The translations under genes were made by a program, and so were the position numbers. A DNA stretch of 62,819 nt, counting the filler, from Craspedostauros australis (Eukaryota), in assembly GCA_030167865.1 (NCBI GenBank). It is 11 parts of 11 records of this genome, joined end to end, with 100 filler letters (N's around TTAATTAATTAA, not from the genome) between each part and the next. Parts side by side here need not be neighbours in the genome. Positions count along the whole stretch, not along the records: positions 15,798 to 27,279 come from JALAGF010005769.1; 10 more parts are not named here. The stretch is one strand, 5' to 3'. Below are positions 1 to 62,819 of this stretch, one piece after another; the first letter of the stretch is position 1, and every line of letters begins with the position of its first letter. Below the pieces are notes generated by a model. The model was not told the origin of the DNA, did not search any database, and saw only the letters and a program-made list of their open reading frames with translations.

Positions 1-415
1 AGCGTTATAGAGGATATTGCACATACATGTACTGTGGCAGAAGCCTGGGGTTACACGCATTATTATTAGTTCATCTATCTCACTCTTTTCCGCCCATTTC
101 GACTGTGCAAGTACAGCAATTCTGTTCTGCTGTTCAGCCTTGCCTCGGCTGCCGACCTATGCACAGATCATATTGTTTGNNNNNNNNNNNNNNNNNNNNN
201 NNNNNNNNNNNNNNNNNNNNNNNNNNNNNNNNNNNNNNNNNNNNNNNNNNNNNNNNNNNNNNNNNNNNNCTCATCTTCCTCTCGTTGAAGAGCTTCCATT
301 GCTTCCGACACGCTCATTGTCTCTCCTCTACTACATCCAGGGCTAGCGTTCATGACCTACTCTTCAATGGTTGCTGCTTCTTCTCCTCTGGATTGTTTCT
401 CCTCTTTATCTCCGA

Positions 416-2270
416 TTAGTTCTTGATAAGCGTGTGTGAGACTTGCTTTCGCATGTTGCTGCTCGCCTCCGATAGTTTCTTCGATTGCAGGTGCTTCGCT
501 GTCCGTGCCTGCAGTTGCTCCTGCTGTTTTTCTCCACTACCATTTGCTTCTCCACCTTTGGCGGGTACAGTCTCCACAGCATTCAGCACTGCTGCTGCAA
601 ACTTCTCTCTTCCGAGCTGCGCTTGTACCTTGTCTGCCCACCCTGCTTCATCTTGGTGAGCAATTTGGTGGCAAGAGTTTTGTATGATCACCGCATCCTC
701 TCCTTTTGCGACTTTCTTCAAAGCCACAGTGGGTGCGATGCCACATTTCTTCAGTCACTCCTGTCTCTCCCGCTTCATGAAGCCACAAGCATGAATGTAG
801 CACCCAGGGCAAATCCATCTTGTCCTGGCTGAACATACAATGCAAGTTCCTCTTCTGTTCGGGTTGTACCATGATATGTGCTCTCCCTCTTGTAATTGTT
901 TTGGAAGCTTTGTCTCCTCCTCCGAATGCAGGGAGGAGGACGAGCATACAAAGGGAATGAATTGCACAAACATTGTATTGGTTGACATGAGGACAAAGTC
1001 TGGCATGGTTGTAGTAATCGCGATTCGAAGGAAGGAGCAGGTAGGAATAGCAGTTCTGAGTGACGCAAACACACTCACCGATCACCAAAACACTCCCTTT
1101 CACACCATATATGTGATGTGCAACCTGCAGCATCTCTTCATCTGCTTTGATCAATGCACGATATGAAGGGCTGCGCGACTCCAAGAATATGTGGATGGTG
1201 CTTGGGATGCCATGGACCCAGTGTGCCTTTGTCTGATGCGCCTCTTCCTCCCTTTGCGTTTCAGCTGTTGTCCTTGTTTTCATTTCCACGATAACAACTT
1301 CGTCTGTTACATCGCTTGTGGGGTCTCCAGCAATACCAATGAAGTTGGCAGATGCGCGAGTGTAGCCTTTGCCGCCCTTCTTCACCAGGCCCACCCTAAA
1401 TGCTGCACTGAATTGGCTGCTTCCTCCAAGCATGCCCTGGCAGTCCATTGCCGCTCGCATCAGCAGCTCCTCATTCATGTGGCCGAGTCTGGCATACCTG
1501 TTCGCCCGACCTTTCTGTGGTGTCATGAACCATGGCATCAGCGCTGTTTTGGCATGTTTTTTCAGGCTCTTCAGGTTCTGGAAGTCTGCAGAGCAATGGA
1601 CCTCTGCCACATCCAGATTTGCATCGTCTGCTGTCATGGTCATCGGCCCGGCCACCAGAGGATCACTGGCTGCGGCTGGTGTCGCTGATGGTGCAGTAGT
1701 TTGTGTAGATTGGTTCGTTTCGATGATGCTGGTGTGGGATTGATTGTTGGTGGAATACTCCTCCTCTGCTCCCACCTTGTCAGTCTGCGATGCTTGCTCA
1801 TTGTTTTCCGATGCAACCGGATTCATATATCTAAACTCTGCGTTTGCGGAGTGCGATCGACGTGTTTGAGAGCCGCCATGCCAAGATGAGGCAGAGATCC
1901 AAGACCTAAGATCAGGTTGATCAACTGGGTATTGAAATGGATGGGTTGGGGAACCACAACAATCTGTGGTGNNNNNNNNNNNNNNNNNNNNNNNNNNNNN
2001 NNNNNNNNNNNNNNNNNNNNNACAGCTGAGTTGATGAACCTCATCAAGAAGCAATTCGTATATGTACCGACGGGCATTCCCCACCGAAACTGGGAACTCT
2101 TCATTGTCAGGGTCAAGAAGGAGCCAACAAGGATCCATGCTTGCCAGCCGTTCTGCCTCTGATTGGTTGTGCTCTTTGCATGGGGTGCTTGTGTTTGTTG
2201 TGGATGCAGCATCACCTGCAGTAGTTGCGCTGAAATTTTTGGTAGAGGCATTGGCGGTTGGCGTTGTCAT
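416..2270 (-). pseudogene. Decayed transposon-like gene: YqaJ/lambda-exonuclease-like PD-(D/E)XK domain followed by a piggyBac-type C-terminal Cys-rich domain
   Basis: ORF 648..2270 has RLGHMNEE, VGLVKK, RASANF, VVIVEMKT and MLQVAHH in YqaJ-like order. Frame 755..1078 has RRGTCIVCSARTRWICPGCYIHAC and continues in frame past a TGA (757-755) into ORF 416..727 (NSCHQIAH). Contains gaps and stops. Confidence 0.55.
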
Positions 2271-2509
2271 GGATGGAAGAAGGTTTCCTCATGATCCACN
2301 CTTGGCAATGTAGGAATCACCACTTCGATCAACATCAGCATCAATGTTATCAGCGCTGATGGCGTTGGATTCCAACACGCTATGCGTGTCCTCGTCGCTT
2401 TCAGCCATCAGGAGAACGAAGTACTTGATCACTGTCAAAGGTGTCGTCAACGCAGTTGGGGTCGAGGTGGTTGTCGTCGCTGTCGTCATCAGTCCAGTCA
2501 ACACTCCGT

Positions 2510-3476
2510 TTCACAAGGGATAGAAGGGATGTTGAAGCACGCATGATGCAGCAGAGTGATACAGAGTGTAGAAGGCAGCAATGATTCGTAGGTATGCAGA
2601 CGACAGTGTGGAACAAGGATTGGAAGGGGTTCAGATGGAATGAACATTGGAACGGATGCAGATGGAGAAAGATGAAATCCAACGGGTGTGTAGAAGACAC
2701 TGACAGGCAATGTGAAAGGGAGATTGCAAGGCGAGCGATGAAGCTGCGGAGCGCAGTCTTGGGTTTTCTGGTTGGCAACAGCTGGATCAAGCCATGGCCC
2801 ATCGCGGAGGCGAGTCTGGTGTGGTGACGGAGGATGACGTCCGGAAAGCCTGGCTGCGTTTTGGTTGGGTGGTACGAGACAAAGTTCTGTTTCGTGGAAG
2901 TGCGCAGAGCGGTGGAAGGTCTGGGCTGGAGGGTGGCATTGAGCGGTCTGATGGCGCAGGGCAGGCAACGGGGGATGAGCGTGTGGGTGACTACAGGACT
3001 GGACAGAATCGGATTGGACAGGAGGCCAGGAGTCCGGACGGCGACACCCACGTCCGCACATGGGCTATGGGGGTGACTCACTGCTGTTCAGCTGGGGGTG
3101 CGTGCATCGTGGCCTGGTGATGGTGCTCCAGGATACAAGGCCCACCTCCAGTGCCCTGTGTGGGGCTACACAATCTCCCAGGTTGCGCAGTGTACAGGCA
3201 CCTGGGTCTGTGGCTGTTAAAACGCGGAAATGACAGGAGTGCATATATTCGTGACATACTNNNNNNNNNNNNNNNNNNNNNNNNNNNNNNNNNNNNNNNN
3301 NNNNNNNNNNTGTGGCTGTTAAAACGCGGAAATGACAGGAGTGCATATATTCGTGACATACTCGACCTACCTGGTGCAGCCAGGCATGTGCGGGTGAGGC
3401 TAAAGCCCTCAGGCACTCCCTATTATGGGTTTAATTGTTGTGGGTTATTGTTATTGTTATTTTTATTATTATAATA
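2510..3476 (+). mobile_element. 5'-truncated, degenerate relic of an Ambal-like non-LTR element, or a derived non-autonomous element
   Basis: 3388-3476 (tgcgg..ctaaagccctcaggcactccc..ggg..gtgggttattgttatt) aligns by eye with the 3' end and (TTA)n tail of the LINE at 42393-42472. The upstream body is G-rich like that LINE's coding strand. The 5' boundary is approximate. Confidence 0.45.
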
Positions 3477-3636
3477 TTAATACGAGAGGGAAATGCACCA
3501 TGTGTTGTTGGGTTGGAAGAATAACGCGACAAAACACGCAGTGTGTAAAACATCACGAGGAATCNNNNNNNNNNNNNNNNNNNNNNNNNNNNNNNNNNNN
3601 NNNNNNNNNNNNNNNNNNNNNNNNNNNNNNNNNNNN

Positions 3637-3757
3637 GTGCTCGTAAGTGGATTGGTGAGTCCACTTACGTAACTGGATCGGTGAGTCCACTTACGAAGCA
3701 ACAAAAATGCCAAGTGGATTGGTGAGTCCACTTAGCACTAAACGGACTCACGAGTCC
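3637..3757. repeat. Cluster of short palindromic repeats
   Basis: Three copies of aa(g/c)tggat(t/c)ggtgagtccactt at about 3642-3669, 3668-3695 and 3712-3733. The first has a perfect 10-bp inverted repeat cgtaagtgga/tccacttacg. Also ggactc-ac-gagtcc at 3744-3757. Confidence 0.8.
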
Positions 3758-4728
3758 TTTTATTTTCCTCACGGATATGCACATTCCAAAAACGGACGCC
3801 AATGCCAATGCAGATGTTCTATCGGCAGTAGCCATAGCAGGAGCAATAGCAATGAACACGCATGTATCAACAGCATGAACTGCGCTGTCTTGTCTTCATG
3901 CCAATACTCTATACTCCATTCTTCCTCCATCTCGCCGATCGTTTCCTCGAGCTGTTCCGTCAATGACCTGAGAGCGTGAAGCATCAGACGTTCCGGTATC
4001 TGCTGGTACTCCAACTGTTGCTGCGGCATAGGTTGGGAGAACGGTGCAACGAGTATGCTGCCCCACTGGCACACTCTCCTACTCGCACGCTGCCAACTCC
4101 GTCACTGACTGGTACCTACACCCGACCTTTCAGCCTCTTGAGGTTGGAGATGGTCACAAGTGATGCTAACCGCTTCCAAAGCAACGTGAGCGTGGACCGG
4201 GATGACGACGAGGAAGAGGACGATATCATGACATGGCATGACGACGGCATGCCGACGGCAACAGTGCTACGGCTAGTATCAACAATCATTACCGCGCAGC
4301 TTCATTCGGATGCACTTGATGCGTGGCACAGATTACATCCGTAGGTTGGAGTGGATGGGTAGGCAAGAGCAAAGGTCTACTAGAACAGTATCGTACTCGA
4401 AGAGTATCCGTACGAGTATTGTATTACATCATGTTGTATTGCATTGCATTGCGCCAAGTCTGTTCCTACGTATGGGTAACGATGAGTCGACAATCCATGC
4501 TCATTCATTTTCTAATTGCTAACTAATGCCGCGCAGATCGATACTTCCTTAGAGCCACTCTTCTCTGTGCTTCCTCATGTTCCCTCATGCTTCCTCATCT
4601 CCTGATCCATCAGATATCGACTGTGATCTCTTCGTGTCTGATGTTTGCATGTCGCTGACCATCTTCCATGGGGCGTGCTCCACCAAGGCGGCGCCCTTCG
4701 CTGCTGAGCCCTTCCTCATCAGCGCAAA

Positions 4729-4828
4729 NNNNNNNNNNNNNNNNNNNNNNNNNNNNNNNNNNNNNNNNNNNNTTAATTAATTAANNNNNNNNNNNNNNNN
4801 NNNNNNNNNNNNNNNNNNNNNNNNNNNN
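4729..4828. other. Artificial assembly spacer (first of ten)
   Basis: 44 N + TTAATTAATTAA + 44 N. The same 12-mer is at 4773, 8079, 10762, 12522, 14103, 15742, 27324, 50352, 53469 and 60382, and gives stops in all six frames. Confidence 0.97.
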
Positions 4829-5975
4829 TTCCGAAACAGAAACTCCAACAACAGGAACCTTCCGTGTCGTGTCTGTGAACAGCACGCTCGCGACACACCA
4901 ACACACCAACACATCTCAAGAGCGACCACAAAAAGAGATCCCGGACAAGAGACTATTTGTTCAGCCGATCCACCTTGTGGAGGATGTTGAAGATGTCAAC
5001 GCTGTCTCGCACTGTCATGCAGACATGGAGACTCTGGGACACGTGGCATTGAATTTCGATTGTTCCCTCGCCACTCCGTCGCTTCGTCACTTCATCACTG
5101 AATTCAAACTTGTGACCTCCAGCTTCTGGATTTGTTTGTTTCAAAGGAAGATACTTGCTCATGCAGGTCATGTGGCTTGCTCAGGTTGTTTCTCTCCCTT
5201 GGTGCCGATGTGGAGACAGACCACATGCGAGTACCTACTCGCAATGGCAATGTGTTGGTGGTTGATGCTCTGACATAGTAACCGAAGATATGAAGAACGC
5301 CCCACCTTGCCTTACCGTACGGTACCGTACCGGTACTTACTCGTTTGGTGTCATTCCACCCTTCGCTTCTCTCCACTCTTCTTGCTCCTCTTTCCTTCCC
5401 TCTCCTTTTCTCATCCCTTTCTCATCTCATCTCCACTGCCCTCATGCACGAGTGCTCCGCATTCCGCGTTCCTCGTTCGTCGCGCTTACGTCACTATCTT
5501 GATGTCGATGCAGCATGTTGTCATCCAAGACAGGCACAATCGTGCTGATCTTCATGGATTCGCATCCTCCATATCTGTCGCAGTCGCCAAAGCGGATTAA
5601 GTTTCCTGGAATTACGGTTGCACTTGAGATGGTACAGATACGTATGTTGACACTAATGCTGATGATGACAGTACTCGCATCATGCCATCAGTGCTGTCGT
5701 CATCATCACCATCATCATCATCATCATCATCCCATCAGCCATTCTGGATCATGAATTCATGAACAGGCAAGGACCACAAGCACGGGTTGGTACTTGTATT
5801 ATTAGTGGCGGCATTCCCAGCATGTACTAATACAAGCGGCACGGTCAGCGGAACCAAACTCCGAAGAGACCCAATTGATCTCACAATTTCGTTTTCGAAC
5901 CAAACCAAACAACAGCAGCAGCAACAACAACAGCAACAACATCGAAAGAAACACAGACACCACCGCAAAGTCAAC

Positions 5976-8034
5976 ATGAGCAAGGATATCAAAAACAACA
6001 ACGGCGACGGCAATGACGGACCAAAGAAGGTCGACAACATGCTGCGCCTCCCTTCCAACGCCGAGCTCATCGAAGGTGCAGGCAAGGTCACGATGGATGA
6101 ACCGCAGATGTGGGGACGTGGCATCGTCAACGACATCAAGCGCACCGTCGGAACCCACTGGGTGGAGGTACGTCCTGATGCATACTGGTACCAGAGAGTA
6201 GTGTGCGATTACAAACACATGTTAGTCTCATATGTGCTCTCGTGTTGCACACAACACATCGCATGTATACAATGGCTCTGCTGTCACTCGCCCACCATGC
6301 ATTCGCACGCATTCGTACGCATCCTCACTCACCAGCTTCCACCACCTTCATCTTCGTCTTCATCATCTTATATCGCTCATCACCCAAATACCCCATTGCA
6401 CCGCAATCACCACCAACCGACCATCTACCACCCATGCATTAACCATGCATTCAACAGGAAATGACCAACTTCAACCAGAAGACCATCGCTGTCACCTTCC
6501 TCGTCTTCATCTCCGTCATCGCTCCCACTCTCACCTTCGGAGCTGTCTACGGAAAGGCAACCGAAAACAACATCGGCGCCATCGAGACCATCATCGCCAC
6601 AGCCTGGGTCGGTGTCGTCTACAGTCTCATCGGCGGAATGCCCACCTGCATCGTCGGATCCACCGGTCCGGTCCTCGCATTCTCCACCGTCATCTACAAC
6701 ATGTCAAAGTCCCTCGATGTTCCCTTCCTCACCTTCAACGCGTGGGTCAGCGTGTGGCTCTTCGCCTACACCCTCATCGCCGGCTTCTTCGACCTCACCC
6801 GATACGTGCGATTGGCCACCCGCTTCACNGACGAGATCTTCGCNCTCCTCATCGTCAGCATCTTCGTGATGGACGCCATCGGCGATCCATTCAGCGACGT
6901 CGGCATTCTCCACTACATGAACCCTGACCACGAATCGCACACAGAGCTCGAAGAGGAGGATCCAGACTACAGCTACATCTCCACTGGATTCCTGAGCGTG
7001 ATCCTCGGACTTGGAACCACCTCCTTGATCTTCTTCTTCCGTGGATTCCGTCATTCTCCATTCTTCTGCAACGACGGCATCCGCACGTCCATCCATGATT
7101 TCTCCGTCACGCTGTCGGTCGTCGTGTGGACTCTCGTCAGGGAGCTCATCTTCGAACACGTCGAAACCGAGTCGCTCAGCGTCCCAGATGAAATCGAACC
7201 GACTTTCGCTTGCTGCGATTCCTCCTGCAACACNTTCTTCCCAGATGACTGCGAAGGTCAGGCCGAGGCCGCTGGAACACGATCATGGTTGGTTGACTTT
7301 GGCGACCTCAACGGAAAGAACTGGATTCCCATCATGGCGGCCGCTCCTGCCATCCTTGCCTTCGTGCTTTGCTACCTCGACAACGGCATCACGTGGCATC
7401 TCATCAACCACAAGAGCCACAACTTGAAGCACGGAGAAGCGTACAACTACGATCTGTGTCTCAATGGATTCTTCAACTTCGTCAACGGCCTGCTGGGACT
7501 GCCATGGNTGGTGGCCACCACCGTTCCATGCATCATCCACCTGAATGCCCTGGCCGACAAGGACCGTGACGGNAACTTCCTCGAGGTACAGGAGACCCGC
7601 CTCACCATGTTCTTCTCCCACCTCATGGTCGGGCTGTCTCTCCTGGTCCTCAACGTCCTCAAGCTCCTCCCGCTGCCAGTCCTGTACGGAGTGTTCCTCT
7701 TCATGGGTCTCTCCAGCTTGCCCAACATCCAGTTCTGGAATCGCTTCCTCCTCTTCTTCCAGCAACCATCCAAGTACGCCAAGAACTGCTACACCGAGCA
7801 CATGGAGAAGAGGCGCATCCACATGTACACCATCCTTCAGATCGGCTTCTTCGCTTTGGTGTTCCTGGTGCAGAACTTGAAGGCGATCGCCATCATCTTC
7901 CCATTGATGACCTTGCTTTGCATCCCGGCGCGCCTTTACCTGCTCCCATACTTCTTCGAGGGATGGGAGCTCCTGTTGTTGGACGGCGAGGACGAGAGCA
8001 TCGAGCAATGGGCGGAAGCGAAGGAGCAGTCCGT
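5976..8034 (+). CDS. SLC4: SLC4-family bicarbonate transporter (diatom type), 2 exons, 3' end lost in gap
   Basis: Exon 1 is 5976-6167 (..GIVNDIKRTVGTHWVE), intron 6168-6457 is GTACGT..CAG in phase 0, exon 2 starts at 6458 (EMTNFNQKT..APTLTFG..). SLC4/BOR motifs: GSTGP, ATRFxDEIF, AYNYDL, ATTVPC, VQETR, VLYGVFLFMG, AIIFPLM; many TM segments. Confidence 0.95.
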
Positions 8035-8134
8035 NNNNNNNNNNNNNNNNNNNNNNNNNNNNNNNNNNNNNNNNNNNNTTAATTAATTAANNNNNNNNNN
8101 NNNNNNNNNNNNNNNNNNNNNNNNNNNNNNNNNN

Positions 8135-8624
8135 GCCTTCCAGACGGATTGGAGGCCTCATACTTCGTGACCAGACACTTTGGGGTGTGTTGTAAGTGGG
8201 CGCCGGGTTGGATTTCATGGTGATTGACATTTGCTATGCACATATGGGCAATCTACTGCACAGCATTGTGCGTAGGCCATCGCACGACCACCCACAACAC
8301 CACTCGAAATCTAGATTCTCAGATTTGACTACCTTCCAGATGGATTGGAGGCCTCATACTTCGTGACCAGGTACTTTGGGGTGTGTTGTAAGTTCCCGCT
8401 GGGTTGGATTCGATTGTGGTTGACATTTATAGGCACATATGGGCAATCTACTGTACACTATGGCACGTAGGTCACAGTACTGTCACCCACAGCACCACTC
8501 GATATCTAGATTCTCAGATTTGACTACCTTCCAGACGGATCTAAGACCTCATACTCCGTGACCAGATCCTTTGGGGTGTGTTGGAAGTGGGCGCCAGGTT
8601 GGTTTGGATTCTGGTCGACATTTT
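8135..8624. repeat. Tandem repeat (satellite-like), unit about 195-196 bp, about 2.5 diverged copies
   Basis: The unit start ccttccaga(c/t)ggat recurs near 8136, 8332 and 8527, with shared ctttggggtgtgttg and tctagattctcagatttgacta. The third unit is cut at 8624 by an LTR. Confidence 0.9.
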
Positions 8625-9489
8625 TGTTGGCAAGTTCCGCTCATGGTAACCTACGAACGTGGAAGATGGTGTTGGTTGATAGTCGTCTGTTTGCTATTTC
8701 ATTACGTTGGCACTCCGATACTCTCGGTGTCCGTTTGTTCTCTTGCCCGATGCTCTGGGCGCTTCAATCTGTTTCGTAGATTCGGTCTCTGACTATGAGT
8801 CGGCACGCGAAATGCTCTCTCGCTCTCTCTGTATTCTCTCTCTCTCTCTCTCTCAACATCGTGTGCTCATGCTACACGATACTTCCGTGTTCAATGCGTG
8901 CTCCGCATTCGACACTCTGTTCATTCAGTACTGGCTTCTACTCCATGAGTACTTACCATTTGAAGTTCACCTTCAGTATCCATGATGCTGATGCCCTCTT
9001 CAGTCATCGGATCTTCGCCTCTTGCTCTGACTTGGAGACAGCTGTCGACGTGGTGACATGTTGACATCCTGTCGACGTCAGTGGGTGTCCTTCTGCTCTC
9101 CAGATGTCACGTTCCATTGGTGATGCAGTANNNNNNNNNNNNNNNNNNNNNNNNNNNNNNNNNNNNNNNNNNNNNNNNNNGGTGATGCAGTAGTCTGTCA
9201 GATGATATCGTCATCTGAGGTTTAGTTGGGAAGTACCTCGAGATTCTCTTGGTACCATTGATGCGTGGACGGACGATCTTCTGATTCTCTCAGAAATCGT
9301 CATTTGCAAATTTCCTCCAGAAATCTTGCCCCTTTTCGTGTGTTCCATTTCCCCTGTAATTCTGACGAATNNNNNNNNNNNNNNNNNNNNNNNNNNNNNN
9401 NNNNNNNNNNNNNNNNNNNNNNNNNNNNNNNNNNNNNNNNNNNNNNNNNNNNNNNNNNNNNNNNNNNNNNNNNNNNNNNNNNNTCGACA
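8625..9489 (-). mobile_element. 3' LTR of a Ty1/copia element (contains gaps)
   Basis: On the minus strand the polypurine tract AGGAAGGG (9497-9490) is followed by TGTCGA at 9489, and the LTR ends GGAACTTGCCAACA at 8625. The last ~107 bp match 20858-20963. Confidence 0.8.
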
Positions 9490-9509
9490 CCCTTCCTGTG
9501 TGCATTCGG

Positions 9510-10717
9510 TCATTCGAATGTTCTCGATGTATCAAGGTACGACTTCTCATGTTCACATTGTAAGTCGGCCTTGATGTTCTTGGTGAATCCGTCGCTTGTG
9601 TTCTGCTCGGATTTGACGAAAATGATTTCGATGGTTTGTTGATTACCATGTTCCTCACGTAGTGATGGCGCACGTCGATGTGCCGCGATTGTTGGGATGT
9701 TGATGGGTTCTTGGCAATGAAGATTGCTCCAATGTTGTCCACACGGACCTTGATCGGTGTCTTCACTGGGACGCCCACACTTTCGAGTAGCTGCATAACA
9801 AAGAAGATTTCCTTTGCCGCTTCGGAAAGGGCAANGTATTCTGCTTTGGATGAGCTGAGTGTGACGGCCTTCTGTGCNTTGGATCGCCAAAGGATTGGTA
9901 CCTTGCACAGGTATAGGATGAATCCCCCTACGCTGATTCTCGTGTTCTTGTCTCCTGCATATTCGCTATTGTAGAAGAGCTCCATGTCCCAGCCGTCGTC
10001 GTCTGGATGTGCTGGATGGATTTTCAATCCATAGTCCTTTGTATCAATCACGTACTTGATGATTCGATACATCTCCTTCATTGCGGCCTTGGTGGGCCCG
10101 ATCAATACCTTGGAGAGTTCCCTCACAGGGTTCGCGATATCTGGTCGCGAGTGCTTGATGAGGAAGAGTAGCATACCGACGCCTCGGCGATATTCGGCAT
10201 GTTCTTCCAGTCCGACCTTCTGCAGTCCGTTATCTTTGGATGGTCGTACGATGATTTGACCCGGGGTTCCTGGTGTCCCATAGCGTTGCATCTTCTCAAC
10301 CTTGGTTCCGAACTCTTTGATGAGATGTCGGATGAGATGTGGTTGACGCAACGTTGCTCTGGTCTTGTCATGGTTCAGTTCGATGTTGCAGCTGAGGTAN
10401 NNNNNNNNNNNNNNNNNNNNNNNNNNNNNNNNNNNNNNNNNNNNNNNNNNNNNNNNNNNNNNNNNNNNNNNNNNNNNNNNNNNNNNNNNNNNNNNNNNNN
10501 NNNNNNNNNNNNNNNNNNNNNNNNNNNNNNNNNNNNNNNNNNNNNNNAACAGGCACGGGTCTGCTGCGCTCTGTTCGAAGTTGATATTCTTGAGGGTCGA
10601 TACCAACATCTTGAACCATTGCCTGGCGCTCTACACAAGTCCGTAGATTGGCTTGTGTAGGGTCAGGGCTTCGTCTGGTTGATGATCCATCCCGTTGGGA
10701 CAGTTCATGTAGATCTC
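9510..10717 (-). pseudogene. Ty1/copia pol fragment (RT C-terminal half + RNase H), frameshifted
   Basis: IYGLV, YRRGVGMLLFL..SRPDIANPVRELS, AVTLSSSKAEY, VRVDNIGAIFIA, SRHIDVRHHYVR; frameshift near 9655 into FVKSEQNTSDGFTKN. The first RNase H motif is degenerate (YNSEYAGD). Confidence 0.93.
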
Positions 10718-10817
10718 NNNNNNNNNNNNNNNNNNNNNNNNNNNNNNNNNNNNNNNNNNNNTTAATTAATTAANNNNNNNNNNNNNNNNNNNNNNNNNNN
10801 NNNNNNNNNNNNNNNNN

Positions 10818-11740
10818 CAATGACAGTCTTTGTAGTGAATTGATTGTCCATGGCGACAACATGCTTGTCAGCAGGATTGAGTTTGGCAAGCAGCTCTGTG
10901 ATGGTGTTGTTGATCCTGGTGGTTTTGTCCAGGCGCCCCGATGGCAGCACATGGAACATGAACCCCGAGGCTGAGCAACAAAGGGAATAGAATTTGTAGC
11001 CTTCCTTGATTGGCTTCTGCTGCATGCNNNNNNNNNNNNNNNNNNNNNNNNNNNNNNNNNNNNNNNNNNNNNNNNNNNNNNNNNNNNNNNNNNNNNNNNN
11101 NNNNNNNNNNNNNNNNNNNNNNNNNNNNNNNNNNNNNNNNNNNNNNNNNNNNNNNNNNNNNNNNNNATCCATTTGTATTGCTGGATGATAGTTGGAGGAT
11201 GGTTTCCGTTGTGATAGTGTGGATGCTCTTGCCTCCCTGCTTGGGATCTGTGGGCTACCAGCAGCATGCTCCTCAGATTCTGGTGGCAACCCTTCTGACA
11301 CTCCTGATGCATTCAGTTCCCAAGCTGGAACAAAGTCCATGGGGCTCATGGCATCCTCAGCTTCTGGTGGTTCAGCTGCAGTCTCCACTGACAATTCAGA
11401 CACTTTGTCCAAGGTTGGCAATGCAGTGAAGTACATATGCTTCCATACCATTTCATATCTTGCTCTGGACATGTATGTCATGAGTAGATGAGTTGGAACA
11501 GAGATCCAGGCAGCTCTCCAGTAGTCAATTTTTGCTGGAACTCAGAAGAATCCCATTTAGTAGTCCATGGAAAAGAAGATGTACAGCTCAGGGGCAGTGA
11601 TGGCAGTTGCCATCGATTTGATGTTGCAAAGATGGCTGTTGGTGTGGAATTGGATCTTCTCCAGTAGTGAAACTGGAAAGAAGATTTCTAGGATAGTGTC
11701 AATGTTCATTTCCACATTGCGGATGGGCTGAACGCGCAGT
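10818..11740 (-). pseudogene. piggyBac-type DDD transposase pseudogene
   Basis: ITAPELYIFFSMDY*MGFF*VPAKIDYW (about 11600-11518), then MSRARYEMVWKHMYF, KPIKEGYKFYSLC and VVAMDNQFTT. In-frame stops and gaps; 5' boundary approximate. Confidence 0.85.
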
Positions 11741-12577
11741 TGCGTGCACTCACAGGTAGTGGCACATACTGAAGTGCTGGCTTTGTCTCATGTTGATGTT
11801 ATATGTGGTTCCCTGGATGATGTTGAGATGCAGATCCAGCCCCTTGGGGAGCAGANNNNNNNNNNNNNNNNNNNNNNNNNNNNNNNNNNNNNNNNNNNNN
11901 NNNNNTGTCATCTGCGCTTCTATCAATGGTTGATTGCAACAGAGATGGGCTGGCAAACTTGGTTGGGCTGCTTGCTGATGCTTGATCCATACAGAGCTGG
12001 ACTGGCACTGAATGAAGGATCTCTCCTGGCTGAGGCAAAGTGCCTTGCCATTGCTGATTGATCCATGTGGCAAATAGTTGGCTTGACCCATGTTGAGCAG
12101 TTGCGTTCAATGCTGCTGTTGCTCAACCTGGAGGAAAGCACTGTGCATTGTTGGCTCATGGAATTGGTGTGGTCAGATGGAGAAGTCTGCTGGGGTAGAT
12201 TTGATGAGCTGTTGTAGGAAGACCACACATCCCTGTTGACACTACCTCATGGATTGGTGGGCTGTTGGGTGGACCACTCTCCAAGAAATCACAGTAGGTG
12301 GGCATTGGTGGCAGATGTGCTGTTCAATCTTTGCTGTCATTGTTGATTGGAGACATGAGAGACTCATGGAAAAATACAACGTATGGGTGACCGATGTCAT
12401 ATGCAAGCATGCTCTCTGCTTGGAATTGTGGAGGATTGGAAGCAGGATGCAATTTGGGTGTTGCTGTTGCTTCCTTGNNNNNNNNNNNNNNNNNNNNNNN
12501 NNNNNNNNNNNNNNNNNNNNNTTAATTAATTAANNNNNNNNNNNNNNNNNNNNNNNNNNNNNNNNNNNNNNNNNNNN

Positions 12578-14058
12578 TGCCTCCTTTCGGCTTGGGGTCC
12601 GTGATGGCGTCAGCTGCGGCTTGAGAGACGGCTGCTGCCATGTTCGCTGCTTCAGCGTTGGTTTCGGCTGTCAACGTTGCCTCTTGGAGACGGAGGTTTT
12701 CAGTCCGAATGGTCTCGAGCTGTGCTTGCAGCTCTTCCATCGTTGGGTTGGGTTCCTCTTCCGCCATGATGGGCGGTGTCGGGTCCTTGAGGGGTCTTCT
12801 GACTTCGAAGGGATCGATCTGTTCTGCGTTCTACTGCTCTTGCTTCGACTTCACTTCGTTTTGAAGTTGTGCACTGAAGTACGATGCTGGCTTTAGAGAA
12901 GGCAGGCGCCTGGTCTGCAGGCGCGGTTGAGCTTGCTTGAGCAGAGGCTACTGCGGTCCGATGTTCTGATCGGCTATCGTCAGTTTGGACTTTATAGTCC
13001 TCTCGAGATGCTCGGTTTTCGAGCTGTGAAGCTTAGTGTCCACCTTGGACCTGAGGGTCCGATTGGTGTTGCTCGGTTTGCGAGCTGTGGAGCTTGGTGT
13101 CCACTCAGGACCTGAGGGTCCTTGCAGTTTGCTCGGTTTGCGAGCGTAGCTTTGGGGCTTGGTCTCAATGAGACCTTGCGAGCGGTTGGCAGAGGAAGAT
13201 GCTCAGAAGAGTTGGTGAATGTTAGTGTAACCACTTGCAGCTACCAGTTGGATTTTCGTGTGCTGTTGTGACACGATCCGGATGGGATGGCCTAGTTGAC
13301 TGCCAGATTCAGGGAATCTGATGATGAAATCAACGTTGGGCGACCGTCTGGAGATTAGTAGTTAGTGACAATGGAGTAGATGAGTGTTGTAGTGCTGATC
13401 TTGAGTTGTGCTATATGTTATTTGAATAGTCTGCATTGTGAGTTGATCAGTTTGAGATNNNNNNNNNNNNNNNNNNNNNNNNNNNNNNNNNNNNNNNNNN
13501 NNNNNNNNGAGCTTAGTGTCCACTTTGGACCTGAGGGTCCGCTTGGTATTGCTCGGTTTGCGAGCCGTGGAGCTTGGTGTCCACTCTGGACCTGAGGGTC
13601 CTTGCAGTTTGCTCGGTTTGCGAGCGTAGCCTTGGGGCTTGGTCTCTAAGAGACCTTGCGAGCGGTTGGCAGAGGAAGATGCTCAGTAGAGTTGGTGAAC
13701 GTTGGTGTAACCACTCGCAGCTACCAGTTGGATTTTCGTGTGCTGTTGTGACACGATCCGGAAGGGATGGCCTAGTTGACTGCCAGATTCAGGGAATNNN
13801 NNNNNNNNNNNNNNNNNNNNNNNNNNNNNNNNNNNNNNNNNNNNNNNNNNNNNNNNNNNNNNNNNNNNNNNNNNNTGATCTTGAGTTGTGCTATTTGTTA
13901 TTTGAATAGTCTGCATTGTGAGTTGATCAATTTGAGATGTAGGATGAAGAAACGATAGTTGGTCTGAATGGTGTGGCTCTGCACTGACCTTCAGAGGTTC
14001 AGTGCTGAGGGCGGACGGGTCCTCTCTTTCTCTCTTTCTCCAGTATCTCATCGTAGTA
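12578..14058 (-). mobile_element. Probable 5' leader and gag N-terminus of an LTR retrotransposon
   Basis: ORF from 12767 (MAEEEPNPTMEELQAQLE..DPKPKGG, coiled-coil-like) runs into the spacer. Upstream non-coding leader carries ~60-bp hairpin repeats. No diagnostic domain is visible, so the assignment is an inference. Confidence 0.45.
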
Positions 14059-14158
14059 NNNNNNNNNNNNNNNNNNNNNNNNNNNNNNNNNNNNNNNNNN
14101 NNTTAATTAATTAANNNNNNNNNNNNNNNNNNNNNNNNNNNNNNNNNNNNNNNNNNNN

Positions 14159-15697
14159 GGGCAGAGGCAGCAAGGAACGCAACGCAGATCGAGAACATCA
14201 TCGAGACTAAGTCGAGAGAACCTGCATGCCTGCTACTCAATGACAGACCCCAACCTATGCGGAAGGATTGCGTATCTTCGGAGAGATCGGAATGGTCTAC
14301 ATCGGCAGTCGCGCAATCAAAGCGAAACTGGATGACAGGTCCAAGCCAGCCATGTTCGTCGGGTACGGACNNNNNNNNNNNNNNNNNNNNNNNNNNNNNN
14401 NNNNNNNNNNNNNNNNNNNNNNNNNNNNNNNNNNNNNNNNNNNNNNNNNNNNNNNNNNNNNNNNNNNNNNNNNNNNNNNNNNNNNNNNNNNNNNNNNNNN
14501 NNNNNNNNNNNNNNNNNNNNNNNNNNNNNNNNNNNNNNNNNNNNNNNNNNNNNNNAAGGTTACTTGGGAGAATGACACGAGTATCGCAAGAGAAGCGAAG
14601 GCCGTATCATCTGATCGAAGCAGAGAGCCCGGAACCGACTACGAAGATATCGCAGGCTATACATCGAAGCAAGATGAACTGCTACCTGCCCAAGGAGACG
14701 ATCCATCGGACGATGAAGACGACGATGAATCCGGAAGGGACGACANNNNNNNNNNNNNNNNNNNNNNNNNNNNNNNNNNNNNNNNNNNNNNNNNNGGCAA
14801 CCACGAGAATCCTAATCACCAGAGACGTGACATGGATGAACCAGTCGTACGGGCAATTCAAAGGTGTTGAGAACGCCAATAGAACACAAATGATGGATCT
14901 GGAAGACGACGACTTCGATGCCGGAGCAGCACTCCGCAATACAAAGGTTACTTGGGAGAATGACACGAGTATCGCAAGAGAAGCGAAGGCCGTATCATCT
15001 GATCGAAGCAGAGAGCCCGGAACCGACTACNNNNNNNNNNNNNNNNNNNNNNNNNNNNNNNNNNNNNNNNNNNNNNNNNNNNNNNNNNNNNNNNNNNNNN
15101 NNNNNNNNNNNNNNNNNNNNNNNNNNNNNNNNNNNNNNGTGACTCGAAGACAAGCCGCCGAAGGCAGAGAGATCGAGCAACCCCCAGCAAGACCTGTGGC
15201 AAAGATGTCAAGGATGCTACGGGGTTTGGTCCCGTACAACAATCCACCAGGATATGAATCCGACTCAAAATCAAGCAGTGGAGAGGATGAACCAGCTGAG
15301 ACAGCTGAGACGATCCATGCAACTACAGGGGAACGAGACTTCCATTCGAACATATCCATGTTCAATCGAGACGTGGCGAGTCTAATGATCGACACCACGG
15401 AAGGGAGAATGAGGCTGGATGAGTTCATCGCAGCAAGCCAACGAGTNGAAAGAGGGGATTGGAACGANACGTCCGAGCATGCATACACGGCTANNATGCT
15501 GGACCCNACCACCTTCGAGGAATGCTGGGATCATGCAGATCCAGCGAAGCGAAGGAAGTGGCGGGAGGCCATCAATAAGGAGTTCCACGATATGGTGAGA
15601 CGAGGAGTCTGGGAGAAGATCAAGAAGAACAAGATGCCGAGGGATCGGCGATGTGTGAAAACGAAATGGGTCTTCAAGGAGAAGAGAAATGGAGTCT
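14159..15697 (+). mobile_element. Ty1/copia pol fragment (integrase C-terminus to RT N-terminus)
   Basis: AEAARNA, LRIFGEIG, KAKLDDRSKPAMFVGY, ILITRDVTWMN, TTFEECWDH..WREAINKEFHDM..VWE..CVKTKWVFKEKRNG. Broken by gaps. Confidence 0.9.
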
Positions 15698-15797
15698 NNN
15701 NNNNNNNNNNNNNNNNNNNNNNNNNNNNNNNNNNNNNNNNNTTAATTAATTAANNNNNNNNNNNNNNNNNNNNNNNNNNNNNNNNNNNNNNNNNNNN

Positions 15798-18700
15798 GTC
15801 GAGGTCTCCGTGTAGGAATGCTGTTACGACATCGACGAGTGCGCAGTCCATCTTCTTGATCAGCATGATCACCATCATGACTCGATATGTCACATCATGG
15901 ATGACGGGTGAGTAATGCTCTTGGAAGTCTACTCCTGCGACTTGTGAATAGCCACATGCAACGAGCCGCGCTCGATGTGTGCCGTCACGCTTCAGCTTGA
16001 AGACCCATTTGCATTTGCAGCATCTACGGCCGCGTGGAATGGTGTCTCGTTTGATCTTGCTGTACACCTTTCGTGTATCCATGGAGTCGAACTCCTTCTT
16101 GATGGCTGCTCGATATCCCTTTCGATGGATGGGATCTGGGTGATTGAAGGCTCCATCGAATGTCGTTGGTTCGATGTGCTTCTCTGGTTCCTTGTTCTCG
16201 TCTTGCATCGACAGTCCGATGTCGATCGTTGGTGACTCGGTGATGATTGCGTTCATCCCGTATAGTCCTGTTGTGCTATGATGAGTGATTTCGATCTCTT
16301 CATCTTCGTCTACGATTTCTTCGTCATCTGTAGTTTCGTTGTTGGACTCGTCAGTTATCTCGTCGCTGAGTTCATCACTGTCTTCATTGGATGATGATTT
16401 GCTCTCATAGCCTTCTTCCTTTCGACCTCGTTCGTTGAAGTCTGCGAGCTCACGCAGAGCTCTAGGAATGCTCTTCCCTGTAGTTGACTTGGGATTAGTT
16501 TCTCCCTTCCTGACTTGTGCTTCATGACATCGGATCCTCTCCTTTCTAGCCATGTCACGCTTGTTTGGTTTGGTTGGTGGAGGTCTCGATGGTGTGTCAT
16601 GTGTAGACCTCGCTGGTGTGTTCGGAGGAGTGACGCCTGTGTCATCGTCGGCTTCGTCGCCGGATGGTTGGATTTCGTCATCCTCCTGATTGGATTCGCT
16701 CCAATCTTCGTCGTCGTTATGGATTAGTTGAGTTACTGTTCCATTGTCCTCGTCATCCTCATCATCACTGTCTGATAGGATGAGATACCTGTTGCTGTCA
16801 GCGAAAGATACTCTCTTCGCTTCTGATGTTTGACGCATTGCCGTCTTTGGCGTTACTCCCTTCCGTCCAATGGTTGTGAAGCTGTCTGCGTCTGTTGTTC
16901 CTACTTTGCTGGATATGTTCGGTGCTGGTGCCCAGCCACGGAACTGTCCATATGATTGGTTGAGCCATTTGATGTCGCGAGAACAGACCAGTGACTTTGT
17001 TGATGGCCTGTACATGTTGTAGACTCCTGATGCATGTTGGTGTGCATATCCAATGAACACCATCTCTTCTCCTCTGTTCTTGAGTTTGGCGGTGATCCCG
17101 CCGTAGGTAGTCTTCACAACACCTACCTCTCCAAATGTGCGGAGTGCATCCGCGTATGGTGGATCACTGCCGAAGAATTTGCGATGTGGTGACTCCTTCT
17201 GATTCTTCGCTACGGTGATGTTGGCGATGGCGGTGGCAGTGCTCGCAGCTGCTGCCCACAGGCCATGCCTATACTCTTCGTCGAGTTGTGCTCCGTTGAG
17301 CATGGAGCGGATCTTGGTGTAGAGGTACACGAACTTGCGTTCCACTCTGCCGTTCTGTTGCGGCGTGTTCGATGCCGTGAACTCGAATTTCACGTTGAGT
17401 CCTGCATTGATGAGAGTATATTGCGTGGATTTGTTCTCTCCGCTGTTGTCTCCTTGGAAGATGATTTGTTGATCACCAGTCTGTGACTTGATCGTCTGGA
17501 CGAATCGTTTGATGTATCCTGGTTGGTCACTCTTGTTCTTGAGAAAGAAACTCCAGCAGTGATCCGTGCAGTCGTCCACAATCAGGGTCCAGTAGCGTTT
17601 ATCTCCGAAGCTTATGTGTTTAGTGTAACTAATGTCAATGAAGAGACGTTCGCCGTGGCGAGTTGCTCTTGGGATTGTCGCCTTCGAGATGTTCTTCACT
17701 CTTGCGTTCGCGACCGCGCAGTCGCGACATACCGGCATCTCGCCAATGATCTTCCATCCGTATTGGGCGGCTGTCCGCTTCATGGTTTCGAGTAGCGCGT
17801 GGCCAAGCATTCGATGCAAGTTCATCGCGCTGATCTCCTTGGATAGATTCTTGATGATGGCTGTGCAAGCCTTGTCGTCGTCCGTTGGCATGATGGGGTG
17901 CATCTGCACTCCCGTGATGAATCCGTTGGATGTGGGGAAGACTCGATCGAACACGATCTTCGTTCCGGATCCGTTGATGATGTCCATCAGAATGCCNTTG
18001 TTACCAAGCTGGTAACCGTTGTACAGAGCCTTGTTCGTGGAGAAAAGGTTCACCGCCATTTTCGGTGTGTACTTCACATCATTGAGCCGGATGATGTAGC
18101 CAGTGTTGTCTCGCTGCTTGACCTTCAAGCGAATGGATCCCATCTTGGGAGAGTCCAGCTTCGTGCTGTCTCCCACTTGGATAAAGGATTTGATGTGCCG
18201 CATGTTGAAGAGGGCGGCGTCCGAATTGACGATGTGACACGAAGCTCCGCTGTCGGCAAGCCAGGTGTCCTTGTTGACCTTGTCCTTGTGCTTGGTGCTC
18301 AGTTCGTGGAGCTGCTCCACGGCTGCTGCAGCTATTTCGTCGTTGAAGTTGCCGTCATCTTCGTCTTCGTGAACTCCGTCTTCATTGTATGGATGGTGGT
18401 GATCCTCATCATCCATATCGTTGGGTAGTTGCGCGTAGTCCGATGGAATCGTACTGTTCCGATGTGATCCTGTGACTGGATCATAAGGGTTGACGCGTGG
18501 TCGTTCGCGTAAGAGTACGCGCATGCATCCTCCAAGGATATAGTGCAGATCCGTCTCTGGGATCGTCTCTGTATCAGCCGCTTCCAGTATGCGATTGATG
18601 ACGACCGAGTTGGCGAGAATCTCTTCGATTGATCTGAAGTTCTCGGATAGGATGGATCCCATCATGTTCACCCATATTGGTCTGAGCACTCCTTGTGCAA

Positions 18701-19509
18701 CTCCTGGGAACAGTTTCACTCCTGCTTCCATTACGGCATCGAAGATGAGTTGCTTCTGGATTATCAATGCTGTTGCCGTTGCGTATGGGATGGTATCATG
18801 ACGATGGAGGTAGTTTGAGCTGTTGGGATTCTCAATCGGTGGGAAGTCGATATTCCCTGGGTAGACGACACGCTCATTTGGGTTGAAGCTGTCGTCTGGA
18901 TGGTCTTCGGTTTCGTCGCTGTCATCTTCATCGAAGATGCCCGATCTGTTGTTCCCCGCCGCTGGAGGAGGTGGTGCTGCGCCGCCGTTCGTTTCGTCTT
19001 GGCCTCTATCAATCTCGTTGGTCTCATCGTCGGCCTCTTCACTCATGGCCTCTTCGATGTCGCTATCGATGGCCTCGTTGCCCATCTCGGCTCTGTCGCC
19101 GTATGGACCGATCAGGTTGTTTGCGTTGAAGCAGCATTTGTAGCTCACTTCGCGTCTTGGATCCACCTCGTGGATGATTGGCTCCTCGCTGAGCCACTCC
19201 GGGACGATCTCATCGTCCTGCACTTCGTTGTCACTCCCGACGTACTCGAAGTTATCAAAGAAGGAGTCTTCAATGTAGTCGTCGGACACTAACATGCAGA
19301 GCGGCATGTCCTTTGCCAAGAGTACCATCTCGTGCCCGCTCTTGTCGTGTCCTTCCGTTGCTGTGTTGGCCTGTTCGTCGGCCTTCTTCTTCTCATTGAA
19401 CTTCTTCTTTCGGCACTCCGCCTCACGATGCCCAAAGATGCCACAGTAGTTGCACTTCCCATTGAAACCGCTTCCCTTGTTTCGGTTGTTGTTGCGTTTT
19501 CCGTTCATC

Positions 19510-19542
<33 letters not shown>

Positions 19543-20774
19543 TTCTCGTTGTTCGATTTCTTGCGTTCTGGGCAATCGGCGGATCTGTGACCATACACGC
19601 CACAGTTGTGACAAGTACCCTTGAAGTTACCGGTGCTCGTGAAGCCGGTGTCGTTGCCCTTCATGTTACTGTCTTGGAAGTCGTCGACGTATGCTTTGCC
19701 TCCTCTGTGCGTGGCGTATGCAGTGCGGAGTACTCCTCTGATCGCGTTGATGGTAATCAGTTCCGGATTGAACGTGAGTTGATGTTGGAAGTTCACGATG
19801 TGGGTTCTGTACTCGCTGCTCACCGTGCTGAGGATTTGCATGATCATTTCCTCGTCCGTGATCTTGTACTTGACATCGTGGAGACGCGATCGTAGACCCT
19901 CAAGTCGCGTGATGTAGATGTCGGGGTCCAAGTCTCTCTTCATCTTTTCGTTGTTGAACTGACGCTTGAGTTTGATCTTCGTCGCTGCGTCGGATGGACG
20001 GAACTTCTCCGCGAGAACGTTTCACGCTCCGTGTGCGTCTCCTTCAGGGTAGTCGTCGGAGATGCATTGGTTGATGTACTGGATGGCTTGCTTACCTTTT
20101 CCTTTCTCTGCATCCATCATGAGGATCAGATCGCTGAAGCAGTCGCATCCCAGCTTGTAGATCTCCTCCATCGCTTCCTTGTCTCCATCGGCGGCTGCCG
20201 CGATCTCGCTCACTGTTGGCACCTTGGTCTTGCCCAACATCACGTCTCTCGTCTTCTGTGCACGAGCGTATGCTTTCGCTTGGGACTCCCATGCGCTATA
20301 GTCTTCCTGTTCACCGCTGAACATCGGCGCCTTGATGCGTCGCTTGTTCATGTTGGCTGATGTCGCCATGTTGGTTCGTTGTTTCGTTGTTGGTGCGCTC
20401 GCGCCCTTGATTTCCGTCGGTTTCTGTGTTGTCGATTCTTCGATTTTCGCTTGTTGTTTCGCGAGGATTGATTTGCTCACAAATTCTCCTCCTGGTGGTG
20501 TCTCACTTTTCCCACCCTGTTTGGCTGTGCGAATGCTCTCCGTCACACCAGTCTCCTCTTGTTTGGTCGCCTTGAGAATCCTCTTCTCCTCGCGATGTAG
20601 TCTCGCAGACCGTTCTTCTTCGGTCTCGTCGATTGCGCTTGCGTCTGCGCCTGATAGGACAGTAGCCACGGCTGCTTCCTTCTCTTGTTGTGGTGGAGTC
20701 TCACTCGCACCTTCTTCTCTCTTGATAGCTGGATTGGACAGAGGGATGTCTTTCAATTCCTCTTCCTCGCTCAT
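15798..20774 (-). pseudogene. Copia gag-pol polyprotein with one premature TGA in gag
   Basis: ORFs 20022..20774 and 15750..19943 are in the same frame, separated by GDAHGA*NVLAEKFRP. Two CCHC knuckles, protease WLADSGAS, integrase LHRMLGH..CRDC and FIDIS/GDNSGE/NGRVER, RT KWVFKLK..RARLVACGYSQ..DVVTAFLHG. Confidence 0.93.
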
Positions 20775-20843
20775 TCAGCCTGCTGCTCTTGAATGATGTT
20801 CGTCTTCCTCGCACGATCCGATCCACGGGCTCGCCTTGATCTA

Positions 20844-20857
20844 TCGTTTATAAACGA
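20844..20857 (-). promoter_or_regulatory. 14-bp perfect palindrome TCGTTTATAAACGA at the primer-binding-site position
   Basis: Directly follows the LTR end ..GGAACTTGCCAAC on the minus strand; no TGG-type tRNA PBS is present. Confidence 0.75.
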
Positions 20858-20963
20858 GTTGGCAAGTTCCGCTCACGGTAACCTACGATCGTGGACGATG
20901 GTGGTTGTTGATAGTCGTTTGTTTGCTATTTCATTGCATTGGCACTCTGATCCTCTTGGTGTC

Positions 20964-21769
20964 TGTCAGGAATCGAGGGTACAACTATGTCGTGATATCC
21001 TAGATTGCCGCACCTCCCATAATACCAAAAATAGACTAGTCGATCTACCAAAGTTGGACACACTCCCAAGTCGATTGTGAGCCATCCTTCTCTGTGTGTC
21101 AAGAGTATGACGGACAACGGACAGACGAATGACATGATGTGTTCGTGATGACTAACGGACAAATATGGCGAACAATGGATGCAAAAGAGAGACTGGAATA
21201 CTGGAATGTTCTAAACATGACAGTTGACCGGTGGAACAAACATCTATGCGAAAGCGCTACCAGAATCTTGTCCCTCAGAACTCAGAACACGATCGTGTGA
21301 ATGACGGAGAACCGCGAAGGAGAACAAAGCGCGGATCGGAACATCATCGAAGGATTGGGCTGATCGTGCTAGAACATGATGTTCTGACCCAAGTGTGATC
21401 ATTGGTGAACATGTGAGCAAAGTGAGTGAACAACGCAAAAGAGTGCACTGAACGGGTGATTGGTGTCGGATTGGAAGAGAGTGAAACTTGACATCAGCAT
21501 GCATGTACTGCAGGAGTGTAGAAGGGAATCACCATGGAGGAACATGATGAAATACGCCTGAGATGCATGATGAGATGTGCATGATGAACAAGCTTTGCAA
21601 TGATGAATACAGGAGCAACTAAAGGGTGCTACTGCTATTATCATGGGCAATGGATTTGAAGATGCAAGAAATGAAGAGGATGTTCTCACAGTTCCAACAA
21701 TGCAACAACAGGAATAGGTAATCAGATACTACTACTAACTAGAGACTGGGTTACCCCGGATTTCCAACA
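20964..21769 (+). mobile_element. LTR of a second family (TG..CA, 806 bp), opposite in orientation to the adjacent copia
   Basis: Begins TGTCAGG exactly where homology with the 8625-9489 LTR stops and ends GGATTTCCAACA. The last ~85 bp are nearly identical to 60788-60868. No 5-bp TSD (gtgtc vs atggg). Confidence 0.65.
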
Positions 21770-24367
21770 ATGGGCAGCCACTGAAGATATGAATATGGCA
21801 GTGGTTATATTCATAGTAACTGGGGCAACCACGCGGCGACAAGAGGAGGGAGCTGAGAGGATCGCACGTTCGACCAACATCGAAGAAAGGAAAGGAATCA
21901 GCTGGACATTGCAGCCACCGGATACCTATAGGTTTCAAATACAGATTGAAGATTGTTCCTTGGCAGTTATATTGCACTAAAGAGTTGGAAGAGGCAACTT
22001 CCTACTCGTTATCACTCTCCAAACAACAGCAAGCAAAAGTATAGTGCCTGGGATAGAAAGCACACAAGAGCACGCGCTTTTGTGCGGAGCAACAAACAAC
22101 ACGAAGAATCGGGTGGTGCCATGAGAACCCAAAACAACACGAAGAAACACGCGATGTGGGGAGGGTGTTGTTTGCCATTTAGTCGGACGAGTCTATCACG
22201 ATTAAATGTCGCGACAAATCGTCGCGTTATTTTTCGTTTGCGTCAGGACGCAACAGTTCACGCACACCGCTAGTAAAATTCTGCGTCCTGACGCAAGGGG
22301 GGTCCTCTATCGTGGGGAAAAATCACCATGGATATGTAAACGCCATGCAATAATACAGTGTCAAGATGAGTACAGGAACACGCACACGAGCTAAGTCCGG
22401 AGAGTTTGACTACGGTTGATGCTGTTAGTTAGGATTCGGGCGTAGACGGCGCGAATCGGTGGAGGATGTCTCGTGAATCTGCCGGCTTTGGGATAGCCGT
22501 GTGATGCAGCTCAAGAGAGGTGTACTGGTTGAAGAGTTGTAACTGTAACAATGAGTAGTAGAGCGCTTTGTAGCTAATCCTTGTCTGTTATTATGAGTTA
22601 GCTTATTGGTGTTAGTAGGGTGAAGAAACGATGCCACACAACTTGGCGAGACCCTGCGCTGATGTACTTGATTCAGTACAACAGAGTAGACAATCATTAC
22701 AGTACTTTGCTCTCCGTACGTGTAGATACACTGCAGTGTAGGTCATGACACTCAGTGGTGACGGTCATGAAGCAGTGGCTGTGGCTGAAGCTGACCCTCG
22801 GATTCCATTGCTTGGGTTGAAGCAAGTTGGATACGCATGTTGAGATCACGGTGGTAGTGTGGTGGTCATCAGCATGGGAGGGAATCGAGGTATGTTGTAG
22901 TAAGGAGGATCTGAAGAGCATATAGTTCCCAGGTGGGTTGTGAGTCAGGTCGGTCAGGTTTGAGTCATGATGGATTCGTGAATGGAGGAGAGGAAGGAGG
23001 AGAAAAGATTTGGTGGTCAATCAAGTCGGAAGATTTCGCGCCAAAACAAGAATTTCTCCCATCGGAGGTGGATACCGTGTTCGGTAATAGTCTGTCCCTC
23101 ATTGAATCTCAACTCTGTTTTTGGCCTGTTTTTGTTCGGGACTTACGTATAAAATGTACTACATTCTACAGACCATTCTTCGTGATCCAAAAATCGCCAA
23201 AAATCGCCAATGGCGTTGGCTACAGGCGGCTCTTGAAGGCACTAGTGTTATCGTTGGTGCATCAACTGCGATCTGCAGGTCGTATTCCTTCCATCTGCCT
23301 TCCATCTGCCTTCCATCTGCCTTCCATAGTATCAACTCGTTGTTGGCAAAGGGCAGTCCTGGCATTGCCCTTTTCGCTTAACTGAACGGTTATGTGAAAT
23401 GGTTGCAATTTTTTTGCCGCTGTTTTGGCAGAAATTTCGAAGGCAATTGCCGGGCGGCTGCCTCCCACGTAAGCGTGCCACAATACCACCCTCGAAACGG
23501 CTGGCCCGACTCCGAGGTGCAATCAAGCAACAGGAACGGTGGGAGACACTAACACGAAGCAACCACGAGACCACAAACGCAATCGTTTGGACGACGACCC
23601 ACAATGGAGCAATGCATTCTCAACCACATGACAACGATACGATCGTACGCTGGAACGCTTTCAGACGAGTTTTCGTTGACGGCGCAGAGCCAAATCAGTT
23701 GTTCTCACAAAACTGCAAGGATCGCAAGCAAAACGGCCAACCAAGCCTTGCGCACAGACTGATCAGAAGCATCCTGCCCATCAGCTTTCCCAAACAACAA
23801 CAACAACAACAACTGAAAGGTGAGTCTGCCACACCCCAACGCAAACGCCACGACAGCATCGAGTGTCAGCGTCACGAGGCGGTGCAGGATGCCCCAAAGG
23901 CCACAGCAACCACTAAGAGCGTCGCTGCTGTCGCTCACGTCATGAGTTGTGCGAAGACTTGCCATTGGATGCCGGAAGCCCACATCGCGATGCATATCGT
24001 CCCCATGCCTTGCATCCTCTTGCATGACGATTTCATACTGGTCTCACAGTATGGAAGACCAGCACCTTGCTTGTGCGCACCGACAGTGGGCTCCTCGTGG
24101 TGGTGATCCACACAGCACATTTCGTTTGCAGACTGTCGGTTGCGTGAGGTCGACAACGATTTTCAGCAATCGTGACTCACTCCTTGTGACAGCATCCGTG
24201 ACTTGGAGGATCCAAACAAGTCAGAATCTGGCCATTCCACAAGAATCTCGAGTGCGCGAAATATCGCAACTCCCAACTGACCCAGCGCTTCCGATCCACT
24301 TCCACCGTCCCCAACTGACGCGCTTCGCGTGCTTCTCGACTTCAGCAGGCACCCAGCAGCAGTCACA

Positions 24368-27279
24368 ATGTTCAAGATCAAGGCAGCCATCCTCGGCGCG
24401 CTCCTCCTCGCCCATGTGGGCTCGATCGAGGCCGTCCTGCGTGGCAACAGAGCCTTGGGTCAGACCGAAGAGCTTCATGTCATGATGCAAGCCACCCGTA
24501 CCCTCAAGGCTGGCGATGGCAACGGCAAGAACCAGAAAGAGGACAACAAGAAGAACAAGGACACGGAGTCGCCAACTAGCAACCCAACCACCACCCCTGG
24601 CATGCCAACGGCGGCACCGACCAGCGCCCCAACATCGGCGCCGACCTCGGCACCGACCAGCGCACCAACGGCGGCTCCAACATCGGCTCCTACCAGCGCT
24701 CCGACTGCAGCTCCAACATCGGCTCCAACCAGCGCTCCGACATCGGCTCCGACATCAGCACCGACCAGCGCCCCAACTTCGGCCCCGACATCAGCTCCAA
24801 CATCGGCACCGACATCAGCACCGACCAGCGCCCCAACTTCGGCTCCAACTTCTGCCCCAACTACACCAACAGCTGCCCCAACCTCGGCACCGACCAGCGC
24901 ACCAACATCGGCTCCAACTTCTGTACCGACATCCGCACCAACTTCTGCACCGACCGCAGTCCCAACTTCGGCACCTACTTCTGCACCGACCGCAGTCCCA
25001 ACTTCGGGACCAACATCTGCACCTACTTCGGCCCCAACATCCGCCCCGACAGCCGCCCCGACATCCGCGCCAACTTCAGCGCCAACTGCATCGCCAACTT
25101 CGGCCCCAACCATGTTCGATGCCTCCATCATCACCATCTGCAACCCCGATGACAACGGAGGCATGACTGTGGGAGATATCAAGACGTTGATTTGCAACAG
25201 GGACAAAGCGTCATGCCGCCAGGCCATTCTTGCCGTGCGCGGTCTCAACGACCTCCAGACGTTCTTCGCATGCGCCGGAGACGGCATGAGCGAAGGAGCG
25301 TCCCGCGCTCTGTTCAACAGATTCGCTTCCAATCCAGACCTCGCCCAGCAGCTCGAGATGGCCTTCTCCACCGGAACCCAATTCGTTACCGCTTTGGAAG
25401 GAACCCCGATGACAACAACATGTAACGGGATCGTCGCAACCTGCTGCGCCAACGACGGTGACTGCTCCTCCACATCCGCCGACACCTACATGACCGTGGC
25501 ACTCAACGGATGCGTCGGAATGAATGCGTGCGCTGGAATGGGTCCAAACGCGATCGTCCTTGAGTCTTCTTGCAACGGACCCGACGCATGTAACGGTGTG
25601 AACGCAAATGATGCCATGCTGGTGGCATCTGGAGTCACTTTCATTGGCGAAGTGGCCTGCACCACCGCCAACTCTTGTGAACGCCTTGGAGCCTTCTCCT
25701 ATGGCGACGTTATTGTCCAGAATGGAGGCTGCGTTGGAGCCAACGCGTGTACCCTTGCCGGACTGCACCAACAGCAGGTGACGGCGGGGCGCCGTGTGTC
25801 CAACATCAACGTCGGCCAGAACGCCTGCAACAACGTCAACGCGTGCCGCGACGCCCACTCCTCCAGCGGTGGAGGAGCCAAGGTCGGCGGAAGTCTCAGC
25901 ATCGAGGACGGTGCCTGCGTTGGCAACAACGCCTGTCAAGACTTGGCCAACAGCGACCTCATGGTCACTGCTGTTGTTGTCGAAGAGGACGAGTGCTCTG
26001 GAACTGACACCTGCAAGGGATGCGTGCTTGACAACTGTCCCAACCCCGATGGCCAGGTGTACGTCATCAGCAACGCAGCCCTTGCGTGCCCCAAGGACGC
26101 CATGGGCGACCCAACTGGTGCTGTTGTCGTCATCTTCTGCGTCAACCTGGACGACCGCCCAACTGAGTGCCCTACCTTCGCCCCAACCCCGCTCATGAGC
26201 GACATCCCGTCCGTCCTTCCGTCCGAGCTCCCGTCCCAAGGTCCAACCCGAACACCGACCGAAAGTCCATCCGACCTGCCATCCGTGCTCCCGTCCGAGG
26301 GTCCGTCCAACTTCCCAAGCGTCCTTCCATCCGACGGACCCACCATCGAACCAACCGCTGCCCCGACCATCAACAAGACTCCGCTGCAGACACTCTGCCT
26401 GGGAACTCCAGGCGATGTCGGCTCCACGATTACGTTAGGACCACAGGTCCTCTGCGACGACGACATGGGCATCTGCACCAACTTCGTGAATGCCATCGAA
26501 TCGCTCCCCGACAACAAGGACAGACTCGTCAAGAGCATCCTCGGATGTGCCCCCTATGGAGCCATGGCCACCGTCGAAGTCGCCCAGGCCCGCTTCGATA
26601 CCATCAAGAACGACGCAAGTGCCATCACTGCCATCCTTGGCGCCCTTGAGGGCAGCGGTATCTTCCTGACTGGGACTGCTGCAGAGGTCGAAAATGAGTG
26701 CTACAATTCTGGCTTCTCGTGCTGCAGTGATGGCGCCCAGTGTACGACAGCAGATGCCAATGATATCATCACCATCACTCCAGACTCTTGTTCCGGCACA
26801 ACCATGGCGAATCCGTCCTGCGACGATCTTGGCGGCGACATCATCATCCTCGGCAGCTGCCTCAATGACAACTCCTGCTCTGCCCTTGGCAGCTTCGGAG
26901 TGGCGCCCAACGCCCAAGCCGTCATCGGTTCCACCATCATCGGACCAGCCGCCTGCACCAACGCCAGAAGCTGCCAAAACCTGGGATTCAACATCTACGG
27001 AAACATCCGCATCGAGCGTGCTGCGTGCAATGGCGTGGATAGCTGTAACGGCATGGGTGTCCGTGTGGCACAATCACCAATGGTCATCACACCGGTTCTT
27101 GCCGATATCCTCGTGCAGGAGGAGGGATGCCAAGGGCAGCGCTCATGCCAGAACGTCCACCGCGGAACTGGAAAGACCACTGGAAGCCTTGACATTGGAC
27201 AGAACGCCTGCATGTCCGTCGACAGTTGCAACGGCGCCGCAAGCAGCAACGATGCAGTTGATGACCTCGTCATCGAGGA
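24368..27279 (+). CDS. Secreted/cell-surface protein: signal peptide, mucin-like (SAPT)n stalk, two Cys-rich repeat modules; C-terminus lost in gap
   Basis: MFKIKAAILGALLLAHVGSIEA signal-like N-terminus, then LRG/RAL/RTL motifs, a long T(S/A)AP array, repeated [ASG]C-x-[GN]-x-x-[AS]C units and a PS-rich linker. One open frame with host-like codon usage. Confidence 0.88.
24607..25111 (+). repeat. 12-bp coding tandem repeat encoding (T-S/A-A-P)n
   Basis: About 40 tetrapeptide units with synonymous variation between them. Confidence 0.92.
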
Positions 27280-27699
27280 NNNNNNNNNNNNNNNNNNNNN
27301 NNNNNNNNNNNNNNNNNNNNNNNTTAATTAATTAANNNNNNNNNNNNNNNNNNNNNNNNNNNNNNNNNNNNNNNNNNNNGAGAATAACACGAGATATCGT
27401 GTAAATCAACATGCCATCTTGGGCAATGTTTTAGGAAAGACTGCGAGATACAACACGAGGTAACCGAGCAGCACGTTAGCAACCGTGCAATAGGCACCAT
27501 CTTTAGAATGATGAGATCATGTTCTCATAATCCAAACTCAATCATCAATTGACACACTAACTTAGCAACAACGAATATCACCAAACATTCTGGCTTCCCT
27601 TGACGGCTTGATCACCCTGGCGGAGAAGTAAGTGCAGTGTTTGGTGCCCTGTCCTGTGTGTAATTGCTGATTATCACCAGGAGAGGCATCCCATGGAAG

Positions 27700-29720
27700 A
27701 ACATCGTCCATGGAACGATCAGATCCATAATCCAGACCATCGCAGCGGACCCAGTCACGACAGGCGTGAACACCGCACCACCACAAAGGGTACCCACCCT
27801 AACAAACCACCCAGGGAACCCAAGACAGAACCCACCAGGGTGCAACACGAACATCCCATGGGACACGACATCCATCTCTTTTGCCTGCAACCTCACAGCA
27901 ACAGAAGTCAACCAACTCGCATACCTGGCTCAATGCGACCAGTACACCGAAAGAGACAACTTCATCCTCGATGGAAGGAACCTCAACTGGAANNNNNNNN
28001 NNNNNNNNNNNNNNNNNNNNNNNNNNNNNNNNNNNNNNNNNNNNNNNNNNNNNNNNNNNNNNNNNNNNNNNNNNNGAATGCGATCATGGTGCAGGATGGG
28101 AGACCTAAGGGCCCAACAGCCAGACATCATCATCGAATACACCGAGCAGAACCGCCTACAGGACCAGAAAGGGTTCGAATGGGTGAAACTCCACAGAGCA
28201 AGGAACCAGCACATGCGATCAATGCTAGCCACCAAACTGGCGAACCATCGCCCAGGAAACAAGTACAAGTTCGGCACCCTGGTACCCAACAGCTTGAAAC
28301 ACGCCATGGCTATCGACAGGCTCAACGGAAACGGACTCTGGAGCGAAGCCATCAACAAGGAACTGGACCAGATCAAGCGATTGGGAACCTTCAGACAACC
28401 AAGACCGAACGAAACGCTCGATGGATACACCAAGATCCCATACCACATCGTCTACAATGTGAAGTTCGACCTACATCGAAAGGCAAGACTGGTGGCAAAC
28501 GGAAACAAGACATCACCACCAACAGAAGACGTATACTCAGGGGTGGTAGCATCAGACACCATCCGAATCGCCTTCGCCATCGCAGCAGCCAACGGACTGA
28601 GAGCGTACGCAGGCGACGTAGGGAACGCGTTCCTATATGCAGATACCCTCGAGAAATGCTACATCCAGGCAGGACCTGAGTTTGGTGACCTCGAAGGCAA
28701 ACCCCTCATCATCCAAAAGGGACTCTACGGCCTAAGAACATCAAGCGCAAGGTTTCACGAACACTTCGCAGATACCCTCCAATCCATGGGATTCCTACCC
28801 TCCAAGGCCGACAACGACATCTACACCCAAGAGGCGGACGACCACTATGAGATGATCACCACCTATGTGGATGATGTACTCATCTTCAGCAAGGACCCTG
28901 TCCCAATCATCAACGACCTCAAGAAACGGTACACCATGAAGCAATGCGGTGACCCAGAGTATTACCTTGGCGGAAACATTGTCGGCCTTCCCAAGAACTG
29001 GAAGGACAGGGGAGTCAACATTGGACTCTCGGCCCAGACATACATCGGAAACGTCATCAAACGAGTGGAGCAACTAGTAGGGAAGACAATCCCGAAGGCA
29101 TCCACTCCCATGGTAGAGGCCTGTCACCCAGAAAGCGACACCTCGGACTTCACAAGCACTGAAGACGCCAGAACCTACCGATCAATACTGGGTTGCCTCA
29201 ATTGGGTCGTGACCCTCGGGAGGTTGGACATCCAATATGCCACGACGACGATGGCACGGTTCGCTATGGCCACAAGGGAGGGACATCTTCTGACCATCCA
29301 ACGTATCATTGGGTACCTCAAAGGTCGAGAAAGGGGAGCCATCCTCTGCGACCCCAACCCAGTGGACCACACGAACATTGATACTACCCTCTCAAGCCAT
29401 TGGAGAGAATTCTACCCTACCACCGCAGAAGTCACCCCCGTATCAGTACCAACACCAAAAGGGAAGCCGGTCCAAATCATGTGTTATGTGGACGCCGACC
29501 ACGGCCATGACCAGGTCACACGGAAGTCCATGACGGGCATGGTACTAATGGTCAACAACACCATCGTCAAGACCGTCTGCAAACGGCAGAACACGGTGGA
29601 AACATCCACCTACGGATCAGAATTAGTGGCAGCCAGGATAGCTACCGAGGCGGTCACTGGTCTACGCTACATGCTGAGAGACCTCGGAGTCCCCATCGAT
29701 GGGCCAGCAATCATGCTCGG
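27700..29720 (+). mobile_element. Ty1/copia (second CoDi-like type) pol fragment: pre-RT region, RT, RNase H truncated at its 3' end
   Basis: KYKFGTLVP..A..D..NGN..W.EAI.KE, RKARLVANG, DVGNAFL, LYGLRTSSA, YVDDVL, YVDADHGHD, ETSTYGSEL. The frame leaves homology at IMLG, where GDN is expected. 5' boundary approximate. Confidence 0.92.
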
Positions 29721-31396
29721 GATATCTCCAATCGTGCACGTGAATTCACGAGCGTGATTGGATGTTCGACACCGAGTCGTTTTGTCTGTCTCAATCGTGG
29801 GTTCGAATCGAACACTCGTTCGTGAATGGTTTTATACTGTACCATTGTCTGTTTGTTGGTCATTGCAAGTTATTACACGCATGAACCCAAAAAGAGTTGT
29901 GAAAGCGTAAGAACGCAGATTCTGAGTCTTAACGAGAACAACTTGTCTGCTGGATGCACTACTGCTGCTATCTGATTGGTTGACACCAGTTGGTATTCCG
30001 TGTCTTTTGCACGTTGTCAGGAGGATGGTCTGTCCTTCAACCGGTTTTGACGGCGTTTGATGTTGAGAACATAGCTGTATCAGACGATGATGTAACTGTA
30101 GTAGACTAAGAAGTAAGCTGGTAAGATTGTTTCTGATTGCTTGTTTTATGTGTTAAGCTTACTATTGATTGGACGATCGAGTAAAAAGGTAGGGGTTCAT
30201 GCTGTCGTGCTTCAGCCGTTCTTGTTGTACAGCATCACGTCGTGGTCGTTCTGCACCCACAGCCGTCCAGAGGCACCATCAGTGGCGCAATGCCTGATCC
30301 ATTGGCATGGATATGCTTCAAGATGCGTGCAGGTGTTGCAAGATGGTTATCCGGACAGGTGGCAGGGGTGCGTGTGCTGGAGGGCAAGCAGGGTGTGGAT
30401 TGTGGTTCAACTACACACCATGCGCGCGGTAGACTTTCATCACAGTATTGGTTTCGGATACCAAGTACTGCGTACGCGACATGGACAAGTGAGTCCCAGA
30501 CCAAGTCTGTCCCAACTACGCCCGTATTCACACCACAACGCTAATTTAACGGTTTTGCCTGCATCCTGGATTGATTGGATGCGTAGCTGTATGTTTGCAT
30601 ATTGGCAGTGTGTGGATTGTATGTTTGTCTATATCAGTTTTAATTTAGCACGTGTTACGTACACCCGGGCATCGTATCTCATGTTCAAGGCGAAAGCCTA
30701 TATACATGAAACTAGAATTATCTGAACCGCGTGCGCTCAGCTATTGACGTGTTGTGCAAACTTGTAAATGCGCAACCTCCGAGTGCGGGGCGAAGTATCA
30801 TTCTGCCACTCCCAATCTCCTCTGAACCAACTGCCTGACCTTCAGGATGTTATTGGCATGTCGTGATACGGTCGAAGGTGGCTGCATTACGAGATGGGCA
30901 CTTGATCTTGGTCCCAAAGCTGACCTGTAGATCGTCCGTATAGTAGAGTACGTGTGACGAAGATTGTCTGCCGAGTCAAACCCTCGCATCGGTTCTTGAC
31001 GGAACATAGTACATGCAACAATGCGAATGGCTGTGGCCAATGATCTGCACCTAGAGTACCCTGCAACTACGATTTCGTGTGCGAAGTAAGCGATCAAGGT
31101 TTAACGCACTATGATTAAGCAGTAGCATGCTTGAGTACTCGATTGCTTTCTTTGATCCATTGCGTTGAGTTGTTGCTGGTCGCTGCATCATTTCTTCACA
31201 GATAGCTACAATATGACTTCGAGTGTCGCAACAGGGACCGAGCGAATGTGTCTCTCGTTTCTCTTTCCAAATAGGATCGATGGCGGTCGCTGTTGCCTTG
31301 TGATGTTGCAAACTGCGGTGCCGAGGGTGATTCGGCATGCCGTAGGAGGGCTGCTGGGGCACGTTGAATGTGCCGTGATGTGCTTGAGCATCAAGC

Positions 31397-34300
31397 TTAA
31401 CCGAGGAAATACCGCGATCCACTGCCCGTTGTGACAACTTCGTTGTTGGCCACGTTGCCCTTGGCAATTGGACTTGTGGTGATGCGTTCACCGTCGTCGA
31501 AGGATGGCGAGCCGCTGATGAGTCCGGTGATGGATCCATCGCGGTTCTTTCTCCATCGCTTCAATGTTGGAACGCCTCTGGGTGCGGCTGCTGGCTTGGA
31601 GGTTTGCTTGGAGGCTGCTGGCTTTTGGAAGGAGAACGTCGGACGCGGTGCTGGTGGGGATTTCTTTGGAGCTGGTGTTGGCTTTGGCTTGGTTGGTGCG
31701 GTTTTTCCACCATCAAATCCGAACAAGGAGAAGGTTGATCGTGGCTTTGGCTTTTCGGCTGCTGGCTGCTTTGGAGCGGATTTGGCTGGTGCAGGTGCCT
31801 GCTTCTTTTCCTTCGGGGCGGCCTTCTTGCCGAAGCTGAAGAATGGCGACCCGCGACCACCGGATGCTCCCTTGGCAGCCTCTGGGCTCAAGAAGTATCG
31901 GCTACCGGAGGATGTCTGGACGACAGAATTATTCTCAATCTTTCCCCTCGATATCTTGGACGTCTCGACGGAGTCTCCATCTTCGAAGCTTGGAGAGCCG
32001 AAGATCTTACCGGTGATTCCTCCTTATGAATTACAATACGGTGAGAGAGGCATTACAGACACGAACCGTGCAACGCGTATGCATGGAAGCATTAGGCAGC
32101 AGCATATGTGAATACGGGGTGAGGACTGGACAACAATGATGGCGACGACAATGACAGGAACCACAACATTAACAACACACCACAAACAACAAAATAGCGC
32201 TGTCCATCGCACAAATGCATGTATCGATCTTCAAATCTGTCACGACCCCCATACGGTAAATCAGCGTGGCAACATGACATCGGCTTACCATCGCTTTTCT
32301 TCTTCCACGAACGGATGGTCGGAACACCCCGCGGGGCCTGCTTTGCAACAGCACGTGCTGGAGCGGCCTTGGCTGGTGCGGCCGCAGCCTTCTTGGCTTC
32401 CGCCGCCAGTCGTCGCTTCTCTGCGGCAGCCGCAGCAGCGGCCTCTCGCTTCTGCTGCGCTTCCAACTTCTTTTGCTGCGCCAATGCGGCAGCCTCTTCT
32501 CGCTTACGCTGTGCGTCGGCCTTCTTCTGGTCCGCAATCGCCTTGGCCTCTTCTCGCTTGCGCTGGGCGTCGAGCTTGCGCTGTTCGGCGGCCGCGGCGG
32601 CTGCAGCCTTTCTGGCCTCGGCCTCCTGTTTGCGCTGTTCTGCTGCCGCTTGTTTCTCGGCGAGGGCGGCAGCACGTTTTGCCTCCATCTCTTGCTTCTT
32701 CTCCTCAGCGGCACGTCGTCGTTCCTCGGCCTGTTGCTGCGCCGCAGATGGTCCCGCCGGGGCAGGTGCTGCACGGGTTGTCTTTGGCGCAAGGTAGTAT
32801 CTGCGAACGACGGAGTGCATAGGCAATTCAATGTGGGTGGTGCATGGTATGGCATGGTAGTGTGACGTGTGTGGGTGTGATAGTTACCGAAACATGACGG
32901 CAACGTGCAATTAGCGGTGTGCAGTGGATGGCACAAAGAGAAGGAAGATGTGAGCCGCGCAGTCATTGATCATGACAACAAGCGTTCGAGGACGAGTTGG
33001 AATCACAAAGCAGGAAAGCGATTCCATGACATTCGATTCATCTTCATGCAAGCATGCATTCGTTCATTCAGTCAGGCATTTAGTACATCCACACACCCAG
33101 TTTTATTCACGCGCACGCAATGATGAATGGCATGCATCTCGTCAGGGCCTCAAAAGAAACAAGAATCCTCTCTCCCTCTCTCGTTCTGAGATCTCCTCAA
33201 ACGCACTGTATCCAGCGGATACACTGAAGTCGAGCGAAATGGATAGAACATGGAATACTGACCTGGATCCGGAAGACGTGGTGACGATAGTTTGGGCGGA
33301 TGCGCCCTTTGGCACCGGCGAGGTGGTGACGGATGCGCCATCGCGGAAACCCTTGGCACCGCTGATGATGCCGACGATGGATCCATCGCGATTTTGCCCC
33401 CAGCTGGAGATGGTTGGGACTCCGCGTGGGGCGTTGGCGGCGGCCTTGGAGGTCGGAGCCTCGAAGTCTTCGGCGGCAGATTCGCTATCCCCGCCAAAGC
33501 TGAATAGATCGCCGAGCGAGAATGTGCTGCGCGGCTTGGCGGTGCTGAGGGACTCCTCCGCCTTCTTCGCGCGCTCGGCCTTGGCGGCTGCTTCCTTGGC
33601 GGCGGCCTCCTTTTGCTGCAGGGCCTTCTCGGCAGCCTGCCTCTTTCTTTCTTCGATCTCCGCGGCCTTCTTCTCTGCGGCCTCGGCCTTGAGTCTGGCA
33701 TCTTCCAGACGCTTTTGCTTGCGGATCTCCTTGAGTTCTTCAAGGCGGCTCTGCTTGGCGTCGGCCTGTGGGGCTTCGTCCGATGCGGAGGCATCCTCCT
33801 TGGGCGAGAAGCCGAAGGTTGGAAGCCCGAAGCTGAAGGCCGGCTTGTCCTCCTCCACTGGTTCTGGCTCAGGCTCCGGTTCCTTGGCAGCCTTCTTCCC
33901 GCCCAGGTTGAATTGCGGGATGGTGAAGGTGCTGCGCGAGACCGGTGGTGCTGGGGTTGGCTCAGGCTCTGGTTCAGGCTCCGGTTCCTTCTCTTCGGAC
34001 TTGGGGTTCAAGAAGGAAAGGAAGGAGGGAGCAGATGGGGTTGGCGTTTCCGGCTCGGCTGGGGGCGTGGTTGGTGGAGAGGCCTTGAGTGGGGCAGGAG
34101 CCTTCTCAATTGGCTTCTCGGGTTCGGCTGGAGCGCTCTTGGCCGACCGCCCAAAGATGCCGGCGAACTTGTCTGCGAGGCCTGCGAACTCGTTTGGAGG
34201 GTCTTCCCGAGTGCTGGCAACAGGAGCGGCGGCAGGTTCTTCCTCCTTTGCGATTGCCTTGACTGGTGCGGGCACCTTGACGGGCTCCTCCACCTTGGCG

Positions 34301-34911
34301 ACTGGGGCTGGAGCTGGGGCTGGAGCCAGTGGTTCAGGTTCCTCCGGTTGCTCAGTCATGTCGTAGACTTTCTGGACAGTCCTCTCAAGAGACTCGTCAA
34401 TGTCCTTCCTCGCCTTCGAAAGGAATGCGAGCATGGGGCTTGGCACGCCATCATCGACTGGCGCAGGCGCAGGCGCAGGGGCTTCCTTTGGAGCATCTGC
34501 TGGAGCGTCCTCGGATGCTTCGGCGTCGCCTTCGGATTCGGCATCAGCATCTGAAGCCTCCGCATCTGCGTCTACCTCAGCTTCCGTCTTGGCTTCGCCA
34601 CCCTCCGATTCCACCTTGGTTGCGTTCGCACTAGCATCAGCTTGCGAAGCCCCCTTGATGGCATCCTCAGCTGCCTTGAGCACCTCCTCCGTCTCAGCCA
34701 GGACCTTGTCGACGCTCTCATCCAGATCGGGCCTCCCGATGCTGTCGCTGACGATCTTCGCCTCGGCATCTCCCTCCGTGGCTGCGAGGCGCTGTCGCTG
34801 CACGCGAACAAGTGGTGCGTGCTGGTGTCTGCTGGAGGTCGTGAACGCGCTGCCCAGCTCGAGGGTGGCCGCTGCGCTCAGAGCGAACCAAGCGACGGAA
34901 TCGAACTTCAT
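31397..34911 (-). CDS. Plastid-targeted PyShell (pyrenoid shell)-like protein with three beta-rich repeats; 3 exons, 928 aa
   Basis: Exons 34911-33263, 32800-32289 and 32022-31397 (introns GTCAGT..CAG and GTAAG..AAG; 2787 nt, frame preserved). Bipartite presequence ..GSA-FTT. Three copies of APRGVPT-x3-W-x4-DG-x-I-x-G-x-I-x-G-x3-F-x-DG..TS..T-x-SGSRY-x-L, the motif I recall from diatom PyShell/Shell proteins. Gene model is strong; family name is from memory. Confidence 0.8.
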
Positions 34912-36864
34912 CTTGTCGTTCAGTTCAACGAATAATGGAGTGATGCAGTAACGCAGTAATGCAGTGGTCTACAACTATTGATGGGTATTGCCTTCGTGTG
35001 CTGTCCGCTTCTTCTGTAGCACGGCTATTGCTTGCGCTGGCACACACTCTCTGTCTGTGGAGAACAAAGCAGATGATTGCTCGAGATTCTTTCGGATCTT
35101 TCGCCTTCGTCTCAAATGTGTGTTGATTGTCGAGTGTCGTGCGTTGACTGCTGTGGAGTGTGTACCGCTTGGTGTGAACTCTTGGACATCGGCGGTTCCG
35201 TTCCGTTGGTCTCTGGATCGCAACTTGTTGATGCTGTTGCTCCCCTGTTGTTGGTGACATCCACGAAGACCGTGACGCTCTCTTCGCTTCATTCCCTTGC
35301 AGTCTCACCCGATCCATCAACTGCGTCCACCACCAACCACAACCCTCCTCCGGGTTCTCACCAAGAAAGACAACACCCAACATCACTCGCACACAGGTTC
35401 TTCATCCACATCGACGGATCGGATCATTCTTCACTGTTGCCATTGGACGAGCCTCGCGAAAGATACGAAACGAACACTTTCAGACGGTTTTGAACCCAAA
35501 GATACGTTTCTTCGTACTGCTACGTACTGACGTCAGCACAGCCAACACGACGGCGAATTCGCCTCCCTTGGCATTTATGACACGTCTGTCCGTCGTCTTC
35601 TAATCGACCAATGCGATTATTCCAAAACAAAGTACAGGTGGAACGAAACCAACAACGATCGTACGTATGTTGCACAGTCGTTACATGTGACACATTGTTT
35701 CTAAGGTCAAAGTAGTCAATCAACGACTCAATTCAAGACCCAGACGACAGAATCATATGGAGTTATGGCAATATAGTCAATACCAACGATTAATACGAAT
35801 TGTTGAAGTGACTGGAAGTGGACCAAGGGATTATCAGATAGAACGGTCAACACAACACGCGTCCACTACATGACGTCATACTTGTTCCAAACATAGTCAT
35901 GGGGTCGTGTTGTCATTCCGTGCGATTGCGCGGCCGCTGTTCGCGAAAATGTAATTTGGAGCGGCGGAATGATCAGGGGACCACATCCGCGTTCGCATCC
36001 ACACCCACACTTCTGGACACCCTCCGCTCGCATTTCCCGATCATCCTTCCAAGGGAGACGAACCATGGTTCCTCAGAGCGGCGCTTTTGTTTCCAAGGCG
36101 GACATCATGGCGTCGGGGGATCTTTGCGAGCTACTCCTATTACGACTGCACCATTCGAGGACACAGACCTCACACCTCATCCACGTATGCGTAGCGCCGA
36201 AAGGGGCTCAGCATCCATCCCGAGTCTCCATTCAAGAACAACGAGCTATTCGTGACCTCCCACTGGATGCGGTTTGAAGCCAGTGCCAATACTCCACTCG
36301 ACCCCTCCGTGATCCCATGGGGGTCGATTTCTGTTCCCCCTCAAACAAAGGCGCCATTCGGCGGTGTCTGGCGAGACCGGTAGCGCCAACACATTCGTTC
36401 CTTTGGTGCACACCGTGATGATGGCAACACTTCATCATGGGAGAAAGCGAAAGAGGATGGGGGAGAGAAAGAACGAGCTACCTCGCGGGAGAAAATCAAT
36501 GAAATAACTGGTCAGGGGATGAGCGTCCAGAGCCGAGGATTGGTTGTAGGCAATGCCTGCATCCTCTGACATTGCCTATGCCTGCGTTACCCAAAACAGG
36601 CCATGAGCGACTGAGGCACCAGCATTCGAACAGTCTGAGAAGCTCGTGCTCCCCCCAGCTGTGTTGGATCGTCATATGTTTGGACACACCATCAAGACCT
36701 CATCCCACCTCTGAACGCTCACATTTCTCAATCTCGATCTCATTCCAATCAGACCAGAAGAAGATTGCATACCCATCACACCACCAGCTTCGTTCTCAGA
36801 CTCGCATCGACTTGAACAGCATCATCCATCAGAACACATCAAGTCCCATCTCGACTACCGCACC

Positions 36865-39800
36865 ATGTTCAAACTCAGTAGCGCCAGCAAGCTGAACAGA
36901 ACAAATGAGCACGCTGAATCGGCCCAATTCTCATCATTCCGCGACTTTTCCGAAACGGCAACGCTCGTCTCCGAAAGCAACAATGACACCTCATCTAGCA
37001 GCAGCCAGAACTCCATCGCCCGGTTGGACTTCTCCAGGATCGGCTTGGTCGGCCGAGACCATGAGGCGCGGATCATGCAGCGCTCCATCGACCTCATCTT
37101 CAAGGAGCAGCGCCCGATGAAGCAAGGCCGACAATGGAAAGACGGGGAGGAAGGCACAAGCTTCGTTCAAATGGAAGAGATGCAGCTGCCGCATGATGGC
37201 GGTGATGGCGATTCTTGTGATTATGATTGTGATCATAGCACACAGACGGGAGGGTCGGAACTGAGCTCAATCACCTCGCATGAATCATCCACGCGACTCT
37301 TGGCGCTCATGTCCGGTCTCTCCGGCAGCGGCAAGTCTGCCCTCGCCATGAGCTTCAAGCAGCAATGCATTCAGAGATTCGGCTTCTTCGTAGCAGGAAA
37401 GTTTAATCTGCAGCAGATGGAGGAGCCGTACGCAGGCATCAAGGCGGCCATGGCAGACTTATGCCAGCAGATCCAGCGCCTTCCTCGCAACGACATCGTG
37501 GGGAGCGAACAGAATGATCCCAGACGGCTCTCCGTGCTGTCACGTGACCTCTCCGCCGCATTCGACGCATCCGAACTAAACACTCTGTTCCAGCTCATCC
37601 CTGATCTATCCCACATCACCCATCCCGCCCCAAGCTTCCAGTTGACAGATACCGACGATGACGCAAGTAGCAAGGATCTGTCAGTGCCAATCGCCCCCTC
37701 TGCTTCTACCTCCAACTCAACCTCCACCTCATCTGTGAATTCGACCAGCAGCATGGATCTGCAAGACAGCACCACATTCCAAAAGAATTCGAACCGCTTC
37801 AAGTTCGTCCTCGGTCGCTTCTTGCAAGTCATCTGCAACTTCTGCCCAATTGTGTTGGTGGTGGATGATCTGCAGTGGGCTGACAGAGCATCCGTGGATT
37901 TGCTGGAAACATGGATACTGGACAGCCGTAACACGTCGCTGATGATCGTCGGCTGCTATCGCTCGAATCTACTCGAGAGCAACCTCCACCTCAACACAAC
38001 CATCGACAAGCTGAAGCAATCCAGACGCCAGCGAGTTATCCGCATCTTGAACATATCCGTTGGTGACTTGACGACTGGTGATGTCCAATCCATGTTGATG
38101 AAGCTGTTGGGCGTTTCCGAACCAACCGCATCCGTCCAGGAGCTCTCAAGCATCGTTCACAAGAAGACGGGTGGCAACGTGTTCTTCATTCGGCAGTTCC
38201 TCGAGTCGCTGGTTCAAGAGGATCTCCTCACGTTCAAGCAACGCATCCATTCTAGCGACAACGATTCCATCGACAATCACGCTGACGATGACCTTTCTGA
38301 CCACGATGAACAAACCGCGAGGGATAGAGAATGGACATGGGACAACCAACTCATCCAGCTCAACTCGGCAGCAACGACGAACATCGTCGAGCTCATGAAA
38401 GCGAAGCTCCAGAAGCTCTACGCGGCAAGCAACCAGCCCATACTCTCCATCGCAGCGTGTCTCGGGGCAACTTTCTCCGTGTCCACACTCAATGTGGCCA
38501 TCCGGTCACTCACGATCCATTCCGACCACTCCAAGTTCTGCCGGAGGATCTTCAAGGAGTACTCAGGACGCGCAACCGAATCATCCATCCATGATGCGCT
38601 CTGTCTGTACGAGAAGGAAGGGCTGATCGAGATGCACGCAAAGAGAAGCAAGCCAAAGGCAACGAGCAAACGGCAGCAGACAAGTCAGGCAGAGAAGGCG
38701 GATACGGCATCCAGCAATGCTAGTCATGGCGCCGCTCTCCATGCAACCAAACCATTGGGGAAATCCACAGGGAGCAGAAATGGTCACACCTGCACATTCG
38801 TCCATGACAAGGTGCAAGAGGCGGCTTTGTCGCTCGTATCCAAGGATCAGCTCTCTGAGCTCAAGTACCGCGTGGGGATCATCCTCCTCTCGACCCTGCC
38901 AGCCCACCAGCTGGAATCCAAGATCTTCTCCGTGGTGAACCTCATCAGAACAAGAATTGACCTTATTCCAGACCACACGAAGGGCGGTCAGCGCATGAAG
39001 ATCGCCATGCTCAACCAACGAGCTGGCGTGCAAGCGGTGGCATGCTCGGCGTACCATCCTGCGCTCGCCTACTTCGACACGGCGATCTCGCTGCTCCCAG
39101 AAGATCACTGGACCTCGAACCTCCAGCAAAGCCTCTGTATCTACTCACCGGCGGCGGAATGTGCATACATGGTGCGCAACATGTAGCAAATGCACAAGTA
39201 CTGCTCCATGATCATCCGATCCAACTGCTCGATACTTGATAAGGTGCGCGCGTACCACATCATGATCGATGCATCCTTGGCGAAAGCTGGCGATGAGCGC
39301 GAAGGTGAGGCCAGGGAAGATGCCACGAGTATGGCAGCAACAGCAACATCATCGTCAGCATCGTCACCATCATCGTCATCGAATCCAAGCGACGGCACGA
39401 TGATCCATGTTGGTGGAGAGAAGTACGTTTCCACAGAGAACACGGTCGAGCTGTGCCTCTTCGTGCTGGAGGAATTCGGATACAAGTTTCCAAAGGGATC
39501 AACACGGCGAACAATTGCAACAGCATGTGGTCTGCTTCGACTGAAAATCAACGCGAAGAAATGGACGGCGCAAACCTTCGCTAACTTGCCACGACTGGTG
39601 GATGAAACCGAAGTTGCCATCATGAAGACCCTCAACAAGCTTGCAATGGTGACAGCGATCATGCTACCTGAGTTGCTTCCTCTCGTCATGTCGAAAACCA
39701 TCGAGCGGACGATGAAGCATGGGCTCACTCCTTACTCGCCTGCCGCATTTGCACTCCAAGGACTGGTTATCGGCTTCTTCCTCGGGGACACGAAGGCGGG

Positions 39801-40860
39801 CGTTGCTCTTGGCGAAACTGCCATCAGCCTCCTACAACTCACTGGTAGCAAACAGGATGCAGGCCAAACGAAGCTCGTGATGTACGCATCAATTTGGCAT
39901 TGGAGAAATCCTATCGAAGAAATTGAGCAGCCTCTCATCGAAGGGTACCAAGGAGGAATGGCAGCAGGGGAGGTTGATCCTGCGATGTGGTGCATTGTGA
40001 GCTACGTGGAAGCGTGCCTCGTTACCGGAAGACCGTTACCAGCCTTGGATGAAGAGCTCTCGACGCAATCGAAGGTGATGGAAGACTTCCGGCAGCATAC
40101 ACAAATCCGGTATACCAAGATCATTTGGCAGGCCATCCAGAACTTGCGCGGGATGTCAGACCATTGCGTGAAGCTGGTTGGCGACGCTTTCAACGAAGAA
40201 ACAGCCACAGCCAAGCAGGGCAGCGAGATAGAACGTGTCACACTGCAGGGTAGGGTGTACTACACTCTGTACAACGCTCCGATATTCGGGGAGTTCCAAA
40301 TCGGAGCTGATATCATCGTCGATAAACTCCATGATTGCGTGAAAGACGCGACGGGCGTAGCGTTGTATCCCATTCGGATCTTCTTTGGTGCATATTGTTG
40401 CTACATCACTCTCAGCCAGACACTCCACGGCAAAGGTGACAGCAACGGCAGCGGCAGCGGTACAAGCATAGGCAACAGAAAGCACAAAGCCAGCGCGTAT
40501 CGCAAGACCGCCAAGGTCTGCAAGCAAATGCTGAAGAAATGGATTCAAGGCGGCAACCCGAATCTGACACACTGCCTTTCAATGTTGAATGCGGAAAAGT
40601 GTGTCCTGAAACGGAAGTACGACAACGCTGTGGGGCATTATCGTGCGGCCATCGACTTCACCCGCAAACGCGGCTTCATCCATATGGAAGGCTTGGCGAC
40701 TGAACGACTTGCGTACTGTCTCCTGGTGCAGGGGGAACGGGAAGATGCATCTGCATTGCACGAGGCATCGATACGGCTATTCTCCGATTGGGGTGCGGAC
40801 AAGAAGGTCGAAGTGATGGAATCGAGATGGCAACGTGCTATTGAGCGCGGCGGTCGGTGA
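36865..40860 (+). CDS. STAND-type P-loop NTPase (AAA_16-like) with a helical C-terminal region, split by one in-frame TAG at 39184-39186
   Basis: LVGRDHE, Walker A GLSGSGKS, GKFN..EPY, Walker B VLVVDDLQWAD, KTGGNVFF, FVHDKVQEAA and C-terminal A.ER..WGA..KV resemble the NTPase module of bacterial multi-sensor kinase proteins. ORFs 36865..39186 and 39190..40860 share a frame. Confidence 0.85.
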
Positions 40861-41677
40861 AGAGGTTCCAGCTGATGAGATTGGACAGAGGGAAGGCAGT
40901 CGATGCAGCGACATACCACTATCATGCCGTGTAGTTGTATTAGCCCTATTCGTGCTTTAGGCACATGCTGTGGATCCATGTCAAAGTATCATACGATCGA
41001 TTGCAGCACCGATTGGCTCTTCTTGCGTCTTCTGACGCTGTCGTGGCTTGCAGCCTCTTGGTGTGCTTGGACCGAAATAGGGTTCTCGGTGTCTATTCAG
41101 ACCTGCAGCAAGCACTTTCTACATTTTGCTTCATCCTTTCACAGAATCCAAGAGGTCGAAGTGTCTGAGTCGTGCATGGGTGTTCTTGGAACAAGCATGA
41201 TTTCCTCGTCGATTGTCCACACGAAACATGATGGCAAGGCAAGCGCCTCCTTGTTGTTGTGGTTATTTGGTACGATCGAAAGTGTTCAAACCCTCTGCTT
41301 TGAAGTGCTCACAAGGTCAGAGAAAGGGATTGGACATCAACGAATGCGCTGGACTCTGCTCATCCTTTGCATCCATCGTACTTGCAATACCCTCGGGAGA
41401 GATCTTTCCACATTTTCGCTGGATCGAGCTCCTGAATTTCTGGGAAGAGAGCAGACAAACAGGCTTGAAGCGAACATCGACGTCATTTCACTATTCATGG
41501 CTGGCAGTTCCTCGCCAATACTGGTCCAGTTTTCTCCATGGCACTCTCCCAGCAGTCTCCAATTATTCTATTCTATAATACAATACTTTGCTGTACTATA
41601 CGTACTCGCACATCCCATCGCGGCTCATCCTGCGCGTCCAGAAACCGTGGCACTCTCTCCTGAGAGAAAGGAGATAC

Positions 41678-42392
41678 ATGCGAGACAGCGATCGTCTTCT
41701 CGACGGATTCCCGGAGCATTCAAACGAAGGGCGCATGCATATCCTCTCTGGTGGCAAGCCTGCGGTCCCTTCTCTGGACGCGCGACCCACAACCACCAAG
41801 ATGAAGTTCTTCGACTTGATCAGCGCTGAGCAGATTGCGCTCACCTTCGATGACGATGAGCGTTGGTCTCTGCTCGAGGAAGATGAGACCGACAAGTTGC
41901 TGGACACCAACAGCAGCTACGGCATCGATGACGCCCATCTGCAGGATGGGGACGCAACTTCGCGTGAGCAAGCAAACGTGCATTCACTGCTGGTACGAGC
42001 AGAACAAACACAAGCACAGCGCAGTGCCAAGCGTTCGTCGGACGGGAACGGCAAGACTCCAACATCAAATCACGGCGCCGCTCTGCCTCCATCCAAGAGA
42101 GTACTAGCGGAACCGCCAAACGAAGCCTGGATGGATGCGGAGGAAATCCAAGCACGGGAAATGACGGAGTTATCGTTGAAAGAAAGATCCGACGTGTACG
42201 AAGACATCCATGGGGTTCGGCAGCCGGTTGAAGAAACAGAGGCGTTACGACAGAAGCGTTTGCAGCAGTTGGAAATCGAATTGACTGTCGGTCTCTACGA
42301 TAGCAAGCGCAAGTACCGATTGCCGATCGAAGACAAGTCCATGAGAGATACTTACGTGATGGTATCGTTCTTGTCACCGCGCATTACGTCCG
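41678..42392 (+). pseudogene. N-terminal part of a diatom-family gene (usually followed by a CRAL-TRIO-like/DUF6824 region), interrupted by the LINE
   Basis: Motif ELSLKERSDVYEDIHGV..EET..LQQLEIEL; the frame runs straight into the LINE's (TAA)7 tail. Family assignment is from memory and the start codon is uncertain. Confidence 0.55.
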
Positions 42393-42612
42393 ATAATAAT
42401 AATAATAATAATAACTCACTGAATATCCCCTGCGCACAGGGTTGCCTCGAAGGCTTTAGAGTCGACCGCATACAACGAGCCAAAGGCCGATTGCGCTGGA
42501 ACGACTGCACTGGGTCTCTCACTACCTAGTCTACCATGGTTTGCCAGCTCCATGGGCCATCTAACATACCGCACTGGGCATCCGGCTTGCGCCCGCCATG
42601 CTCTTCACTTGC

Positions 42613-45600
42613 TCATGTACCGATCCGTCCTCCACGTCGTCGCTTTCTTGCCCTTCCGTCACCTGAAGCCGCAGCAAACCGTCGCTTGCTCCTGCTCCGC
42701 CCTCGCCGTTGCCGTCTCGCGTCGTTCGCAAGTCCTTGGCTCTCTCCGCGTGCCTCGCTTTCCACTGCACTCCTCCGCTCGCTGGCTGCTCTGGCCGCAC
42801 TCCGCGCTGCCTGCACATGCCGCACCCATCGGCGCTGGTCGTCCACGGGCCACCTTGCGAGTTCGTTCCGTGTAACATTCGCTAGCAGCCCACGATCCGC
42901 TGCCATAATGCCTGCATCCCCCATCTCCCACTGCTGATTCACCATCCTGCACACTGCTACCATCGCAGCTGCTTCGCGCTTGCGCCCTTCCCGGTCATGC
43001 AGCACCCTGTTTCGCGCCTCCCAGGCTTTCCATCGCACGTCCCACAGTCCTGCGACTGCCGCTCCCATCCAGTTTGACGGCTTCATGGGCCGCTCCTCGA
43101 TCTCCATTCGAGCTGACTGAACCTGTCGCCACCTCTTGGACCACCGCCCTCTTGTCATCATCCCCCACCCGATCGCCTGCTGATCGTTAACGGCATCTTG
43201 GACCACTCGCTGTGCTCTTGGCTCCGGCTCCTCCTTATTGCACCAGCTCCTGATTTGGCGCACCATTTCGCTCACCATGCCCACATCTCCTCCGGCCTGC
43301 AGCATGTCATCCTTCCATTTGGAAAGCGCAGCTTCCCTCACTGCCATTGCTGCGGGGTGTCGGCACTGCAATATATGCTCCGTCGTCTCTTCTTCGTCGC
43401 GACAAATCGGGCACTCGCTGCTCGCCCAAAACCCCCACTTCGCCATATTACGCCCCACTGGCCCGAACCCCGCGGCATGCTTCACCACCCATCGTTTTCG
43501 TGCACTGCCTAATCGCCCCATAGCTGCCTGAACCGACTCCACGTCGATGCGCTCGATCACCTCCGCCGACATCTTCTTGGTTTTGCGCTGCCACGCCCAC
43601 GCCTTTGCACTCTGGACATGGCGCCGAAGTTCAGCCTTCACACCTCGACACACTTTACATGACCGAAGCCACACCGACCACTCATCATCTCTCCACTCGC
43701 CGTCTGTGCTACTCTTGTGGCTTTTCTGCTCCACTCCAGCCAGGCGATCCACGTCATCATTCCAGTAAGTAAACTCGTCTCTCGCGACGCCACGATCGCG
43801 CTCCAGCTGGTGACCATACACATGTCGATACTCAAGTTTTGCTGGTATCGTCCTTGTCACCTGTCGTATCGCCCTCAAGAGGTCGAAGTGCTGGACTCCN
43901 ATGTGTACATCGCGATCGTATTCCACGGCATGGATGCCGGCCATGCGGTTGTCGCAGGCGACCACAACTGTCGCCGCAGAAGCACCGCTCTCTGTGCCGG
44001 ATTCCCGAAGCATTCTGTCAGCCACCACCAGGGCTTGGTATATGCCACCTAGCTCTGCTCGGTACGCGCTCTGTATTGCTTGTCTTCCTTGCACCGGCCC
44101 CGCCATCTGTAGACATCCATCACGTTGCCCTCGCACGTTCAACGAGAAAGCCGCCGTGCTCCTGCCGTCCTTAAACGACCCATCGGTGCTGATAACAGCT
44201 CTACCTTCTCGTGCTGCCTGGACCCACTTCTCTGCGGCTTCCCCGAATTCTGACCTCACGGCCCCGCTCGGTTGTCTCCACCATCTGCCCACTCCCACCA
44301 CGTATACCTGTTCATCCTGTTGTCGGAGCCATACTTGGCGTCCCTGCGTTGCCGCCAGCTCTGTGGGTTGCCCTTGACGCCGGAATCCCTGTAGTCCTGG
44401 GTCGTCGCCAGCTCGTGCTGCCCACTTCTGCCAGCGGCCCCCGCTCTCTCTGGTCCACACTGCGCTTGCGCTCACCTCCCACAGAGCTTCCGGTGGCGCC
44501 ACCATTCGGCCGTCTGTCGAGAGCTGTCCTCGAACTCTGCGTATCGCTCGCCCCCACAACCTCCAGTCTTGGTCCGGTATTGGTCCTTGCCGCGGCCAAG
44601 CTATGCTAGCTCGTCCTCGCCATCGGCCGCGCGCCGTCTCTGGAGGGAGCTCTGCTTCCGCGCACGCCACGTCTCCGGTCGTCATCACCTGCATTTTTAC
44701 CCTGCATCGATTCAGACGCTCCAGTTGCGCTCTTGTGTACCCTGCTCCGCGCAGTGCCGGCATCAGCCATTCCTCCTTCTCCCACGCTCGAATGGTAGTT
44801 GGCGTCCTCTCCCGCAAGTCGATGCCGTACTCTTGGACCTCTCTCCACACTGTTTTGATCCAACAGTCCGTCGCCAGAAACGACCATGCCTTGTAGCTCG
44901 TATTGAAGAGAGCATCGCCGATGCCGATCTCCGTTTTCATCGCTTCGATCGTCCCTCGAATAAGTTTGCCTGTAACCGTGCTCCTTTCGCCATGCTCCAG
45001 CACCATGCATACATGCTCCACGACCTGCGTCGTGTGCAACTCATGCACATTGGCCCCGAGCAACGCACTTGGCGCGTGGATCATAGCCCTCGGGAAGCCT
45101 TTGTTGTAGCCGAGCTTGGACATCGTCGCCGCCCACACGGGCTTCATTGTCTGCCTCGCTTCAGCTTCGCTAAGTTGCGCCACCGGCAGAACGTACTCCA
45201 GCTTCTTCAGCAGTATGCTCCGAATCGCCGCGTCTGCGTCCTGTTTCCTTACTCGCTTCGTTCTGACCTTCTCTGCCCAATTCTTGGCTTTGTCTTGTAT
45301 AGCTTCGACGATAGCTGCGCCGTTTCCATCTGGTGCCAGTCGCACTCCAAGAGTCTCGAATGCTTGGTGCCGAGCACTTTTTGGCATCTTCTGTCGGTCT
45401 CTATTGCTGCCTGCCATCCAGATCTCGTACGGCGTCTCCTCCTCATTCGCGTACCGCCACGTGCCATCCTCTCGCCACTTGAAGTCGATCGGCCACCACA
45501 TGCTCTTCTCTACCACCAATGCTCCTCCCGTCGCCCTCACTAGCGCTTCCCACATATCCACGCTACTCTGCATTCTCTTTACGGCTTCTTTGATACCCTC

Positions 45601-48450
45601 GGTCCTCCTCGCGTTCACCACTAAGTCCGTATCGTCGACAAACGCATAACCCACCATCTTCACTTTCTCCCCGCTTATCGCCGACCTGAACTCTGCTGTG
45701 TGGTTCTCCTCCTTCATCACTTCGAGCATTGGTGACGATATCACCGCCCAAATCACCGGCCCTGCTCCATTGCCTTGGTAGATCCCTTGCATTGGTGCTA
45801 TGCCTGGCTGATTCCGCAGTGTGTCCCTGGAGTCTCCGTACGTCGTTCGTATGTGGTGTTCCAAGCTCTGTAGTGTTCGGAACATGCTCACCACCTCCGT
45901 GACTGCTACTCCTTGTCGCTGCAGGCATATCGATGCTATCGAATGCACAATCCTGTCGTAACAACTCTTCAAGTCGTTGGAGCAAAGGACCCCTGGTACT
46001 CGAGTCTGTCGGAGCCAATCAAATGTCAATTGCTTGTTAAGCGCATGGTCGATGGCCCGGTGTCCTTTGCGGCTCCCGTACTGTTCTTCCGCGAATCCTT
46101 CTTGCGCTTCCGCTTGTTGTGCCGCCTTCCTGCCCACCGCTTTATTCGCAAAATTGAAATCTGCTTCGAACAGGACGATCGTGCGGAGTTTATCGACGCG
46201 GTAGCTGTTTGCTTTCTTCATCAACTCCACGTCGACCCCGTACTTCCACCGTTCATACGAGTATCCCGACTTCATAGCTATCGACGTCATGCTCGCTTCG
46301 AACTCTGAATTCGCTTGGTGCATTGCTGTTGCTTTGAAGTGGCCGAAGTGGAGCCCGGATGGACCGGCCGAGGTATCTTCCTTGCATTTTCGCCACCCCG
46401 ATTGGTACTCATCGGTTGTCATTCCTGCCTGTATCGTTTTATGGCTCTTCGACTTCAGCCCTCCGATGAGCCTCCGAGCACCTTCCTCGATCCATGCCGG
46501 CACGTGATATCTGCCTTGTAGCGTTTGTTTGGCAGCCTCTGACACTCCCAGGTACCCATATTCCTGTGCTAGAAACCCCTGCATGAACGGTGTCCGCTCT
46601 GTCTGTCGGAATCTTCTTCGGTTCTCCTCCATACAGCCTCTCTCAATGTCTTCTCTTCTTGTGCACTCCTTCCATTCCCCGTTACGATCTGGCGCTATCA
46701 CCATCGATATACCTCCCGCTCCGTTGGCCCCTGTTGTTCTTCGTATCCTCGCATACATCTGCTTGACTTGTTCCCTTCGTCGCATCTGTAAGAGCTGACT
46801 CGACATCCTCTTCCCCATCCCTGTCTGTCTTCGTTGTCTTCGCCCTGGCTTACCGTTCCCTTGCTGCTTGTTTTCCGCTTCGGCTTTGGCGGCTTCTTCT
46901 CTTGCTCTTGCTGCTGCCACCCTTTCTATCCAGTTCGCTCTCGCGTCCGTTGCTTTGCGTCGAAACCTTTTCAACGCTTGGAATGCCTCCTCCTGTTCTT
47001 TGGCTACCTCTTTGTGCCTCATCCGGCTAATCTCTGATACCTTCCTTGCTTCGCCTGCTCTTTTTGCTAGCCGTTGTACGAGCCTTGATGACACTTTCCT
47101 CCCAGCTGCCCGCCTCGCCACATTGTTCCAGAGCCCTATCCGTGCTTCGATGGCTTTGTACTCCCTTGAATACGGGATACCTCCCATGCGCAGCTTCCGG
47201 CATTGCTTGTCCGCCTTCCATATGCCTTCCACTCGTATTGCGTCCAACCTTTCGGCCTCTCGCTCCATCTGAGCATTCCACTCGCTTTCTGCCTTCCGTT
47301 CCAACCGTATCGCTCGATTCCTTGCATTGTGTTGTCGTAGGTGCTGCTCGTAGCTATCGTTGAATTTTTTCACAATTCGGGGGTCTTCAGTTTTCACTCT
47401 TCTTGCGACTGATCGGCGCAGAGGTGGCATACGCTGGCCCAGGACCTCTTGCATGTTGACTTCGAGCCATATGCATCTGTGATCCGCACTGCGCTCCTGT
47501 ATCCCTTCATCCCATCTTGTCATCCCGGCCCTTGCCACTGTGATTGATTCGGTTGTAAATATGGCGTCGATTGGCGTCTTTCCCCATCGTTGTGTGGCGG
47601 TTCGTGCCGCGGCGCTGTTTCTCGTCCTCATTGCGTTCACCAACCCTGCTTCGCTTGCGAATGCTTGCATTGCTCTTGTGCCTGTGTCTTCGTTGCAATC
47701 CATCATAAGTATCACATGCTCGCCTTCTCTTTTCCAGCTCGCTACTGCTTTGCCTAGGTCAGCCAGCATTCGCGCTCTTGGTTCTACGTCCTCACACTTT
47801 TCGTTGTAATACCGACGGTGCTGTGCGTACGTATTGAGTACTCCGCGCGTGCGAGGTCGACACGGTCGATAGGCTGTCACAACCCGCAATCTTTGGTGAT
47901 TGGCCCCGCGATAGAGCTGCCATGCCCACCTCCCGAGTTTGGTTGGGTCTACTCCATCTTTTACCATCCTCACTGCTGCTTGGTGCCTGCTAATCATTGC
48001 AGTGCCTCCCCATTGCTTCCTGTTGTTTATGTCTTCGTTGCTGTTGTTGCTCGTCGTTGTTTGCGTGGTACCCGTCGGCCACCACTCTTTCACTCTATTT
48101 TTGAGTGTTGCTTCCTCCTCTACTCCTCTCCAATCGACGTTGACTTCTGTTATTCCGAACACGTCGAATTCTCCCTCGTTCATCCATTGTTTGAGGCTCT
48201 CATCCACATTTCCTGGATGCCTCTTCAGTCCTCCGAAATTCTGCATTCCAATCCTCATTCGTCCCTCCTGTTTCCGTAGCAATACGTCGCCTACGTTTGC
48301 TTCTCGTCCTCCTCTTCCGTCTTCTGCCTGGTGCGGTAAACCTGGTGTGAAGGCGGGCGCATTCGGGCTCAGGCCTGTTGGTCGTGCTGCTTCCGACTCC
48401 TGGCCCTGCCCTTCCCCTTTAACCGTCTCCGGATGCCGCCGTAGCGCCAT
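42613..48450 (-). CDS. LINE ORF2: AP endonuclease, reverse transcriptase, RNase H, C-terminal zinc finger (1945 aa, open)
   Basis: APE: MQNFGG, FGITEVNVDW, TAYRP, MMDCN, PIDAIF, ADHR. RT: LRTIVLFEADFN, NDLKSCYD, QGNGAGP, FVDD. RNase H: TDGS, AYRAELGG, CDN, HVYGHQ, NDDVDRLA. Zinc finger: CPIC..EHILQC. Confidence 0.95.
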   Translation of the reverse strand: MALRRHPETVKGEGQGQESEAARPTGLSPNAPAFTPGLPHQAEDGRGGREANVGDVLLRKQEGRMRIGMQNFGGLKRHPGNVDESLKQWMNEGEFDVFGITEVNVDWRGVEEEATLKNRVKEWWPTGTTQTTTSNNSNEDINNRKQWGGTAMISRHQAAVRMVKDGVDPTKLGRWAWQLYRGANHQRLRVVTAYRPCRPRTRGVLNTYAQHRRYYNEKCEDVEPRARMLADLGKAVASWKREGEHVILMMDCNEDTGTRAMQAFASEAGLVNAMRTRNSAAARTATQRWGKTPIDAIFTTESITVARAGMTRWDEGIQERSADHRCIWLEVNMQEVLGQRMPPLRRSVARRVKTEDPRIVKKFNDSYEQHLRQHNARNRAIRLERKAESEWNAQMEREAERLDAIRVEGIWKADKQCRKLRMGGIPYSREYKAIEARIGLWNNVARRAAGRKVSSRLVQRLAKRAGEARKVSEISRMRHKEVAKEQEEAFQALKRFRRKATDARANWIERVAAARAREEAAKAEAENKQQGNGKPGRRQRRQTGMGKRMSSQLLQMRRREQVKQMYARIRRTTGANGAGGISMVIAPDRNGEWKECTRREDIERGCMEENRRRFRQTERTPFMQGFLAQEYGYLGVSEAAKQTLQGRYHVPAWIEEGARRLIGGLKSKSHKTIQAGMTTDEYQSGWRKCKEDTSAGPSGLHFGHFKATAMHQANSEFEASMTSIAMKSGYSYERWKYGVDVELMKKANSYRVDKLRTIVLFEADFNFANKAVGRKAAQQAEAQEGFAEEQYGSRKGHRAIDHALNKQLTFDWLRQTRVPGVLCSNDLKSCYDRIVHSIASICLQRQGVAVTEVVSMFRTLQSLEHHIRTTYGDSRDTLRNQPGIAPMQGIYQGNGAGPVIWAVISSPMLEVMKEENHTAEFRSAISGEKVKMVGYAFVDDTDLVVNARRTEGIKEAVKRMQSSVDMWEALVRATGGALVVEKSMWWPIDFKWREDGTWRYANEEETPYEIWMAGSNRDRQKMPKSARHQAFETLGVRLAPDGNGAAIVEAIQDKAKNWAEKVRTKRVRKQDADAAIRSILLKKLEYVLPVAQLSEAEARQTMKPVWAATMSKLGYNKGFPRAMIHAPSALLGANVHELHTTQVVEHVCMVLEHGERSTVTGKLIRGTIEAMKTEIGIGDALFNTSYKAWSFLATDCWIKTVWREVQEYGIDLRERTPTTIRAWEKEEWLMPALRGAGYTRAQLERLNRCRVKMQVMTTGDVACAEAELPPETARGRWRGRASIAWPRQGPIPDQDWRLWGRAIRRVRGQLSTDGRMVAPPEALWEVSASAVWTRESGGRWQKWAARAGDDPGLQGFRRQGQPTELAATQGRQVWLRQQDEQVYVVGVGRWWRQPSGAVRSEFGEAAEKWVQAAREGRAVISTDGSFKDGRSTAAFSLNVRGQRDGCLQMAGPVQGRQAIQSAYRAELGGIYQALVVADRMLRESGTESGASAATVVVACDNRMAGIHAVEYDRDVHXGVQHFDLLRAIRQVTRTIPAKLEYRHVYGHQLERDRGVARDEFTYWNDDVDRLAGVEQKSHKSSTDGEWRDDEWSVWLRSCKVCRGVKAELRRHVQSAKAWAWQRKTKKMSAEVIERIDVESVQAAMGRLGSARKRWVVKHAAGFGPVGRNMAKWGFWASSECPICRDEEETTEHILQCRHPAAMAVREAALSKWKDDMLQAGGDVGMVSEMVRQIRSWCNKEEPEPRAQRVVQDAVNDQQAIGWGMMTRGRWSKRWRQVQSARMEIEERPMKPSNWMGAAVAGLWDVRWKAWEARNRVLHDREGRKREAAAMVAVCRMVNQQWEMGDAGIMAADRGLLANVTRNELARWPVDDQRRWVRHVQAARSAARAASERRSAVESEARGESQGLANDARRQRRGRSRSKRRFAAASGDGRARKRRRGGRIGT

Positions 48451-50275
48451 CCGTTACATTTGGTGTGCGACCTGGAAGTGGGCTGTCAACCTTTCCTTCG
48501 CTGGTTCTCTCGCGCTGGGCGTCCTTTGGCGTTATGCCTCGCCCTTCCGTGCTCTCCCCCTCTTTTTCTTTGAGCTTCCGATTTTCCTCTGCCGTTGCCT
48601 CCAACCGTGCTTGCATTGCTTCCATCTGTGCTTTCATCTCTACTACTAGTGCTCTCGTCGTCCCTGATGTCTTCTTTGTGCTTCCCGATAGCGTTGACAT
48701 AGTTGATTTCTGTGTTCTGTTCTCCATCAACTCCGCCAGTTGTTCCTCCAAGTGTGCGATCTTCTGTCTCTGCGTGCCTGTTGTCCGTTTGCTATTGTTT
48801 GTGAGTGTGGACGTGGTGGATCCTTCGCCTTGAAGTTCTTTGTCTCTTGCTGCCTGCCTGTTGGCTTCGCCTCTCGCGCTGATGGTTTTCCATGCTTGGT
48901 GGTTTCGCAGCGACGGGATGGTCTCGTTGTCCCCGTAGTCCTTTTCTGGTCTCACGTCGCAGTCTCTGCTTTCTTGTGCTACTCCCTCCTCCATGTCGAC
49001 CTCCACCTTTCGTGCGAAGTGCATGTCTTCGTCGGCAGCCATCACAGCTTCCACTGCTTCATCTCGCTCTGAAATCACCCGCTTGGTTGCTTCGTCCCAC
49101 TTCATCGTCTTTGCTTCGCCTCGCGCAAGTGTTGTGAATAGTGACCTCACTGTCTCGCCGTATTTCGCCTCTAGTGTCACCAGCAGCCCTTTCACCGTCA
49201 TGCGTGCTTCCATCTCTTTGTGTGGATGAAATTGAAACACGTACCCTGCCCCTCTCCACTGCTTGCTCACTGATGCGAACAGTGGGGTGTTCACGTTCCC
49301 CGTGGTGGATTTGAGCTTCATGATCATCTGGCGTAGTGTGTTGCCTGTTCCGTCTGGCACCGTGTCCAGAGTCTCTTGGATGATGTCGTGTGATGTGATA
49401 GATTTTGCCTCTTCGCACCAGCCGGCGTGGCGCTCTCTTAGCGCAAACCACCCTTGCCGCATGTCTGTGTTCACAATGCCTGAGAGTGGTGTTACCAACC
49501 TCATCCTGATTCCCAGTGGAAATTTCGTCGATTTCGCACCATAGTACGTCTCCATCACTTTCATCACCACTTCCTTGTCGGCTGTAGCGGTCTCAATGTG
49601 TAGTGCCCTCGGGTCTCTCTCCATTTTCCGGTTGGGGTCGTACTTTGCCCCGTCAGAGATGCGTTTCCAGTTCGCTGCCACCTGTCGTTGTGTTAGTCGA
49701 GTGAGCTCCGCCTCCAGCTCGTCTTCGCTGAGCTGTCTGGTTGAGTACATCATCCATCCGATGGTGGTGGTTGATGCGGCTTGAATCTTTGCCACGGTGA
49801 ACCTTCCGCTGTCTCTTGAGAAGAAGTCTCTTAGCTCCTCTGTGATCCTTGTGATTGGGTTCTCGCATTCGATCCTCACCTTCAGGAACATCTTCTCTCG
49901 CTCTTTCCCGTAGATGGCTCTCACCCCTTTGAAATATTCTTTCAGAGTGGTCAGGTCCTTAGGAAAATCGTCGAGTGAGTGGACGTTGGTTTGGGCCACT
50001 GTTAGGTTCCATGGTTTCAATCTTGCTGTTGCGTCCACGTGCTGGATGTTAACAAGGAAATCTCTGCATGACCCGATGGCCGCGTCGATGGCGACTTTGG
50101 CGTCCTTCGCGTCACCTCCTCCGTTCACCATGATGTGCACGTCGCAGTATTTGATGTCGTTGGTCTTGGTAGCCGTTTGTTGTTGGTTGGCGTCTCTGTT
50201 CCTGTTAACCTCGTTCCATTCGTTGGTGAAAGTGTTACTTCCTGCCTGCGTTTGTTCATCTGCGTTGATGGACAT
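48419..50275 (-). CDS. LINE ORF1 protein (618 aa, no recognised domain, coiled-coil-like C-terminus)
   Basis: Long open frame directly upstream of ORF2, overlapping it by 32 nt, with the same purine-rich composition. Confidence 0.82.
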   Translation of the reverse strand: MSINADEQTQAGSNTFTNEWNEVNRNRDANQQQTATKTNDIKYCDVHIMVNGGGDAKDAKVAIDAAIGSCRDFLVNIQHVDATARLKPWNLTVAQTNVHSLDDFPKDLTTLKEYFKGVRAIYGKEREKMFLKVRIECENPITRITEELRDFFSRDSGRFTVAKIQAASTTTIGWMMYSTRQLSEDELEAELTRLTQRQVAANWKRISDGAKYDPNRKMERDPRALHIETATADKEVVMKVMETYYGAKSTKFPLGIRMRLVTPLSGIVNTDMRQGWFALRERHAGWCEEAKSITSHDIIQETLDTVPDGTGNTLRQMIMKLKSTTGNVNTPLFASVSKQWRGAGYVFQFHPHKEMEARMTVKGLLVTLEAKYGETVRSLFTTLARGEAKTMKWDEATKRVISERDEAVEAVMAADEDMHFARKVEVDMEEGVAQESRDCDVRPEKDYGDNETIPSLRNHQAWKTISARGEANRQAARDKELQGEGSTTSTLTNNSKRTTGTQRQKIAHLEEQLAELMENRTQKSTMSTLSGSTKKTSGTTRALVVEMKAQMEAMQARLEATAEENRKLKEKEGESTEGRGITPKDAQRERTSEGKVDSPLPGRTPNVTDGATAASGDG

Positions 50276-50407
50276 ATGATCCTGGTCGCTATAGATGAAC
50301 TCGTTGTNNNNNNNNNNNNNNNNNNNNNNNNNNNNNNNNNNNNNNNNNNNNTTAATTAATTAANNNNNNNNNNNNNNNNNNNNNNNNNNNNNNNNNNNNN
50401 NNNNNNN

Positions 50408-50530
50408 GTGTAGTAGTGTAGTAGTGTAGTAGCGTAGTAGTGTAGTAGCATCGTGGTGGAGTACCGTAGTATAATAATATACTATAGTATTATATAGTAT
50501 AATACTATAGTATAGTAGCATAGTGTTATC
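50408..50530. repeat. Low-complexity (GTA/TAG/TAT)n tract
   Basis: gtgtagtagtgtagtagtgtagtagcgtagtag..tatagtat; partly repeated at 51184-51225. Confidence 0.8.
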
Positions 50531-51645
50531 AGTACAATAGCGATGGTGTTGTGGTGAGCAGTCGCGAAAACGCTCTGTGATGGCTATGCGCGTCATGCTT
50601 TTTTGTTTGTGCGAAGTACTCCGAATCGAATCGTCATCGAAGTTTTGTGATCACCGTGTGTATCCTCATCCTCGTCGATTCTGGGATCGACCATGGCCGA
50701 TCTGTGCGAACGGCTGAGATGACGGAAGCAAAAAGGCATGACCAATTCGCAACAAAAGTTTCTCCGATCGCCGCGAACATCCTCGCTCTCCTTGATTCTG
50801 ATCACACCCCGATCGTTTCTGTTTTGGACCGAAAGTCGACGCACGATTCGAATCACTGCGTACCAGCACCAACACACACTGTGAAGCACACCAAAACGCC
50901 ACGAGAGATGCACCAGAAGTCGCTGGATCACAATTGCTATTCTTCACGTCTACTTGTTGGCTTTGGCGGCGGCTTTGGCGGCGGCTTCGGAGGCCTTCTT
51001 TTTGGCTCTGTTCCTTTTGCCGATTGCGATGTTGAGTTGGCCAGTGGCCATCTTGCCAAACTCTCTGTGTATGTTCGCTAATGCTGCTGGCCCTTCAACG
51101 CCGAGCTCAGCGAGACGCTCGAACTCCTCCCAANNNNNNNNNNNNNNNNNNNNNNNNNNNNNNNNNNNNNNNNNNNNNNNNNNTATTATATAGTATAATA
51201 CTATAGTATAGTAGCATAGTGTTATCAGTACAATAGCGATGGTGTTGTGGTGAGCAGTCGCGAAAACGCTCTGTGATGGCTATGCGCGTCATGCTTTTTT
51301 GTTTGTGCGAAGTACTCCGAATCGAATCGTCATCGAAGTTTTGTGATCACCGTGTGTATCCTCATCCTCGTCGATTCTGGGATCGACCATGGCCGATCTG
51401 TGCGAACGGCTGAGATGACGGAAGCAAAAAGGCATGACCAATTCGCAACAAAAGTTTCTCCGATCGCCGCGAACATCCTCGCTCTCCTTGATTCTGATCA
51501 CACCCCGATCGTTTCTGTTTTGGACCGAAAGTCGACGCACGATTCGAATCACTGCGTACCAGCACCAACACACACAGTGAAGCACACCAAAACGCCACGA
51601 GAGATGCACCAGAAGTCACTGTATCACAATTGCTATTCTTCACGT

Positions 51646-53423
51646 CTACTTGTTGGCTTCGGCGGCAGCTTTGGCAGCGGCTCTGGAGGCTTTCTTTTTG
51701 GCTCTGTTCCTTTGGCCGATTGCGGTGTTGAGTTGGCCAGTGGCGATCTTGCCAAACTCTCTGTGTATGTTCGCTAATGCTGCTGGCCCTTCAACGCCGA
51801 GCTCAGCGAGACGCTCGAACTCCTCCCAAATGAACTTGCGACGGTTCCAAATGAACTTGTTGTTGCCGTTCTTCAAGTCCGTTTCTTTGTTCATCTCTTT
51901 TGCTGCCATCAACCCATACAATCCCTCATGATACTCTCTCCAGAGCAGCTCCAACGTACCTAGTTGCGGGGTGAGGACTGCTCTCCCAGGATCGGGTTTG
52001 TTCGTCCGCTGTGAGATCGCGGCTGCTCTTGCTCTCGCTTGCTTCATGATTCGCTTCCGCTCTGCCGCCACAGCCGCGGCTTGCTCCAATCTCTGCTCTT
52101 CCAGCCTTGCTTCGGCCTCTGCCTGTGCTGCAGGAGACAGTTCTGGCTCGACCTCCATAGGTGCAAATGTTACAGTTGGTGTAGGTGCATCGATCGGCGT
52201 TGGCAGAGATGACTCAGGTTCTTCGGTTGGTGCTGTCTCGGTCAGTGTTGGTGGCACAGGCACATCAATTGGTACTGTCTCGGTTGGTGTTGGTGTGGAT
52301 GGCACAGGCACATCAATTGGCACAGATGCTGCTGGTGCCAGATCGATGGTGGGCGGTTGATGATGGCTGCTGTTCTTCGTGAGAAGATCGAGGAGGACGT
52401 CGAGCTTGTTCTCCATCCTGTCTAGCTTCGTCTCCATCAGGTCCAGCTTCATCTCCATCTTGTTGCTCTTGAGCTGGTTGCATGCAACAGTGGTCCTCAC
52501 CGTCTCTATACCCGACTTGATGCCATCGAGCGCCAGCTGCTGGGTCTCCAACATGGTTACAGTGACCCTTCCCACCCCTTCGGCATGTTGGTAGGCCTCA
52601 AATGGATTACCACCTGTGCCAGCAGCTCGATTGATGATAGGACGTGGGCCCTCAGCGATCTTGAGCATGCCGCGTACGTTGCCGACGTAGAGGCAGACTC
52701 GCTCCACTGGGTTNNNNNNNNNNNNNNNNNNNNNNNNNNNNNNNNNNNNNNNNNNNNNNNNNNTGCAGGAGACAGTTCTGGCTCGACCTCCATAGGTGCA
52801 AATGTTACAGTTGGTGTAGGTGCATCGATCAGCGTTGGCAGAGATGGCTCAGTTTCTTCGGTTGGTGCTGTCTCGGTCGGTGTTGGTGGCACAGACACAT
52901 CAATTGGTACTGTCTCGGTTGGTGGTGTGGATGGCACAGGCACATCAATTGGCACAGATGCTGCTGGTGCCAGATCGATGGTGGGCGGTTGATGATGGCT
53001 GCTGTTCTTCGTGAGAAGATCGAGGAGGACGTCGAGCTTGTTCTCCATCCTGTCTAGCTTCGTCTCCATCAGGTCCAGCTTCATCTCCATCTTGTTGCTC
53101 TTGAGCTGGTTGCATGCAACAGTGGTCCTCACCGTCTCTATACCCGACTTGATGCCATCGAGCGCCAGCTGCTGGGTCTCCAACATGGTTACAGTGACCC
53201 TTCCCACCCCTTCGGCATGTTGGTAGGCCTCAAATGGATTACCACCTGTGCCAGCAGCTCGATTGATGATAGGACGTGGGCCCTCAGCGATCTTGAGCAT
53301 GCCGCGTACGTTGCCGACGTAGAGGCAGACTCGCTCCACTGGGTTAGCATCTGGGTCCAAGTTAGATTTCTGTGCCAGCTCGCGGTAGGCCTTACGCACA
53401 CTGTCAGAGAGCCATGCAGGCAT
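51646..53423 (-). mobile_element. CryptonS-like element, C-terminal coding part with GCR1_C-like domain (recombinase domain not visible); overlapping duplicate contigs
   Basis: VRKAYREL..NPVERVCLYV and TLELLWREYHEGLYG..AAKE..NRRKFIWEEFERL..G..AALANI match my recollection of stramenopile Crypton C-termini. The C-terminal end is repeated at 50950-51133. Confidence 0.6.
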
Positions 53424-53524
53424 CNNNNNNNNNNNNNNNNNNNNNNNNNNNNNNNNNNNNNNNNNNNNTTAATTAATTAANNNNNNNNNNNNNNNNNNNN
53501 NNNNNNNNNNNNNNNNNNNNNNNN

Positions 53525-56500
53525 CAGCAACTCCGCCAACTCCTTGGACGAGCAAGACGCCCTCGCAGCCAAGATCCGCGAAGTCAACTGCAGACGTTTT
53601 CCAAACGAAAACGTTGGTCTCATGGCAGTCCACCTTCGTGCTCTTTGCAAGCGCCTCGACGACGCCGGTCGCTTCGACCTCCGTCTCCTCCGAACGATCC
53701 TCGATGCCTTCCTNNNNNNNGGAGGACAGATCCGGTCTGGTGAACAGTACCGACGTCCTCTCTATGTGATGAAGGATGACCTTGAGGAAATCCTCATGCG
53801 TCTCCCTGTCTTCACGTACGAGCACGCTCGCCCCCAGCTTGCCGCAAAAGACCTCACATGGATGGCTATCTGTAACAAGGCCGAGTCGTCGTACGAAAAC
53901 GAAGTGCGCGGAAATCGCTGGCACGCCATCAGGCGTACCAAAGATAGCAACGTGCCCAGGTACTCGTACGCCAACAACGTCGTCCAAAATCCAAGCGCCA
54001 ACGTCCTCGAGCAACACAAGGGTTTCTCCAAGAACGACGGGAAGAGAAACAACTTCAAGAAGCCCAAGGAACGCGACGCCAAACGCAACGCCGGCCAGGG
54101 GTGGTCGTCCAAAGCTCCCAAGCCCGGTGAACCACAGCGCAAGCTGGTCAACGACAAAACGTTCATGTGGTGCGCCAAGTGCCGTCGCTGGCGTCTCTCA
54201 CACAACACCGAGAGTCATCAGGACAACTTCAAGTTCAAGGCGAAGGCAAAAGGCAAGAACGTTCCCAAACAGGACAACCTTTCCATCGACATGGCTGCCT
54301 GGACGTGCTTCACAGCCACCTCCAGCCAAGACGAAGACACCTGGTGGTCCCTCATCTGGAACCTCTTCACCTCCTTCAACTACTTCGGTAGCATCGTTGG
54401 AATGGTTCTCCTCTTCGCTTCACTCCAAGTCATCACCATCGGAGTAGAGTATGGGTGGTACATCGCGGCAGCCAATGCCTGGATGCTAATCGCCGTAACT
54501 TTACTCCTCCTCCACACGAACGTTCCACGAAGACCCGACTTAATCAACTCTACTGATTTAGCCTATACCAAGGCACGAGTCAAGGAACGGTTCAAGCAAG
54601 TGCACAAACGTCCCACACACTGCAATGGAGCTGTGAAACGCAGTCTCTACGACCTCGTGATGGAAAGCCTTGACCCAGATGGACCCAAACCCGTGAACGT
54701 GTCGAAGGTGAACTCCCCACGGACAAAACGTGTGTGGCGTCCCCAGGCTCGGACCAAAACTCGCAATCACAGATCAAAACGTCGTTACTGGAACCAGTCG
54801 AAAACTTCCACTTATGGTAAAAACCAACCATTCACGACTGCAAAATTGCCCCGCCAGGAAGGTCGCACCTCATCCATCTCACGAAACCTCTGGAGCTTGT
54901 ACCCAACTCGCGGAATCGACTTGATGTATGATCGAAATCAAAAACAACAATGTGACAATGACATGCCCGCACTACTCACTCTGCAAGGTCTAGCATCTTA
55001 TTTCACCAATCGCAACGCTTTCGCATCCCCAGCTAAAGCTGAGAGTTATCTCTCGCCCGACGCTCCATTCGAACTTGTATGGGACAGCGGAGCGTCAATC
55101 TCTGTGACAAATGACCTCAACGATTTCTGTTCTACTCCAAGTCCTCCACCAANNNNNNNNNNNNNNNNNNNNNNNNNNNNNNNNNNNNNNNNNNNNNNNN
55201 NNNNNNNNNNNNNNNNNNNNNNNNNNNNNNNNNNNNNNNNNNNNNNNNNNNNNNNNNNNNNNNNNNNNNNNNNNNNNNNNNNNNNNNNNNNNNNNNNNNN
55301 NNNNNNNNNNNNNNNNNNNNNNNNNNNNNNNNNNNNNNNNNNNTTCGACAAGTCCTCCTGCAAACTCAGCGGAATCCTGGGAAGCGACGATCGTAATGCA
55401 ATCGTAGCGAACTACAAGAAATCCACAAGGCTGCCAACATCCGTCGGCTACAGCGCCGGCAACATCCATGATGTACCAGCTGCACTAACGTCCATCGTCT
55501 CTACCGTGTCGGACCACAACGTGAACCTCACCCAACCGCAAAANNNNNNNNNNNNNNNNNNNNNNNNNNNNNNNNNNNNNNNNNNNNNNNNNNGATTCCT
55601 CAAGAAAATCCAAGTGAATGCGTTGGGAACCGTCGAATGGTATGTCCTTGATGTAACTGGAAGCCCTCGCAAATTGCAACTGCCTGCTTTCCATGTTCCC
55701 GAATCAAAGGTCAAGCTAATCAGTACATCCAGTCTCCTTGAAGAGTATCAGGGCGAAACGATCGTATTCGACAAGTCCTCCTGTAAACTCAGCGGAATCC
55801 TGGGAAACGACGATCGCAATGCAATCGTAGCGAACTACAAGAAGTCCACAAGGCTGCCAACATCCGTCGGCTACAGCGCCGACAACATCCATGATGTGCC
55901 AGCTGCACTAACGTCCATCGTCTCTACCGTGTCCGACCACAACGTGAACCTCACCCAACCACAAAAGGAACTTCTTCGGTGGCACTATCGTCTCGGACAC
56001 TTATCCTTCAGTCGAGTGAAGTTCCTGCTGCGTTCGGGTGCACTCACTGGGTCAGAATCGTCTAGAAAGATGCACACAGCTGCGGCAAAAGTCACGAGCC
56101 TCCCGCTCTGCGCCGCATGTCAATTCGGAAAACTGCATCGTCGACCTTCACCAGGAATAACCCAACATGTCATTCGCGACAAACAAGGAGTTCTGCGCAC
56201 CGATCACTTGTTCCCAGGACAACAGGTATCAGTGGACCATTTCGTCGGTCGAACGCCAGGACGCCTCTTCTCAGGACGAGGCAAAAGCGACCCAAATGAA
56301 ATGTACAAAGGCGGAGCCATCTTCGTCGACCACGCATCAGGATACATCCATGTGGAACCTGTGGCAGCGCTGACTACGCACGCCACCCTCGAAGCAAAGG
56401 AACGGTTCGAACTGATGTGTCGTGATGTGGGGGTCCCCGTACGATCATATCTATCGGATAACGCTACCACCTTCACCTCGCCCGAATACTCCAAACACCT

Positions 56501-59500
56501 TGAGATATTCCATCAAGTCCATCGATTCGCAGGCGTAGGCGCACATCACCACAATGGAATCGCCGAGCGAAGCATTCGAACAATTGTATCAATGGCCCGA
56601 ACCATGATGATGCATCAAAGCATTCATTGGCCAACGATGTTCGACGCTCAACTGTGGCCAATGGCCGTAGTGCATGCCGCGTACATCTACAATCGCGTGC
56701 CTAACCCCGCCACAGGCCTCACACCTTACGATGTTCTATCACGCATTCGTCTCCCCCTCAAGCAACTTCATAACCTGCACGTGTGGGGTAGTCCAGTCTA
56801 TGTCCTTAACAAAGCATTGGCCGACGGGCGCAAAATACCCCGATGGGAACCAAGAGGAGAGAGATACGTGAACATGGGTCTCTCCACGAAGCATGCCTCA
56901 ACCGTACCCTTGGTCCTATCACCACGGACAGGTTCAATCACACCTCAGTTCCATGTTGTATTCGATGACTGGTTCGCAACGATTGCTACCGACTTGAAGC
57001 AACTTCCAAGCTATCAATCGGAAGAATGGACTCGCATGTTCGGTGATACCACCTTTCAATACCCATTCGACGACGACGATGTGGAATCAATGGAGCAGGA
57101 CGACATCTTCGCATCAGACACGCGAGACCACAACCGGTTACAACGCAATGACGACAATACTCCACCACCGATAACTGAAACGCGAAACCAACGAACCATC
57201 CGTGAAAGAGCGCCACAGGTATTGGCGAAAGAGTCGCAGCCAACGACACAACAGATCCCGGATCTCATGAGTGAAACTCTCGCCCCTCCGATGCCAGCTT
57301 CAGAGGGAGCCAACAAGCAAATGTCTTCGACAGAGGGAGCTCCCTATGAGTCCCCGGTACCTGACTCTACTATAGAGTCACCGGATCAGCGAACACTTCA
57401 ACCGCAATTGAGTTCACCTCTCCGAGAGTCGCCAATTTCAGGACAGGCAACTCCATTACCACCTTTAGCTCCAACTTCAGTTGATACTAAGTCCACGACA
57501 ACTACCACGCCGAAGCCCGAGTCAACGCCATCAAGACCTCGAAGCACGAGAAGTCGCAAACAACCAAAGCGATTCACGTACGCGCGTTTGGGAGGCAAAG
57601 CAGCCTGGTTGGACGACGAGGACACCGACGATTACTACTTCTGCCCCGCAGTAGCTACCTTGGAAGAGATTGACCAGGCCATGACACCCAGGGAATTGCA
57701 CCCCGACTCGTCGTCGATCATAACATTCTCACAAGCTATTGTCGATTGCCTACATACAATTGAACCTCTCCAACGCGAAGGCAGCGACTCTCTCTCTATC
57801 GACCTACATCAATTCAAGGTGGACGCTCACTACTTGTTGCGCAGACTTCGAGGTCGATTCAATACGTTGAATCCACAACCAACCAACATCGTCCTTCCAA
57901 CGTTCACCCCAAAGCCGGCTAAAGCAGAAGAAGCAAGCATCAACATGGCCGATTGGTGGCAGCCGGATCCAGACGACATGGTCGAAGAAGGACCAACGCC
58001 ATTCCAAGACGTCTACGAGGACTTCTACGCGGACATGGAGAGACACTTCGAAGTCGACCTTCACTGCGAGATTCGTTGCGACGACCTCAGGAGACAAGCG
58101 ACTGACTACGCCGTCGGCCAATTCGTTAACAGACTGAGCGCTTTCATACGAACCGGCATCATGAACCCCAGCTTCGATGCTTTTGACTACATGTCATCGG
58201 CCAAACCAGAGCCATGGTCGTATCAGGATCCGGAATACTTGATGATGAAGGGTTTTCTTCCTCCCGAATCCAGAATCAGTGGAAACACATTCTTCAAAAG
58301 GACTCGCTCCGTGTGGAACGCCATCTCTGAGAATCATTGCTATCGTCTCGCATTCGAACTACTCCGTCGTCAAGTCACAACGATTCGTCCAGGGCCATGG
58401 CCACAGCCAAGTGCATTCGAAGTCGAGAAGTTTGTCCAAGGGATGATCGAGACCAACACGGCACCTCTNNNNNNNNNNNNNNNNNNNNNNNNNNNNNNNN
58501 NNNNNNNNNNNNNNNNNNNNNNNNNNNNNNNNNNNNNNNNNNNNNNNNNNNNNNNNNNNNNNNNNNNNNNNNNNNNNNNNNNNNNNNNNCATGCCTACGC
58601 TGTCTCGATCATCGAACCACAACGAGACTCGACAAACTTCCCAACTTACGTTGATGGACACATGATGAGCTACTTCGCAACAGGTGGCGATTTGGATATC
58701 GCCGAACACTCATCCACGTACAAGGCATCCAGCAATGACCCTGATACCCTTTCCTTCGACGAAGCAATTCGCGACGACAACAAGGACGAGTGNNNNNNNN
58801 NNNNNNNNNNNNNNNNNNNNNNNNNNNNNNNNNNNNNNNNNNCACGTACAAGGCATCCAGCAATGACCCTGACACCCTTTCCTTCGACGAAGCAATTCGC
58901 GACGACAACAAGGACGAGTGGATGCAAGCAGCCGAAAAGGAAATCAAGGCACTTACCGAAAAGGGAACATGGGAAGAAATTCAAAAGGCCGACGTCGTCA
59001 ACGATCGAATCTTCCCAGGGACCTGGGTCTTCCGTCGCAAGCGCTTNCCAGATGGTACTATCAAGAAGTACAAGGGTCGCTGGTGTTGCCGCGGAGACCT
59101 CATGAATGAGGATGCATCCACCTACGCACCAGTCGTGGCCTGGTCATCGGTTCGCATCTTCCTGAGCACATCCATTGTGATGGGTTGGACAACCACGTCA
59201 ATCGACTTCACCAACGCCTTCGTGCAGGCCTCCATCCACAAGCCTGTTCATCTTCACCTTCCTCGCGGCTTCAAGTCAAGCAAGGGACCCAACACCTGTC
59301 TCCGACTTTGCAAAAGTCTCTACGGATTGACGATCGCCCCGCGCCTGTGGTACGAGCACCTCATACGAGCTCTAATCACAGTTGGCTTCACAGCCTGCGA
59401 CCAAGAGCAATGCTTGTTCATCAAGCGCAACATCATGATCGTTCTCTACGTTGACGATGCAGGAATTGCCTCCAAGACCAAGAAGGATGCCGACGAATTC

Positions 59501-60337
59501 ATTGCATCAATGCGTGAACTTGGGTTCGAGCTCACTCAGGAAGGCAGCTTCACCGAGTTCCTGGGGATCGAACTCTGCCGCGATCCNAAAGCGGATGTNG
59601 TNCATCTCCGACAGCCAGGATTGATCAAAAAGATCCTGGAGACAACGAAGATGTCGAACTGNAATCCATGTCCGGTACCTACTACCCAACTCGCACTCGG
59701 ACAGTGCAAGGATGAACCAGCCATGAACGAGAAATGGAACTACCGCTCTGTTGTCGGAATGTTGCTCTACCTCACGACGAACACTCGTCCCGATCTCGCC
59801 TTCGCAGTCTCCCAAGTCGCTCGCTTCGGACACGATCCCCGCCGATCACATGCCAAAGCGATCAAGCGCATCATGCGCTATCTCAAGCACACTGAAACCA
59901 TGGGCACCATCGTTCGCCCTACAGGGCAACTCGATCTCAAGTGCTACGTGGACGCTGACTTCGCAGGCCTCTACCAACGTGAGGACAGCAAAGATCCAGT
60001 GTCNGTGAAATCACGCACGGGATATCTCATCACATTGGGTGGATGCCCTCTCATTTGGAAGTCGAAACTCCAAACTGAGATCGCGTTATCCACAATGGAG
60101 TCCGAATACGCCGCTCTCTCCCTGGCAATGCGAACATTGATTCCCATCCAACAGCTCATTCGCCAAGTGATCAATAACGCCGGCACCGACATGCCGCTGC
60201 ACACCAACCTCCAGTGCACTGTCTTCGAGGACAACCAAGCTTGCATTTCTCTAGCCACCAATCACCAGCCGACCGCGCGCACCAAGCATTTTCTGACCAA
60301 GTGGCATTTCTTTTGGTACTGGGTCAAGGCAGGTTTC
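53525..60337 (+). mobile_element. Ty1/copia (CoDi-like) gag-pol, truncated at both ends by spacers
   Basis: Gag knuckle WCAKCRRWRLSHNTESH, protease VWDSGAS, integrase WHYRLGH..CAAC and SVDH/FVDHAS/SDN/NGIAER, RT YKGRWCCRGD, IDFTNAF, SLYGL, LYVDD, RNase H YVDADFAG, STMESEY, EDN. The frame change at about 58800 coincides with a gap. Confidence 0.95.
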
Positions 60338-60437
60338 NNNNNNNNNNNNNNNNNNNNNNNNNNNNNNNNNNNNNNNNNNNNTTAATTAATTAANNNNNNN
60401 NNNNNNNNNNNNNNNNNNNNNNNNNNNNNNNNNNNNN

Positions 60438-60868
60438 GTGACATGATGGTCGTGTGAGAGGAATTCTGAGGAATCGAGGACGATGTGGGATCGATCGATA
60501 CGAAACCTGTGAGGAGATACCGAGATGACTACGAGATGTACTGCATGAGCGTAGAGCGAAATGAAACTACTGAAATACATGATGAGATGCATGCAGAGAG
60601 CAGGAGATGGAATATCTGAGATGAATGATGAGATGCATCGATACTGCAAGATGAGATGTACATGAAGTGCATGATGCATGACATGATGAAGCAGGAGACA
60701 GCACCACATGAGCAAGGGCAAGACTGTGTGCTACTGTGGATTATGTATGCTATGGCAAATGGAATTGAAAGAGATGGAGATGTTGTACTCACAGTTCCAA
60801 CAATGCAACAACAGGAATAGGTAATCAGATACTACTACTAGAGACTGGGTTACCCCGGATTTCCAACA
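60438..60868 (+). mobile_element. Partial LTR (probably a 5' LTR) related to 20964-21769
   Basis: Ends gagactgggttaccccggatttccaaca; ~85-bp near identity with 21684-21769; ATGAG/ATGC-rich body. Confidence 0.75.
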
Positions 60869-60881
60869 CGTTTCGAAACGT
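60868..60881 (+). promoter_or_regulatory. 14-bp perfect palindrome ACGTTTCGAAACGT at the primer-binding-site position
   Basis: Starts on the last base of the LTR and shares the CGTTT-NN-AAACG core with 20844-20857. Confidence 0.7.
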
Positions 60882-62819
60882 TATGATTGAAATCCAACGT
60901 TTCCACCACCACCAACACTAGCCCACATCATCATCATCGACATGACCATCAACCACACCCAGGACCATCGCGAATAATGGTCCCCTGTGTCAAGAGAGAG
61001 GAGAACAAGAGGTTCTGGAGCATGACGCTCCTTGTCAATGGACGCCAAGAACGGCATGGCAACCCCCACATGAACGACGATGTCGAGACGATGATGATCG
61101 ANNNNNNNNNNNNNNNNAGTCCACCAGCAGAGTGGAGACCGCAGCTGAAGCAACTACAAGCACAACAAGTATTGCTGGAAGCAAGGAGGCGCTCGGAACA
61201 CGCGCATTGGAAGAACTGTCCATGGTCATAGGACCATGAAGTCAAGGAAGGCACACAGAGACCTTCGAGGCTGTGTTGGAGTACGAGAGCAAGCTGTACG
61301 CAAGAAGAGATTCGGACGCAGCAGACCACGCTCTCGGATGCATCGTATTCAGCAGACTGCGCTATGAAGGCGAGATAGCTGAAGGAGCTCAACGAGATGC
61401 AATCGAGGAAGCAATGAGAGCTTCCAACCTACCCGTGCAAGGCACGGAGCGAGCTCAGATCCACTCGGTCGATATGAAAGCCAAGATGGATAAGGAGCAA
61501 CACAGATCGCCGATGCTGAACGTCTGCGCGCATGGCATACGCGGCGCGATCCAGAATGATCAAGATCTACGCAGAGATGGGCGTGGCCCATAGTCGTCAT
61601 CATATCAAGAGTGACGTGAGGAGCAGCAATGGAAGCATCAAGACGATCACATGGCGCCGATTGCCATTGTGTGATACGGAGCTCGATTGTTGGCTGCGAT
61701 TCCTACTGCGATATGATCGAGGAGGTAAGAATGCAATCTACCAGCCATGAATTGGCGACAACAACGAAAATAGCAACACAAGAAGTGTATGCTGCGGTGA
61801 GCAGGGAAAGCGCTGTAACAAAGCTGGACAGGAGGTCCCACCGCGCTTCGATCCCCAAACTCAAGACGGAAGACGAGGAACAGGAGGTATCCTCGCCATC
61901 AATGAAGATGATGACTCAAGACATCCGCGGAGCTGTGAGCCTCATCTACGACCGCCACCGTATCAAAAACGGTTATAAATGCGCACGAGGCAACAGCGGT
62001 GAGAGCGAGATTGCGTTGACTACGGATCGATCGGTTCAGGATCAACTGTCCTAACCACGATGCCCACGATAGTGAGATGAAGGTAGCCGGGTTGGCCAAG
62101 GTCGCGACAGACGGGATGGACGGGATGGATGACATCGCTCTCATCGCAAACGACGAGCCGATGTCCATGCCCATCAACGAAAATGTGGTCGGCATCAAAA
62201 TTGTGACCAACACGAAATTCGTGGCCATCACCGAAATCGCGAACAACAACAAAATGTGACCATCGGAAACTACGCGATGATGCGCGACGGCAAAGCAATC
62301 AAACAGGATGTCAGCGTCAACGAAATGACAATGACCGGAGTGGACGCCGACGAGGAGATTGACAGCACTATCCATGAGCTGGTACAATATCTCACCCTAA
62401 TTTGGAGCTACTTCGACAGAAAGACTGAAGAGGCGTCACGTCAGGGCATGAACAACGCATGGTATCCGTTGCGCTCGAAGCGCGGCCCATTGAATGCATG
62501 GTGCATGGACTGCCAAGAAACTGCAGTCCTCACCCAGATTCCGGACGGCCCAAGAGGAGCAATCCCACGGACCAAAGCGGAAAGGGAGGAGCGCAGAGGA
62601 CTGCTCATGAACGCAGGTCCGATCTGCCTCTTATGTCGATACTCGTTGAGCAACATGATGTCTGCCAACGATGTGCGCTTCGAGGTCTCGAGGATCTGCT
62701 ACGATGCGATCGACGACTTCGAAAGTCGACTATGCAGATGCGCATACCCACACGCGTTGCACTACAGAATGCATGAGATTGGCGTGCGGAGTGCACTCGA
62801 CGTGGCTCGCAACGTGCAC
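60882..62819 (+). mobile_element. Putative degenerate internal region of the LTR element
   Basis: Follows LTR + palindrome; A/G-rich with only short broken ORFs. At most weak echoes of gag (AYAARS, GCDSYCD). Confidence 0.35.

Follow-up and report, generated by a model that had tools for sequence, protein, structure and literature searches.

The window analysed here (the whole stretch of 62,819 nt from Craspedostauros australis, a raphid pennate diatom) is a chain of at least 11 separate contigs joined by linkers of the form N44-TTAATTAATTAA-N44, located at 4729-4828, 8035-8134, 10718-10817, 12478-12577, 14059-14158, 15698-15797, 27280-27379, 50308-50407, 53425-53524 and 60338-60437. Because the linkers join separate contigs, neighbourhood across a linker is meaningless. 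The subject of this report is a pair of perfect palindromes at the ends of two long terminal repeats (LTRs), site 1 on the contig 15798-27279 and site 2 on the contig 60438-62819; both contigs end inside an element or LTR. The features concerned are the following.

15798..20774, minus strand: Copia gag-PR-IN-RT frame of element 1, with Pfam domains in Copia order; the RT is cut by the contig end
[quoted passage not shown]
20858..20963, minus strand: 3' block (probably R-U5) of the 5' LTR of element 1, with the end GGTTACCGTGAGCGGAACTTGCCAAC at 20858-20883
60438..60868, plus strand: LTR of a second family, with the end GGTTACCCCGGATTTCCAACA; the LTR is cut by the contig start
60868..60881, plus strand: site 2, perfect 14-nt palindrome ACGTTTCGAAACGT, beginning on the last base of the LTR
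8626..8731, minus strand: LTR end of a family-1 relative, CCAACA followed by AAAATGTCGACC, no palindrome; a 3' or solo LTR
21663..21769, plus strand: LTR end of a family-2 relative, CCAACA followed by ATGGGCAGCC, no palindrome; a 3' or solo LTR

The window also contains a bicarbonate transporter gene (6461-8086), which is 98% identical to a Craspedostauros protein and 78% identical to one of Phaeodactylum, and a LINE-like element (42613-50275, minus strand) with an endonuclease/exonuclease/phosphatase domain and RVT_1; a frame of 618 aa upstream of the LINE-like frame matched no Pfam family. A fragment at 10762-11541 (minus strand) matches a DDE_Tnp_1_7 (piggyBac-type) transposase. Three tandem repeats of 195 nt (8136-8623) adjoin the LTR end at 8626, and a repeat with a period of 12 nt (24557-25147) encodes a PT-rich frame (24329-27331).

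Element 1 is a member of the Ty1/copia group (Pseudoviridae) by its domain order gag - protease - integrase - reverse transcriptase. Its gag ATG lies at 20774, 69 nt after the palindrome, and the Pfam matches along the frame are zf-CCHC (109-126), Pol_BBD (561-644), rve (761-859), SH3_retrovirus (928-994) and RVT_2 (1302-1383); a protease barrel comes after the zinc knuckle. The frame scored 1146 bits against a profile (A1) built from the metagenome protein relatives of element 1. The gag carries a divergent N-terminal extension and an in-frame stop at 20024-20022 (minus strand, motif ...DAHGA*NVLAEKF), and this copy of the element is probably dead. The Copia setting of site 1 is borne out by the gag/pol order of element 1 and finds no counterpart at site 2, where the following 1.95 kb contain no Copia gag or pol detectable with Pfam, tblastx or profile A1. 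The internal region at site 2 yielded no Pfam family, no match to profile A1 and no usable Atlas match, and a single weak tblastx match, to the LINE-like frame 42613-48450; the element at site 2 may be non-autonomous. The DNA after site 2 is read as internal rather than flanking because the palindrome core and the leader architecture are common to both sites. A reading of site 2 as the 3' LTR of the Copia frame at 53525-60337 was rejected, as that frame lies on a different contig.

At site 1 (minus strand, 20883-20844) the LTR end GGTTACCGTGAGCGGAACTTGCCAAC runs into TCGTTTATAAACGA, and at site 2 (plus strand, 60848-60881) the LTR end GGTTACCCCGGATTTCCAAC runs into ACGTTTCGAAACGT. These two otherwise dissimilar LTRs on separate contigs both end GGTTACC..CGGA..CCAAC and continue into a perfect 14-mer, as the preliminary description had it and as was read again on both strands. 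The two 14-mers differ at positions 1/14 (T..A vs A..T) and 7/8 (AT vs CG), and all four differing letters are compensatory, the outer and the central pair each changing together, so that this part of the earlier account is also upheld. The core pattern CGTTTNNAAACG occurs at two places in the 62.8-kb window, which are sites 1 and 2 (0.01 expected), and the LTR-end motif has four matches in the window (0.00 expected). Two of these, the LTR ends at 8626-8651 (minus strand) and 21749-21769 (plus strand), stop at CCAACA and are followed by unrelated DNA, from which it follows that the LTR ends on the first base of the palindrome; the earlier placement of both 14-mers on the last LTR base is therefore borne out by four LTR ends.

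Regarding the relationships among these LTRs, BLAST showed that the two of family 1 (8626-8731 and 20858-20963) have only their last 106 nt in common (89.6% identity) and are unrelated further upstream, and that the two of family 2 (21663-21769 and 60766-60868) have only their last 103-107 nt in common (90.7%). It had been claimed that the 5' LTR of element 1 ends in CT rather than CA. Since the LTR at 8626 belongs to a different contig and has no more than its last 106 nt in common with that of element 1, the contrast is one between subfamilies and not one between the 5' and 3' LTRs of a single element, and the claim does not hold in that form. The shared 3' blocks would agree with a conserved R-U5 attached to varying U3 regions, for which strand transfer between unlike co-packaged RNAs is a possible route; under the R-U5 reading, the transcription start would be some 105 nt short of the LTR end. 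At 20858-21769 the LTR of family 1 (minus strand) and one of family 2 (plus strand) stand head to head within about 900 nt, which suggests nested or adjacent insertions.

The closest protein relatives of element 1 show at most 41% identity and lie on metagenome contigs of 4-6 kb. Searching with profile A1 yielded 16 Copia contigs inside bacterial MAG assemblies, and five of those assemblies, when searched, gave about 150 matches, 114 of them in one assembly. Repeats of eukaryotic origin contaminate these bacterial bins (loci L169-L268, G001-G005). The sequence upstream of gag was compared on 23 distinct contigs, two of which had less than 130 nt upstream. A perfect palindrome of at least 12 nt directly after AAC or AACA was found in 7 of the 23 upstream regions, as follows.

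L171, L176 and L225: palindrome ACGATAATTATCGT
L224: 16-mer palindrome CACGATAATTATCGTG
L177: palindrome ACGTTTTAAAACGT
L229: palindrome CGTTTTTAAAAACG, after AACA
L208: palindrome TACTTTAAAGTA, after AACA

The two sites of the window and these seven together give nine perfect palindromes of 12-16 nt, mostly 14, in elements that stem from at least four sources. The palindrome includes the final base of the LTR in seven of the nine; in L229 and L208 the dyad begins one base later and the outer pair is lost. On contigs L177, L224 and L176, pol ends before the palindrome and the next gag starts after it; in L177 both reading frames are stop-free and gag begins 23 nt after the palindrome. As the gag ATG follows only 69 nt (site 1) or 23 nt (L177) downstream, there is no room for a second primer site.

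The preliminary description had called for palindromy to be examined after every 5' LTR in diatom genomes. Against the seven perfect cases among the 23 contigs stands L216, a close relative of L224 in which the palindrome is disrupted about 100 nt upstream of gag while the gag frame is open over 416 aa; with a broken dyad and an open frame it is a counter-example. L216 retains a GGCTT/AAGCC closing stem despite its broken palindrome. In L230 the palindrome has decayed to 5 of 7 pairs, and its gag also has stops. The contigs of the other 14 relatives, on which the LTR ends are unplaced, show no comparable palindrome upstream of gag, and by their gag N-termini these relatives belong to other groups. 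Where other perfect palindromes of at least 12 nt occur in the upstream regions, they are AT-rich and have no AAC(A) directly before them. A GTAC-N6-GTAC motif lies about 100-120 nt upstream of gag, with 6 of 7 pairs in L220 and L228 and, by eye, about 5 of 7 in L215, and AAATTCATCAATTT, identical in L221 and L222, has 6 of 7 pairs. Such near-palindromes of other Copia groups may be diverged forms of the same device, or something else; the intact relative L185 has no near-palindrome upstream of gag. A search for LTR pairs in the relatives' contigs found none, the only repeats being partial ones in L178, which is a different, plant-like Copia.

In an alignment of the nine sites, 92.1% of the cells were paired (a figure that is partly circular, the seven added sites having been found by their perfect palindromy) and both sides change in six of the seven pairs. 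The covariation score was 0.643, compared with 0.179 in shuffled alignments, and was reached by none of 500 shuffles; controls with the register slid gave 26-49% paired. Several observations are independent of the palindrome search, namely the shared position, the AAC flank, the fixity of the 14-mer in L171, L176 and L225 (unchanged while LTR and leader are about 77% alike), and two scans. The first scan, for AACACG-N8-CGT, was blind to the inner eight letters, and N8 was palindromic in 5/5 matches on Copia contigs and in 0/114 others. The second used a loose LTR-end motif on the metagenome and gave 119 chance loci, of which none had more than 5 of 7 pairs after the motif. With each site taken in its own register, the two central pairs are AT, CG or TA and are self-complementary in all nine. 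Most differences between distinct palindromes are transversions; the central CG vs TA is the only one that CpG deamination on the two strands could account for. As far as sequences can show, the comparison supports selection on dyad symmetry, as had been proposed from the two window sites, by adding seven further elements with a perfect palindrome at the same junction and covariation in six of seven pairs. Outside the Copia contigs, a protein query and alignment A1 found no relative among viral contigs, and the pattern CCAACNCGTTTNNAAACG hit 49 loci there, none in an LTR context; a scan of G001 for GCTTTTAAC gave counts near the control, with three look-alikes inside an unrelated reading frame.

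These results also bear on the explanation that the palindrome is a feature of the DNA (a target of some dimeric protein, or a by-product of mutation) or a product of chance, and has no role in reverse transcription. All pairs are of the Watson-Crick type, as a DNA site would need, and perfect 14-mers are not very rare: six perfect palindromes of at least 14 nt occur in the whole window, against a shuffle mean of 2.5. What counts, rather than the rarity of perfect 14-mers, is placement, a perfect palindrome on one given base having a chance of about 1 in 10,000. We consider a DNA-level or chance origin very improbable in view of the exact placement at the LTR boundary in nine elements from at least four sources, the 0/119 outcome at chance LTR-end motifs, and the variation of the sequence under constant symmetry, which a sequence-specific protein site would not allow.

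By definition, the LTR end marks the start of minus-strand synthesis. It follows that the 3' end of the primer has to pair with the opening bases of the palindrome; apart from the palindrome itself, no sequence is known to do so. A conventional primer site complementary to a tRNA 3' end was rejected, since TGG is absent at or beside the LTR end in all nine sites; the sequence after the LTR end begins with CG in eight sites and with TA in L208. A T-arm reading of ACGTTTCGAAACGT was rejected by inspection, as the base before TTC would need to be G to pair with C61 of the usual tRNA numbering. There are no tRNA genes in the window. We estimate a probability of about one half that a Copia-type lineage has given up tRNA and has the palindrome as its minus-strand primer site, and the palindromic elements probably start copying without one.

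Against this stands the possibility that the palindrome is a dimerisation or packaging signal only and that the primer is a host RNA, be it half a tRNA or some other small RNA, pairing with part of it. Palindromes at hairpin tips are classical dimer signals, and Copia and Ty5 use internal pieces of tRNA, according to PMC3592414. However, the bases next to the LTR differ among families and relatives and change in step with the far half of the palindrome, which a fixed host RNA does not explain; moreover, none of the nine sites starts with TGG, and the gap of 23 nt between LTR and gag in L177 fits no other primer site. A host-RNA primer is accordingly judged rather improbable.

Self-priming of the Tf1 type, in which the transcript of the element folds back so that its own 5' end meets the site, is a mechanism proven for Tf1 itself. 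The search for such a partner covered the whole upstream LTR stretch, up to 440 nt, and in the six sites tested the longest exact complement measured 5-8 nt, a length reached by 48-300 of 300 shuffles; the 8-nt match of L171 is absent from the compared upstream sequence of L176. This leaves the Tf1 type with next to no probability for the present elements. The sequences, with neither a TGG nor a Tf1-type site, thus favor the earlier suggestion of tRNA-independent priming by hairpin or duplex, or of RNA dimerisation.

Folding predictions place the palindrome at the tip of a stem formed by U5 and the leader, with a short unpaired stretch after the palindrome. This closing stem is predicted in all nine sites from the last 7-13 nt of U5 and the leader beginning 3-9 nt past the palindrome, and its sequence varies between families while the pairing is retained. 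In six of the nine sites no more than 30 of 1000 shuffles give an equally good fold; in the other three the stem is not significant alone (L176, 244; L208, 147; L177, 129 of 1000 shuffles), the stem of L177 being UAUUUCAA/UUGAAGUA. Folds of the whole region are only marginally above shuffles (z -0.2 to -1.9). The predicted elements in the window are as follows.

20861..20872, minus strand: predicted U5 arm of the site-1 closing stem
20825..20835, minus strand: predicted leader arm of the site-1 closing stem (duplex -14.8 kcal/mol; 30 of 1000 shuffles as good)
60857..60863, plus strand: predicted U5 arm of the site-2 closing stem, GGATTTC (GGAUUUC)
60889..60895, plus strand: predicted leader arm of the site-2 closing stem, GAAATCC (GAAAUCC) (-9.2 kcal/mol; 9 of 1000 shuffles as good)
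60896..60903, plus strand: AACGTTTC, complement of the 3' half of the site-2 palindrome (60875-60882)

Alone, the palindrome is predicted to form a 5-bp hairpin of -1.8 to -2.3 kcal/mol, and two copies a homodimer of -15.2 to -19.3 kcal/mol (site 1, -16.2 for the homodimer vs -2.0 for the hairpin; site 2, -19.3 vs -1.8). The hairpin is the basis of another explanation, fold-back priming within one RNA, in which the palindrome would use its own 5-bp hairpin on the U5-leader stem, or a downstream copy as in the fungal Conserved Hairpin Site (CHS). Cleavage in the bulge of 3-9 nt after position 14 would create a 3'-OH base-paired with the final base of the LTR, and the molecule would be copied from its own end. 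In the predicted hairpin the last base does pair with the last LTR base and unpaired bases come next, site 2 has an 8-nt downstream complement, and fold-back is the reading of Donnart et al. for the fungal elements (PMC5445492). The mini-hairpin, however, is worth only about -2 kcal/mol, and complementarity of the two central pairs is kept in 9/9 sites although the hairpin cannot use it. The best match of the palindrome to a partner within the following 60 nt was at chance level in seven of the nine sites (site 2, 23 of 500 shuffles; site 1, 49 of 500); AACGTTTC is the only downstream partner among the nine comparable to the CHSeq2 of the fungal site, and a weak one (reached by 23 of 500 shuffles; site-2 fold with it -8.1 kcal/mol, z -1.88). 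Fold-back within one RNA is therefore unlikely in our estimate.

Because the central pairs stay complementary and yet cannot pair within a hairpin, the partner would be the same palindrome on a second RNA, and the symmetry of the two central pairs, as read from the sequences, favors pairing between two genomic RNAs. From there we infer a priming mechanism, in which every step beyond the pairing of the site with itself is conditional. The hairpins of two co-packaged genomic RNAs would meet through their self-complementary tetraloops, and the kissing hairpins would convert to a duplex of 12-16 bp, like the dimer initiation site of HIV-1. Cleavage of one RNA at the 3' edge of its palindrome, possibly by the element's own RNase H as in Tf1, would then provide a 3'-OH opposite the last LTR base of the other RNA, which the reverse transcriptase would extend by copying the partner's U5 and R. 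Since a cut 3' of the palindrome severs the genomic RNA, the model needs one intact partner. In HIV-1, the primer is removed one base short of the junction, and the presence of the last LTR base inside the dyad would fit a removal of this kind. Dimer linkage and priming would thus be one signal. That the primer site is at the same time the dimer linkage, each of the paired genomic RNAs being cuttable to prime the other, is a tentative proposal that we hold as a possibility.

The question of where DNA synthesis starts in LTR retroelements has two proven answers, a host tRNA or the fold-back of Tf1. If priming between paired genomic RNAs is true, reverse transcription would start only in the dimer and require no host RNA, the same principle would underlie the unexplained CHS of the fungal GalEa elements, and an old and widespread third way of priming would stand beside the tRNA and Tf1 types. 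A practical consequence is that pipelines demanding a tRNA primer site, such as the LTRdigest filters used for a diatom genome (PMC7466962), will discard such elements. A full-text literature search, whose coverage does not extend to Repbase Reports, returned no paper on palindromic primer sites in diatom Copia elements; the primer site is not mentioned in Maumus 2009 (PMC2806351), and PMC3601003 and PMC7466962 contain nothing on palindromic primer sites.

Among the known systems, Tf1, Tf2 and Tj1 are self-primed, an RNA duplex being cleaved by RNase H (Levin 1995, 1996; Lin and Levin 1997, 1998; via PMC4600332). Tf1 can be likened to the diatom sites in that, as described there, priming is independent of tRNA, uses the element's own RNA as primer and needs a U5 stem-loop; its site, however, is non-palindromic and has the transcript's first 11 nt as its partner, whereas here the site pairs with itself. 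Tf1 is a Ty3/gypsy element, whereas element 1 is a Copia. The dimer initiation site (DIS) hairpin of HIV-1 has a palindromic apex, and both this hairpin and the PAL motifs of Ty1 (PMC3592414) resemble what is predicted for the present sites in placing a self-complementary sequence at the tip of a 5'-leader hairpin in a dimeric genome. For the nine sites the apex position of the palindrome is a prediction of the energy model. HIV-1 and Ty1 have a separate tRNA primer site, whereas in the present elements the primer site is taken up by the palindrome and a separate one is absent. A site that does not start with TGG is shared with Drosophila copia, which is primed by a half-tRNA, as Ty5 also is. 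In this half-tRNA priming, which is named in PMC3592414, the Drosophila copia site matches an inner part of the initiator tRNA and is not self-complementary, in contrast to the compensating changes seen here.

The closest known published case is the CHS of the fungal GalEa Copia elements (Donnart 2017, BMC Genomics 18:410, PMC5445492), a group that the paper puts next to the diatom CoDi clades. The CHS is described there as a 10-nt palindrome that includes the final A of the LTR and is accompanied by CHSeq2, an inverse-complementary 9-mer that has a conserved A/A mismatch and lies downstream at a distance of a few to 41 bp; a fitting model was not found by the authors. The CHS agrees with the diatom sites in that no tRNA primer site follows the 5' LTR, in being palindromic with the final LTR base counted (here in seven of nine sites), and in variants that differ by symmetric changes, and its authors also raise a possible larger hairpin across the LTR junction, with a conserved stretch reaching into the LTR end. 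The differences are a length of 10 nt compared with 12-16 nt (mostly 14) here, the letters ([A/T]CG-N8-CG[T/A] here, ACTGATCAGT or ACTAATTAGT in GalEa), and the variation, which comprises several distinct sequences with transversions here, whereas the two GalEa variants are separated by G-to-A and C-to-T transitions alone. CHSeq2, the second defining part of the CHS, has no counterpart in seven of the nine sites; a predicted U5-leader stem encloses the palindrome instead. The hosts here are a diatom and the eukaryotes whose repeats contaminate the bacterial bins, whereas those of GalEa are fungi. To the fungal case the diatom elements add a longer dyad, several unrelated sequences, compensatory transversions and central symmetry, and these four properties together point to pairing between two RNAs.
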